Shown here: piece by piece, positions 1 through 64,000 of the stretch
Layout of the letters: each line of letters opens with the position of its first letter
Position numbering within the stretch: the first letter of the stretch is position 1
Source of the DNA: Vermamoeba vermiformis
Lineage: Eukaryota
Assembly (NCBI GenBank): GCA_045837725.1
Contig: JBEWZL010000306.1
Span: 248,001 to 312,000, forward strand
DNA: 64,000 nucleotides
Direction: 5' to 3'
Notes under the pieces: model-generated
Databases searched by the model: none
Told to the model about the DNA's origin: nothing
Seen by the model: the letters and a program-made list of their open reading frames with translations, nothing else
Position numbers and translations under genes: made by a program

Positions 1-2794
1 CGCCAAGTAAGTTCCTGACTGCTTTACAAATGCTTCCAATCTGGTCTAATCATCCCATCCATTAGGTCGGGGATGTGATCGTATTCGATGACCTGCACAT
101 TCTCGGTGTTGGCAATGCTGAGGGCGAGTCGGTGCAACTTGACTTCTTCTTATATAACATTGTTGGAACTACCCCTACTTTGCTTGCTACACGCAGATCC
201 CCTCCAATCACGGTGTACAATCACTCGCAGTATTTACCTGGTATGTTCTTCCTACACTATACAAACATTAGCTAATAGTAGCTGTACAGCACCTAACATC
301 AGCAAGTTGTTACCTAACTGGGCTATTGCTGGTACTCGCCCCAAAGTGGATGCCTTCGGTCCTTTGTTCCTTCGTAAAAATAATATCTTGGAGTGCCAAG
401 TCGTCGACGAACAAAACAAGGAGATCGCCTTGCTGAAAGGCACTTCTATTGTGCGCAAGAGAAACTGCTTCCACTCATTCTCGTTCGTGGCACCAGAACA
501 TCCAGCTGGCCGCGTATGGATCCGTGCACGTTACAAGGATCGTGACTTTGGCGAAGCTAAACCTTTTGAATACTGGCGTAAGTACCACTTTTTACTTTTG
601 AACGCCGTTGTGCTTCTGCAGTCTCAAATCCGTACGAAAACGAAATTTGATCTAAATTGTCATCTCGCGCGAAAAACCCCCAATCAAGACGTCGCTTCTT
701 CGCAGATTAGCACGAACAGCGAGAAGCTTCAAAAAATTTAGAGACATTTCAAGCAATTTCATCACGTGCCATTCTGATTTTTTCGGTCCCGAACGTGTAT
801 TTTTACGAAGAGTTCAAAAACGTGTTACCGTCAATTGTCTTGGGGTACTGCTGATGTGCACTAGCTAACCGATATTTATTTATCGAATTTTTTCTGTACG
901 CGAAGTGCAGATTAGATTCGGTAGTTTGTTTCCTGTGTGCATCTTGACATTAACGATAATCAATTAACGAAATTCGGAAATTCGCTAATTTTTATCGCAA
1001 AAATATAGTGCCGCCGACTCAAGGACAAAATTTAAACCAGCAAACCATTCAAACGAATTCTCAAAGACCGAACTCATCTAACATAATGGATCCGTCAAAC
1101 TTAGCTCAGCAATCGACAAATACGATGGGATTCCCTAGTAACTTTTATTCGAATGTCGGTCAATTCAGCTATCAAGGCAACATTCACTCTTTGAAGGTAA
1201 TTTTGATTTTAGCGGCCCTTCGCAAATTTTCGCGAGGAGAGCGGACAGAAGATTTTTCCTTCTATTCATAATTGAAATATAATTTAATTATCGTCGAATA
1301 ACAATAAGCTAAAAAATCGAATTAGTATTGACTTTTGGGTTTTAGGCTGCTTTGGATCAATTTTCAGATCAAGCAAAAGATGCGATCAACCAACGTGACA
1401 ATAATGGATGTACCTCCTTGTTTTGGGCATGCCAAGCTGGTCACTCGCCCGTCGTACAGCTTTTGCTCGAACGCGGCGCTGATCCAAACGTTAGCAACAG
1501 AAGAGGAGAAACTCCGTTACACGCAGCTTGTGCCAATGGCTCAACGGCTTCAATCAAGGCTCTGCTAGACAAGGGTGCCCGCTCACTAACTACTGATAAC
1601 CGCGGCATGACAGTATTGCACCACGCTGCTCTCAATGTAAGTTTGATCTCGCATCAGGGATTGGTCCCGCGACTCACACAATTGTCGTTTAACCTGATGG
1701 ATCAATTTCTTAACTTTTTGATAAAGGGCCACTTGGATGCTGTCAAGTGCTTGTTTGACAACGTCGAGGCTGAAGATCTTTTGTGCGTCAAAGATCGTGA
1801 AGGTATGCTGCCTCTTCACGCTGCCATTGTCTCAACAAACTTGCCCGTCACTCGCTTCATCCTCGAGCGTATGGTCGAGCTCGATGAGCCTTTGGACCGA
1901 AAGGACAAATCCGGCATGACTCCTCTGCATCTTGCCGTCAGCATGAACGACGAGAACATCACTCCCTTGTTGGTCTTCTACTTGAACCAAACTCAGAACA
2001 TCAATGCATTCAATGCTCGCGACGACAGCAAAGAGACTCCCTTGTTCTACGCTGTGCGCAACGGCAACACCAACTTGGCACGCTTTTTGTTGCAGAACAG
2101 AGCTGACGCCAATCTGCTCAACTCTGAGAAAGAAAGCACGTTGTTCGTCGCAGTGCGCGAGAAGAACGAAGATATGGTGCAGTTGCTGCTCGAGATGGGT
2201 GCGGACACCAGCATCCGAAACATGCGCGGTGAAACTCCCTTCGAGGCTGAAGAGATACCTGAGCCCGTTACCAAGCCGCGCACGTGGCCATTGACCCAGT
2301 TGACCCCTGCCAAGCCCGCTGCTGTCCCTACTTCTGGCTCACCAACCTCAACCAACACGACCACTCCTGTCATCAAGGTGCCGTCTCCTCAGGCCACACC
2401 CAAGGTCCAGCCCACTACTTTCACGCCAACACCGACTCCTTCATCGACCAACTTGGCACCTTTAGTCACTGGTCCTACTACCAAGCAGTCACCCGTCTTG
2501 TCGCCTGTTAGCCCGACCAGGCTGGGCATCACCGACAGCACAATCGAGTACATCACACGCGAGTTGGGAGGTCCTAAGACGAGCATCACGACACACAACA
2601 AAGAAGAGACCGCGCTCATCATGCAGCTCGATCGACTTCAACAGGAGATGCGCGAGCGCGACAAGCGAGAAGAACAGTACAAGTCGAAGATTATTAGCTC
2701 AGAACAAGAGATGTTAAATATGAAGGGTCAGATCGAAATGTTGATGAAGCAGGTGCAGAACCTCACTGCTGTCATGGCTGGAGATCGAGTGTAA
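1..2794 (+). CDS. 5'-truncated protein: end of a putative Ig-fold DNA-binding domain, IPT/TIG domain, about 7 ankyrin repeats, P/T/S-rich linker and C-terminal coiled coil
   Basis: Exons about <1-6, 66-240, 290-577, 1008-1196, 1346-1636, 1727-2794 with GT-AG introns. Spliced protein reads ...SPPITVYNHSQYLPAPNISKLLPNWAIAGTRPKVDAFGPLF...EAKPFEYW (IPT-like), then GETPLHAAC, GMTVLHHAA, GMTPLHLAV, ETPLFYAV ankyrin motifs. Confidence 0.8.
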
Positions 2795-3016
2795 TATAGT
2801 TGTGCAATGCGAAATTATTTATAAAATAGAAGTTTTTGTAATGTAATATAGATGCTTTACCGCGCCTTTTACTAAGCTTCATTGTCGTAAAAGAGCATCC
2901 AACGGAAAGTTGGTCAGTTTTCCAGCCGGAACAAAATTTCATCAGGTCGACAGCTTGTGTTTTTGGCGAGCAGCGGATTATCATATTTATTAATTTGAAT
3001 AACACACAGCGATACA

Positions 3017-4700
3017 ATGTCGTTAAACTATCAAGATCACCAGCGCACTAGATACTGGCGCACGCACGGTGAGATCTATGATTTTAGAAAAGAAAGAGTC
3101 GTTAACAGAGTCACTATCGAGGAAAATAGAGAAAAGGTATTATAACTCATTGATAAGCAGCTGTTTGACGTTAAAATTAAAAACGCATTCGACCTCGAAA
3201 TAAAAATCTTTGATAAATCTCCGTATTTCACCTAGTTAACGAAAGATAATAATAATATATATTCTTTAAATGATATTACAAGCATAATTTCCTTTTGTAA
3301 TCTTATTTTGAGCACACCAAGATATTTTATACAAATTTGAATTTTATTAACCACCTGCTTGATCTAACTATTTACTCGTCATAGAAACGCGAAGAATTAA
3401 AAGAAACAGCTCTTGAGCGTAGATTAAGACACGAACAATTATTGCGTGAACGAGATGCTGAGTTGGAAAAGATCAGACGAAGAAAGGAAGAGGAACGCAG
3501 AGACAGAGAAGAAGAGCGTAGAAAAAAGCAAGAAAGAGACGAGTAAGCATCAATATACAATTATAATACGATATTTAGCAGATCTACGTTTATAAGTTGA
3601 CCATATTTTTAATATCGGTTACGAAAATATTGTTGACGATCTTTTTTGCATTATTATCCAAATAGCGATAGTATACAAATTGGAAATTATATGTTAGACC
3701 CAAATTAATACCACATTCAGTTGCAAGGCATTTTCTTTGCCGTTGAACTTTTTTGCTCTGTGTTTATTCGCTTGACGTGTAATTACCGAATTATCGATAC
3801 TAATGATATTACCTGCAGGCGATTGCACGCTAAGGCTGAGGATAAAAAGAAATGGTACGAACAAATTGAAGACAGAAGGAAGGTCCGTGAGGAGCAAGAG
3901 GCCAAGAGCCGTGCTCGTTCAAAGGAGTTGACTTTGACCTTGATAAACAGGTACGTTAATATGCAATGCCTAGTCTTATTCCGACGAATGCGGTAAATGT
4001 GTATTCAAACTATGAAAGTTGCGAATCCACAACTTGTCAAAGAATTGCACTTCTTACTTTACTCAGAATACTATATATTTTGCCACCACTATAATACTAT
4101 CGAGGCCAGCTATAATGTTGGCATGTTATTGATTATGTTGGCTTTTTAGAGACGCTGAGAGAGCTGCTCGAACTAAGACTCGCCCCGAGACCAAGAGCTA
4201 CAGCAGCACTACGAGCACTTCAAGCTACACTCGCAGCACTCCTTCGACCAGTGCTACTTCTAGCCGATCATCTGCTTCGAGCTCTGTTGTGCCTCGTAGC
4301 TCTTCTCGCGTTGGATCTGACACCAAGACTACTTCGTCCTCTTCCTTGCCCAGATCTTCCAGCCGAGTTTCCTCTTACGTGTAAGTACATTATATACTGG
4401 CAAAACATAATATATCTGTTATAATTAATGCCATATGAGTGCTTTAAAGCTCGTGTAATGGCTGATCTGATCTCGTACAATCAAACATTATTTACATGAT
4501 AGCTAATGCGAGAATTATATAGGCCTCGTGCTACTAGCTCAGTCTCGCGTGGTTCATCGTCAGTTAAGTCCTCTGCTGACTTTGATTCTACTCCAGTGGT
4601 CGTCGACTCTACTTCTGCTGTTGAAGAGAGCGCTGTTGTTACTGCCCCTGAGCCCGTTGTCGAGTCTCCTGTTGAGAACGGCGCTGAAGCTGTCGCTTAA
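3017..4700 (+). CDS. Hypothetical protein with charged (E/R/K) coiled coil and Ser/Thr-rich tail, 5 exons
   Basis: ATG 3017 (MSLNYQDHQRTRYW). Exons about 3017-3137, 3384-3542, 3819-3950, 4150-4379, 4523-4700 with GT-AG ends. Contains KREELKETALERRLRHEQLL...; TAA at 4698-4700. Confidence 0.65.
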
Positions 4701-5048
4701 ACAATAGTGGCGCATGAGCTCGACCTACTGTAATGCTAGCAACTTTGTTAATTACATTTTTATTATCAATCGTAATTTATTAGCGGATCTCTGATGAGAA
4801 GTCATTGATGTCGCAAAAAATGAATAAACTAACTCTATAATTAAATAAGCACGACCTCAGCTGAATCACCGTGTGTTCGTTCTCAGGGCCGATAAATGCA
4901 AAATTTCGTGATTGTTAATCTTTTATTCAAGCTCCTTGTAATACCAGCAAAGGGTAACGAGGTTCATATATAGTTGGTTTGTGGTTGCTGGGTGGTTGTT
5001 TGGGTAGTATTAGTGGTTTGATCAGATCTTCATTGTTCCTCAACACAA

Positions 5049-7992
5049 ATGGACACTTTAAGAGGTATAATTATTTTAACGATATAATCAAATATAATAT
5101 AATCATAATACATCCTTCTAGACCGAATTACGCCCATTCAACTCAATTAATTTTTCAAAAATTCAGATCTTGATAGTTTAATTTATAATTTGCTTTTAAA
5201 GGTATCGATACGATGCAAAAATATTTATGATAATTTATAGCTTTATTCGAAAACCTGATTGTAGTGGCATTCGATTCCACCCCGTGCGATGAAACCTCTT
5301 CGCCACTGGGCACTGAAATCACTGAAATGGCGTGGCTGACCTACGATATGGCTCTACATCAAGCAATTAATACGAAGCAGTTCTTCATTAAGCCAGATTA
5401 CGCACCGAAAGTGCTGGGCGAGAGACCGATCCTCAGATCCGCTTCTCCTTTGAAAGACGTCATTCAACAGGTATGTGTGGCCACTAATAGCTCTCATTCA
5501 AATATAACTATAACCAATCCGGTGCTATAAACTAATTTTTAAATGATTTTCATTACAAAATTACTAATGCTGGATCTACCCAGTTCGACAATTACATTAC
5601 CAGCTTAACGAAGGTTGGCAAGTCATATTGCATCATAACGGACGGCTTCTGGGAGCTAAAGCAAGGATTACGCGAAGAGAGCAGATCTAAAGGGATCAAG
5701 CTTGGCACTCATTTCAATAAGTTCTTCGACATCAAAATTGAATTTCTGAGAACTTATCCACGCGTACAAGGCATTGATATGTCATTGAACTCGATGATCA
5801 CAGGTACGATCTTAATACAATGTTTTCTGAAGTACTTTTATTGATTGACTCGATCAGCTCTCGGAATGCATCCGCTCGAAAGAAATTCAGCACTTGATGA
5901 TTGCAAGTCAATGGTCATATTAATTGAAAGGATGAATAAGGATGGTAAGCATCAAATTAACAAAAAATGTCGTTTTTTTGACACGTGTCCAGGTCACTCT
6001 TTCAATTCACCGGAGGTCCTGCCTGAGAGCTTTAATACGACCGTGCCACCAGCGCAATCTTTGCAAAGGCACCTATATTATATATTCCATATTGGGTCTC
6101 GGACTAAATGCTTTCTATTATAGTTCTACTGTTGTCAAGTTACGAGGTTTACCCTGGGAAGCTGACGAGACTGCATTCGAAGATTTTTTCAAAGTAATTA
6201 TATCGCGTCTATTGGTGTTAATATGACTAAAACTTGCTCTTTTCAGCAAGCGGAGCTAATGCCAGTTGACGCGCTCGTTGTGCTCAATCACCAAAATCGT
6301 CCATCAGGCCTCGGATTCGCTCGCTTTGCTACTGCCGATGAAGCACAACGCGCACTCGTGTGTCACAAACGATACATGGGCCACAGATTCATTGAAGTGT
6401 TCAGGTGTCTCGACGCTGATTACGATCGAATGGTGGCAAAAGGACACGGCTACAAACGCGTCGTTCACAAGCAAGCTGGCACGGGTGTTGCCGCTTCAGC
6501 AGGCACTATCATTGACACTAACCAGTTGATTGTCAATGCACCACAACAACAGCAACAAGAGTTTGTGGTCAAGTTACGTGGCTTGCCCTGGTCGAGTAGT
6601 GTGGCTGACATCCAAAGGTACGACATTAAACACAGCTCATACCATCAATATGCCTTTTATAATACCGAGTGAGTATTAATCTAACTGAATTTAGGTTTTT
6701 GGAGCCTCTGTTAATTCCAGCACAAGCTATTCACATTCAATTCACGGCCGATAACCGGCCTTCTGGCGAAGCATTTGTTGATCTGACGAGTGAAGAGCAA
6801 GTGCAATTGGCGCTCAAAAAGCATCGTGAGATGATGGGTCCAAGATATGTCGAAGTGTTTCGTAGCTCTCGTCGCGACACTGGCGCTGTACAACCGGCAG
6901 CTGTGCCTGTCACAACTCTTCCTGGCATTAGTACTGTGCAGCCACGCGCCATGCCGGCCACCGGCTTGATGACACCTGGCCCGGTCGGCGGATTGGTCGT
7001 TGCGAACACGAACCTTCCAGGCATCGCATTGACACCTGTCACAATGGTGCCTCCGCAGATGCACATTGGTGGTGTGCCAATGACAGCTCAACAAGGCCTC
7101 GTCATGGCATCGCACAACCCTTTTGCTGCAGGACCTGTAAAGGCTGAGACGGGCCAGCCAATGATGAACATAGCACCTTCTGTCGGCACTCGGTACGTTA
7201 AGTCAATAATGCTCCAGAAATGCTGTCGTGCTAATGTGCCACGTGACAGAAATTTTGTGATCAAAATGCGAGGTATGCCGTGGACAGCAACAGAACAAGA
7301 CATTGCTGCCTTCTTTGATCCGTACCGAGTCATTAGTGCCACGACACTCAGAGACAAGTTTGACCGTGCTACTGGTACGATTGAAACCACTTACCGGTGT
7401 ATCTTGTTCGCTAATTCGTGATTTGTACCACTCTTAGGTGAGGCTCTAGTCGAGTTTGAGAACGACGATGTGACAAACAAGGCCATGTCTAAGCACAAGG
7501 GCATGATGGGCACGCGTTACATCGAGTTGTTCCGCGTGTCACGTGCTGATTTGGCTAGTGCGAGCGGTCCTGTTGCACCGACTGGCGGTCCTGTTCCTAA
7601 GCGAGAGCGACCTGTTCAAGGCCCTAACATGAACAAAGGCTCTGGTGTAAGTGCATTATTGCCATATATAATCATATCAGTATAGTGACAATCACTGCAG
7701 GTCACGTTGAAGATGCGTGGGTTGCCGTATCATGCTACGGTTGATGATGTGGCGGAATTTTTCAAGGGTTACAAGTACGATCTATATTACTATACTATTT
7801 TAGTTGCTGGTGTATTAATTGCGATTTTAATTCAGTTTTGTTCGGGAGTCAATTCGGTTTGGCACGTGGAATGACAAACCGTCGGGCGAGGCGTGGGTGA
7901 CATTTACGACGAATGACGAGGCCAATAGTGCATTGGCTGCGAAACAACACGATTACATAGGCAATCGATACATCGACTTGTTTTTGGTTTAA
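5049..7992 (+). CDS. ESRP/Fusilli-like RNA-binding protein: DnaQ/DEDD exonuclease-like N-terminal domain plus four quasi-RRMs
   Basis: N-terminal LIVVAFD...EITEMAW...[25 protein letters not shown]...FFDIKIEF...GHSFNSPEV parallels the ESRP1 N-domain. Four [20 protein letters not shown]...G.A.V.F...RY(I/V)E(V/L)F qRRM motifs. About 11 exons. Confidence 0.85.
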
Positions 7993-8126
7993 ATCTCCGG
8001 ATGTAGTAAGTGAATTTCAGGATTAAAGCTCAAAATATTCGATTGATCACATTTGTTTTACACGCCGTTGTGCATTCATCAAATCATCTCGTTTAGTGCG
8101 GATCTGTTATTGCCGAGATTTATTAT

Positions 8127-10068
8127 TTACATTATTCGCCTCGACTTAGCGATCATCTGCATCCTCTTCTGGCTTTCTTTTCTGTCAGTTTGCGCAGTTG
8201 GCATAGTTTCCTTTGAAGGCGGTGGTACGTAGAAATCAGGAGCACGAAAAATCATGTCAGGATTAGCGTCCCAATCGTTCGTTTTGAAACAAGTGTTGTC
8301 GAGTTCTTGGTTGCATGCAGTTTGATTGAACACAGGGTGCAGACATTCAAGCAGCTTCTCGCCTTTTTCTTCATCGGTAAGTGTTTTGTTCAAATTGAAG
8401 CTACTGCGACACACGAACACACGCTTTTGATCGCTGAACTGGTTGAGTACTTGGCACACACCAGCATGTGTTTCACGTGCGTGAATGATGTGCACTGGGC
8501 CGTGCAAGATCATCGTTTGTTGGTGCGAGCGTTGCGAACCCCACTCTATGGTATCAGGTAGATCAATAATTGCCCAGGTTTATGTGTTATCTTGCTGTGC
8601 TTACCTTCTCCATCTCCCGGTGCGAATCTCAATGCATGAGTGCTGCGGGTACGACCAATTGTGACTTCTTCTTTGAGTTTTTGCATCGCTCCGTACAATC
8701 TGCCTTGATCGTCACCTGTCATGTCAGCGTCGAATTCATCGAACCACTGTGCCATCAGCTTTCTCGTTCTTTCGTTCCATTTCCATGCGTACACTCCACA
8801 ATCAGGAATGATCATGTCATGTGGCCAGTGTCCTGTAATCGTGAAATCGAACTCGTGTGAGTCCATGAACTCGAAGAACGACTCCATTGAGAGACAGCTC
8901 CACGAGTCTGCATCGACAAATAAGGAAATTCTTGCAGGTGCGAATGATGAGAAGATGACTCGTGTCGTCCATTGACGTTCGTTATTGAACATGAACTCTT
9001 TTCTGATACCAATTATACGATCAAATAATTCATCTTTGTCAACGAAGCTTCGATCAGAAGTGAAGAGTATCAATTTGACTTTCCCGCCTTTTGGATGATT
9101 TTTTCGGTAAGTTTTTGCTGAGGCAATCGCTTCTTTAAGCGCATTTTTCAGCCCCGATGGCTTTGGATTGTACGCGAAGAAGTTGATGCTGTATCCGTTC
9201 TTTGGAATATGCTTCGCGTACTGGATCTGAAGTGCCACATCGTCTCGATTGCCATAGTTGATCTGAGGAATGAAGCCACTGCAGAACTGTTCTGAACAAT
9301 TGGTGTTCAAGAAAGCGTTCGTTCTATTATACACATAGTGTTCGCTCCAAAGAGCCTTGGTCGAAGTCTTTGTGAACATTCTGCTGGCCAACCAGGCTGC
9401 TTCCCAGATGTCTTCCGAGTCCAATTCTCCAAAATGGACAAAATCGCACTGATTTAGCCTTTGATCGAATGCAAACTGTGCCAATGCTTCTTTGAGGTAA
9501 CCATTCGTATTCGGTTGGTTCGTACCATGCACCTACAAAAAAAAAGAACTCAATTTCGAAGCTTTAAAATTCGTAATTATTACGCTAAGTTGCGTCATAC
9601 ATCGTGGTTAAATGGAATATTTAAGCTTTGAGGGTTAAATCTTTAAATGAATATTAAAAAAAAAATTGTAGCGGATCAACTCGATAGGAACAACTTGTGA
9701 ACTCCTACCCCTGACCCTACTGCCTCTTCAGAATTGATTATAAATATTTCGTAATGAGATTGATTATGATCCTGGCTGTATTTGATCCATTCGTCAAGTA
9801 CCGCTGCTTGAAGTCCGATTAAACAGATAGTACGGGAGAGATTCGTATTATTATTGCTAACGAAGCCGTCAATAATGTCTTGAAGCAAATATTGTTTGAT
9901 TGGCTCTGGCTCGAACGCTGGTTTAGGAGGTTGCAACTCTTCTTCCGGATTGTCTTCGGTGGATCCTTCTTCAGATCTGAACCATTCTGGATGGCGATAG
10001 CCCAGCATAACCACAATGATGCATATTGAAGATAAGAAAAATATTATTTTTTTCTTCTTTGTGGTCAT
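8127..10068 (-). CDS. Type II membrane GT-A fold glycosyltransferase-like protein, copy A
   Basis: MTTKKKK followed by a single TM anchor; DxD-type motif LFVDADSW, DCGVYAW and GDDQGRL; multi-exon. Confidence 0.7.
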
Positions 10069-10392
10069 GCTAACACAGTACAAAAAAAAATGATCTCGCA
10101 GGTCGAGATACAATCAAGATTCGGAAACTTATAGAGCCTATTAATAAAGGCTCTAACAATTATTTAGTTAAAGTTCATGATATTTCCTTACGGATCATTG
10201 TTTCTTTCGTCCGAAGAACGGATCATGATCTTGAGAGCCATACTTAATATCGAGCTCATAATATCCTATATCAGCTTCTTCTTCGCCGTTCCATCGCCTA
10301 TAATCAAATTATTTATGTACATAAGGCGATTTGGCGATCATGCCGGCATAAGGGCTACGCGGCGGTGTTATTGGGGTACCGCTATTTATTAT

Positions 10393-12571
10393 TTACATTA
10401 TTCGCCTCGACTCTGCAATCATCTGCATCCTCTTCTGGCTTTCTTTTCTAGCAGTTTGTGCTGTTTCCTTCGAAGGCGGTGGTACGTAGAAATCAGGAGC
10501 ACGAAAAATCATGTCAGGATTGGCTTCCCAATCGTTTGTGTCGAAACACGTGTTGTCGAGTTCTTGGTTGCATGCAGTTTGATTGAACACAGGGTGCAGA
10601 CATTCAAGCAGCTTCTGGCCTTTTTCTTCGTTGGTGAGTGTTTTGTTCAAATTGAAGCTGCTGCGACACACGAACACGCGCTTTCGATCGCTCAGTTGGT
10701 TGAGTACTTGACACGCACCAGCGTTCGTTTCACGGGCATGAATGATGTGCACTGGACCGTGCAAGATGTGCGTCTGTTGATGAGGACGTTCTGGACCCCA
10801 ACCTGACAATACATTAGTACTACTCAAACTCTCAGAAGAAAATGTTTGCAGTCTCGATCTGTTCGCGCGACCGGTGAATCTCTCGTCACTCGTAGTAAAG
10901 GTCACCCACGTGCCAAACCGAATTGACTCCCGTGAGGAAGAGAATCAAAATGGAACGCGGTTGTCTTGAGACTGATGAAGTGTAATGGTGCTTACTTTCT
11001 CCGTCTCCAGGTGCGAATCTCAGTGCATGAGTGCTGCGAGTACGACCAATCGTGACTTCTGCTTTGAGCTTTTGCATCGCTCCGTACAACCTGCCTTGAT
11101 CGTCGCCTTTCATATCAGCGCCGAACTCGTCAAACCACTGTGCCATCAGCTTTCTCGTTCTTTCGTTCCATTTCCATGCGTACACTCCACAGTCAGGGAT
11201 GACCATGTCATGGGGCCAATGTCCTGTAATCGTGAAATCAAACTCGTGTGAGTCCATGAACTCGAAGAACGACTCCATTGAGAGACAGCTCCACGAGTCA
11301 GCATCGACAAATAAGGAAATTCTTGCAGGTGCGAATGACGAGAAGATGACTCGTGTCGTCCATTGACGTTCGTTGTTGAACATAAATTCCTCTTTGATTC
11401 CGACAATACGATCAAAAAATCCATCGGTGTCGACGAAGTTTCGATCAGACGTGAAGAGCATCAATTTGACTTTCCCGCCTTTTGGATGATTTTTTCGGTA
11501 AGTTTTTGCCGAGGCGATTGCTTCTTTGAATGCGTTCTTGAGCTTCTCCGGCTTCGGATTATACGCGAAGAAGTTGATGCTGTATCCGTTCTTTGGAATA
11601 TGCTTCGCGTACTGGATCTGAAGTGCCACGTCATCGCGACTCTTAAAGTTGATCTGAGGAATGAAGCCACTGCAGTACTGCTCCAAACAGTGCGCATCTA
11701 CGAAGGCGTTCGTCTTATTATAGCTATATTGTTTGCTCCATAAAGCCTTCGTTGAACTCTTCGTGAACATTCTGCTGGCCAACCAGGCCGCTTCCCAGAT
11801 GTCGTCGGAACTAAGTTCTCCGAAATGCACAAAATCGCATTGATTTAGCTTTTGGTCGAATGCAAACTCTGCCAATGATTCTTTGATGTCACCATTCGTT
11901 ACGTGGACCTAAAAGTCAAAAAAGGATCAGTTTTCATTAGTTTGCGGTTGCAATTTTGCAGAGCGGAAATATTTGAATTATTAGGTATGAAAATTGAGTT
12001 ATAATAATATGATTAAGCGACAAAATAGTTCCGGAAATGGTAAAGGATGATCCGAAATAAAAGAAAACACAGGCAGGTCACACACATCCCCGGATGCCGG
12101 TGACACAAGTTTTACCTGGTATATGTGGGATTTATGTATATATCAAGCATTGATATGTTAATCTATGTGCTAGATGCGAATTGATGTCACAATTTGTGCG
12201 TAAAAAGAGAAATCAAAATTGTGGCATCCATCCGCATTTCCGTATTTTTAGTTATAACTTACCTCTTTTGATTTCATATCTAAGCCATCGACGGAGCCAA
12301 TAGCGAACACGTTAAATAGCGACTTGTTATTGCTGTTGACGTATTTAATCCATTCATCCACAATTGGTGTCTGGAGTCCAACTAAGCAAATATTGCCGTG
12401 ACTGTTATTAACAAATACATTAAATATCTCTTCTCGCACTAATGCTACGTCAAATGGTGCAGCATCCTCTCGTGGTGGGTCAAACCACGCAAGATAGCGG
12501 TAGTTCACCATAATAGCTATAATACATAACAAAGCCACTACGAAGACTAGCTTCTGCTTCTTTGTGGTCAT
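10393..12571 (-). CDS. Type II membrane GT-A fold glycosyltransferase-like protein, copy B (tandem paralog)
   Basis: Same motifs and same last intron position as copy A. Catalytic region nearly identical; N-terminal stem diverged. Confidence 0.7.
10882..10932 (-). repeat. Inverted copy of part of the last ESRP-like exon (7843-7920) inside an intron of glycosyltransferase copy B
   Basis: Reverse complement CGGGAGTCAATTCGGTTTGGCACGTGG GTGACCTTTACTACGAGTGACGAG matches the exon with a 27-nt internal deletion and 3 substitutions. Confidence 0.85.
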
Positions 12572-12853
12572 TATACACCGCGTTCAAAACTGAATCATGT
12601 CCGGTTTTGTTCCCTGTCAAAAGTATTGCACGAGTTTAGCGGTCTCGGTCTACCCGATTTAGGAATTATAATGCAAACTAGTAGTATTCATAGTGTCGAC
12701 CTCTGTATTGCATATCGCATAAGCAAGATTTTGTGATAGATTGTGACAGTGCGGGTGTAACATTGCGAAGGCAGCTACTGCAATTGTTAAAATTGCGGAA
12801 AGTTGTGTTTTTGAGTTTGATCTTTATCTTTATGGTACCAACAACGCTACTTA

Positions 12854-15122
12854 ATGAATTATAAGGTGTTATTTATATCGCTAGTCGCTTATCTGTCCTT
12901 GGCGTCAGCCCTCAATAACGGATTAGGCCTTACCCCTCAGATGGGTTGGAATAGGTAATTATGCACTCAACTCACTTAATAACAAATAACTTTTAATCAT
13001 GCGCGCACAAATGTATCTCACACTGAGATTATTGCACCGTGTTCCTGAAAACAAAAAATCGAAGGCGCAATTTTGCAATAATGTATTACATATGCGCGAA
13101 AATAATACAGAAAAATTATTATAAGCTAAATCGCAATTATTTTTGACCAAATCGAATTTTTTGACACTGATCAGAAAACTAACTTGTGAAATCAAATTGC
13201 AGCTGGAACGCATACTTCTGCGATGTTAATGAAGCTAAAATTAAACAAGCCATCGATGCTATGGTAATATTTGGTCTTCGCGAGTACGGCTACGAATACG
13301 TGAACAGTAAGTCAACTTTTCAACGTTACCCAAGTAGTTTAACTTATACATCTGAATATTAATATTTATAATTAATTTCGTCGAATTGAATTTCAAGCAG
13401 CTTTAATAATAAATTGCACCTTAGTTGACGACTGTTGGGCCGTGGGACGAGACAAAAATGGAGTATTAATCGCTGATAATGTTACTTTTCCTTCGGGTAT
13501 TGCTCATTTGGCTGACTATGGTACGTATTAATAATATGATACAAAAATTGTTGAAGTTGCCTCCCGATCCATTTCGTTCGCGAAGTGGTACATCTCGATA
13601 GATTTCCCGCCATAATACGCTTCGTCGATTTATTTATCTATTTTATATTGTCATTGGGTCTATCTATACAAGTATATAATATAGAGTCATTAGACTGTTA
13701 TATTTCAGTATGGCAATGGTCGAGATCTACCGCATCGCGTTGAAACAATTTGTTAACTTTAAGACTTTAGCGCATGCCCGTGGATTCAAGTTTGGTATCT
13801 ATTCTGACAGCGGGTACTACACTTGTGCTGGTCGTCCTGGTTCGTACGGCTACGAAGAGATCGATGCCAAGACTTGGGCCGATTGGGGCGTGGATTACTT
13901 GAAGTACGACAACTGCAACGCTAACTCGAGCATTCCTGGCATTCAAACGAGGTACAGTGCTCGCCAGTGACTGCATGTTGTGCGTACTAATGAGCCGTAC
14001 AGATATGAAAGAATGCGTGACGCGCTGGCTAAAGTTGATCAACCGATTTATTACTCAATGTGCGAGTGGGGCAAAGAAAACCCGTGGACTTGGGGCGCGG
14101 TAAGTCCTTATTTAGTTATTTGATTGTCCTACTGACCCACGTGACTTGCACGGTCAAAAACAACGTGTCAAAGTGTCACATGTCGACACGACACCTACAC
14201 GCATTAACTCGTTGATGTGCCTTGGAGTTGCGAGCTAACTACCTATCGTTTAGCAAGTTGGCAACAGCTGGCGCATATCGAGCGATGTCAGCGACAACTA
14301 TCCGTCAGTGGTGCAAATCATCGACATGTCTGTCGGTGTGTCCCGAGTAAGTACTTGCATTTCGAATCTTTTGCTGTTGATAAAAAAACTGTTTTTTTGC
14401 GTGGTTGATTAGTGTATCTAATTAATTGGATTACAGTTTGCAGGTCCTGGTGGTTGGAACGACATCGATATGCTCGAAGTAGGCAACGGTGGCATGACAA
14501 TGATGGAATATCAACTGCACTTCTCGTTCTGGTGCTTGTTGAAGGCTCCTTTAATCCTCGGGTTTGACATGTACACGAAGATGACGCCTGAGTACTTGAA
14601 CTTGATCACCAACACCGAGCTACTCGCCATTAATCAAGATAAGCTTGGCGTACAAGTGAGTGTTTGCAGCATACATGACGAGATCGGATCTAACTCCGGT
14701 GTGTAGGCTGATTTGATTTGGCAAGTTGGTCCGACGCAGATCTGGGCCGGACCGTTGGCCGATGGTGGTCGAGCGTTCATAATCTTCGAGAGGTATTCGG
14801 ACTCCTCTTGTCGCGTTCAATTAATTGATATTAATTAATGCTGCATGTAGGAAATACGAAGGAGTTGTCACCATAGACTTCCCTATGATTGGATATGATA
14901 ACAGTACCACAGTGGTTGTTCGTGACATATTGAATGGTGTGAATATTGGTACTTTTACTGGAAAGTAAGTAGCTCATAGAGAGTCATATGTGTTCGTGCA
15001 AATGGCTAACGTTGTTTTAATTGCAAAGATTTTCAACGAATATGCCTCATCAGGGAGATAATCTGGGCTGGTTAAACTTTGGATTTTTTGTTGGTCGAAT
15101 GACACCTGTCAAACCGAAGTAA
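12854..15122 (+). CDS. Secreted/lysosomal alpha-galactosidase (GH27)
   Basis: Signal peptide, then [94 protein letters not shown]. Confidence 0.95.
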
Positions 15123-15437
15123 GTCCCTTGCCTATTATACGATCAAAACTCTTTTTTGACCTTTTGAATTCGTTAGTCCTGACCACCTCAAATGGAGACC
15201 ATGGCACAAAAACTGTTGGAATTAAATTTGTATGGCTCGGTCGCAACGACTTTTCATTAGTAATTGTTGCGATAATAAGACCTGTATAGTATAAATGCAC
15301 TGTTTAGTCTTCTACAGTTAGATCCAAGGTATTTTCAAGATGATTTTTATATGCAAAAAGGTAGTATTACAAGGTGGGTATAATATATACTGTACTAAGA
15401 GGACCAGCGAAGTTCAGCGATTGATTTTCAGTGAAAA

Positions 15438-18400
15438 TTAAATGTCGGTCGGAGTATTTGCAGATTTTCCTTTTCTGGCCTCGCAGACCAACGACTGTTT
15501 CCACAACAAAGTCTCGTTTAAAGTTTCAGCGCTCTCCAAGTACTTGATCATCGTAGTGTCTTTTTCAATAGCGTACGATGTATTCTGCCATTTAATAATC
15601 TCTGCAACGACGTGCGCTAGTTTTCTTCGCTTGTCAAAGTTGATCAGATCCTTGCGGTTCAATTTTTTGCCAAAATCGTTTTCATTGCCGTCTTCAATGT
15701 ACGTTAATGTACGCAAAGATAAGCCTAAATAAGGAAATTAATATCGGAATAAAAAATCAACGGCAAGATCCGGATGCCGACTTACCCAAATAAGGAATAG
15801 CGGGTGAGTTAGAAATGCTCTTAATAGCATTACGATATTCTTGGAAATTAGATTCAGAGTCAAATAGCCTGACTAAGTCTTGGAAAGTGGTCCAAAGCTT
15901 CGGCTTGGCTTCGATCTTCTTCCAAGTTTCTTTGAGTCGATCAACGGATGTCGTTTGAAGACCAGAAACGAATGCCATAGCGGTCTCAAAGTTATTTAAT
16001 TCGCGACAGTGCTAAAAATAGAACATTAGTAAGCATAAAAGCGAAGTTTTCGGAGACACATCCGAACGGATGCGGATCTTACCTGAGCAACGAGGACGAG
16101 TTTCTTAACGACTTTAACTCGCTGTTTAAGTGATTCTTGCTTAACAATCTCGGTGGCTACCCAAGTACTAACTTGATTGAAGCGTTGAATCATTTGCCAG
16201 ATGTTTGGCGCCTTTTCATTGGCGTACTCTTCGCCCTTTGACCAGCCCTTGCCAAAGCATTCTGACGGCTTAATTTTCTTAAATAACTCGTGGGTCCACA
16301 TAGTCTAACAAAAATATTAGCACTAATTCGAAAACTGATGTCATCATACAGCAAAAAATTCGCGTAAAGTAACGCGGATCCAGCAAAAAAAAATTCGAAT
16401 TTTTTTGTTGGGAATAACAAAAATAGCTTAAAATATTACTGTACATGTATAATAATACATATATTATTATTATACTTACGAGTTGCTTAGCGACTTCTTT
16501 CTCGTTCCATTCCATAAATTCAGGCATAGATCCCGGTTTGTTACCCTTGCTATTGATGGGCTTGGTTGGAGAGAAGACCATCTCAGCTGAAGGTATAGTA
16601 AGGTCTTTCTATATATACAAAATACGAGTTAAAACAAATTCATACTAAGCCAGATCTAGATCCGATCAAGTACCTTTCCATCTAAAATGTCCAGTGCGTC
16701 TTGAGCAATAGGCGACCTTGTGTCCTCGAATGCAGCGCTAATGAAATTTCGAACTTTTTCGAAGAAGGGCACGTTGTTGAATTTAATAAAGTCCTGCGGG
16801 CACTTGACTATCCACATCCGTATCAAATTCAAAATTCTGAGCAACAATAATGATAAGAATATTATTGATGAATATATGTGCGTACCTTCGTCTACTGTAT
16901 TTGCTCTTCCTTTTCGGGGGTGCAGGCGAAGATGTGGCGCTGTCGGTAGAACTGTCCATAGTTTCTAATGCACTTCTAGCGCTACTACTATTATCTTTCT
17001 CTTCAGGCGCTGACTTGTACTATATATATGCTATTAGATATATTTTATTACATATTTAAGGCCTACGTACCTTTTCTATTAGCAGATCGACGAGCAGATC
17101 GGAAGTCATAAATGTTTGGTGCGTCAAAATAAAGCTTTCGACGTAATCAAAATCTATATATAGTGTTAGTATCGATATATACCAATATTTGAGTCCTTAC
17201 CTGTAATATCCTTCTTGGCAAATGCATTTACTAGTTCGACGATGGATCCGCCTTTGACGATCTTCTTGTCGCCCTCAACTTCGGTAACTAAGTCTCTGAC
17301 TCGCCTCTTAGAAGAGCTACGCTTAATCTTTCCATCGCTCAAATGGCCGCTCTTGCTTCGCTTTAAGGTCGATCTTTTTTTCTTCTTCGAATTGTTGAAA
17401 GATCCGCTACGTGAGAGTGATTTAGTGCTTCGTTTCTTCTTAATGCCCTTCTCTTGCATGAGTTCTCCTAATTGCTCAGTTAACTTCTTTAATTCTCCTT
17501 CCTGAAACAAAACTAGAATTAGCAAATCCGCGCGAAGCATAAATTAAGTCGAACTATCGAGATAGAACTATCAAATAGTGTATAGTGTATAATGTACCTT
17601 CTCAGCGATTTTCGATTTAGTATCTTCGATGGCATTTTGGTCTCCTTCAAGATCCGACAACGGAATTTTTAAGTCATTTATTAACGCATTGAGCTTTTCA
17701 GCCTCGTCCTGGTAATAATAGAGTTATATTAATACAGCTATTACGCGAAAAAACGATCGATTTGTCGCAAGGTCCAGATTTACAGTCCAGAACTGCCGCT
17801 TTGATTCATTTCGATAAACAACTCTAAATTAAGCTAAATTGACTTACTTGTAATGACGTAATCTTTTCTTGAAGCATTTGAAGTTTTTCGGGGTCTTGTT
17901 CACCTTCAGCGGCCGCGAGATCGATATCAGGAAGATTTCCATCGTCACTGACCACAGATTCTCTTCGTCCTTCTTCGACATTGCTGCTAGCATTCGACGA
18001 GTTATCGTCAACGAGCTCAATATCTAAATTTATAAGGATTAATTTCCTAAAGTTAAGAACGAAATTTTAAATATTGAAACAGATCGCCTTTACGGAGTCG
18101 CCGGAGCGATTCCGCGGGACTATAAATCGTGCATATATTTGTATTACGTCGCTAAATAGACATATAAGGTAAGCTTATCGGATCTGTAGCACATGAATTC
18201 ACAGATCCGCTTTAGCGGTAGAAAATCTTAACTTACCTTCAGCTGAAGAGTCGTCGTCGCTCAAACTGCCACCCTCTGAGCCAGGATTGGCTAATACTGG
18301 TTCTGATGTCGAGTTCTTCAGCGAGTATTCGCCCAGGACAAGCTGATCGTTTTTGTCTTTTCTGTTTATGATCGGTGAATCCATTGGGCTGCCCATAGAC

Positions 18401-19360
18401 TTGACGCGAATGAGCTTCTTAAGGCGCGGTGAGTCTGAACTGAGCGTCTTGCGTGCAGTTGCAGGTGAGTCTTCCTTTTCATTGGTTGGCGTGCCTGGCA
18501 GAGATGAGGTACCTAAATTTGCGCAGAACAAATGATTAATATCAGAATTATAACAGTGACATAGAATAGCATATGGTAAGCAATTTTGCATATAGACATG
18601 TGGAATTACAAATTTTTGAGGTATTTTAAGATTTTTGTGAAGGAAAGATAGCGCAGAAATTTGCGAGTGATTCTGTTTGCAACGACATGGTTATATTATA
18701 AGCACGTATATTCAAATATATCTAATGTGTAATTATCAGAATTCGCTCAAAATTGCGGGAGGTCGTTTTTCCGCCAGATGTGAGGTAAGTTGGAAATTAT
18801 TGTTATTAATGCTAAATATCTCGTGCATTAATTATATAATATTCAAATTTATGCTTACCGAAATCATTTTCATCTTCAGGTACTCGATGTGGCGAGGTGA
18901 GAGTTTTATTTGCTTGTGCTGCCGATTTTATCTTCTTGTCGAACATAGGACTGCTGACTATATTAGGAATAATAGGCACTCCATTTCTAGTTGATGTCGG
19001 TGAAGGACCACCGCTGCCTGTCAAATCTCGTTTGCCTATTGTCGGCGTTTGGGCGGTGCGTGAACCCTTTCTAATCGGCTCTTTATCGTCTTCATCGTCC
19101 TTATTTAATTTTTTGTCCTTTTTATCTTTGCCAGGCGGTGCTGGGGGACTAGAAGCAGGCCCCAAGCCAAACTTCGGTTTTGCACCAAGCACTTGCTCGA
19201 TCAATTTAACTCTGTCTGTAATTTGCCCTGAAGGCATGGATTTAGGTCCATGGTCTTGCTCTCGAGGCGACAATGAAGTTGGTGAAGTCGGTTGCTTTGC
19301 TTTTTCATTCCAAAATGAAAATGAATCTCGTGGTTTGACTTCATCTGTCGTGTCAGCCAT
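15438..19360 (-). CDS. Ras guanine nucleotide exchange factor (REM + CDC25 domains) with long low-complexity N-terminus
   Basis: VKGGSIVELV (REM), LRILNLIRMWI, EVAKQL, FNQVSTWVATEIV, LNNFETAMAF, PAIPYLG, LTYIEDGN, LINFDKRRK. Start codon may lie further upstream. Confidence 0.92.
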
Positions 19361-19783
19361 TCCGCTCGACTGAATATATTCAAAAACAGATTGTGGTTCC
19401 GTTTTGGGAGATTGAAAAAAAAAATAATTGGTCTTGTTGAATAAATAAGGAAGTGGTGGATTAAAAGAAAGCTCTACGGTTGGTCCGTAGAAATTTGACA
19501 TTTCTGACACGAGCAAGTAATCTCCCTCAATCTTGGAGTTTATTCTTCCAAATGACGTGATCAAACCATTAATGAAAGACAAGGAACGTTTGCTGTCAAT
19601 AATCAAGTTATTTTTGTGACGGAATTAAATGGGACCCAAATCCGAAATTGAATACGACTCAATGTCTCGTTTGTAAACAAAGAAGGGCTCATAAATCACG
19701 AAGAAATATAGTTGTCTCGGTAATTGTGGTCGGAGGACAAATTGTCCAATAATATGTCCCATCCATTTTAGTTAAAAATCGAA

Positions 19784-20256
19784 ATGCAGCGCCAGAACAA
19801 AGGAAATAATTCGAATAACAACGGAGGCAATCCTCAAAAGGACAAGTCCGAGCAAAAGAAAGAAAATGCGCCAAAGCCAGTTCTGCGACCTCCTCCGTCA
19901 CTTTTACAGTACGATCAATAACTTTCTTGGTCTCGCTTACCTTGCTTTACAGGGACCAAAAGAACAAAGCCGTGTTAGGAAAATTGTTGTATTTTTCGTT
20001 TATGATGTTTACGTTGCCGTTTTTGGCTTACTACATTGGCACGAGGCTAGACTGTATCCGAAAAATATTATTTAAAACTTACAAAATTATCCAGACGATT
20101 ATATGTTACGTATTCCTTAACTATATAATAGCATACCTCCCGATCACGATAAATGAACAATTTCGCACGATCTGGGGAGCAGGAGCAGCCGTGCTGACAG
20201 TAAATCTCGTCATTGCAGCCTACGTGGTAGTAGCTTTCCGAGAAAAGGACGATTAA
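19784..20256 (+). CDS. VMA21: V-ATPase assembly factor VMA21
   Basis: Three exons. VLGKLLYFSFMMFTLPFLAYY...GAAVLTVNLVIAAYVVVAFREKDD is the two-TM VMA21 signature. Confidence 0.85.
20054..20131 (+). other. Probable U12-type (minor spliceosome) GT-AG intron in VMA21
   Basis: Donor GTATCCG; branch point TTCCTTAAC about 10 nt before the AG; no polypyrimidine tract. Confidence 0.7.
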
Positions 20257-20523
20257 AATATGATTGTTAAATAAAATAATTAATAAATACGATACGCATT
20301 AATTAAGGAGGCACTATTGGTCCCCGATCGAGATGCTGCAAGTGCAGAGTCGACACAGAGAGTGAGCCTCTTAGCAACTCATCAAGGGTGGGCACGATAA
20401 GGTGATGCTCTTTGAGATGTTCATTCTCAACAACCTGGTACGAACAGCACGTGCTTCCGATCAGCCAACCATTTTTCCTGTCGATCGCTCATTTTTTCGT
20501 GTCCTTGTAAATATATCACAACA

Positions 20524-22226
20524 ATGCTTCGAGTCTTAGTATCCAAGACTGCTAATATTGGCAAGAGCACCTTCGTGGTCTCAAGCCCTTCGTCACAGAT
20601 CTATTTGCAAAGCAGATCGCTGTGGGGCGAGAAGAAACAAAAAAAGCCCAAAATTATTTATCAATCTCCTTCTGGATTCAAGACTACAGTAGCCACACAA
20701 GTTTACAGATCAAAACTGCCGCTCAAGGAAGAATATGAATATGCATGGATTCCTGAAAAGCATCTCGCCCCGAAAGGAGTCAAAAACGGCGCAGCCTTTT
20801 TTAGTGCCGATGCAATTACCACCATTCATTTTACTGGCAAATCTACAAATCGTCTAAATAATTTGTCGCGAGTGTAAGTTCATTACCAATTTTATTCAAT
20901 ATAATAATTTCTAGCCGAAGGATTAATTTATTATCGTCAATATTATTTATCCTATTATGACTGGAGCATCGAGCCAAATTTTAAATATTTTTTGACGTGA
21001 TAAAACGAAATAATCAGATGACTGACATTGGATTGACCTTCTGTTGCTTACTATAGATGGGAGAGGATTGAAATGAAGAAAAACTTTATCCCCAAATCAT
21101 CATTTGTTAAAGCAACACCCGTTGGCCCTTTCCACATTGGTATTTTTGGTTACAGAAAGAGACTCCTCCGCGATATCTCGTACTTCCACCTCGTCGATTT
21201 AAGTAAGCAATTTATATGATAATAGGTTAATAGTACATGTACCAATGGTTTATATTACTTGCCTAGGTTTCTCTGGTTATGAAAAGCGGATGCGACCACC
21301 CCTTGGTTTGCGAGACTACGAAGTGCTCTCATCAAAGGGCAACGTGTTTATAGTACCAGACCCTTCTAAAGGCTATCCTTCTAAGAACCCTGAGTCCCCT
21401 TTCTGCGTTATTGGATACAATTGGGGTAAGTAAACTTTAGCCCATTACCCACGTGCGCACCGACTTCGAAGCCCCTGAGCTAACACTTTCTCGCAGCGGA
21501 TAATCAATGGAACTACGTCAACATTACTGGAGAGCTGCCTAAACGAGTACCAGTCACCTTTTCAGCTTGTATGAATGACAAAGAGAACATGATGTACTTC
21601 GCACTCGGCTACCATGACGAAGGCACTACAGTGTGGGAATTAGACTTGAGTACGTCTATAGAGCTATAGCACGTGGTTTCTAACGCGTTGTTTTTCAGGC
21701 ACATATGTAATGAAAAGATTGCCCGCTCCAATCAACCCTCGCACGATGATTGGTTCAACCATCACGTTCCAAGCCAACCGTCTTGTTAAGATCGGTGGAT
21801 ACACTAAGCGCGCTTCTATTGGAGAGCACTGGACTACAGACGTCGAAGTTTATGACTTAGGTATGTTTAGCGGCCAGATTTTGAACCGTTAAATTGGTCA
21901 CTTACAATTGCGGATCTGCAACAGAATCCCAACAGTGGTACTTCCCAAGAGTGAATCAAGCAGGCCCTATTGTTGCCTTCCATAAAGCCCGAGTCCTCCG
22001 TAGCAATATTTATGTTATTGGAGGTGAAGTCAACCGTGATGATATGCGTCAAGTGTGGAGATTGCGTCGTATCGATACATTCGGTGTACCTGAAGAACTC
22101 TTGAAGCTCGATGACGACATTGAACCTATCGTGGAAGAAGCCCCTCCTAAGAAGGAAGCCAAGGACGACGAAGAGAAGGCTAAGACTAAGAATCGTAAAG
22201 AAAAGAAAGAAGACGACGAAGAATAA
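20524..22226 (+). CDS. Kelch/beta-propeller-like protein with probable mitochondrial presequence
   Basis: N-terminus rich in R/S/L and lacking acidic residues. Kelch-like LVKIGG...DVEVYDL...W and IYVIGG motifs; charged C-terminal tail; about 6 exons. Confidence 0.6.
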
Positions 22227-22431
22227 AATAAACTCAGTCTTTATCGCGATCTGGCTGTACAATGACCTAAATGTTGATGATCTTACTAAATTGGATGGCA
22301 CTTGAAGTACGTCGCCTTATTGGCCTATTCCTCAGAATCACCACGTGATTACGAGTTCTTAGCTGTTCAAAAACTTGATAATTTTTTTATTTCATTTACT
22401 TTCACCACTAGACGACGTATTCAACTTGAAA

Positions 22432-23004
22432 ATGGTACGAAGATTGCATTTTTAACGAATATATTACGTAAATAGCTAGCCTTAAGTGGTTGGTTCCTAT
22501 TGCAAATTGTTAAATCTACAAAGAAAAAACGTTCAATATCCATATAATGCGAAATTAGCCATTACAAAAATTAAATTATTATATCCATAGTGTCCTAAAC
22601 GCTAACTAATATTTTTTATTAATTTTCTAGTCCTACATTCGAGTTAAGCGTAAGAAGCAAACCATTTTCCTCTACACCGAACCCTCAGAGGCTATTTCTT
22701 CCGTCAAGGCCAAAATTGCTAAATTGAACAACGTCTCGTCTGACAAATTGCGTTTGATTTTCAATAATGTTCCACTTGAAGAAACCAAGACCATCTCAGA
22801 TTACAACATCGAAAATGATAACGTCGTCTTCTTAGTCTACAAAAAGGATGGTACGTTCATATAAGATTATTTATGTTATTTAGAGCTTGCAAAGATAATT
22901 TAAGGCTTGATCGATTTTATCCTAATTTTTACTTTATGCTGATCTGGCTTATAATAGGCTCTGATGAATATGAGGCTATTGACGTTCAATCAACTGACAA
23001 ATAA
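22432..23004 (+). CDS. ELOB: Elongin B-like ubiquitin-fold protein (not in ORF track)
   Basis: First exon is ATG only (22432-22434), then 22631-22850 and about 22959-23004: MSYIRVKRKKQTIFLYTEPSEAISSVKAKIAK...LEETKTISDYNIEND...EYEAIDVQSTDK*. Confidence 0.8.
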
Positions 23005-23365
23005 ATGTTCTTACGGACAACTAAATGTAGAAATTAGCTGCATGATCGACTAGCAGAAAAACGACAAAAAATAGTATTTCTAGCTGTTATTGTAATGAAT
23101 AACTCAGCTTTTGTAATAAAGATTATTTTATCTGTAACTGCTCGCAGCGCTGAACCAAACCGAAAATCAAACTCAAGCCCGATCTCTAGGCGCCTTCAAT
23201 TCAAGAGCACGATACTTGCTTGATCATGGTGGTAACAGCTGCTTGTGGCGTTTAATATTCCTGGAAGTTCTTATTTGTTCTGGATCTTTCTTGTTTTGCG
23301 CGCCTTTTTTTAAATACACCTGTCTCTCGTGTATCAGACCACAATTGTATTATAAAATATTTAAA

Positions 23366-24849
23366 ATGGATATGGAAATAGAGGACGTTAAGGAAACAAA
23401 GAAACCAACGACTCTTGGTGCAGATTTGCCTTGGGTTGAAAAATATCGACCTACAGACATTAAGGACGTCGTAGGCAACGAAGAAACATTATCCCGATTG
23501 CAAATTATTGCCGAAGAAGGCAATCTGCCGAATATTATCATTACAGTAAGCGATAGAAAAAAGATCTCGTTTTTTGCAATTAAAAAAATCGAAATATTCA
23601 AAATTACTATTAGTAATAATAGGTCACTAACAATACATTATTCTACCACATTTTTAAGAAAATAATCTGCACGAAATTAGGCTTGAGCTGACGAATAATT
23701 TAGGGCCCTCCAGGCACTGGTAAAACAACATCAATTTTGTGTTTGGCTCGTGCACTCTTGGGCGATGCATTTTCAAAAGCGGTATTAGAATTGAACGCCT
23801 CTGATGAACGGTAAGTTAGTCTAGACATCGCGACACAAGATCTCGATCTAGTTTACGCCTTGCACTCCAGAATTGTAATTAATATTATATCTTAGTGGTA
23901 TTCAAGTAGTGAGAGAGAACATTAAGACATTCGCGCGCACAAAAGTAAATTTACCTCCTGGTCGCCACAAGATTATTATCCTCGACGAGGCGGATAAGTA
24001 AGCACCTCAATACCAATTTCATATGCATACTAACGATATATTACTATGATAGTATGACTTCTGCTGCCCAACAAGCCTTGCGAAGAATTATGGAGGAGTA
24101 TTCAAACTCCACCCGTTTTGCTTTGGCTTGCAACTATTCTTCGAAGATTATCGAGCCTATTCAAAGTCGATGTGCTATTTTAAGGTAATTACACACGCAA
24201 TTATTAAGCCATTAAAAGCGGATCTGAGGACCGCGCGTCCGATGCCGTTACGTGACCTTCTATTGCGTCTAATACTCATGTATTCGCTGTAGATATACTA
24301 AACTATCCGATCAACAACTTGCTAAGCGATTGATCGAGGTTGCACGAGCTGAAAACGTCCAGTACACGGATGACGGTATGGAGTTGCTGATCTTCACTGC
24401 TGACGGTGATATGCGTCAAGCTTTGAACAATCTGCAATCTACAAACTCTGGATTTGGTCTGGTTTCAGCCGAGAATGTTTTAAAGGTAAGCATCGTTAGA
24501 TGTGGTTGCGTGAACAAAAGATCTGATCCTGTTCTAGGTCTGCGATCAGCCTCATCCTGCTATCTTAAAGAAAGTCATTACTTCTTGCCAACAAAATGAC
24601 TTTTATGACGCCTATAAGACCCTGGAGACACATCTTTGGAAGAAAGGTTACGCCGCAACGGATTTGCTCAGCACGATGTTCAAATTGGTGAAGAATAGCA
24701 ACGATCTGCCTGAATTTTTGAAGTTAGAGTTTATTAAGGAGATTGGTTTTGCGCATAAGAGGGCATTGGAAGGTGTTGGAAGCTTGTTGCAGATCTCGGG
24801 TTTGTTGGCTCGCTTGTGTGAAGCTGCGCAGCAAACTAAACCGAAGTAA
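23366..24849 (+). CDS. RFC2: Replication factor C small subunit (human RFC2 / yeast Rfc4 type)
   Basis: [76 protein letters not shown]. Confidence 0.95.
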
Positions 24850-25166
24850 TTGGTAATATTTCCCAATAAATAGTTAGTTTATGATAATGCAGCGAACTAA
24901 GTCGACGTTCTAATCATGTTTTGTTTGAGGTACATCCTACCCCGTCATGCACTGGAAAGACGAAAAGGGCAGTATAGCAATAGCTTCATTGACCACTCTA
25001 TTTTAGATACTTGATTTACCTGGCAATTAATCCTTGACCATATATTCTGGCAACTTAAATTAAATTAGCCATATTTGGGTAGTGGACTGAAATCGTCGCG
25101 TAAGGACAGCTAATTCTTGCTTTACAAACTTGACTTCATGACCACACGATAGCGTAAAGTTAACTT

Positions 25167-27263
25167 ATGTTGAAGGCACTGTTCTATCTGGTTGCATTGC
25201 TGATCCTTGCCTCATCTGCTAGCCGCGTAGTTTTTCCGGTTCTTCCGTAAGTTCTTGGATGTCCATGATCAATAATTGATTACGCTAATTAATTTAATAT
25301 AACTTATATTAGGAACCCTGAATTTAATACCCCAGTTGCTACAAACGGATTTGTTGGTGGTCCGACCGACTTCGCAGTGACAGCTAACGCGACACTACAG
25401 GTACTAAATTATGACTGTAATAATACCGCATAGAAGTTACGAGTAAACTAGTAACCAATCCAATTTTTTTTCAGTACAAGTGCTCGACTTACTCGGCGCA
25501 AGGAATGATTGTCATATTACCAGCAGGAGGGTGTAGTCGCGAGAAACAATACGAGATAGCCGTACAAGGTTAGTAGTCACTCGTCGCTTCGTTCCTAAAT
25601 TGCCTCAATTTAATTGAAGCAAGAAATTTCGCTTTTTTTCATACACCGCACTTTGCTTTTTAAGAAAATCCAAAATTTCAGGCGGTTTGAATGAACAATG
25701 GCCTTACTAACGCTCGTAATTAGCGGGAGCTTCCGGATTGATGTTCTATGATTATGAGCGGGACGCTGTTGGCCGAAAATCAAGAATACCTATCAGCAGC
25801 ACTCCACTCGCCATCCCTATCGTAATAGTACGCTAATCGAGATCACTCTCATTGGTCACAATGTTAACATTGACACCTGTCACTAATACGTTATCAGGTG
25901 TCCGCTCCCGACTTTGTCATGCTTAACCAAACCCTTCAATCTTCTCCGTACTTGACGCTAGAGATTACGCCAGGTAAATATGATACCATCTTAAAAAGGA
26001 AATAATACGGTTAATCAACTTAAACTCCGAAATGATTAAAAATCAAACGGCGATTGAAATTTGAATTCACAGGGATTAGCATATGGCATGAAAAAATCGG
26101 TGATACGGGCTGGTTTATCGCATTAAATGCGCTATTCGGCGCTTTCTACGTGGTGCTGCTGGGACTTGTGACTTTCAAATTTGTCCGGAAAGTCCAATTT
26201 AGCGGCTTCATTTGGAACATTAGCTTCGTCTATTTGCTCTTTCAAGGAGCATTCTGTATATGCAAGTAGCTCCTAATCATCCAAATGGCAATTAGAACTT
26301 TCTATTTATAGTAATGATCTTCCGTTGGATCGATCCGGTTTTGACTTGGGGAATATACATTGTTGGCGTAGATGCTTTGATTGACACGTGGCCTGCTACC
26401 TGGTCGTGTATCCTTACCATTAATTATAATACGATTATCTCCGCGTTAAATGTTTTCTTAACTCCTTTGATCCAGTTGCCGCGTTGGTTCTGATGGCCTT
26501 TTTTTGGTTCGAAGTCATCAATAAATTCGCAGAAACTAAAGTGCAGCCATTCTTAACCAGGAGGTAAGTATTTAAATGGTACTATAAATCAGGAAATTAT
26601 GTTCATTTTGTACCAGACTGCAGGTCCCGTTTTGGATCGTGGTCGGCATCATCATATTACTGCCTCCTATCAATGTAATCCTGCTGAACTACGTTACGAT
26701 GCTGAGTTTGTTCGTTGCTCTTATGACGCTTCATTTGGTGACCGGCATTGTGGTCGCAGGCTTTTATATTATTGTCGGTACGTTGAAACAACCGATATTT
26801 TCTTTTAATATATATCAACTAATAAGATTTATGATATTCAGCTATTAAGGCATTGCAAGTTGTCGAGAGATCCGAAAAACTAAATGGCGAAAGTAAACGC
26901 CGCGCAAGAAGCCTCAAACGAGTAAGTCAAATTACTCAGCGATCGTATTCGTCAAGTCTAACGTCCTATAATTAGAGTCGCGTATCAATCGTCAGTTCGG
27001 CAATCATTGCGTGTATTTATCCGCCGTTGAATTTCGCTTTGCGTTACAACATTTTGTACACGAGTTTTTACTACGCACTGGCAGCACTCTACGTCGAGTC
27101 AGTGCTGTTAGGCATCATTACCTTCATCCAAGTCTGGTTCATTAGTGATAAGGGTCCCAGCACAGCCCCCTCTCCAGTTCATGAACCCCGTGCCTGCCCC
27201 GTTGCTCCGACAACTACCGAAGACACTACGACTAACACGACCACAGCAGTTAATGCTGCTTGA
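25167..27263 (+). CDS. Signal peptide + PA-like extracellular domain + multi-pass (about 7 TM, GPCR-like) membrane protein
   Basis: MLKALFYLVALLILASSA signal; GCSREKQYEIAVQAGASGLMFYD and AIPIVSA are PA-domain-like; several hydrophobic helices follow, including LVLMAFFWFEV. Confidence 0.7.
26408..26475 (+). other. U12-type GT-AG intron in the PA-domain membrane protein gene
   Basis: Donor GTATCCTT matches the U12 consensus; branch TTTTCTTAAC 13 nt before the AG; splicing restores WPATWSFAALVLMAFFW. Confidence 0.85.
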
Positions 27264-27721
27264 GAGTTAGCATTGTACATTAGCAATCCATTTATTTGAA
27301 TAACTGTCGACATTGGAAATGGTCCGTGGTGCTTTATTCTATTCAAGTACTTTTAGGGACACCCGATAGCATATCAATCCCGATCAGCTAATCGCGAGGA
27401 CTAACTTTCAACGCTAAATATCAAGATACATACTGTATCGACACTTGTTTTTTTGGTAGATTTCACATAGAAAGTTCGTACGAAAATCTCTCGAATGTGG
27501 CAATGAGCTTGTAACCGATGCGGTGGTGTTCGTGAGGGCAAAAATAAGATTTACATATTCAAACCAATTGGTATATTTGGACTGCTTCCTTCCCAATACG
27601 GAATTCACTGAAATTGTTCGCGTAAAGAATTTTCTGCGACCGATTTTGGGCGCAAAAAAGGTCGATTTTTTTCTTTCAACAGCCTTGTAAACCACCATTG
27701 CGATACTGCAGTTCTAATATA

Positions 27722-28396
27722 ATGAAGAATTTGCGGATTTTATTTTTTTTGTGCGCAATTTTTAGTTGCGTAAAAGCGGATTGGCTGATCGAAGCAACTT
27801 GCGATACATCTACGAACAAAACAATAGGCAATGCTTTATTTATTAAAAATGGCGACTGCTCCTACGTTGGTATGGTTCCCAAAACCCATGCTCAACAATG
27901 GTCTTATATTACTTGCGACGATACGAGTGGGCTTTACTCAGAATTCGTGTGCTACGATGCAGGGTGCACTAACTGCCAGCCGTTGGAAGATAAGAAGCAG
28001 TTTGGTGGATGCACCGCAAGCAATCAAGATAAAGGAAGAGGTTTGCTCAAATTATGCTACCCTGATCGCGCTGCGATTCCTTTTTATAATTTATTGTCTA
28101 TGATTGGTGCAGGCAACAATAATTATTACATGTCGAAATATTTTGGAGCCCAAAAATGTGGGGGCGAATCGTATTTCCATGAAGTAACGCCAGGGAATCA
28201 ATGCCTCAAAGAAATTGTTGGTTACTCCAAGGCAACATGCAACAGCGATGGCTCGTTTCAATACGGAACATATGAAGATGCTAGCTGCTCGACACCTCTT
28301 ACTTATTATTCGGGCTTATCTGGGGAGTGTCTCACTCATGAAACCTTCGAACACATCAAGCCTTGGTTCGAAGAGGGCTGCAACTTACAACTATAA
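27722..28396 (+). CDS. Intronless secreted cysteine-rich protein with two internal repeats
   Basis: Signal peptide MKNLRILFFLCAIFSCVKA; repeated S..TC...G.....Y.DA.C motif; AATAAA downstream. Confidence 0.75.
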   Translation: MKNLRILFFLCAIFSCVKADWLIEATCDTSTNKTIGNALFIKNGDCSYVGMVPKTHAQQWSYITCDDTSGLYSEFVCYDAGCTNCQPLEDKKQFGGCTASNQDKGRGLLKLCYPDRAAIPFYNLLSMIGAGNNNYYMSKYFGAQKCGGESYFHEVTPGNQCLKEIVGYSKATCNSDGSFQYGTYEDASCSTPLTYYSGLSGECLTHETFEHIKPWFEEGCNLQL

Positions 28397-28834
28397 TATA
28401 TATAGTTATTGGTTTATCGAGCAAAGTGAATAAATAAATACGAAATTTTCTGGCCTCTTTTATTCGGTACGCTAATCTGTCGAATAATGTACGCAAGTTA
28501 ATGCTGATAAGTCACAATCACGAATTATTTTTGGTATACTATGAGAGTAGTTAATAAACTTAACGCATTTTCGATCTCTGTACAACAGGGATCCGTGAGA
28601 AGGGGCTTTCGAGTAGTAGCACACTCATAACCATGATTTGTTAGACGAAGATATTGCAAATAATAATTAATGACGAGATTCACGTGACACTATTTTACGT
28701 ACAGTCCTACTAGGTGCTTGATAGCTTCGGCAGAAATGTTTTTTGTTGTTGACCAAGTTTGACGCTCGACCGAAAAAAGCTTTTGATTTAACCGCAATTC
28801 AGCATAAGATATAATTGCACGTAACGTAATCAAT

Positions 28835-31800
28835 ATGTCCAAAAAGAAAGCGGAAGATCCGCTTCCCCCTACAATTATTCGCAACTTGGCCGATAAATTG
28901 TATGATAAAAGAAAATTAGGGGCATTAGAAATCGAACAACTAATTAAAGATTTGGTTAAAATCAAAGGTACGCAATTGAAATTATTAATACGAAAAATCA
29001 ATTAAAAATTCTGATCAATCAACCCACAAATCAAAACAATTCAATCAAACTTAACTATCGTTAATATATGATAGTAAAATACAAAAACAGCTCGAATTAG
29101 ATTTAATTGAATTTTTCAGTCAGATCAACAAAAATCAATTTCCCAACTTCAATTAGAAACATCAATAATAAACCATAAAAATGTTATCCCTAACATATAT
29201 TCATTATTAATTATATTTATGCGATTACAATAGATGTCGGACGTATTGGACAGATTATTCAATTCATCAAAGAGCAGTTCATTGGATCTACCTCAGTAAA
29301 TTCCAGAAAAGGAGGATTAATCGCTTTAGCTGCCGCCGCATTAGGATTATCAACAGTAAGTACGATTAAATCGAATAGACTATTTACCCTTCGAAGTTGA
29401 AAATCGGATCGGATCTTATTACTATTCTCGAATATCGGCAATAATATTAACACTACGAACACTTTATTACTATGGCTATTTATTTATTATGCTATTAATA
29501 GGACATCGACAATTATATCATTCAACTGTTGCCGCCAGTACTTCAATGCTTCGTGGATCCCGACAACAAAGTACGACACAGCCATTATTCCATATAATTA
29601 TCGACGCTAATATTATTATAGGTCCGCTATTATGCTTGCGAGTCACTATACAACATGGCTAAAGTTGCACGAGGAAAAATTTTGCCATTTTTTAATGAAC
29701 TTTTTGACGGCCTTTGCAAGGTAATTACAAACACCCTTAAACTTTATAAAATATCATTATATATATCTATCTATCATGTAGTATTATTATAATCGCTTGA
29801 GAGTGGGATAATATTAGTTCTAATAATTATTTTGAATCGTTTAGTTAGCAGCAGATCCGGACGTCAATGTACGCAATGGAGCAGAGCTATTGGATCGATT
29901 GATTAAGGACGTAGTAACAGAAGGCAACCCCTTTGACTTGGAGAAGTTTATTCCGCTGTTGAGTGATCGCGTGAACGTGTTCAACCCTGAATGTAGAAAG
30001 GTACACGAGGGAAAAAAAAACGGACAAAATTTTATCAAATTTATTATAAATAATCCAAATTTTATTAATTTTATTATTATTGTAGTTCTTAGTAGGATGG
30101 ATCGATGTTTTGGACAAAGTTCCCGATATTGAACTGTTGGACCATTTGGCGGCTTTCTTGGACGGATTACTCAACGTACGTATCATATAATAAGTACGTA
30201 TATAGTGTCCCTTATTAATATATTATACTCAGATGTTATCCGATCCAAGCGATGCTATTCGAACAGCTGTTGAAACTACGCTGATGGAATTCTGCGAAGA
30301 AATTAAACAGAAAAAATCTGAGGTAAAATACAAAAGAATTATATTAATATAATTAGATTATTATAGTATATATATAACTAATGCATATTAGACTATTGAC
30401 TATGCTGGCCTTATTAAAATTTTAGTGCCACATTGTACTTCAAAAGGTAAGCCAGATCCAAAACTTTCAATGTCCTATAATACATAACTAATGCCTATTA
30501 TTAAGACGAATATACGAGCACTATGGCGCTGATTTGGATCAATGAATTCATCAGTTTTGGCAAAGAAAAAGTTTTGCCCCTCGGCGCATCGATCTTGACC
30601 GGCATTTTGCCGTCATTGTCGCACAAAAACAAAGGTAGATATAGCATCGCCATATATGGAAATATTATTAAATCGATGATTAACCTATGCCTATGTAAAG
30701 ATATTGAAGAAATTGCTCGACGTGCGAACAAATCATTCCGAGATCTGGTGCAAAGTACTACGACGGATATCGATGTTAAAGTAAGTAATTACCCACGTGG
30801 CTAGTTGTTATTTCCAAATATGGTAATATTCTAACGGAGGCTTAGGAATTTCTTGACACGATAAAATATTGGATGAAATTTACAGCGCACTCAGTGCCGA
30901 CGAGAATTGATGCACTAAGGTACTAACATAATAAGAGTAATCTGCAAATGATTTTTATTAATTTTATTTTGATAGGTGGATCTTGACGTGCAACATGAAG
31001 AGTCCAACGGAATTATTGAAACATCTCGACGATTTATATCCTGATTTATTGAAAACTCTTACGGACCCCTCCGAAGATGTAAGTCAATCTTTGCAACTAT
31101 TCTACGATCACGTGACTCAATTGAAATTTCTATTGCACTTAGGTCGTTCGAATGGATCTTCAAGTCGTTGCAAAATTATCACAAAACGAGCAATATTTTG
31201 ATAAGCTCATGCATAATATATTGCTCTTATTCGCCACCGACAAGAAGCTGTTAGAATCACGTGGCTCGTTAATTCTCCGTCAACTTTCTTTGTACATCAA
31301 ACCTGAGCAGATCTACGTCGCACTCGCAAAAATTTTAGAAAGCGAAAAGGTACCCTATTATTTCCTATATGATAATACCCTTTCCTATTTTCTGAATAAG
31401 TTATATATCAGTGATATTTCCGATTTTTAACGAATTTTTTTTGGTGGATCAGGATCCGTCATTCGCAAGCACAATGATTCAAATTCTGAACTTGATTCTG
31501 CTCACAGCGACTGAATTACACGAGACTAGGGAGTCGTTGAGATCATTAGACACTAAAGACAGCAAAGACCTGTTTTGTGTCTTGTACAAGTAAGTTTGGG
31601 GATCGGATCCACATCCGAAAAATTAATTTGCATCAACGAACCCAAATAGTATAATCGTATTAACTATGAATATGATAACTATATACTATTATCGCAAATA
31701 TAAAATGTTCTAATTTCTCGTTAATCAGGTCATGGTGTCATAATCCAGCGGCTGTATTCTCGTTCTGTTTGTTAGCACAGGTCTACGAGCACGCTTACAA

Positions 31801-32645
31801 TCTTCTAGGAAAATTGTACGTATAATATTATATTATTATATTATGTGAGTTGGTTCTAATGTTTTTTATTTTTTAGCCACATTGTTGAAGTCAATGTGCA
31901 TTTCTTGATGGAAATCGATAAATTAGTGCAATTATTGGAATCGCCTGTCTTTATGGGTACGTATTGGACCAATAGAATTCGATTGCCAAATAAGGAAATC
32001 GTATACGCTAAAACTATTATTTTGTACTTGACAATGATTAGATCTAGCTGACCTATTATTTCTTAGGCCTAAGATTGCAACTGCTCGAACCCGATCGATA
32101 TCCATATTTGGTAAAAAGTTTGTTCGGCATTTTGATGATTTTGCCGCAAAGCGGTGCGTACGAGACATTGCGCAACAGGTTGAACGCAATTACTTCATTG
32201 GGCGTGCTGCAAATGATACCCCAAAGGTAAGGATCTCATTAATAATATATTTCTGGCTATATGCACGAGATTAATGAACCACCAAAAAAGTCAAATCTGG
32301 ATCTGATCTCAAAAATTCCTCAACTTTTTGAATTTCGTTTATTAACTTAGTACTTTTTATAGTAAAAATGCGGCTAAGCCACCTAGCGACATTGATTTCC
32401 GAGAATTATTGACGCATTTTGAACGCGTGCAAAAGACTCATTCGGAGATCATCCGTGCAGCACGATTAGAGAATGAAAAACGCGTGCAAACAAAGAAACA
32501 AATCAAAATGTTGACTGGCGAGCCTGATATGACACTTGAATCAAGTCGATCGATCACACCACGTGACAGTCATAATCACAGCTTGAACAGTTCTTCGGCT
32601 GGTGTTGTGACCAATCCGGATCTGAACGATAATTTGAACAAATAA
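28835..32645 (+). CDS. VAC14: VAC14 (PIKfyve/Fab1 complex scaffold)
   Basis: [106 protein letters not shown]. Confidence 0.97.
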
Positions 32646-32857
32646 AACAACACTTTAACGTACAATTAACTTGATATGAATTTATCCGTATAGAGTATTA
32701 ATTCTAAACGCAAACGAACAGATTTACCAACAATTGAATAAACGTTGCGGTGTTTTTGATCAGATCGAGTAACATTTCTATTTATGTATAAAGACCTTTT
32801 ATTTACAGTAATTGATTATGATGCTTACAAGGTATTTACTGCCGGAGAGAGTGAGTC

Positions 32858-33964
32858 TTACTCGTCGAGTCCGAAGAGCAGCTTGAGTCCTAGCTTGCCA
32901 AACAACTCTTTGTTCTTTTCGAAGAACTGCTCGACGGTCGTTTGTTTCTCGCGAGGAATGAACTCATCGAGTCTAGAGACTGAATGATCCCAGTCCATGC
33001 CTCCTGCGTTGTAACAACGAGCCATACCCGACAAATGCTTGATGGTGATCTCGGGGATCATCCCTTCGCAGGCCTTTGCCCAAGCTTCAACAGGCACGTG
33101 AACGTAGTTGATCTGCTTGCCGAGAACTTTTGACGCCACTTCGAAGTGTTCTTTCCACGAGCCTCTGTTGGGACCCAACAAGGGGATCTGTTGGCCGTAA
33201 TAGGGTTCAGGTGATATAAGAAGCTTAGCGATTACTATACCAAGGTCTTCGCCTGCGATAGGGTGCTATATTTATACTCGTTAGTAAGATCATTACAGTG
33301 AGACCAGATCTGGAACTTACGTGCTTCACGTTCGGATCGTATGGAACGTAAGCAGTGCTTTGTCTTTGCAAGGCAGGGCCAGGTAAGATAATATAGTTCT
33401 CCATGAAGTAGTACGGGTTAATATGGATGGCACCGATATCAGCCCAGTTGAAGATCTCTTCCGCAGCCCAATGGGCTTTGGTGACATTGCTGAAGTTTTT
33501 GCCTTGCTGCACGTCAATCAAATTAGTCAACGACTTAGCTTAATTACGACCGAAGTACTTACGTCGAGAGCAGCAGCTTGAGACATATTCACGAGTCCTT
33601 TCACGCCTTCTTCGCGCGCTGCCTTTGCCATGTAAGTTACGGCTCTCAACAGATCCTCAGCGGCTGGATAAACGAAGTAGATGCGCTTAACTCCCTACAA
33701 TACGAGTGTAAGTAATAATATCGTATCATTGCATTGATTTAATCATACCTTTACTGCTTGTCGGACGGACTCGTAGTCGAGGAGATCGCCTTTAAAGATC
33801 TCAACGTCGCCTAAAGCCTCCAAACGAGGGATTCGGTGGTCGATGTTGCGAACGAATGCGCGCACTCTGTAGCCACGTGCTGTCAATTCTTTGGCTGCGT
33901 AATAGCCAGTAGATCCGGTTTGGCCAGATGCGCCAGTAACTAATGCGAGAGGTTTGCTAGACAT
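32858..33964 (-). CDS. NmrA-like NAD(P)-binding atypical SDR protein
   Basis: LVTGASGQTG Rossmann motif, VRAFVR, GDLLD, LVNMSQ, HWAAEEIFNW, INPYYFMEN; 4 exons. Confidence 0.88.
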
Positions 33965-34830
33965 GCTGTAGATGGTAGTGAGTAGTAGGTTGTGTTGTTG
34001 TTGTTTTGTTTGTTGTTGAGTACAATCCCGCGATTAAAATCTTTTATAGTTGTTGCGGAATTACCGTACCTTGCTTCCGTACACATCCGGAGGGAGGAAA
34101 ATCAAGTCCGTCGGAATTCAAAAGTTCAGAATACCAAATATTCCGAGAATGACTTCTCCCGTAGAAGCTCGCAAAATGTTCGAAATCTAATCTGGTCACA
34201 AAGCCTTCGATCGGTTTGCTTGACGAAAACTGGCCAACAAACGTTAACCTGATTGTCTACACGCCACCACAAGTTAGACACCGTGACTTGAGATATTTTC
34301 GTAGTACAGACGTACCGTAGTGTAGGAGGTCGAATTATGCAACTGGTCCATGCAACTTATTTGTAATTTTCGCTATTACCATTATTATTTACAACAATAA
34401 TGGCTGATGTTATTAAGCACATTGGAACTATTATTAGAATTATTCAAATAAATAATTGTCCAAGTTTCATCCGCGTAGTTAATTGCCGAGAGATGCCAAG
34501 ACCTCCACAGTCTGCTACATATTAAGTACAGAAACATTCAAGAAAATTGAGATATGTAAATTCAAACAAGCACAATGTTCAACTCGCCTTCTGATCAAAA
34601 AAAGAGGGGGCATTAGAATGAAGTCGCACATTAGGTTGATTACACTCTCGTACCACGAACAGCCGCAAGATCCTTTAGACCTTTAAGCGAACCAACGAAC
34701 GGAGAGAAAGATGGACAAATTAAAGAAGTGGGCGGAGAATCATAATAATTATGATATCCGATCATTAAATTAATATACTAATTGGGGCCTTAATTATCTT
34801 TTTCTTTATGTACAATAATTTGTTGGTTTT

Positions 34831-36738
34831 TCATCCTTTCAAATGCGTATCCAAAAACTGAATGATTTGTTCGAACGAAGGTCTTCTTGCCGGATCTGCA
34901 GCCCAACAGTTCTCAATTAAATACTTCCACTTCTCAGGCACTTGAAATTGTATCATACTCTGCGTCCTCTTATTAAACACCACATCGAACGGCGGTCGTT
35001 TGTTGTGGATCGCGACTTCGGAGGCGTACATTTCAGCTGGCTTGTTTTGCGTTGGATCACTTAGCGACCACATCTCCCAGCATATAACACCAAAACTATA
35101 ATAAATTATGTAAGTATGGAACTAAGGAAAAATGTTCAAAAGGGCGGATCTACTCGTGATCTGATCCAAGTTCGAATAAATATATTAGACTTACCTATAC
35201 ACATCTGCTTTTTCATTATAATTTTCTCCACGATAGACCTCGGGAGCCATATATACACAAGATCCCTAATACATAATGATCAATACTCCGCGAGTTGAAT
35301 GAGCTGTAACTGCGCTACTTACAACAGCCACGGTCATCTTGCCGTTCTCAGACACAAATCTGCTCAAGCCAAAATCACCAATCTTTGCGTTAAGATTCTC
35401 ATCGAGCTGTATAATTAATGAATGGCATCAGTCGCTAGTATTGCGTGCGTGATGTATTTTGTGACACGTGTCAAGTGTCATTTTGACGCGACTTGGTATC
35501 AGTTACTTACGAAAATATTAGGCGAGGATAAGTCTCTATGTATAATAGGCAGTGGCTTGTACGAGTGCAAATAGTGCATTCCTAATTAGGAAATATTAGT
35601 CACGAGCAAAACAGATCCAAAACAAGCACCACAAAACAATTCTAAAACTGTCATAATAATAGAACTAGTACTATAGATATGGCATTATAGTACTTACCCT
35701 CGGCAATGAGCCTAGCGATCTTATATTTGACATTATTTACATTGTTCGCCAACACATTCGCGTACACGGGATTCTGAATGACGTCTTTCAACGAGCCTGC
35801 GCCCATATACTCGGTTATCATTAGCCGTTCTGTACCGCTCCTCATACTCACACCGCGTAGGGACACGATGCACGGGTGAGATAATTTGCTAAAAATAGAA
35901 TTAGACCGTTGTACTAATTTGGCAAAGTGACGGTGCAAAAAATATTTAAGAACTAATTTGCACTAATTACGCGCGATTCAAAATTAATATCATTACTATA
36001 TTATTATATAATAAGAATTTCATCGTTATATTTGAAAGAATTGAATGTAACGGAGACTTTCGGATTTCAATTTACTTACCTCCAAATCGTAATCTCTTTG
36101 ATAAACATTTGCATGTCTGACATATTTCTAAACTGATGGCGCACAATCTTCTTCACCGCAACGATTTGGTCGCGATAAATACCTGTGATAACGATGATTT
36201 AGTATTCCGATCAAGCTGAATTTACAGGAAAAGCGCTCTACAGCCACAAAACAATTTTAAAATATTTTCTAAATTACGTACCTTTATATACAGCTCCAAA
36301 ATAACCCTCCCCAATTGGTTGTACGAGTCTGATCTCGCTAGGATCGATTTCTAACGGCTGTAATTGCCTATATAATTCATCTTCCTGCTGCTGTTGCATT
36401 CGTTGTTGCAAATCATGAATAGAAAATTGCGCGGGCTGTGTCGTTTGAGGCGAGGGAGTTGTAGTGAAATTGAATAGACTTTGGTTTCCCATCGGACTAT
36501 TAAACAATGGGGAATTGACTTGCGGCGAGCCAAATTGCACGTGCGGTGGGGAATTAAATATATTGTTATTTGTTTGAGCTTGCGGTGATAATTCTGCATT
36601 TGCTAAGGCAAATTTCGGATCCATGACGTACATCGAGTCGTCATCTTGCGACCCGCCTCCAAAATGTGGTCCTGGCGAGGAGAACCGTACAGGACTCGAT
36701 GAAGGGTTTGCATTATTGAATTGGAAGTTATTAAACAT
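34831..36738 (-). CDS. TKL-group protein kinase with N/Q/SP-rich N-terminus
   Basis: IGEGYFGAVYKG, VAVK, LSHPCIV, IHRDLSSPN, KIGDFGLSR, YMAPE, CWAADPARRPSF. Confidence 0.93.
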
Positions 36739-37431
36739 GGTGTTTCAAGCCATGAACTGTTGTCGTTCGTTTGGCGGCACTAAGAAAATGGCTTGCAAAC
36801 CTGGTTTCAGAGTTATATTCGACACTAATAAGAAAAAATTCGGATAAATATGGCCATAGTATCAATTCTAAGTATTAACGAGGGCGGGGTTGTGTTGCAA
36901 GTCTCGATCGACAAAAAGTATGCTGGATCTCGGGTGAGAACGCTCTACTAATTATCATTTTCCTACTAATACGCATGCCAATATATTATGCGCTATTCTA
37001 ATCATTAGTGGAGCTAAATATCGTACCGCCAGTTGGTTAGAAGCTCTTTGCTTTATTTAACAAATTGCTCCTCGGTAAATACAGGGGTTCGAGTTGGATG
37101 AATGGCTTATGATAACTCTATTGTGCGCGGGTATATTTTAACACCTAGAATTCAACTACAAATTAGTAAAGGAAAAACAAATCTGAAAAAAAAAGGTCTT
37201 GGTAATGAATGTTGCTAGAAGTTTTTAAAATTATGTAGAACGCTACACTGTACCAATGTATATTATTGTAATATTATTTAGTAAATTTGCACGAAGACTA
37301 ACAGTAAAAATATTCGAATCTAAATCCGAGACAAAAACTATTTTTAAAAATATCTAGAATCTTATTAATGGTACGAAAATTATATATTGATATTTATATA
37401 CACTTGTGGATATACTTACGGGTTAATAAAA

Positions 37432-37806
37432 TTATTTAGCGTGAGGGTGAGCGACGATGTAGTTAATAGCATCCTCAGTAGATTGAATTTTTTCGAACTC
37501 GGCATCAGGGATTTCAATAGCAAATTCGTCTTCTAATTGCATCACTAATTCGACAGTGTCCAATGAGTCCAAACCAAGATCCTTTTGGAAGTGGGCCTTG
37601 GCTGAAACAGATTCGGGTGTAACCTTCTCGAAAGCCTTGACAACGTTCAACACACGAGTCTGAACATCCTCGGGAGTCAATTTGTGAACATCAGCATATG
37701 AACGAGTGATGGCAATAGCAAGGGCAGGTCGAACAGCAGATGTGTTTCTGGCAATACCAGATGACTTTTGAGCAGTCTTAACGAGCGAAGTGAATCTAGA
37801 AAACAT
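37432..37806 (-). CDS. NDUFAB1: Mitochondrial acyl carrier protein (NDUFAB1/ACP1 type), intronless
   Basis: Presequence plus DLGLDSLDTVELVMQLEDEFAIEIPD phosphopantetheine motif. Confidence 0.95.
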   Translation of the reverse strand: MFSRFTSLVKTAQKSSGIARNTSAVRPALAIAITRSYADVHKLTPEDVQTRVLNVVKAFEKVTPESVSAKAHFQKDLGLDSLDTVELVMQLEDEFAIEIPDAEFEKIQSTEDAINYIVAHPHAK

Positions 37807-37980
37807 GTTGATTATTTGCTATTGTGTCAAGCGTTTGGATCTAAACACGTTTTGGCTCGCGCGCAGGACTTCATTTTTTTTCTCAATTTTTGACCGTCAA
37901 ATTTTGCTTGGTTGAATTTTTGACGACCAAATCTCTCGCTATTATTTCGTCTTGTTTGTTACCGTAGAAAGACATCAACA

Positions 37981-40080
37981 ATGGATCTTCACTTCGTTTA
38001 CGAGGACGTTCAATTGCAAGAAGTGCAACTTGATGCTTTGGTACGAGATACATAGATGCCAACTACATCCACAATTTTTTGTTGATCGTGGTCTAAGCGA
38101 GCAATAATATTCATAATATTATAAAAATAGGTTGCTTTCAAGATTATCAAGCACAGCCGCGAGAATGCTCCAGATATTGTTACTGGTCAATTATTGGGAT
38201 TAGATATAGGAAACGTTTTGGAAGTTACTTACGCTTTCCCTATGCCCTCCAGGTAATTATTCAAAATATTATATGCATAATAACACGCGATCGTATGAAT
38301 TTGGAATTAATAAGGGTGATCAAACAGAGATGAGGACGAAGATCCGGCTAAATCAAGCCAAGCTGCCGCTGAATTCCAAATTGATATGATGAGACAACTC
38401 AGAGAAGTTAACGTCGATAATAACACAGTAAGTGCAATTAAAATTGACAGAGTTGAGAAACGGATCGAAAGATCAAATCCCAACTTAAATTTTATTATTT
38501 GATCGATTACATTATTATCCACGATACAAAAATATTTACACGATCTAATTATTAGGTTGGCTGGTACCAATCAGCATTTTTGGGTTCGCAATTCACCGAT
38601 GCGAGCATGATTGAAGCTCAATTCCACTATCAATCAAAACAAGATATTCGCCGTGCTATTGTATTGTGCTACGATCCTTTGAGGACGGGACACGGTTCAT
38701 TGGACTTCAGAGTACGTACTAACCCCACTGAAAAATTTAAAATATTTTTGTGACGCGATCTGGAGATTTTTTAGCCTTGAGGCTATTCGTAATCTATATA
38801 ATGCCATATGATGTGATTTCAAATAATTATTGACACATTTTTTTGCTTTATTTAGGCTTACAGATTGAGCGACAAGTTTTTCAAGTTGTACAGACAAAAG
38901 AACTTTACCAAGGAAAGGTAAGCGTTATAACATGATCGATGCATTATTATAGCATCCAATTGACGGCTTAATAACGATGTATATGACAGCTTGGCTGAAA
39001 ACAATGTTTCATTCAAAGACGTGTTTCAAGAAATCCCCGTCAAGGTACGCTACTTGGTGACATTTTTCAGACAATGGTTTTGTGTTTATCGCTTATTATT
39101 GCGTATTATTATTGTGCCCGAGTAATAGCATATGATACGATTATTTTTGCGGCAATGATGAATAATTAAAGTTCCTTTGGCTGTCGGAAACATAGTGACG
39201 AAGAAGTGACTTTTCTGAGCACAAAAATAATCGTTAAATCAAAAACGATAGCGAATATGGCATAATAATAAGCAAAAAATACCATAATAATCATTGTTGC
39301 ATCGTTAAGAGCAAGTTTTATTTTTGATCTCGATCCGCCTATTTTATTCGTTCCAGAGACTAATGATTTATTTGCAAATAGATTGTCACCTCCACTATTA
39401 TGCGCGCAATGATCATGCAATTGGCAGCTGAATACCCCGAAGATGTTGGCACGAACTTCGACTCGTTAGAATTGACTTGGAGTCCGTTCTTGGAGAAGAA
39501 CTTGGATGTGTTGATCGATTGCATTTCTGATTTGCAAGGCGAACAGAACGAGAACGGCAAGTGGTTGCGCCAAGTTGGTCGTTTGCAACAACAACAGCAA
39601 CAATTTTTACAGAAACGAGTAAGTACTGCCTCGATCTGGTCTCGATCCATTTTTTTTCGTCTTAGCACGGTTTAGGCTAATATCAATGCCGTATACATAT
39701 TATAGTAACACAATACAATAATGTTATGAATATGATGTTATTGTAGTTTATATTCAAAATTTAGATCTTGGTTGGATCGCGTGTTCGAGCAGCTGTGATA
39801 TAGTTACTAATTATTGCTTGTATTTGAACAGAAAGCAGAAAATGCTCAACGAAAGGCCAACGGTGATGCACCTCTGCCCGAGTCACTCAAAGAACTTGAG
39901 GTTGAGAATCCGCAATTGTTTAAGTTGCCCGCCGAGCCCAGCAAGATGGAGTCCTTGTTGATTGCTAACCAAATTAACTACCACTGCGAGCAAATCATTG
40001 GTTTTGGTGGCCAAACTGTTAGTAAGCTTTACTTGGCCTCGACTTTGAAAGAGAATGCTCCAGCTCAACAACAACAGTAA
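37981..40080 (+). CDS. EIF3H: Translation initiation factor 3 subunit H (MPN domain)
   Basis: VQLDALVAFKIIKH, VTGQLLGLD, LEVTYAFP, LREVNVDNNTVGWYQS, FLEKNLDVLIDCI, EPSKMESLLIANQINYHC. Confidence 0.95.
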
Positions 40081-40494
40081 ATCTGGATGTGTGCGAAAAA
40101 ACAAATCAAAAAACGATCCTTTCGCTTAAGTTAAGGCGAATTTTTGCGTCATTATATAATAAAGTATCATTAAAATAGCAGCTTCCTCCTCGGTGATCCT
40201 GTTTGAAATTGGATGTTGCTCGATCTTTTTGTTCATGGGTGATTTCTGTTTTATAATGATGTCTACTGCTAAATAATAAGGACTTACGTCGACCACTTCT
40301 CGTCGGGTATTTTTAGCTTGGTCAAAGTAAATTTCGTGAGTGTTTGGTCAAATTTCATTTCCTGCGTTCTTTTACGTAAAACGGCAATTCAATACGGCAC
40401 CACCGAATATCTATCATAGTGTATAGTTAATATTTGTACATACGAGTATATTATTGTATATTTATTGGAATCAAGCTAAGTATTTCAGCTGAAA

Positions 40495-43400
40495 ATGGCT
40501 TCGAGCGCAGTTGCAGCTGATCCTTCGTGTTTGGAGGTGGAGAAGGTAAAATATTATAATATTAATTAGTATTAAGATATTAATAATGGAACTAACGTTC
40601 GATAAGGCCTGAAATTTGGTGATACAATTTCAAATAATAATTTGATCTGCGTCGTGAATTGAGTTTTAATTGCGATTTTATTATAGGAGCTAATACAAGA
40701 TCTCAAGAACAATTTAATAGCATTTAAAAAATTAATGACGGACCCTGGATTTGCAAAGAGTTTAGAAGCAAATTTAATAATCTTACACAAATCTTTGTCA
40801 TATCCGATGCTCGTTGAAGACTCTCACGAATGGTAAGGCCATTATTAAAATAATTACAGATTATACAATAGGGCTGCAGTAAATATTGTTCAATAATTTC
40901 ATTCCCGAATCTGAAATCCGCTCAGCCTGCTTCTTTCAATAAGAATTTTATTACTTTTGGCATCACAATAATATTGATAGTCTCATAAATGCATATTTCT
41001 TATTCTAATCGATTTTCAGCCTTCGATCGCTGATCAAAGCTCACAACGAAACGGTTATACTTCAAATGATGATCTATTTATTCATGGCTATTGACAAAAT
41101 GCAAAAATCAGAAGAAAAAGAGACTATAGCGCAGACATTCAACTTTATTCTACACGAGTTACAAAACAAACCGAACGAAGATCTGATCGTCAACGTGGTC
41201 AATACTTTTTTGCACGTAGTATTGACGAATATTAGGCCGGTACGTATTACTGAAAGATTTTATCTCAAATAATCATTATTTTAATGCAAATTGAATAATT
41301 TTTGATTGAACATTTTGGAGCCTTTAGCTTTCGAAAATATCATAAATTAAATATCTATGTAGATTATAAGACCAAACCTTATTCTTTTAGGAGCAAGCAT
41401 CTATAAATCATACGAGTTTTCTGCTTGATCCAAAAAAAATTCATTAATTTTCGTATTGCAATCTTTTAACCTATATTTAGAGCAATGCCGAATATGCGAC
41501 GTCAATCCTCTCAATGCACCACAGATTTGCGTCAATAAGTCGACTACGAAGTCAATTGTTGCGCATGTTTGATATTGGCGGCTATTTTTGTACTGGCGTC
41601 TTGTTGGGGTCTGGAACTATTGGCAGCGTATATAAAGGTATGAATATACTATAAATATATTTTCTAAAGTATCATAATGCATATTACTACCATTAAAAGC
41701 AATCTAAGCGATTTCGATTTCCATCACTGGATCTGTTTACGATTGCTAACTTTCAGTTGTCGATAAAAATATTATACATACGTGCAAAATAATTATTGAG
41801 CTAATAATGTGATTATTTAGGTTTCCACAAAGAGACAGGCAATGTCGTAGCGATCAAAGCAGTCGCGTACACGGACAAATCACCGCACCACAAAAAAGCA
41901 TTGAAACGTGAAGTTCAAATGATGAAATATATGTCACATCCTAATATAGTAAGTATTGCCTATTATAGAAGGAGACAATATGTCCGGTTACTTTTGGCAT
42001 CATTTTAACCACTTCGTTTAATAGGTTCGGCTATATGATGCATTAAAGGACGATAAATATCTATATTTGGTCATGGAATTATCTCCGCTGGGAGATTTAG
42101 AGAATTGGATCTCGAATTACAGCACCAAACACGGACGACTGTCTTATCCGCTGATGATTCATTTCATGCACGAACTAGGTACGATATATAACGGCATAGT
42201 AGTATATGCTATATGATGCTAATAGTTGTCTATTATAGCAAATGGATTGAAATTTTTGCGAAGTAAAATGATCGTGCATCGCGATCTGAAGCCCGATAAT
42301 TTTTTGGTGTTTGAAGATGAGAACAGCAAAGAAATGCGATTGAAGCTAAGGTACTATAGTATAATGACACTATGATGCTTATTACTTGTTAACGCCATTT
42401 CACTTATTTGCAGCGATTTTACGAGTGCGCGACAATTGAACGACGGAGAATTGACCAAATCGCTATGGGGCACACCTATTTACATGGCACCCGAGCTGTT
42501 AGATCACAAGAAGTATACTGACAAGGCTGATTTATGGTACGTATCCTTCATCATAGTATTAAGCATCTACTTGGATCTGCGTAACACACGAGGATCCAGA
42601 CATTATTTTCAAGACGGGTTTGCTAATTTTATGTTGCGTATAGGTCAGTCGGAGTGATCATGTATCGTCTGTTATATAACTCACTGCCCTATACTGGTCA
42701 ATCGTGGGCTGAACTCGCTAACAACATCAAAACATTGCCGCTGACATTCCCTGCCAACGTCGAGATTGGTGATGACGCACGTGATTTGTTGATGAGACTA
42801 TTGAGACGTGATCCTTATGAAAGGTAAGTCTATGAATGAAGGTCTTAATTATCAAATACTACTAATGTTGCGGTTGAGTGAAATTAATTTTTGCAAATTT
42901 TTCGACCCCATAACTTTTGGCACTTTAAACCTTTACTTGGAAGTAGCCTCAATGTACTAATATGGTAATTATAGAATAAGCTGGGAGGAATTCTTCACGC
43001 ATTCGTTCTTCACGAATCCAATTCGTCGCCCGAACTCAGCGCCAGACTCGCCAAAGAGCTCAGATGCGCTCCGGCAAGAAATGCAAGATCAATTGAACAA
43101 ATACAAAGACGCGTTTAATTCTTCGCAACAACAAATTAAACTGCTCGAACAACAGTTAAAAGAAGCACATGAACGTGAGACTCGCATGGAAGAGTTGATC
43201 TCGCAGATGCGCGATAAGGATCAGTCTGAAGACACTGACGTACGTAGTTAATAGCTAATATTGCGTATTTTACTAACTGTTATATCTAGTCTATGAGAAG
43301 AAAGATTCAAGAGCTCGAAAAAGAGCGCGCGATTTGGATGGCGTCAGCCGAAAGCAGATTGGGATCTGACAAATCGAGCGAGGCGCTAGTGAACTCACTT

Positions 43401-44459
43401 AAGAGTGAAATAGAGCGACTAAAGAATAATGCCGCTAAGAATGGCAAGAATAACTTCCAAGAGTTGGAGCTTGGTTTTCGCGAGCAGATCGAGGTCTTAA
43501 ATCGACGAATCAAAGAGCTCGAATTGGAGAATTCAGGTCACGCCGAGCAATATAATACCATTATGAACTTGTTTAAGAAGGACGTTGAAGATATTGAACA
43601 AAGCAACTCACAGCTTCAGAAGGAAAAAAATCTCTTGGAAGAAGAACTCAAGCGCTATAAGCTGTACGAGGCCGAAAACAGGTCTTTGCAGCAGATTGTG
43701 CGCCAATTGAAAGGTAAGGCACATAATTTAAGAAAAAATTGCATCGCGATCAGCGGATGCATCCAGTACGAAAACTCCACTGGACGGGCTTTTTCCATTT
43801 AACTGGTTAAATATTTATTTTGATTATTTGTCTAAATAATTTATTTTACAGAGAAGGAAGAAGAAAAGGACAGACAAATCCTTGGCATGTCCGAAGAAGT
43901 CGAGCGATTGCGAAGGGACAACGCTACGTATGAGAAGCAGTATATCGAGATATTGAGCGAGTCATTGAAGACGGAAGAGACGTCGAAGTTGAACGACGAA
44001 ACGATTTCCTTATTAAGGTAACAATTGAATTCAATTTTCCTTTACGAGACAATTTTTTTTGCTGTCATCAGTCTTTGCTTGTGAGCAAGAAATTTGAAAA
44101 TAGTACTGCTCTTATACGCATTCAAATTTACTCGTATCAGAATTATTTTCTTCGGATCCAAGCCTCTTACGTAACTTGGTTCGAGCCATTGGCAGGATCT
44201 AATTCCATTTTCAACAGAGAGAAGCTGCGCGAGACAGAGCTGATATTAGCAGAGTGCCAAAAAGACCGAGAACATTTAACGCAGGAGTTGTCTCGATTTC
44301 GGACCGTCTCGTCGGGCGAGTTCGCTCGATCTAAAAAAGACGACAGAGAAGATAAAAAAGAACGAGCTCGAGGGAATTCAGGAAAAAGTTAACGGTGGTA
44401 ATAATAGTAATGGTCCTAATAACAATAATGGTACGAACAACGATTGTATTATTGCTTAA
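40495..44459 (+). CDS. ATG1/ULK-like Ser/Thr kinase with helical N-terminus and long C-terminal coiled coil; stop at 44392 or 44459 depending on frame
   Basis: LGSGTIGSVYKG, VAIK, HPNIV, HRDLKPDN, DFT in place of DFG, GTPIYMAPE, KADLWSVG, RISWEEFFTHSF (ULK-like), then a long coiled coil. Confidence 0.8.
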
Positions 44460-44609
44460 TTAAGCCTTGACAAAAAATGTAAAATAAAGAAGCTTTTGAC
44501 TAAGTCTACAATTTATTTCAAAAATATGTTTATGCTAGGCATATAGTAGTACAATAGGATATGAGTCCAAATAGTCCTAAGGTAGACGAGCGAAGTCGCG
44601 TAACGGATC

Positions 44610-45214
44610 TTAATCGAAGTGAACAGTACCACCCATTTCACCCCAGTCTCCTGCACGACCGCTGCCCACGGAAGTAATAACCTAAATAATGTAAGTTATT
44701 TTCCTTTTAGATAGCCAACAACTGGAATTTCTACGGATCAGGTCTTACCTTCAAAGTTCCCTTAAATTGGTTGCCGTTGATGGTACCGGTGTACTGGTTG
44801 ACTTGACCGTTAGAAAAGGTCGCAGTGACGTTCATTTGGTTGTTGACAAGAGTACCAGAGTAGGTCTTTTTGAGGTTGCTGGCGTCGTTGTCGTTCTTGT
44901 TGCCACCGCTCACATTGCCTGACGCATCCACTTCGAACTTCATTTCCCAACCAGTGGTGTGAATGTTGGCAGGTTGTCCATTAGCTTTCGAAGGTTGTTA
45001 GAGAGTTGAAGTACAATTAAAGTACAATTTTTGTAACGGATGCAGCAGCATTTAAAGAATTTGTAAAATTAGCTGACCATAGTTTACATCGAGGAAAATA
45101 TTATTCGAGTCTTGCTAAACCGTTAGCAAACCTCTAACTAAAAAGAAGAGACTTACATTGTTTCCACGTGGCCCAGCCGTCGCTACCGCCGCCAATTTTA
45201 ACCTTGCGAGACAT
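44610..45214 (-). CDS. Small (about 108 aa) G/N-rich probable all-beta protein, 3 exons
   Basis: MSRKVKIGGGSDGWATWKQS|NGQPANIHTTGWEMKFEVD...FKGTLK|VITSVGSGRAGDWGEMGGTVHFD*, joined by canonical GTAAG..AG introns. Confidence 0.75.
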
Positions 45215-45588
45215 TTTGAACGTGTTGTTGTTTTGTTGAGTTGAAATGACAATAGGGGGCAAAAAATTTAAGTCGTGTGACAAATTTCCACCATAAAAGG
45301 AAATGCATGCGCTGGCACCTATTTTTGGCTTCACGACGCGTGCCATTTAAATTTTACCAATAAAGTACAATTCAAATCTTTCTGCGCCAGATTGACTATT
45401 TAAAACTGTAGTCCTACTCGCGAAGCATTTTTTTTCCACAATAGGTTCAAAGGGGTTGTTACTAAGGAAATAATTCCCTATTTTCGCTGGAACACGGCAT
45501 TCCCACTTTTTTCCGCGGGATCCAAAACTGTTCGACCAAAAAAAACGTGATCTGTTATTTTTAATTCAATTCCAACTGCTGGCAAGCC

Positions 45589-48044
45589 ATGGAACATAAT
45601 GACGTCTCAATTAACGAACTTCCGTTCGAGATTTTGATGGAGATCTTCGAGTATTTCTCGATCTCTGAAATTGCTCGCTTTCCAATGGTAATTATTTTAG
45701 AAAGCTACTTACAATATTGGAAAATTATTTGACCAAATCTGCCGAGACGTCAAGCAAATCGTTAAATCGTTCTGAATTTTCAAATTAATTATTTTTAAAA
45801 TCTCGTTTCGAGGGATTCCTTTTGGATTATGGTATTAACTAACAATAGCGTATCGTACAATATAGATAAATTATTGCGACGAATTTTTGTTCTGACATAT
45901 TTCTATTTTTTCAGACGTGCACTCATTGGCGTGATCTGATGCAACAAGATCACTTCTGGGCCTCACTTGCACGCAAGACATATGGCCAATACGTTGGCGA
46001 GACTCCAACAAAAAAACAACTCGAAGAACTCTCAAAGCGATGTGGCCAAGGTAAAAATAATTATCATTTATTATTCAAAGTGCAATTGTCGTGTGACCAA
46101 TAGGGCGTTCATTAACTGATAACAAATTACCAAATATAGAACTTACATTCATGCACTGGCTGCAGTACAGATCGTTGTTCGGTCTGACCATGAACACGGC
46201 AGTTCACATTAGCGCATCCGTGCCTGACGAAGTGTTCGATTACAAAGTGACATTAGAGCCTGGCTTGAACACCGTAGAGATACCAAAACTTGACCTTTAT
46301 TATGGCAGTGCCATCCATGGCGGCCTAAGGTATGAAGCCCAAAAATTTGTTCGACAAACTACAACTGTTGACACGTGAAAAATATCTCTTGTGACACGTG
46401 TCAAAGTTTGATTTTTTCGCGTGTCAAAAAAATCTGAGGAAGGCTTTCAAAATCGTTTGCAGATACGTAACGTCGAAATACTCTTTTAAAATTATCGCTA
46501 GTGAGCTGTTCGCTAATATGTTTTCAATTAGAGCGCTCTCTTGGAACTCAACGTTTAATCTCGTAATTACGCCTGAATCTGGGGAACTAATCCGCAAAGA
46601 AATTCCGCTGATCAGTATTGGGGACATGAGTGTGCACGATCAAATTAGACAACGAGGAAAAGTCTACAAATACAAACTCAAACTCACAAAATTGGTAAAA
46701 AATATTAATATATTCATAATATTAATAAATTAATTAATTAATTATTAATTTTTACAGATGCTGTCGGAATTTTTCAGTAACGTAAGTCCTACATGTAGAA
46801 CGAATTTTTTTGGATTTCCATATCGCTAATTATATATTAAATCGTAGCGATATTATTGGGGATATACTATAGATATAAACCAGCAGTTAGATGTGTTGCA
46901 AGATTCGACGCATAGACTACTGCCGGATCTGAAGATGAAGATCGCCCGTGTCGGGTTTAAGTCGCATTGCTTCAAAGATGTATTTCGCTATGAAAACCCA
47001 TTTCTTTATCCACCGACATGCATAGTACCTTATGCATACGGCACAGGCACCTCTGCAAATTTTTGTTATCAGGATCTGAATGGTAAGTTCGACCGAAGTA
47101 TTTTTCTTTGGTATTAACTTATTGACTTTGATTATATTAGTGGTTCATGAATATATTCCAATTATAGTAAAAAACTTCAATGACACGATTAAGTCGCAAA
47201 TGCAGCTTTATTTGGCCGAGATTGTTTGCGGATTTGAGCTGCTTCATGAAAAGGGCTTGTATTTGGCGTACGTTTTAAATATTAATGACTATATAATTAT
47301 ATATATAATATATTAACTATTATTGTAGGGATTCTATTCCTGTCATTAAAAAAGACGGTAATTATATTACATTTTAAAAAAATATTTGAAGGACTTAGCC
47401 GATACTTATACGTGAAATTTCATCATTTTTACAGGTCATTTGCAGTTCATTTACGCAGGACCGCGTCAATTGCAGAATTATTCGTACTTCGGACTGCCAC
47501 CCGAAAAAGATCGACACCTCCAACAGATCGGCCTCAAGCCATCCGCTCTCTGCACGCCATTTCAAACGGACTGTTACGCACTAGGCATATTTTTGCTCGA
47601 AGTGTGCAGCGGTGAAGTGCTGTACAAACAAGTCAAGCAAGTGACTGCTGTGTCGGTGCCTGGGGGCTTGCCTGTTGAGATCCGAATGATGATATCAAAC
47701 GTAAGTCTAGTGGGATTTAATTATAGGCTAAGATTTGGTGTATCGAGTTGCGTTAAACAAAAAAATTCGCATAGAATTCAATTCCGTACAACTTGATGAT
47801 ATTTCCCTACTTCTTTCCTTTTTAGGAATGTCCGTGTGGACGCAAAATTTTACTAGTTCGGTTCGAAATTTTGTACTTAATGACAGATATTAACGTCGTT
47901 TTGTTAAAGTTGCTCAACAAGGATGGCAAAGAAAGACCGAAGACCTTGGCAGCGATCAAGAAAGAGCCGTACTTCAAAGGCATTGACTGGCAGAAGATGC
48001 GAAAACAGCAGTGGTCGCCAAAGTTCTTGCCTAATTTGGAATAA
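45589..48044 (+). CDS. F-box + beta-rich linker + degenerate AGC-type kinase domain, copy 1
   Basis: INELPFEILMEIFEYF...TCTHWRDL is an F-box. QLYLAEIVCGFELLHEKG, TDCYALGIFLLEV and LLNKDGKERP...IKKEPYFKGIDWQKM are AGC C-lobe motifs. No HRD, DFG or GxGxxG seen. Confidence 0.8.
46368..46428. repeat. Intronic imperfect palindrome centred on TGACACGTGTCA
   Basis: TTGACACGTGAAAAA...TGACACGTGTCA...TTTTTCGCGTGTCAA; related copies near 5979, 14163, 35462 and 49938. Confidence 0.65.
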
Positions 48045-48401
48045 ACCAGGGCATTAGCCCTCACTCGAAACTAAACCGCAAAGTTCGTGGTTTTTTATCT
48101 AAAAGGAATAGAAGAGCAGCACAGCGGCCAAAAAAGGCAATACCACAAGCGATTTGCGTCACTCCCTCGTACTGATGGCTCTACGAATGTCACTGTCGCT
48201 GCTCAGTTTCGCCGGGCCGAAAACATTTAGACTGCTCTTTCGTTGTGGGAAGTCAACGCTTTCACCGGATTTCAACAAAAGATCACTTACACCTCGCTCG
48301 ACACGACACTAAGAGCTAGACTCAATACCGCCAGATAAAGATATTTACGCCAACACTAACAATTTTGGTGGTTGACGATGTTGACGACAGCACGAATACT
48401 T

Positions 48402-50767
48402 TTATTCCAAATTAGGCAAGAAGCTCGGGGACCACTGCTGTTTTCGCATTTTCTGCCAATCAATAGCTTTGTTCTTGAAGTACGGCTCATTCTTGATCGC
48501 TGCAATGTTCTTCGCTCGGTTTGACGGATTGTTATCAAGCAGCTAAAAAAGAACAATAAGAAATTTAAGTCTTTTCGAGATTAATTACGGAACTTACGAG
48601 ATTTAGTAGCCAGTACAAAGGGTCGGTCGGGTGAAAGTTCGATGGAATTTTCGCACGTGTTACTTGATGGATCTGTTTTTGCACTAGTGTGCCAGTACAC
48701 ACTTCAAGCATAAATACACCGAGGCAGTAGCACTCAGTTTGGAACCAAGATCCCGAGCCCCGTTCGTTTTCAGGTGCAAGACCAAAATAGGAAAATACTT
48801 CGCGATCACGCGGTCCTACGTAAATGAACTGCAAATGTCCTACAGAACGGTTAAGTATTAAAAACAAATTACTATTTTCGGTCAAAAAAACTTACCATCG
48901 CTTTTGATGATTGGAATACAATCCCTGTCAATCGGAGTTAATCGAGTTGTATTACTAATAATTGAGTTACTGCTTACTTCATATGCAATCGGTTTTCATG
49001 AAGAAATTCAAAGCCGCAAACAATTTCTGCCAAATAAAGATGTATTTGCGACTTGATCTGGTCGTTGAAATTGTTCGCGAGAACGGAGGTGTATTCATGA
49101 ACTACAGAAACAGTTAGAATAGTTCACAAAATATCGAATTTCTATATTTGGCAACGTACGCTGCAAATTGCGATAAATAAAGACTACGGAAGAATCTGGG
49201 TATTGTTCTTTGAAAATTCCAGCTGGCGGATAAATGAAGGGGTTCTCATATCGATAGAGCTTCTTAAACATATGCATCTTGAAACCAACACGGGCCACCA
49301 GAAATTCGGTCGTTGTGCCTTGATACTCGAAATTGAACGGCACTAATGTGTCTAATGCTGTGATGGGATGATGTTGACTCCGCAGAAATTTGCACTTAAT
49401 AATTGATGAAAATTAGAAATAATTAATAAAAATTATTTTAAAAATGTCAAAGCACGAAAAATCACGACGCAAATTCGCGATGATAATTATAATTATAATT
49501 TTTAATAAAATTTGTATTATTGCTTACCAATTTGGCCTCACTAGCGAATTTAGGAGGTGCCGTAATAGCAAAAAGAAACATATTTCTGATTTCTTCAAGT
49601 TCGTTTTGCACCATTTTTGTAAGTTTCAGATTGAACTTAAAAGTTTTTCCGCGATGTCGGATCTGTTGTCTGCTCGTTGTTTCAGTGATATTGATTAAGG
49701 CGACTTCTTTTCGAATCGGTTCTCCATCTTCGGGTGTGATTACTATTGTAAATGTCGCGTTCCATTTCACAGCACTAATTTAAAGAATAATTAACGGCCC
49801 TGCCAGGATTTTACAAAGTTTATCAAAACTTCAATTTGACACGTCAAAAATGTTAGCGATATAACTAACCATATAATTTAATAAGAGTATTTTTTGACGT
49901 ATGAAACGCGTTTCGTTAGCGTTTAGTGAGATTGTTTTGACACGTGTCAAAGTTTGATTTTTTCACGTGTCAACAATTGTGGTTACGTGTCAGTCCGTTA
50001 CCTTATTCCACCAGTAAAATGTTGCGCGCGCCAAATAACTTTCGCGGGCTGATAGTCCGTGGCATATTAATTCACTTGTTTTTTTTTTTTTTTTTTCTTC
50101 AAACCAGGCTCTAATGTCACTTTGTAATCGAACACTTCGTCAGGCACGGATGCGCTAACGTGAACTGCCATGTTCATGGTCAGACCGAACAACGATCTGT
50201 ACTGCAGCCAGTGCATGAATGTAAGTTCTATATTTGGTAATTTTTTATCGGTTAATGAACGTCCTATTGGTCACACGACGATGAATGCGAATCATTATTA
50301 TTTTTACCGTGGCCACATCGCTGTGACAGTTCTTCGAGTTGTTTCTTTGTTGGAGTCTCGCCAACGTATTGGCCATATGTCTTGCGAGCAAGTGAGACCC
50401 AGAAGTGATCTTGTTGCATCAGATCACGCCAATGAGTGCACGTCTGAAAAAATAAGAAATATGTCAGAACAAAAATTAGTGCAATAATTTATCCATATTG
50501 ACTATACGCTATTGCGTTAGTTAATACCATAATCTGCGAAAAGAATCGCTCGAGACGATTTTAATAAAAATTAATTGAGAAAATTATTTCTGTTATTGAC
50601 GTTAGAAAAAACAAAGATTAATTCGAAATAATTACACGTTATTGTAAGTAATTTTATAAAATAATTACCATTGGAAAGCGAGCAATTTCAGAGATCGAGA
50701 AATACTCGAAGATCTCCATCAAAATCTCGAACGGAAGGTCATTGATGGAGAATGTGTCGCTATCCAT
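48402..50767 (-). CDS. F-box + degenerate AGC kinase, copy 2 (inverted paralog; in-frame TAA after an A18 run, possibly a pseudogene)
   Basis: MDSDTFSINDLPFEILMEIF... to IDWQKMRKQQWSPSFLPNLE*; similar exon layout to copy 1. Exon 3 reads EPGLKKKKKKKQVN*YATD. Confidence 0.7.
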
Positions 50768-50958
50768 ATCACTTTTCGCTGAAAGCTGGTGCTTCTCCGT
50801 GGCTCTCAAATAACCGCTCTATTTCAATCAGATTAGGGACATGCGATTCACAAATGATCCGCGAAATTTCGTGGAAACGATGTTTACGTACTGGAAACCG
50901 TGGCAAAGATGTTAGTTAGAAACCCAAAATCAGTTCCTATTTTCGCAGAACATACCAA

Positions 50959-53582
50959 TCAATCGAAGATAATATCCATTCTTTTGGACTGGAGGATCAA
51001 CAAATCCGGAGACTCCGAGTCACCTTGTCCATCGTCTAGTGTCACTCTCTTTACACTAGGACAACTTTCTAAGGATTCTAATATCCGATCCGCGTTCATC
51101 CTGCGAGAGGAACCAATCAGTTTCAGACCAATAATAAAATCGCATCTGCTTACTCGTAACAACGGGACAGCTCAAGACGACTCAATTTAGGACACTCTAC
51201 TGCTTCCAAGAACATCAATTCAGTGTTACGTAATATGCTTAAATACGCCAGACTCGTTGATCGCAATGAGAGCCTTTCAGCATTGCCACCAATAATCTTC
51301 AGCTCGCGAAGTCGAGAAAACTGATCCAGAATATGTCGCATTATTTCTGCTAATGGAGCATCGCTCCATAGAGCTAACACCATCTTTTCCAAATTTGGTG
51401 CGTTATCAATCGACGGAATTTCGAAGGGTGTCGGCGAGTATACGTTCAAGTAAAACAATCTTGGCGTGCTCAGATTTAATTCGGATAACGCAGCGTTAAT
51501 TACTAACAATCTGTTGTTGTAGCAAGACATTAGGCCATAATAACAGATGGTAATATCAAAAAAGTGTACCTGAGGTTTGGAGCCTCAATGCTGAGGCGTG
51601 CGCTGCAAGTTATATCCAAGCTGCGCAATGAATCCGAGATAATGTCTATAGATTGCACGTGTATTGAGGCAGTAACTGATTTTAGCCTATTCAAGGCTAA
51701 CAATCGTTCGAACTCGATACAATTGACATCCAGCTCTGTATTTGAAACATCCAGCGGAGAAGTCGCTTGAACGTACGTGACTGTCAGCTCTTCAAGAGCT
51801 GTTTGATATCGAATCAGCAATGAAAATGCCTTTGGAGAAGATACGGCTATTGACAAACTCGTCAAATGAATGCTATGACTTAACAAACTCTCGATGCACT
51901 CTGTAATTAAGCCGTTATTTATATAAACATTTTTTACCTAGAATTGTTCGCACTTACCGTCGTTCAAACGAAGATCAGTTAAATTCAGTCGTGTCAGATT
52001 AGGACATTCGAAGGACTTGGTGTATTTCAGCCCTTGTTCTGTTTTAATAAACAATGACTTGAGATTCCGCGAAGAAAACGACTCGAAATTTATCGTCGTT
52101 CTTAGTGACAGCTATAACACCGTTAAAAATCGCCGTTTTCGAACGAATTTACGCACCTTTGTCAAAGATGTAATCGCAGTGCAGACATGCTGAATGACAT
52201 CGCTGGTCACGTGAGTAGTGGACTTCAATGTTAGTGACGTCAAGCTAGTTTTGTTGTTATGGGCCAGTTGTAGTAAAATATTGTCGTTCACTGTTGTATC
52301 AACCAATGCTAATTCTTCCAGCGCGGTACGTTTGGTGACTATTTCAGCGAGTCCCTCTTCGGACACCAGCATACAATTATACCTGGTACAAAAAGGGTCA
52401 GTTAGAGCACCTAGCGATTCGTAGCGTGACTTACAGTGAAAGTGATTTCAAACGCGTTGCGCGTTCTGCCAACTGGAAGAACATTTGATCAACAAATAAC
52501 GAACTGTTGATGTACAACCGCTCAATATTTTGACACCTATCACCGAATTTATCAAAGTTCTCGGAAGTCAGCCGAACGCTCTTTTGAACTTCAAGATTTT
52601 TCAGCTTGAGACAGTGCTCGAGTAGGCTCTATATTGGTATTGTAAGTAACATCGGGGACGAATTAACCAACAGTCTTACGTCAAATACACGATCGTCCAT
52701 GAATTGCACGGACAAATCTTCTAACGCTGTCAAATTCTTGAAGGATTGAGGCCACTCTATTTGAACTCTGAATGGGCCGTGAATTTGAAATTCAATCTTG
52801 TATTTTGAGTTAAAACTTACTTATCAATCCTAAGCGATACTAATTGATAACAGTTATCAAGTATTTTGTTCATTATGCTTTTGTCTTCAATTTTGTCGAG
52901 GTGTAACGATTTTAAGGTAGTTCCGTTGGTATTGGCAAACAAAAGCGAGTATGATGTCGGACGAATAATACTCGCTTTCAACGTTTCGATGTTATTCAAT
53001 GGATGCGTAATTCGTCGAAGCTAATAATTAACAATAAGTTGGAGCAGATCGATGGGTATGAGTTAGGCTAACAAACCTGTGAGCATTTAGAAATGTCCAA
53101 ATATTTTATTTGCGTGCACGACGATATTATGGTTGCTAGCATATCGTCATCTACATTAGTACTGCAGAAAATTGATTAAAAAATTGCAAAATATTTCAAA
53201 TAATTTGTTACCTCTTAAGATCGAGAAATTCGATTGCCTTGCATGTTGCTATTGCCTTTGCGTGCTCAAGTGACAAATTAGAAAAATTGGTGATTGCTAG
53301 ATGCGTCAAAGTTGCGTTGAGGCTCGCAAAAAGTTCTGTAAAGGAAGCAAGCGACTGACGTTGTATATAATACGTTAAATCGATTTTTTTGATATCAGCG
53401 TCGAGGAATAAGGCCAAATTAATGTCTTTATCCAGGATCTCCTCCTTCGTCAATAATTTATGGAGCAGCTTTTCTTTCAATTCAGAAGGGATAGGCAAAG
53501 ATGAATAACACTCGATTTTATCTGCTATTTTTTCAAGACAGACAGATAAAAGTGTCCATTGTTTTGTGGTTGTGTTGCTCAT
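50959..53582 (-). CDS. Leucine-rich repeat protein (AMN1/FBXL-type LRRs) with N-terminal BC-box-like motif
   Basis: TLLSVCLEKIADKI...LPIPSELKEKLL, followed by many LxxLxL repeats over about 10 exons. Confidence 0.75.
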
Positions 53583-53810
53583 CAGTGAGTTGAGTACGAA
53601 AAAAATCGTCCGAGACTAGGCAAACGTGCCTACCTTAACAGGTGTTCAACGACCTAAACACCTCACTACGTTGTCGCGAGGTCAGTGGGAACAGCAAGGT
53701 TGAGGAAACTGGATCGGAATCAGGATCAAACAATTAAACCCCGTCAAGTATTTCAGCAATATTGTTTATAGAAAAATACTGGAGATAATTAATACATTAG
53801 CACCATTGAC

Positions 53811-54965
53811 TTAGAAGCTAAGCATGTCCAAAGAGCGCTTGCCGTTCTGATCGCATTGCTTGTTTTGGAGATCGCAAGTGTAACCGTTAGGGCAGCAAGA
53901 TTGCTTGTCGCTGCAGCAGACGGCATTGGGGTAGGGGCAGCAGCCGTATGAGCCTGATTGCAATTGGCAGCAAGTGGAGCCGCTGTTGCATTCGCTACCG
54001 TCAGGGCAGTTCACGTCACGACCCTGCACCAAAATGTTAGATGTGATCTAAGATGTTCAGATCTAACAAGTAATTTGTGACCCATATGGCGTAGTTATAT
54101 TTGCCAAATTGGTAATTGATTTGCTATCGAGGGTTACGGAATTCAGATCCGGGTATGACACATACTTGGACTTGAACCAATGACAAAGCCTTGCCCTTGC
54201 GAGCGGATTGAACGCATTGCTTGTTGGTAAGGTCGCAAGTGTAGCCGTTAGGGCAGCAAGATTGCTTGTCACTGCAGCACACAGCGTTGGCGTACGGGCA
54301 GCAACCGTACTCACCGGATTGCAATTGGCAGCAAGTGTCAGCTGGAATTAAAGCATTAGATCTTTGAATATTGCTATTTGCACGTGTAATATAGCGATGA
54401 TGGAGGAGAGGGATCAACTTACTGCTAGGGCAAGAGCTGCCATCAGCACAGCTGACATCTCGGGCCTATAATGAAAAATAAATAACTGAACGATGCAACG
54501 TGCTTGTTAATGCGTGTTCCACGATTATTCTAATTTTTATAGTGCAGCTAAATTTTTCGTGCGAAAGTTCTCGATCAAGTTTGAAGAAGAGACATACTTC
54601 CAATTGAATTTCCTCTTTAGCTTGAGTATCCTCAGCTTTTTGAATGCATTGGCTCTTTTGAACATCACAAGTATAGCCGTTAGGGCAGCAAGAAGAGTGA
54701 TCACTGAAATTTGTTAATAATTTTCGTATTTTTCAAAGCAATTTAATTTACCTGCAGCAAACAGCTTGAGGGTAAGGGCAGCAACCATATTGACCATCGG
54801 CGAGTTCGCAGCCTATTTTATAAATACTTTAACGACCGCCGAAGATTTTTTTGATCAAATCCTCTTACAAGTTTGATCGCTCTCGCAGGTACCAGCAGGA
54901 CAACTGTCAGCAGTAACAATGGTAAAGACGGCAAGAGCCGCAACTAAAAAGAAGACAAACTTCAT
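53811..54965 (-). CDS. Secreted progranulin-like protein with three granulin modules
   Basis: Signal [19 protein letters not shown]; three C..C..TCC...GCCP.P/A.AVCC.D...CCP.GYTC......C 12-Cys modules. Confidence 0.92.
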
Positions 54966-55559
54966 TGTGTTCGTGTTGATTGTTGGATCGTAAAAAATGC
55001 TTGCGCACAGCACAACAAGAGAACCTGTTTCGGCCCGCCACTGGGGCCGCCGCGGTTCACCACGAGTTAATCACAATTATTCATGAAAGTTATTTCAGAC
55101 CATCTCCTTCCTGAAATTCAGTGGCCGTTGCGTGGATGTTCTGTTAGCAGATTTATTAATTGCATTACTATTACGCGTAGATTGCTGCTATAATTACGTA
55201 AATAATATCATGCTTTTACCGTACCATGGCTAGGTATTTTTATCAAGAAAATGGAAGATATTCGGATGTGCTGGTACGTACTGCTCTCAATGACCACGGC
55301 GCTCATCAGCAAACGTACTACATTATTTGTATTCAGTATGACATGCTTAGCACTCGGCAGAAGATTGAAGCAAAGAGACCCCTGGACTTTAGTGTCAAGC
55401 TGATCAGCGTGCTAATACGTGTGCTGTCGTATGCTTGTATTAACATACGCTCAACGTTATCTTTCTTGATGCGCGTCAATCAATCAATCAGCACTTGATT
55501 TAATTGATGTTGGCGTTTTTCCCATCAGTTCCCACACTTTCTAAACAAGGCGAAAACAA

Positions 55560-58500
55560 ATGCGGCCCCTCTTCGTGCCCATTCTATTATACTTCGCCTT
55601 GTTACTCGCGCACCATGCAAATGGCGTTGCAATATGCGACCACGTCAAAAATATTGGTAAGTGAAAGATTATTCAATTCGCTTGCCAGTTAGAACTGCTG
55701 TTCCTTGATTCAATCCCGTAATAATATGACACATATAAATAGGTATTATTGGTAGTATCGATGGCTTTGGTGCAGCGTTTTCAAACGTGACTTGGCTTTC
55801 ATCTGCGTGCCAAGCGACATCCGATTTTAATTCGGGATGGATAAACGTCCCTGCGCAATATCCACTTGTCACAAAATCATCAGAACTCACAATTAATGAA
55901 TTGTTGGTGCGCAGATCTTTGAAGACACGAACGGATGCCAATAGTAATGCAGTCATTAACATCACGATAGAATTTCGCGTGACAACCAGTGGAGATAATG
56001 GCCTTAATTCAAAATCTCACGGATTCATAACAAAATCCCTCGCAGGTGCGGATTTGAATTTTTGAATTGTTCTGATTAATGACGGTTATTTTCAGGCATT
56101 CCCGTAAACGCAATTTCTTTTCAACCAATATCATGGCGTGGAATACTTTATTCCTCGTGTCAAGAAAACGACTTAGATTGCACACACGTTGTGGATCAGG
56201 ATCTTTTTGATGGCAATCAACCTTCAATTCTTCAACCCTCGACGCCCAGTGATTATCAATTCGATATTATTAAACTCGTGCGAGAGCGTATTTCTGACGT
56301 TAACCTACTGCTGGGACCTCTTGATGCAGCTCCTTCAGCAATGCATGGTTCGGTCCGCGGATGCTTCATGCCCAAAAAGAATCCGATGATTGCATCAGTA
56401 ATATATGGTACAGACAATGCTTTAGGTAAGTCTCAGACTTTATTCTCAGGAAAAAACCTCGTCTCATTTTCTTTTGTTTTGTGTAGGCAGATCGGCGTCA
56501 GCTTCATTTCGAGATTCGTGCCAAGGAACTGAGTGCGGCTCAATATTAGTATCTAGCATTCAAGACTTATTGAGCGAGGCTTCACAAGGCAAATGCCCTT
56601 CACTGAACAACATTCAAGAGTCGATCAGCTCTTCAGTGGATGCGGAAATAGCCATCGATAGTAGCAACAGTTCTATCCACGTGCGAAATTTGTTCGCACA
56701 GACAAGGGCTGTAGTTAGCTGCGGCGACTTGTTCTTTGGCATCGAAGTAACTGCTAGAGGCTCGTACCAGTCACCGTGGCCCGTGGACATCTTTTTGGCC
56801 GACACGAAGGCAATGGTAGCAATGATCAAAGCCATCAAGCTCAATTTAAACGGAAACATCTATGGCGCTGTCCAAGTCGACAATCAACTCTTCACAGTCG
56901 TGTCTGGTGATTTATTTTCGATTGGTCGCGGTGGTGCTTTGATACCCGACCGTGCCATCGATTCTACCGTGATCCAATCAGCCCTAACTCAAATCAAGCA
57001 AAAGATTTCAACTGAAGTCGACTTGGTGAACGATTTCATCGACGATTTGTTGCGAATGGGCGACATCACCGCACTAATTAACCGCTACAAGAGCACGGTA
57101 GCAGCACCTCGCTTGGTAGATTTCTTCCAGTGGCTGTTCAGGAACGAGCCCAGAGTCACTATTGTAGTCAGTGCTGATGGCAGTGAAATCACGCTCCTGT
57201 TTTCCATTGGTGAAAAGCTCAAGATTCCGTTCGACCATAACTTCATCACCGCTGCTAACGAGAAGTTTGATACTTTCGGTTCCGACATTCGATCGCAAAG
57301 TGTGGCTGCAAACGCCTTTGTCATACCTTCAATATCAGAGACAGATGCTGCTACACTCAACTGTCTTCTGCAAGCCTCGGTAACTCTTCAATTACTTGAC
57401 AACTCCACAAACGTACTGCGTGTCATCAACAGCACGATTGACTTCACTGGTGCTATTGACATTCGTGCCAAGTTCAGTACCTTGCTGCCTGGAATGTTCT
57501 CTTCGGCGAGCTTCATGCAGCTAATCGGTGGAGAGCCTTATATAGTAGCTGAGATTGGAGGTGGATTGAGCAGCGTCATTGGTTCACACGCAATTCACTT
57601 CAACGAGCTGTTCTTGGATTTGCCTTTCAACAACTCCAGAAACCTCATTTCGGCTGTCGAGAACATATTGGGAAAACTGGCGGAGAACCCTTGGACCATG
57701 AGCGCGCTTCAACCATTCACGACCAACTTTGGGTCAATTATGCCGAACACGAACTTTTACAACGGTCTATCGTGGCTTGCTTCCTTAGTTAAGGACCCAG
57801 AGGCAACTACAGTATCGGTGGCTCGCAAATGGATATCCCAAATTCAACAAATAACCGACAAAGTATCGAACCTGATTGTCTTCCCCAAAATTGAACCAGG
57901 CAGCAACCTGATGAAGCTGTCACTTCAAGTTCACGAACTAGCGAGCCTTTCAATCCCAAGCGATCGAACGCAATGGAAGTCACTTGGTACCGCGAGATTG
58001 TCTGTTCCAACACTTGTAAAGAAGACACTGGAGTCAGTAATGAACTTCGAGAACGTCGAATCTAGCTCGCTCAACGTGGGTGCCAAAGCATTTAGCAAGC
58101 TCAGTAACTGGGTCGTGCCCTTGAGACATCAGATGATCTCTGGTATTGCCACCGAGAGTTCGATCTCCGTTGACATCAATCTGCCAAGCTTCACGAATAT
58201 CAACTTGCACCTCAATCTCTTGCCTGGCCGAGGTGAAAAGAACATTCTCGTAGACATTTTTGGCGACAAATTGTTGGACACTGAACGCTATCCCGAATTC
58301 AAGCTATTGACGAACAACACGATTACCATCGACCCGTCCAACGTCTTGTCTTCAATCAAAGACGGTCTCATGCAGTTCGTTCCCTTGCTATATTCAGGTG
58401 CGCTCAACTTCCCGATTCCTCCGATGAAGGAGTCGTTGGGCTCGATGTACAGTGGTGTGAGTGGCCTGATCGAGGACGAAATCGTGCCTTGGTTGCTCTC

Positions 58501-61500
58501 AGCAATTGAAGACGATAATCTCTTCACGATTGAAGTGTGCATCAATGCACCTCAAGACTTGTCCTTTAACTTCACCATCAACGGCGTCAATCTTGAGCTT
58601 TGTCCATTTGACTTCACGAGCTTCAGCTCGCTACAAGACCTGAACACGGCGCTCACTCAAAATATCAAGAATTGTCGTTTGGACACCTTTATCATCCCAA
58701 AAATAACAAAGCAAATCAACGAAACGTGCGGTGAAATCAGTATGATGGCTGCCGTACGTGGTGCCATCAGAAGCCTTCAAGGTCTAATAGCAGGCGAGCA
58801 CCAAGTCCAATTCAACGCACCGCAAGCACCTTCGTTTGGCAGTTGGAAAGACTTGCTTTTTGTCCTCAGAACTGTTCTCAAGGCTCCGTGGCTAAGCATC
58901 GAAGAGACAACCGTACCTCTTGCAGAAGTTCAAGGACTGCTCCCTGTGACATTCCAAAAGGTCTTCAACGACTCCAAACCAGCTGTTTTTGTAGACGTCA
59001 GCATACCGCTCGGCAACAAGGAGAATGTCCTTGCCTCATTAGCTCCGACTTTAATCTCAGAAGACGGAGCGCTGGCCTTGAACATGCCCGACAAACTCCA
59101 CATCACGGCGGAGTTAACTTCAGCAATCCGCTGTCACCTTGGTGTTGTTTTCAACGTTCCTGGCACCAACGACATCTCGGCCTTCTCAGATCTTCAAGGA
59201 GAAGATGGCGTCACTCTACAATCAGTCATTGAAGCAGGCAACAATACATTTGACTTGCGCGTTCAAGCTCAGTACAGATCGATCAGTAGTCAATACTTGA
59301 TGGAGTATTCGAACACCATTGTGTTGACGCCTGGAGTTACCTTTGAAGAAAGTGTTACTCATGACATTCTCAGCCAAGTCAACGACACAATCAGAGACTT
59401 GCTTAACATTACTGTTGAACCGAGCAATGAAATGTTGGGTCTCACAGCTCAAATTCGTGTTGCCGTTGTTCGCAAGCAAGTGGATGAAGAGACGTGGATC
59501 TTGCCCGTTGAACTCTCAATTAGCAACTCAAGAGTACCTGGCCTGTCAAACTTTGTCAATCACCCATCGAGCGCTCATGTAATCGTCTCTGGCTTGTCTG
59601 TGAATGGTTCACTGAATGCTGCAGCGTCCTTTGATACCAAAGTGCACGGTGTATTAGGCATTCTTAACTTGCGAGACTCAGACATTGAAGGCAATGTCTC
59701 AGCGTCTGTTGGCGTGGCACAAATGCACCCGTATACAACATTGTCTGCCGTTGGCTCGGCCTTGGTCAACAACGAGCTGTTTGATCGTATACTTCAAGCT
59801 GACGTGCAACTTCACTCCAACATGAGCATCTTTGGCTACAGTTTATCCGAGATTGAGAACTTGAATCTCTCTGAGCTACCGACGATTGGCTTCTTAGTAG
59901 ATCAAGCCATCTCATTTGCCAACACGACAGTTCTTAGCCACATCAACCAGGAGCTGTCAAAGTGGCGCACTCATGTTATGACTGCTCGTGAAGACGTCAA
60001 ACAAGCGTTCGAGTCTCTTTCCCGATTGAATCAAGACTCACTCTGCGATTGGACAAGCAAGATCTACGACGCTGCGGAAACAATGGGCGACAAAACTTTA
60101 ACATTGCCATTTACTTCGGCAAGTCTGGAAGACGTAATCACACCCGGCCTCTTGGAAGTAATATCGAAGCTCAAGACCGTAGTTTGTGAAGCTAAGACTG
60201 GTCTGACCATGCAGCAATTCTGCGATGCAATGAACCGACTTTGGAACCAAGAGATTTGCCGCAATGCAGTCTTGACCTATTCGTCATTCAAGTTCGAGCT
60301 TGAATTGGAGCGTTATAACCGCGAGTTCACCTCATCGGTCAGCGTTGATGTTGGCAAGATCTTTGGCAGCAAACACGCAGCTATGACGGGTGCTACTGCC
60401 CTAACTGTGCTTGGAAACTTCAGCTTCTATCTTCCTTTGGAGGCTCTGTTTTCATCAGAAGGCGTTTCCCTGCGCATTGGAGACGACTACCATTTTGAAG
60501 TCGATGTTGCCGTAGACGGATTCGGAACCGCTCGTGCCTACATCGGACCTTTAGCTCTCACACTCGCTGACCTCCGTGCCTACATCGGATCGCCAGCAAA
60601 GCTCGTAGCTCAAAAGGGTTCCCTTGCATTGAGCGGAGAAGCTGCCTTCTCGGCCGTTGTCAATCTTCCTAATTCTCAGTGTCGATTGAGCATTGCAGTG
60701 CCCGACATCAGTCGCCCCTTCTCAGACCCCAGCACTATCATCACTGAATGCCGCGATGGCTTCTTAAAACTCCTCGAAGACGCTCTTCAGAGCAGTCCTT
60801 TGATCAACTATTTCAGCTCTCCCTCTCGCTTATTAGCTCAAATGGAGGAAGGTCTGGATCAGATGTTGGACTCCATCTTTACGACCACAGGATCGCTCAA
60901 CTATCCGCTCATTGGTCGCTTATTTGAAGAACTAATTAGAAGTGATGTCCTGTCGTTAGTTGGATCAGGAGAAGGTCAAGAAATCATTCGAAGATTGGCT
61001 AATATGACAAGCACAATCTTGCAGTCAGACCTTAATCCTGCCGTGATCGATCAAGTCACACTGCAAGGCTTTACGGAGATCTTGTGCCTTGTCTACAAGC
61101 CTAAACACTGCCCGACCCCTCCCCAACTCGGTGCTGGTCTTGAGCTCCGTTGGCCTCTTCAGCTCGCTCGTTCAGTGAGCAAACCAATTGCCGGCATCAA
61201 TTTTGGCTTAGGCGCACATGGATTTGCTGCGCTGACACTCGAATGCTCTGCACAGCTTCAAGTCACTTTTGACGTGAACTTCACTTTGATCTACAGCTCG
61301 TCACACGGCATCCAAGTGCTCATCAACAACGATCAAATTCTCATCTCTGCCAATGCCAACCTTGATCTGTCCGCGTGTCACTTGAAGGGCAAAATTGGTT
61401 TCCTGGGTGCTGACCTTGGAACAGATGGCAACAGTGGCGTTCGAGCTTCATTCACGATCACAAACACTGGTGGCAGTCTGCGTCCAGATCTCAACTTTGC

Positions 61501-64000
61501 CGCTGAAATCACCGGTGCACTTGAGCTTGGTCTTGCAGGGTCCCTGAAGTCTGGCCAAAGCGGAGTTCAAAATGCAGTGCCTCATTGGCAAGCACGAGCA
61601 CGATTCTATTGGCCATACTCACTGGAGTCCAACACGGTCCTCCCACCTGTGTTCACGTTGACCGAGCTCAACATGTGCACTGGCACAGTCCTCGCTGATA
61701 TGGTCCGAGAAATCATTTCTGCTGCGGATCCGATCTTCAAGCCTTTCAACAACGTTCTTGGTCGCGATGGAATTCTCTTGAGACGAATTGAACCCACAAG
61801 ATACATCTTTGGCAGACCTCTGACACTTGTTGAACTTCTCCGCATTGTCGCGCGAGAGTTTTGCAGTAGTTGCGCTTTTGATGGAGTATTTGAATGCATT
61901 GAAGCGTTCTTGTCCATCAACGAGGTCTTCCAATCCGTGCAAAGATTCAAAGATTTGGGAGTGAACGGCTGTCAGGTCACGCAAGCCGTACAAAGCTTCA
62001 ACCTCAACTTCCAATCGCCAAAGCTTGACCCAGAGTTGTTCGGTCCATTGCCAGATGGTTCTCTCTTTGCACTGGACCCGTCCAAATTGCCTCTTGACAT
62101 TAACGAGATTCGCCAATCCTACAGTCGAATCACCGTTGAAGGCAAGTTCGGTGTCCGCTTCCCATTGGTCCAGAACATCCCGCAGAAGGTCATCAGCCTC
62201 TTGCTTGGCCAAGATATTCGTCTGGTAGAATTTGTCATTCCTCCCATGACTATTGCTGCTGGAGTTAATTGGCCTATTCCCGTGTGGCCCGTACCACTTG
62301 TCACGCTCAACATTGGAATCAGCGCTTCAATTCGTCTAGACATTAATCGCGTCATATTCACATCGAAGGGAATAAGACACTTGATCGAGACTGGCTCGCC
62401 TGGCTCACTCATTAGCTCACTAGCAATTCCAACAGTTCGAGATGATGGCTCACCCCTCTGGCAACTTCAAGGCTCTGTCAGACTCACAGGTGGCGTGACA
62501 GTTAGCATCTTTGTAGTCAAAGGCTCTGCTTATGTCTTCCTTCAATTCGACGCAATGGCGCGCATTCCAGACCTTCACAGAGGATTTGTTGCATTTGACG
62601 AACTCGCATCTGCCTTCAAACTCGGTGGTTTAGGCGTGCTCCAGCGACGCCTGCAGTTGGCTGCCGGCTTTGGCTTGAGACTTCAAGCATGCATCCCACT
62701 CGTCTTCAAGACCGTTTGCCGTAACATCGTTAGAATCGAGCGTAGTGCAATTATTTGGGCAGCGGAATCTTCCGAATCACGTATCAACCCGCGCTTCACG
62801 GACAACGCTGGATCTCTCAATTTGGACGCAATTGAACCGAACTCTAAGGTTGTGGTGTATGACAATCTCCTTGAAAGCACGCGCAGAACGACTCTCATTC
62901 CTGCTGATAACACGTCAAGATCTGTTGACACCAGCGCAGCCAATCCTGTCATGTACAGTGGCAGTCCAAGAGCGCTCGAAATGGAAGTTCGATACGTTAG
63001 GCAACTCGTGCACTTGCCTCAAAACGCCTTTTTGAGATTTGTTCAATCAGCCAACAACGATGCCCGACGATTTATCGTTCGTCCAAACGGCATTTCTTCT
63101 GACAGTAGCAGCATGGGTGTTGCCATCAACGAAGGCTGTTCTAAGCTACTTATGGAATCCCCCAAGGCCTTTTCGACCGTGTCGTTCTCTGGTCTCCCGT
63201 GCAGCACACAAGTCAAGTCGTTGTCAACAGTCAATGTTGCACTTGATGGAGACGTCAGTCAATACCAATCAAGATCGCTCGTTATTGAAGACGGAGCCAG
63301 AGATATTACGTCTAGAATTCAAGACACTGTGTATGAATTCTCAGCTTCAAGCATCAAGACAGTTAATGGCTTGGATTTGACATTTGCAACCGACGGATCG
63401 GTGCCTTCTATCACAGCGTTCGGTCACTTCACAATGAACTCTACTTTCTTCATCAAAGATTCGCCTCCAAATAGATCCCTGACGGTTGTCGGTGGCTCAG
63501 GCAACAATATTTTTGACATTCCAGACGTATCAACCCTGCGCGGATTAGTCACGCTTCGTGGCGGAACTTCACACGTCAATTACTTGGACCTCGATATCTT
63601 AGCCTCGACTGCTGGCCTCAACGTTGTTACTGGCCCTTCGTCGTTAGTCTATCAACAAGAAAACACCATCTTATGGGAGAATATCAAGAGTCGCAAGTTC
63701 AACATCGATGCCAAGGCTGGAACTTCAACGAGTTTCACGTTGTTGCGAACGGAGGACCATTCAACTGTAGAGGTCGTTGCCAAGGCTGAAGCAGGCAGTG
63801 ACGTTTCTCAATACATTACTGGCTGCAGTGGCTCATCTGAGCTCCGCGTTCAACTCGAAAATGATGGCAATCACGTTGTTTACATTGGCAATAGCGACGA
63901 GATTAGCGACTTCGCTTGCACTTTGCGAATCACAGGAGGCAACGGACCGACTCAAGTTGACACTGTTGTCATTCAAGCCTCTGATGACAAGCGCCACTTG
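55560..64000 (+). CDS. Giant secreted/surface protein (>2,700 aa, 3'-truncated), bacterial giant-adhesin-like
   Basis: ATG 55560 with signal peptide MRPLFVPILLYFALLLAHHANG. Introns at about 55657-55692, 55718-55755, 56046-56095 and 56426-56486. One frame then appears open from 56487 to the window end, which explains its absence from the ORF track. Confidence 0.85.

Follow-up and report, generated by a model that had tools for sequence, protein, structure and literature searches.

At the start of the 64,000-nucleotide stretch of Vermamoeba vermiformis DNA analysed here (the window), spliced coding sequence appears to join the end of an Ig-like domain to an IPT domain and an ankyrin array. We asked whether this gene encodes a DNA-binding factor laid out like NF-kB p100/p105, and what such a factor would mean in a host lineage, Amoebozoa, that lies outside Opisthokonta. 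A sequence-only reading had proposed a possibly self-inhibited or processed transcription factor of an undescribed protist class. Positions 1-2794 of the plus strand hold the 3' portion, about two-thirds, of a spliced multi-exon gene, of which 669 codons are seen:

1..6, plus strand: end of an upstream exon (..HRQ); the same six bases end the loose ends of X2 and X7 contigs.
7..65, plus strand: intron, 59 nt, GT..AG (GT at 7-8); contigs upstream of 66 carry exon sequence, not window 7-65.
66..240, plus strand: exon for the final 58 aa of the conserved N-domain (predicted velvet/Rel-N-like beta-sandwich), ending ..RRSPPITVYNHSQYLP (translation, alignment A1, P0003 models).
241..289, plus strand: intron, 49 nt, GT..AG; joint 239/289 (cut +1) in X2 and X7 contigs.
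290..577, plus strand: exon for the IPT/TIG domain, 96 aa (VIA fold matches).
578..1008, plus strand: intron, 431 nt, GT..AG; joint 577/1009 in X1 and X7, retained in one X2 contig.
1009..1196, plus strand: exon for a Q/N/S-rich low-complexity linker, its final ~13 aa beginning the ankyrin N-cap (composition; no Pfam match).
1197..1345, plus strand: intron, 149 nt, GT..AG; joint 1194/1344 (cut +2) in X1, X2 and X7.
1346..1636, plus strand: exon for ankyrin repeats 1, 2 and the first half of 3 (Pfam Ank_4 1.6e-20, Ank_2 3.2e-20).
1637..1726, plus strand: intron, 90 nt, GT..AG; joint 1636/1727 in X1, X2 and X7.
1727..2794, plus strand: last exon as a whole, with a TAA stop at 2792-2794.
1727..2233, plus strand: first part of the last exon, ankyrin repeats 3 (second half) to 7 (Pfam Ank_2 6.5e-25; alignment A3).
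2255..2539, plus strand: P/T/S-rich spacer in the last exon (composition; length varies among relatives in A3).
2603..2794, plus strand: C-terminal coiled coil (~60 aa) and TAA stop in the last exon (heptad count; pattern conserved at C-termini in A3).

The gene is expressed and spliced as modelled. All five introns are GT-AG, and four of the five are confirmed by spliced public contigs, being absent from contigs of three of the four runs compared (X1, X2 and X7; none of the raw RNA reads of X24 were placed). The nature of runs X1, X2 and X7 is a guess on our part; their contigs are without introns. A 3118-nt contig of X2 spans positions 66 to 2757 with all exons, plus 717 nt further upstream, so a single spliced molecule carries both the exons at 66-577 and the ankyrin exons, as the sequence-only reading had supposed; the intron at 578-1008 is still present in this contig. 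The products of the early and ankyrin exons also sit on single transcripts in relatives. The splice junctions are further supported by the relative P0001, which shows ..YLPAPNISK.. and ..FEYWLPP.. and is 97% identical to the window over exon 2 and 95% identical over 215 aa of the spliced product. Exons from 66 on sum to 2010 nt and thus encode 669 aa and a stop, and the open reading frame at 1346-2794 reads through the intron at 1637-1726 because that intron is in frame and free of stops. The remaining 5' part, about 200 codons by analogy with the relative P0003, falls outside the window, and the product aligns from P0003 residue 205. This missing part is expected to encode a variable N-terminus and the opening ~75 aa of the N-domain, which should start near a ..L-D-D-x-E-Y-P-F-P.. 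motif. The 30 letters seen of the loose contig end before 66 read ..KEQNFVEHRQ, against ..KDQSFVEHRQ in P0003. All three contig sets carry a 3-nt length difference at 2475, and contigs extend to 2812, so that the 3' UTR spans 18 nt or more. Open reading frames adjoining the gene had no informative Pfam match, and no tRNA genes were found.

Rel proteins carry S-x-P-I near the end of their DNA-binding domain, and the string LLATRRSPPITVYNHSQYLP, which the sequence-only reading had quoted, occurs in the translated product. Translation, Pfam, VIA and hydropathy bore out the domain order given there, from the N-domain end through an IPT/TIG domain, a Q/N/S-rich linker and seven ankyrin repeats to a C-terminal coiled coil, with no transmembrane segment; they also place a P/T-rich spacer between the repeats and the coiled coil. 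The 96 aa that follow the N-domain have an IPT fold by VIA, yet no Pfam TIG match. The linker of 63 aa is 16% Q, 16% N and 14% S, and the ankyrin array has seven repeats and an N-cap by manual count on the translation, with Pfam ANK families at E 1e-20 to 1e-25. Against PDB sequences, the ankyrin part was generic and did not discriminate (386 distinct sequences at E ≤ 1e-5; best ankyrin-1 at 9.8e-58, with NF-kB p100 at 1e-18). The spacer (residues 476-590, starting slightly before 2255) is 21% T and 19% P, and L, I, V or M occupy 13 of 20 a/d positions in the C-terminal heptads. Peak Kyte-Doolittle hydropathy over 19 residues is only 1.18, which argues that there is no transmembrane segment; the peak lies inside an ankyrin repeat, and the coiled coil at the C-terminus is charged. 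Behind the IPT domain, where its sequence is ..FEYWLPPTQGQN.., the window protein has no NLS-like basic cluster; basic clusters occur in it only as RKR (residue 114) and RKDK (372). Pfam found neither a death domain nor SH2 in the window exons.

The N-domain and IPT pair was largely invisible to sequence searches. In 17 fragments covering both domains, Pfam matched neither RHD (PF00554, PF16179) nor Velvet (PF11754) at E ≤ 10, and TIG was matched in two of the 17 at the same threshold (best E 0.05). Pfam likewise gave no Rel match for the window exons (E ≤ 1) or for five full-length members. CG-1 and IQ were absent from the Pfam results for the window exons (E ≤ 1), the five full-length members and the 17 fragments (E ≤ 10), and neither TIR nor another adaptor domain was found in the five full-length members. 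Profiles of alignments A1 and A2 returned no Rel chain from PDB sequences, the best matches being a thioredoxin (E 0.63) and an EF-hand protein (E 0.52). The Rel recognition-loop motif, R-x-R-Y-x-C-E-G, is absent from the aligned loop. This loop is conserved in the N-terminal domain of Rel proteins, according to the available text of a published survey (PMC8763368). Language-model features of the N-domain with IPT fell best into clusters that carry RHD_DNA_bind and RHD_dimer (score 0.91, 197 shared features), and RHD was not returned for the N-domain alone. The best match of the latter was DG1062_N of Pfam 38 (PF28397; 0.85, 162 shared features), which is a lead only; DG1062_N gave no match in the Pfam copy searched, which probably predates the PF28397 model.

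As the first ~75 aa of the N-domain fall outside the window, AlphaFold2 models were made for P0003, which is 75% identical to the window over the common part (N-domain pLDDT 92.1, pTM 0.86; two-domain model pLDDT 85.5, pTM 0.73). By VIA, the predicted N-domain most resembled velvet, with its seven-stranded beta-sandwich and helices (VosA 4n6r_A, Z 11.8, 115/132 residues, 2.4 A, 16% identity; VeA, Z 10.8), followed by Runx1 (10.0), p52 Rel-N (9.1), p65 (9.0), TonEBP (8.4), STAT1 (8.3), Dictyostelium STAT (8.1) and RBPJ (CSL; 7.7). The 12 best rows, from Z 11.8 to 7.7, were all transcription-factor DNA-binding domains, and unrelated beta-sandwiches began at 7.6. We also considered p53, which reached a Z of only 6.7, within background. 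In Foldseek, VosA was matched at E 9.7e-7 (TMq 0.63), and transcription-factor chains made up 40 of the 41 rows among the matches listed. The Ig-like fold that had been proposed for the N-terminal part is thus supported by prediction. The published superposition of VosA and p50 is 2.8 A over 113 residues at 13.7% identity (as given in the available text of PMC3876986).

The IPT part matched EBF1 (Z 11.8, 87 aa, 1.9 A), the RelB/p52 dimerisation domain (Z 11.1), the TIG domain of CAMTA1 (2cxk_A, Z 11.1, rmsd 1.9 A, 86 aa), the DBB domain of BCAP (6sws_A, Z 10.5) and the Ral-binding IPT domain of Sec5 (1uad_C, Z 10.1). In VIA, Ebf1 (3mlp_A) was matched via IPT alone and not via its DNA-binding domain, and the fold-match lists held no solved CG-1 chain; neither result is evidence against an EBF/COE link or a CG-1 fold. 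With the two-domain model, the ten best Foldseek rows were all NF-kB or NFAT chains (1svc_P, E 1.9e-7), as were 28 of 39 among the matches listed. VIA aligned 205 residues of p52 (7cli_A, Z 11.0) over both domains with an rmsd of 10.3 A, indicating that the domain orientation differs. Since IPT directly follows the beta-sandwich, the pair resembles a Rel homology region. Together, the Ig-like fold of the N-domain and the single spliced contig indicate that the layout of DNA-binding-type domain, IPT, linker and ankyrin is real; in the predicted models it is p100/p105-like at the level of fold, and Rel and velvet sequence signatures are absent.

This architecture belongs to a family without annotation. 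Homologue searches gave, out of 73 candidates, 18 proteins at E ≤ 0.01 and, in 1.84 billion representatives, 25 at E ≤ 0.001; full-length relatives are 660-1400 aa long and are annotated solely as hypothetical or ankyrin proteins. All named members are amoebozoan (Trichosphaerium, two from Tieghemostelium, Cavenderia, Heterostelium, Cavostelium and Soliformovum), so the earlier suggestion of an undescribed protist class holds as far as the family is unannotated, while its scope narrows to Amoebozoa wherever members are named. We found no paper on the amoebozoan family under the topics of Rel homology, velvet, TIG with ankyrin, or DG1062. When longer proteins were searched with A2 by a word-based method, 18 matched and no new clade appeared. 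A dictyostelid query (P0028 residues 374-607) found only three proteins, from Tieghemostelium, Heterostelium and Cavenderia, and a D. discoideum member was not found with a P0028 query among proteins of 681-2169 aa, which argues only weakly for absence from that species.

Of the 669 residues of the window product, 665-667 are spanned by collinear alignments with P0003, P0011 and P0008, a Trichosphaerium transcript. Across the family the layout runs from a variable N-terminus (a short coiled coil in some) through a beta-sandwich of ~130 aa, IPT/TIG, linker, seven ankyrin repeats and P/T-rich spacer to the coiled coil. Constraint is concentrated in the first two domains: the full-length alignment has 82 invariant columns, of which the N-domain and IPT hold 58, the ankyrin part 23 and the tail 1. 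None of the 17 rows of A2 lacks either of two prolines, P13 and P26, whose spacing is the same in all but two rows; the loop they enclose follows the pattern P-[FY]-P-x-(12 residues)-P and holds 1-3 basic residues (K/R). The inter-domain segment ..NHSQYLPAP.. is also conserved. The linker before the ankyrin array varies across A3; in other clades it is rich in glycine. In the core clade the N-domain is acidic in all eight members (pI 5.1-5.9, 15-19 D/E against 11-15 K/R) and IPT is basic (pI 8.5-10.1 in eight members, a set that does not contain the window IPT). One clade ends in an SH2 domain, found by Pfam in Soliformovum P0035 (1.6e-7) and by eye also in the Cavostelium member.

Among known systems, the layout proposed by the sequence-only reading is nearest to NF-kB p100/p105, in which an Ig-like DNA-binding-type domain, an IPT-type domain, a low-complexity linker and ~7 ankyrin repeats follow in the same order. 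Of the traits of the Rel class, the two-domain Ig-like and IPT fold is seen in the predicted models of the 75%-identical relative, whereas the monopartite NLS (at least four K/R) at the C-terminal end of the Rel homology region is missing from the window protein; the NF-kB trait of a low-complexity (glycine-rich) region followed by C-terminal ankyrin repeats is present by layout alone. Rel-N is ~180 aa long, against ~130 aa for the N-domain of the amoebozoan family, which also lacks Pfam RHD_DNA_bind and RHD_dimer matches and the recognition-loop motif and adds a C-terminal coiled coil and a P/T-rich spacer. Velvet proteins (VosA, VelB, VeA) are similarly compact to the N-domain and are its best structural match; to our knowledge they have neither IPT nor ankyrin parts. 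Runt (RUNX) and STAT share the fold class of the N-domain, and we know of no Runt or STAT protein with IPT or ankyrin after the DNA-binding domain; STAT has a C-terminal SH2 domain, as does one clade of the family but not the window protein. The available literature on velvet describes dimerisation through the velvet domain itself and a distribution limited to fungi. In VosA, loop A (K37, K39, R41, K42) binds DNA, according to the available text of PMC3876986; the family has a constrained N-terminal loop at this position, as read from the alignment rather than from residue-level superposition, but with only 1-3 K/R. The absence of death domains is shared by the window protein and non-metazoan NF-kB proteins of Capsaspora, ichthyosporeans and the nucleariid Parvularia, and the latter are reported to have the NF-kB order with ~7 ankyrin repeats (PMC8763368, available text).

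We hypothesize, with a probability of roughly 55%, that the product is a dimeric, signal-regulated, sequence-specific DNA-binding regulator of an amoebozoan family with an N-domain of predicted velvet, Runt and Rel-N fold, an IPT domain and an ankyrin tail. The functions that we infer are DNA binding, dimerisation, cis-inhibition and processing. Dimerisation would occur via the coiled coil, perhaps also IPT. DNA contacts would come from the basic IPT domain, from the conserved segment ..NHSQYLPAP.. between the domains and from the constant-length N-terminal loop bounded by the two invariant prolines, at the site where Rel has loop L1 and velvet has loop A. As in NF-kB p100/p105, the ankyrin array would exert regulation in cis, whether through masking, retention in the cytoplasm or docking of partners, and limited proteolysis at the low-complexity linker could release the active part.

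A common fold does not by itself establish function, and the same protein could be a cytoplasmic scaffold or signalling adaptor in which beta-sandwiches and ankyrin repeats bind proteins and the coiled coil oligomerises, as in BCAP, BANK1 and Dof. These adaptors run from TIR through a TIG-like DBB domain, ankyrin repeats and a proline-rich region to a coiled coil. The combination of IPT, ankyrin and coiled coil thus occurs also in cytoplasmic adaptors, and the likeness of the IPT part to BCAP DBB, along with the match to the Sec5 domain, speaks against the DNA-binding reading. The acidic composition of the N-domain in all eight core-clade members would likewise count against DNA binding, and the P/T-rich spacer, the lack of an NLS-like cluster and an SH2 domain in one clade, which suits phosphotyrosine signalling, fit an adaptor. 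However, where adaptors have TIR this family has a DNA-binding-type beta-sandwich, and Pfam detected no TIR or other adaptor domain in the five full-length members. The N-domain had no adaptor domain among its 12 best matches in VIA, transcription-factor chains dominated its Foldseek matches, and the arrangement of N-domain to IPT was best matched by Rel and NFAT chains. We consider an adaptor unlikely; were the protein a scaffold, it would still define a clear domain family that is unannotated. Far less probable is a divergent member of CAMTA (CG-1, TIG, ankyrin, IQ) or Mga2/Spt23 (IPT, ankyrin, C-terminal membrane anchor). The order of TIG then ankyrin is common to all, and the CAMTA1 TIG domain is among the matches of the IPT part, but Pfam returned neither CG-1 nor IQ, a hydropathy maximum of 1.18 leaves no Mga2-type anchor, and the seven ankyrin repeats exceed the 2-3 of CAMTA and Mga2.

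If the protein is a DNA-binding factor, its likeness to NF-kB p100/p105 may be convergent, an old velvet/Runt-type sandwich having joined IPT and ankyrin independently in Amoebozoa, as IPT and ankyrin are joined in CAMTA and Mga2/Spt23. This account is quite plausible, if somewhat short of even odds. The N-domain is closer to velvet and Runt (Z 11.8 and 10.0) than to Rel-N (Z 9.1), the Rel sequence signature, death domain and NLS are absent, and the pairing of IPT with ankyrin recurs in unrelated factors, CAMTA1 with its matching TIG domain among them. Rel homology regions were moreover found only in Opisthokonta in a survey of 180 species, but that survey relied, in its available text, on Pfam domains, to which the amoebozoan family is invisible (PMC8763368). 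Also against convergence, NF-kB and NFAT lead the two-domain Foldseek matches, and the full order of Rel-N-like domain, IPT, linker (glycine-rich in some clades) and ~7 ankyrin repeats equals that reported for non-metazoan NF-kB, likewise without death domains.

We read the amoebozoan family as a variant of the Rel/velvet class that is relevant to the origin of NF-kB. Rel homology proteins have been placed in the opisthokont stem (PMC8763368, available text; restated in PMC13366479), and velvet has been treated as a fungal family whose NF-kB-like fold is unexplained (PMC3876986, available text). We tentatively suggest, as a possible though doubtful scenario, that the family is a branch of an ancient superfamily that also yielded Rel/NF-kB/NFAT in Holozoa and nucleariids and velvet in fungi, and that the full precursor layout with ~7 inhibitory ankyrin repeats was present in the ancestor of Amoebozoa and Opisthokonta. 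Transcription factors of the NF-kB type, inhibited in cis, would then have arisen before the 'onset of opisthokonts', and velvet would be explained as a form that lost its IPT and ankyrin parts. Because a velvet-like N-domain, IPT and a p100-like ankyrin tail occur together in one conserved, expressed, Pfam-invisible family, both the relation of velvet to Rel and the age of the ankyrin-inhibited design become testable. Dictyostelids are amenable to gene disruption, and the members in Cavenderia, Heterostelium and Tieghemostelium, among them the orthologues DFA_01025 and PPL_01417 of the first two, make function accessible to study; dictyostelid members carry a K-rich insert near the end of IPT.

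The (+) strand gene model was built from reading frames and splice sites, in surroundings that are eukaryotic by sequence and carry short GT-AG introns. Exons from 66 onward hold 669 codons, and ~200 codons from the start of the gene lie off the window.

1-6, +, end of an upstream exon; six bases matched by contig ends before 66
66-240, +, exon 1 (reading frames, splice sites)
290-577, +, exon 2 (reading frames, splice sites)
1009-1196, +, exon 3 (reading frames, splice sites)
1346-1636, +, exon 4 (reading frames, splice sites)
1727-2794, +, exon 5, with the stop codon TAA at 2792-2794

Exons 4 and 5 appear as one long ORF, 1346-2794, since the 90-nt intron between them (1637-1726) keeps the frame and contains no stop codon. 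Contigs from three public sequencing runs (X1, X2 and X7, which we guess to be RNA), aligned to 1-2900, had the four introns removed exactly as modelled, with joints at 239/289 (cut +1), 577/1009, 1194/1344 (cut +2) and 1636/1727. A 3118-nt X2 contig, which retains intron 578-1008, spans 66 to 2757 and continues 717 nt further upstream; exons 66-577 and the ankyrin exons therefore lie on one spliced molecule, which answers the doubt, raised with the sequence-only reading, whether they share a transcript. Contig sequence before 66 encodes ..KEQNFVEHRQ (..KDQSFVEHRQ in the relative P0003) and ends in the bases of 1-6, and a fifth intron thus falls at 7-65. The exon 1/2 and 2/3 junctions are also visible in P0001, a protein match with 97% identity over exon 2. 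Relatives' assembled transcripts from Trichosphaerium (MMETSP record), Cavostelium and Soliformovum (Trinity records) likewise encode one protein with all parts, and P0003 (44% over 710 columns), P0011 and P0008, the Trichosphaerium transcript, align collinearly with the window product as far as their C-termini. At 2475, in the P/T-rich spacer, all three contig sets differ from the window in length by 3 nt, and they also show 30-odd single-base differences from it, scattered between 101 and 2758; these look like strain or allele variation within a single species that 10 studies sampled.

In exons 4 and 5 Pfam recognised ankyrin families (E 1e-20 to 1e-25) and nothing else, and exons 1 to 3 gave no match at E<=1. 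The layout first proposed, with a Q/N-rich linker, about seven ankyrin repeats, a coiled coil and no membrane anchor, was borne out: the linker is Q/N/S-rich, the translation shows 7 repeats plus an N-cap, with a T/P-rich spacer after the repeats, L/I/V/M occupy 13/20 a/d heptad positions in the last ~60 residues, and hydropathy nowhere in the window product reaches the level of a membrane-spanning segment (maximum 1.18).

Since the N-domain begins outside the window, we modelled the equivalent N-domain and IPT (233 residues) of P0003, a relative with 74-75% identity to window exons 1 and 2 (pLDDT 85.5, pTM 0.73). Foldseek placed NF-kB p50, NFAT1, p65 and p52 on top (E 1.9e-7 to 5e-6); the best ten and 28 of the 39 matches listed were Rel or NFAT chains, and the remaining ones tandem Ig proteins. 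VIA, a structure-neighbour search independent of Foldseek, split the model in two: residues 1-128 matched velvet, Runt and Rel-N, and residues 131-231 an IPT/TIG domain (EBF1, Z 11.8; RelB/p52 dimerisation domain, 11.1; CAMTA1 TIG, 11.1; NFAT1 RHR-C, 10.8). p52 aligned across both domains (Z 11.0, 205 residues), though at an rmsd of 10.3 A. Language-model features of the same stretch in the protein match P0007 pointed to RHD_DNA_bind/RHD_dimer clusters (0.91, 197 features).

Modelled alone from 17 sequences, distant clades included, the N-domain (132 aa, pLDDT 92.1, pTM 0.86) was closest in VIA to VosA velvet (Z 11.8, 115 aa, 2.4 A), followed by VeA (10.8), Runx1 (10.0), p52 (9.1), p65 (9.0) and TonEBP (8.4), and at lower scores by STAT1 (8.3), Dictyostelium STAT (8.1) and RBPJ (7.7), against a background of unrelated sandwiches from Z 7.6. 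Foldseek agreed (VosA, E 9.7e-7; transcription factors in 40 of the 41 matches listed). This likeness is of the same size as that reported in PMC3876986 between VosA and p50 (2.8 A over 113 residues). Language-model features of the N-domain alone gave only weak leads, at 0.85 or lower (Pfam 38 DG1062_N, CBP60-type Calmodulin_bind and LAG1 DNA-binding). By its predicted model, the structural class of the N-domain is that of the beta-sandwich DNA-binding domains.

An exon 2 query recovered 18 proteins among 73 candidates; most measure 660-900 aa, contain ankyrin repeats and are 56-75% identical. A profile of N-domain and IPT, searched against 1.84 billion representatives, matched only 25 proteins at E<=0.001, among them distant members at E 1e-8 to 1e-13; in 9 of 11 members scanned, ankyrin repeats lie C-terminal to the two domains. 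All named members are Amoebozoa (Trichosphaerium, Tieghemostelium with two paralogues, Cavenderia, Heterostelium, Cavostelium and Soliformovum), annotated as 'hypothetical protein' or 'ankyrin repeat-containing protein', and our literature search found no published description of the family. A dictyostelid query (proteins of 681-2169 aa) found no member in D. discoideum; Traincard et al. reportedly saw NF-kB-like immunoreactivity in Dictyostelium in 1999. The 3183-aa P0038 has many weak repeats that resemble no more than the latter half of the IPT profile (9 matched stretches in the search of the representatives, 18 weak domain rows in another scan); this is probably an unrelated IPT-repeat protein.

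A 26-row tree resolved a core clade (window, Trichosphaerium), a Cavostelium/Soliformovum clade and a dictyostelid clade. Aligned over their full length, 18 core members share 82 invariant columns, 58 of them in N-domain and IPT, 23 in the ankyrin repeats and 1 in the tail; the most constrained part is therefore the module that lies only half inside the window. The clade of P0035 and P0042 (Soliformovum) and P0030 (Cavostelium) adds an SH2 domain at the C-terminus, beyond the ankyrin repeats and a coiled coil (Pfam E 1.6e-7 in P0035). A DNA-binding-type domain combined with SH2 is otherwise typical of STATs, and the Soliformovum SH2 fits a STAT-like factor or an adaptor alike.

In the Rel homology region, too, an IPT immediately follows the N-domain, and p100/p105 and non-metazoan NF-kB-like proteins continue in the same order, with a low-complexity linker and ~7 ankyrin repeats; the latter also lack a death domain, as described in PMC8763368. 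Sequence-defined tests placed the family in none of Rel/NF-kB, velvet, CAMTA or Mga2/Spt23, but in predicted fold and in layout it agrees with the Rel homology region and with NF-kB precursors. It thus resembles a p100-type factor but is not demonstrably one. A Pfam Rel-domain survey of 180 species, as reported in PMC8763368, traced Rel proteins back to the opisthokont base. The boldest reading, shared ancestry of this family with Rel and velvet, would make the precursor layout older than Opisthokonta; we consider it less likely than not.

Two prolines at the N-terminal end of the domain are invariant in 17/17 rows of the alignment with distant clades, and the loop between them is fixed in length in all but two. 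This loop sits where velvet has loop A and where Rel has loop L1; an inter-domain stretch, ..N-H-x-x-x-L-P-A-P-x-I.., is also conserved. Lysines of velvet loop A bind DNA, according to PMC3876986. Because of the N-domain fold, the adjoining IPT, the order of linker and ankyrin repeats, and the conserved loop and inter-domain stretch, we favour a dimeric regulator that would bind DNA and whose ankyrin tail may regulate the DNA-binding module in cis. Against this reading, the N-domain is acidic (pI 5.1-5.9) in 8/8 core-clade members, with a basic IPT, the Rel recognition motif is absent from the family alignment, the window protein has no NLS after the IPT, and Pfam and PDB sequence profiles gave no sequence-level link of the family to Rel or velvet. 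A further point against it is that some adaptors, BCAP for one, also have an IPT-ankyrin-coiled-coil layout; the BCAP domain 6sws_A matched the IPT part of the model at Z 10.5.

Elsewhere in the window, a gene of unknown family is duplicated in tandem (ORFs 8546-9532 (-) and 10886-11908 (-), 84% identity over 322 aa; no Pfam match at E<=0.001), and just downstream of each long ORF the ORF list shows a smaller one, 8127-8579 (-) and 10393-10944 (-), which look alike. The next gene downstream (+, 3017-3950 and possibly beyond) has its ATG at 3017, ~220 nt past the stop codon, and continues with AT-rich introns and highly charged K/E/R-rich exons (e.g., 3830-3950 and 3385-3546, the latter without a Pfam match). 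Exons in 6166-7421 (+) encode an RRM-type RNA-binding protein, with a weak Pfam RRM_1 match in 6663-7421 (E 4.5e-4) and RRM-like strings repeated in the adjoining frames.

Follow-up and report, generated by a model that had tools for sequence, protein, structure and literature searches.

The last part of the window, the 64,000-nucleotide stretch of DNA analysed here, is the 5' 8.4 kb of a genuine gene with few introns that encodes a giant secreted protein, and it holds the first 2,748 codons. Profile alignments clearly relate the middle third of the encoded protein to a module found in giant, calcium-binding bacterial surface proteins. On balance we favour, as a somewhat probable reading, that the product is a giant glycoprotein of the secretory pathway with a bacteria-derived core, domesticated as a eukaryotic surface protein.

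Gene structure and expression

A stop-free frame of 2,525 codons (the long frame) runs from position 56426 to the window end and is clearly the longest open reading frame of the region, the next longest upstream in the same window measuring 482 amino acids. Its part from 56487 on, joined to the upstream exons, forms a coding sequence of four exons (8,244 nt; 2,748 codons from the ATG at 55560 to the window end) with zero stops, arranged as follows:

55560..55656, + strand: exon 1, start codon and signal-peptide-like MRPLFVPILLYFALLLAHHANG (sequence, open joined coding sequence, very similar N-terminus of the relative L081)
55657..55742, + strand: intron 1, 86 nt, GTAAGT...AG (frame enumeration; relatives align across the junction)
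55743..56045, + strand: exon 2 (frame enumeration, open joined coding sequence, alignment of relatives)
56046..56095, + strand: intron 2, 50 nt, GTGCGG...CAG (frame enumeration; relatives align across the junction)
56096..56425, + strand: exon 3 (frame enumeration, open joined coding sequence, alignment of relatives)
56426..56486, + strand: intron 3, 61 nt, GTAAGT...TAG (frame enumeration and one spliced contig of run X1)
56487..64000, + strand: exon 4, 7,514 nt, open at the window end, the gene continuing past it

The original prediction had four introns at the 5' end; frame enumeration and the open joined coding sequence yield three, every one of the GT..AG type, followed by the intronless, stop-free exon of about 7.5 kb that it had described. 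The eight peptide strings it quoted all lie where it placed them (60896, 61196, 61691, 61811, 62153, 62273, 63485 and 63536). For intron 1 an alternative acceptor at 55775 is also in frame, while the donor and acceptor of intron 2 are the sole pair leaving the frame open within the searched range. The first 300 residues of the spliced N-terminus align with the N-termini of ten relatives across all three junctions. Read from the sequence, MRPLFVPILLYFALLLAHHANG has the form expected of the signal peptide that had been proposed, with a charged start, 14 hydrophobic residues and small residues ahead of the likely cut.

A contig of run X1 covers positions 56221-56426 and continues with 18 letters that correspond to 56488-56505 with one difference (depth 2.5). 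The gene is probably expressed, judging from this one low-depth contig, which comes from a run guessed to be RNA. Two other runs contain additional contigs that are 95-100% alike, and two RNA runs labelled as the same species yielded 2 and 0 reads, too few to test expression. Read-level evidence of splicing concerns intron 3, introns 1 and 2 being predicted from the open frame and the aligned relatives.

With splicing seen in a single low-depth contig and no test afforded by the two RNA runs, the frame might be dead or foreign: it could be a pseudogene, bacterial contamination assembled into a eukaryotic contig, or an open reading frame that arose by chance. This is extremely improbable given the 2,748 stop-free codons and the 5' spliceosomal introns, which are backed by homology as well as by the spliced contig. 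The composition also resembles that of neighbouring exons (coding GC 48.3%; GC3 0.52, compared with 0.34-0.61 in six other exons of the window), suggesting that the gene truly belongs to this genome. A 99% identical protein, P0002, extends 327 residues beyond the window frame and is likewise open. Furthermore, in a search of 1.84 billion cluster representatives the best bacterial protein reached E ~5e-7, whereas eukaryote-like relatives reached 1e-159.

A family of giant eukaryote-like relatives

The long frame can be divided into the following regions:

56487..60052, + strand: N-terminal ectodomain region, long-frame residues ~21-1209, particular to the eukaryote-like family (aligns with the giant relatives)
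60053..62881, + strand: module shared with bacteria, long-frame residues 1210-2152 (hhalign, HMM, AlphaFold2)
62567..62602, + strand: degenerate remnant of an EF-hand-type calcium loop, PDLHRGFVAFDE (alignment of rows)
62996..64000, + strand: beta-solenoid, long-frame residues 2191-2525, 335 residues (AlphaFold2 model)

Relatives were found in 154 cluster representatives at E<=1e-3 and 64 at E<=1e-30. About 30 of them measure 2,500-5,500 amino acids and are collinear with long-frame residues ~30-2525, at E-values down to 1e-273 in a local search. By sequence similarity, the window protein groups with P0003, P0005-P0060 and others in a family of proteins of ~3,700-5,500 residues that has no annotation. 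The relatives are presumably eukaryotic; L081, the one followed at the DNA level, lacks introns and may represent either a cDNA or a gene without them. Pfam recovered zero families at E<=1 on the 2,525-residue frame and zero at E<=0.001 on 15 non-RTX relatives, the weaker rows all lying far below the cut-off.

With an in-house hydropathy script, a hydrophobic N-terminal start was seen in many relatives, and 22 of 34 carry five to nine hydrophobic helices or peaks in their last ~450 residues. P0002 ends at its contig end and shows no helix cluster up to that point. As the relatives end in a membrane-helix cluster, the window protein is probably anchored in the membrane rather than simply secreted. 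Against the favoured reading, N-x-S/T sequons are not enriched (24 found, ~25 expected).

A module shared with giant bacterial proteins

The proposed likeness to giant RTX/calcium-binding proteins proved to be real homology. Residues 1210-2152 of the long frame align by hhalign with residues 1255-2213 of an open reading frame of Stieleria mannarensis (probability 99.9%, E 3.3e-32, 900 columns), and four of the five segments originally quoted fall within this ~940-residue match. In prokaryote genomes, 110 of 248 candidate stretches were confirmed as module carriers, in at least nine phyla (Planctomycetota, Verrucomicrobiota, Pseudomonadota, Actinomycetota, Cyanobacteriota, Fibrobacterota, Nitrospirota, Acidobacteriota and others). 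The planctomycetes, cyanobacteria and actinobacteria named at the outset are among these, represented by Pirellulaceae, Alkalinema and Saccharothrix. Among the best 80 of the confirmed stretches, an HMM of the eukaryotic family matches 53 open reading frames (up to 191 bits) and a sub-HMM matches all 80 loci; 61 of the 80 open reading frames exceed 3,000 amino acids, and none of the 80 loci is archaeal.

Towards their C-termini the bacterial proteins have either RTX repeats accompanied by FG-GAP or cadherin-like domains, or a beta-helix with dockerin; Big domains and NosD-type beta-helices are further contexts of the module. Its first half is repeated within the bacterial proteins, in their N-terminus (probability 97.5%). 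The description of the window protein as bacterial in type is correct for about its middle third; at profile level residues 1-1205 matched neither the bacterial proteins nor the module significantly, and residues 2161-2525 did not significantly match the bacterial proteins.

AlphaFold2 models residues 1540-2190 as two domains built from long antiparallel beta-strands, with helices joining them (pLDDT 82.6, pTM 0.72). Neither Pfam nor NCBIfam has a model for the bacterial or the eukaryotic module, and the fold has no clear solved counterpart, the best match (Z 7.9) lying inside the noise range stated by the tool, so that the fold says nothing on function. Long-stranded sheets that bind or transfer lipids occur in TamB-type, TULIP-type and lipovitellin-type proteins, and outer-membrane barrels, autotransporter translocators, the TamB beta-taco, lipovitellin and P47 are among the weak matches of the module. 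Many bacterial RTX proteins, according to a review of the family, are membrane-active toxins (PMC3034196). The beta-sheet domains might accordingly act on membranes or lipids, through pore formation, lipid binding or lipid transfer, instead of forming a stalk for adhesion or sensing. We regard this as improbable, since the matches all have Z<=7.9 or a TM-score of ~0.1, rated as noise by the tools, the bacterial relatives bear adhesion-type C-terminal domains (FG-GAP, cadherin-like, Big, dockerin) and the relatives of the window protein have membrane helices of their own.

The beta-solenoid

The region following the module is modelled as a beta-solenoid with a strand every 9-11 residues (pLDDT 94.9, pTM 0.91), and the fifth quoted segment lies inside it. 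Its best structural matches are the RTX blocks of the Bordetella adenylate cyclase toxin (PDB 7rah, 6sus, 7usl), with Z-scores of 10.5 (206 residues, rmsd 5.2), 10.1 (171 residues, rmsd 3.8) and 9.8, the next match scoring 8.3. As in those blocks, the solenoid contains two conserved GGxGx[DN] motifs; these RTX-like glycine motifs are conserved in the family (consensus GGxxxDxF...GGxGxN) and read VVGGSGNNIF... and ...LRGG in the window protein. Unlike those blocks, it lacks most of the Asp ligands. Tandem GGxGxDxUx repeats (PF00353) were not matched at E<=1 on the 2,525-residue frame, Foldseek with the solenoid returned nothing at E<=0.001, and hhalign of residues 2161-2525 against the RTX-bearing C-terminal parts of the bacterial proteins gave E 0.32. 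The order of module and solenoid is identical in the window protein and the bacterial proteins. A likeness of fold at Z ~10 among solenoids does not prove common descent.

Loss of the calcium loop and gain of cysteines

Near the end of the module, 42 of 64 bacterial rows and five of 55 eukaryote-like rows keep an intact loop of the form D-x-[DN]-x-[DN]-G-x-h-x3-E. When the bacterial profile was compared with the PDB, EF-hand proteins matched at this calcium loop alone (E 2e-4). The window sequence fails the pattern, having PDLHRGFVAFDE instead. The module parts of eukaryote-like rows contain a median of ten cysteines against zero in bacterial rows, with 15 conserved cysteine columns, in agreement with the added cysteines that had been predicted. 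The aligned sequences thus show that, relative to the bacterial module, the eukaryote-like module gained 15 conserved cysteines and that most of its members, the window protein included, lost the calcium loop.

Origin of the module

The phylogeny of the module region, a check named beforehand, gave an unrooted tree with a single split between eukaryote-like and bacterial modules (support 100; branch of ~1.2 changes per column). The two groups were gathered by different searches, so intermediates may have been missed. As the modules separate on one long branch, a single old transfer appears likely, although an unrooted tree fits either direction or ancient sharing.

A move from eukaryotes to bacteria, or an ancient inheritance common to both, is an unlikely alternative to a bacterial gift. 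Each group forms one side of the only split and the root could lie anywhere; moreover, the bacterial part of the tree does not follow taxonomy, near-identical modules occurring in metagenome-assembled genomes labelled Acidobacteria, Lysobacteraceae and Burkholderiales, which indicates that the module spreads easily among bacteria. Set against this are the breadth of the 110 prokaryote stretches, the typically bacterial contexts (RTX, dockerin, NosD-type beta-helix) and internal repetition of the module, a calcium loop that most bacterial modules keep and that survives only here and there, as remnants, in the eukaryote-like clade, and the lack of archaeal loci among the best 80. The internal repeats, the distribution of the calcium loop, the RTX-like solenoid, the one clean split and the gain of cysteines are hints only of a bacteria-to-eukaryote direction.

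Comparison with known systems

The closest known systems include the giant bacterial carriers of the module, for example those of S. mannarensis (L029), Novipirellula herctigrandis (L002), Saccharothrix sp. (L039), Alkalinema sp. (L077) and Halioglobus sp. (L030). On both sides the proteins are giant, a collinear module of ~900-940 residues lies ~1,200-2,200 residues from the N-terminus and a beta-solenoid comes next (RTX or beta-helix in bacteria, an RTX-like fold here). The bacterial carriers alone have almost no cysteine, the EF-hand-type loop (in the proportion given above), tens of canonical RTX nonapeptides and N-terminal repeats of the first half of the module. What sets the window protein apart is its eukaryotic signal peptide, its introns and 1,200-1,400 unrelated N-terminal residues, along with C-terminal membrane helices in its relatives. 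RTX exoproteins bear an uncleaved secretion signal at the C-terminus and are exported by a type I system; the window protein has an N-terminal signal peptide and lies in a eukaryote, and its relatives end in membrane helices.

Teneurins are eukaryotic surface receptors that derive from bacterial YD-repeat/Tc-toxin-like proteins and offer a precedent for a large bacterial surface or secreted protein acquired once, given a eukaryotic membrane anchor and put to use on the cell surface (PMC3278476, PMC6425310, PMC13018210). Their folds and sequences are, however, unrelated to those found here. Teneurins, which occur in animals and choanoflagellates, cross the membrane once in type II orientation, whereas here an N-terminal signal peptide is combined with a C-terminal multi-helix bundle, as seen in relatives. 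Pfam matched neither the YD/RHS shell, NHL propeller and Tox-GHH domain of teneurins nor any other family on the window protein.

The relatives resemble adhesion GPCRs and polycystin-1-like giant receptors in overall plan: a signal peptide is followed by an ectodomain thousands of residues long and by ~7 C-terminal membrane helices, as counted by the hydropathy script. Pfam matched no 7tm, GPS/GAIN, REJ, PLAT or PKD domain in the 15 non-RTX relatives at E<=0.001, or at E<=5 in eight that reach the membrane part (P0003, P0010, P0013, P0015, P0008, P0038, P0060 and P0035), and P0003 had no match to PDB sequences at E<=1.

In the reading that we favour, of a domesticated surface protein with a bacterial core, the host of the gene would be a eukaryote with short spliceosomal introns, and the module, probably together with an RTX-type solenoid, would have been acquired from bacteria by one old transfer. 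It would then have been fused to a eukaryotic signal peptide and a new N-terminal region of about 1,400 residues, and also to the C-terminal bundle of ~7 membrane helices that the relatives show. Disulfides may have taken over stabilisation from calcium, which would suit a protein that folds in the endoplasmic reticulum and not one that folds once a type I system has exported it. On the plasma membrane the product would stand as a long, rigid ectodomain with a role in attaching to or sensing surfaces, prey or other cells. We infer this role, and the label of adhesin for the bacterial and eukaryotic proteins alike. A more far-reaching proposal, which we hold only tentatively, is that the gene represents an undescribed, widespread superfamily of eukaryotic surface receptors of 4,000-5,500 residues with a domesticated bacterial exoprotein core (the module and its RTX-type beta-roll) behind a signal peptide, disulfides in place of calcium and a seven-helix membrane domain that belongs to no known family. 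This would be a second instance, independent of the teneurins, in which a bacterial surface weapon or adhesin became a eukaryotic receptor.

Implications

With more than 2,700 codons in this gene and more than 150 clusters lacking a Pfam or NCBIfam match or a clear solved core fold, the family marks a blind spot of annotation that is both eukaryotic and bacterial. The bacterial module, present in at least nine phyla, gains its first very distant relatives, which help to delimit its domain and pick out conserved positions. Should the transfer reading prove right, the gene would represent a natural experiment in which a calcium-dependent, type-I-secreted protein was refitted for the eukaryotic secretory pathway, with cysteines brought in and calcium sites lost, and would add a new example, besides the teneurins, of bacterial surface proteins becoming eukaryotic receptors.

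Gene structure and transcription

The forward-strand frame that begins at window position 56426 (P0001) is free of stop codons to the last base of the window, a length of 2,525 codons; among the remaining stop-free frames upstream in the window, the longest has 482 codons. Residue n of this long frame lies at window position 56426+3(n-1). The ATG at 55560 opens an N-terminus, MRPLFVPILLYFALLLAHHANG, which has the shape of a signal peptide as judged by eye from the sequence, and the signal peptide and long exon open to the window end envisaged in the original prediction are thus borne out; all eight of the peptide strings it quoted also occur where it placed them. Listing of the GT..AG pairs that leave the frame open gives three introns in the 5' part of the gene, rather than the predicted four:

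Window 55657-55742, forward strand: intron 1, 86 nt, GTAAGT..AG, from frame enumeration
Window 56046-56095, forward strand: intron 2, 50 nt, GTGCGG..CAG, from frame enumeration
Window 56426-56486, forward strand: intron 3, 61 nt, GTAAGT..TAG, from frame enumeration and one spliced contig

Intron 1 may have an in-frame alternative acceptor at 55775. The four joined exons form a coding sequence of 8,244 nt (2,748 codons) with no stop, and for its first 300 residues ten relatives give, at their N-termini, single-stretch alignments across all three junctions, as exemplified by model residues 23-293 and residues 33-338 of the relative P0007. Intron 3 is, moreover, spliced out in one contig of the public sequencing run X1, whose RNA label is a guess; this contig covers 56221-56426 and continues with 18 letters corresponding to 56488-56505 with one difference. 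The raw RNA runs X3 and X5, which bear the same species label, gave two reads and none, respectively, too few to bear on expression. In the big exon, a related strain in X1 is 95-99% alike; most of its many differences look synonymous, and a 3-nt insertion (ACA) follows window position 62576. Such in-frame variation is as expected of a gene under constraint. The GC content (48.3%) and GC3 (0.52) of the exon are inside the range of six other exons in the window. The introns, the intron-bearing neighbours and this matching composition establish that the window gene is eukaryotic.

Elsewhere in the window, the following neighbouring features are observed:

Window 8549-9532, reverse strand: long exon
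Window 10889-11908, reverse strand: adjacent long exon, coding for a closely similar protein
Window 54127-54465, reverse strand: frame rich in cysteine, immediately upstream of the giant gene but on the opposite strand

Both similar proteins contain ...FAFDQ.LNQCDFVHFGEL...DIWEAAWLASRMFTK..., and upstream of each long exon lies a short exon with a hydrophobic start like that of a type II anchor; the pair looks like a tandem gene duplicate. The cysteine-rich frame contains runs like CC...GCCP, which may be akin to granulin-type modules.

A family of eukaryote-like giant proteins

When 1.84 billion cluster representatives are searched exhaustively by phmmer, with long-frame residues 1401-2525 as the query, 154 relatives are obtained at E<=1e-3, of which 95 reach E<=1e-10 and 64 reach E<=1e-30. 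One of these, P0002, is 99% identical to the window protein and extends 327 residues past the window end; all the others share at most about 37% identity with it. About 30 relatives are giants of 2,500-5,500 residues, which align with the window protein from approximately residue 30 to 2525, its whole visible length. The window protein is a member of an unannotated family of eukaryote-like giants, a label which denotes whole-length likeness, cysteine content and a lack of RTX repeats and is not derived from organism names. For the rest of the family, we infer a eukaryotic nature.

Pfam recognises no family in the long frame with the threshold relaxed to E<=1, nor in 15 relatives without RTX repeats at E<=0.001, except for a sub-threshold EF-hand match in P0005, and a second Pfam scan of eight relatives at E<=5 returns chance-level rows far under the curated cut-offs (best E 0.016). 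NCBIfam models give sub-threshold matches, due to RTX repeats, in nine proteins. The relative P0003 has no match among PDB sequences, the membrane part of P0106 has no usable match in the ESM Atlas, and no relative carrying the window module or the bacterial core is found among viral contigs. A word-based search with residues 1-1210 recovers only the near-identical P0002, the method being too insensitive for this family. In 22 of the 34 relatives examined, five to nine hydrophobic peaks, most often seven, occur in the last approximately 450 residues, as counted with our own hydropathy script, which also detects a hydrophobic N-terminal start in many relatives beginning with Met. The same C-terminal peaks are present in two shorter pieces.

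The metagenome contig L081 (positions 1-14219; 14.2 kb, GC 37.6%) contains a full-length relative, the only one readable as DNA. Its coding sequence starts 44 nt in, behind an A-rich leader, with MRPSTILLLLYICLIASVSG, very similar to the start of the window protein, and its whole N-terminal region is encoded without introns. The frame changes at approximately 1865 and 8200 and is continuous in P0013, a protein recorded from another copy. Reading these changes as introns was rejected, there being no canonical donor and almost no profile positions missing, and they are probably indels. L081 may represent a cDNA or an intron-less gene.

Homology to giant bacterial proteins

The weak tail of the phmmer list includes proteins rich in RTX nonapeptides and with almost no cysteine (P0115, P0127, P0004 and others), which match the window protein collinearly at long-frame residues 1556-1697, 1743-1810 and 1900-2072. 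Three such cores were aligned (A2), and the result was scanned against one genome per species for 185,579 prokaryote species; 248 stretches fit two peptide patterns, 110 of them were confirmed, and the best 80 of the 110 were fetched. The bacterial hosts belong to the Planctomycetota (Pirellulaceae, Novipirellula, Rubripirellula, Stieleria and others), Verrucomicrobiota, Gamma-, Beta- and Alphaproteobacteria, Actinomycetota (Saccharothrix, Acidimicrobiales, Mycobacteriales), Cyanobacteriota (Alkalinema), Fibrobacterota, Nitrospirota and Acidobacteriota. Sixty-one of the 80 ORFs exceed 3,000 residues, many being cut by the locus ends, and 71 contain at least ten RTX-type motifs.

An HMM of 62 eukaryote-like proteins detects 53 of the 80 bacterial ORFs; scores rise to 191 bits (E 5e-59), and the matches are collinear over model positions ~1070/1200-2150. 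An HMM of positions 1540-2190 matches all 80. When the eukaryote-like profile is compared by hhalign with a bacterial alignment centred on the ORF of Stieleria mannarensis, the two align with a probability of 99.9% (E 3.3e-32) over 900 columns, spanning long-frame residues 1210-2152 and bacterial positions 1255-2213. Given these HMM and profile-profile statistics, the bacterial resemblance proposed in the original prediction is true homology, confined to window 60053-62881, roughly a third of the protein that is visible. Comparison by hhalign of the first 1,205 and the last 365 visible residues with the three bacterial parts (N, module and C) and with the module itself is non-significant throughout (E 0.11-0.7). 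In the ESM Atlas, the best three clusters for the module are cyanobacterial hypotheticals (0.84-0.88, below the trusted level of the tool). By these profiles, the window protein belongs to an unnamed module family shared with bacteria. By the sequence criterion of the RTX family itself, as defined in PMC3034196, it is not an RTX family member.

Architecture and context of the bacterial proteins

Pfam annotation of nine bacterial giants is confined to their C-terminal parts. RTX repeats are present in six, two of which also contain FG-GAP and one of these two cadherin-like and Big domains as well, and a right-handed beta-helix/NosD region with dockerin is found in the other three. The same N-terminal module is combined with two C-terminal kinds (L061, L079 and L028 versus L029, L030, L039, L048, L068 and L077), which suggests a shared base bearing interchangeable heads. 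In the bacterial N-termini, the initial half of the module recurs several times (hhalign probability 97.5%, E 5e-12); in the L029 ORF residues ~84-1192 correspond to 1255-1850 (probability 88-97.5%), and L080 has five tandem units. The eukaryote-like N-terminus has no such repeat of the first half of the module.

Sulfatases, regulators and further RTX ORFs flank the bacterial genes, and type I secretion families are matched by none of the 34 flanking ORFs at 17 of the 80 loci. The modules of L018, L019 and L020 (~6900-8500 of each locus) are identical or nearly so, with end branches of 0-0.004, and the source MAGs are labelled Burkholderiales, Acidobacteria and Lysobacteraceae. This near-identity reflects either a very recent transfer of the giant gene or mis-binned contigs.

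Calcium loop and cysteine content

Among PDB sequences, the bacterial core profile matches an EF-hand loop only (NCS-1, E 2e-4). The pattern of this loop, D-x-[DN]-x-[DN]-G-x-h-x3-E, is complete in 42 of the 64 bacterial but only five of the 55 eukaryote-like rows, and the window protein has PDLHRGFVAFDE at this site. The module part contains a median of ten cysteines in the eukaryote-like proteins (range 4-22) versus none in the bacterial ones (range 0-10), and 15 cysteine columns are conserved in at least 70% of the eukaryote-like rows. Such a difference would be consistent with a switch from extracellular folding driven by calcium to folding in the ER with stabilisation by disulfides.

Predicted structure

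The AlphaFold2 model of the module part (long-frame residues 1540-2190; 59-row alignment, mean pLDDT 82.6, pTM 0.72) consists of two domains (model residues 34-212 and 393-576) connected by helices, with ten or eleven long strands in antiparallel arrangement in each. Foldseek returns one match at E<=0.001, with a meaningless TM-score of 0.11-0.14, and the best match in a wide VIA-align search has a Z of 7.9, within the noise range of the tool; barrels, the TamB taco, lipovitellin and small soluble barrels are tied at this level. That the long-stranded sheets act on membranes or lipids is an unlikely alternative, suggested by these noise-level fold matches.

The region following the module (long-frame 2191-2525, window 62996-64000; 26-row alignment, pLDDT 94.9, pTM 0.91) is modelled as an all-beta solenoid with a strand every 9-11 residues. 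Foldseek finds no match to it at E<=0.001. Its three best matches of 48,161 chains are RTX blocks of the Bordetella adenylate cyclase toxin (Z 10.5 over 206 residues, rmsd 5.2; Z 10.1 over 171 residues, rmsd 3.8; Z 9.8), followed by a Z of 8.3, a likeness of fold without likeness of sequence. The family consensus of the solenoid retains two RTX-like motifs, GGxxxDxF and GGxGxN, the window copy of which corresponds to the fifth segment singled out in the original prediction. The order, with the module followed by an RTX-type solenoid, is that of most bacterial relatives, as regards the solenoid fold and not its sequence.

Evolution of the module

A FastTree phylogeny of 118 module sequences (544 columns) separates 54 eukaryote-like from 64 bacterial rows by a single branch with a support of 100 and a length of ~1.2 changes per column, in an unrooted tree from a program prone to long-branch effects and with two sets gathered by different searches. 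The window protein is sister to P0016, P0002 having been omitted as a near-copy, and the bacterial side ignores taxonomy. Rooting by the bacterial internal repeats was rejected as impracticable: paralogous stretches of 250-310 residues come from only ten ORFs, and an HMM of the bacterial first half barely detects the eukaryote-like proteins. The wide bacterial distribution, internal repeats, typically bacterial partner domains and erosion of the calcium loop among the eukaryote-like proteins are hints of a bacteria-to-eukaryote direction. As the composition of the exon is within the range of its neighbours, any transfer would be old.

Function and precedents

The window gene encodes a giant secretory-pathway protein with a bacterial-type core and a beta-solenoid. 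As the relatives suggest, it would be anchored by a C-terminal bundle of approximately seven helices. It would present a long, stiff ectodomain by which the cell adheres to or senses surfaces, prey or other cells, a role proposed because of this architecture and the adhesion-type domains that accompany the module in bacteria. A giant anchored surface protein with a bacterial-type core that serves in adhesion or sensing is, as a whole, a reasonably probable reading, and the adhesion or sensing function as such is a tentative suggestion.

The literature searched contains no description of the eukaryotic family, the bacterial module or a eukaryotic relative of the giant RTX proteins. Teneurins are eukaryotic receptors derived from bacterial YD-repeat proteins, according to PMC3278476, PMC6425310 and PMC13018210, and are the closest precedent in kind for the window protein.
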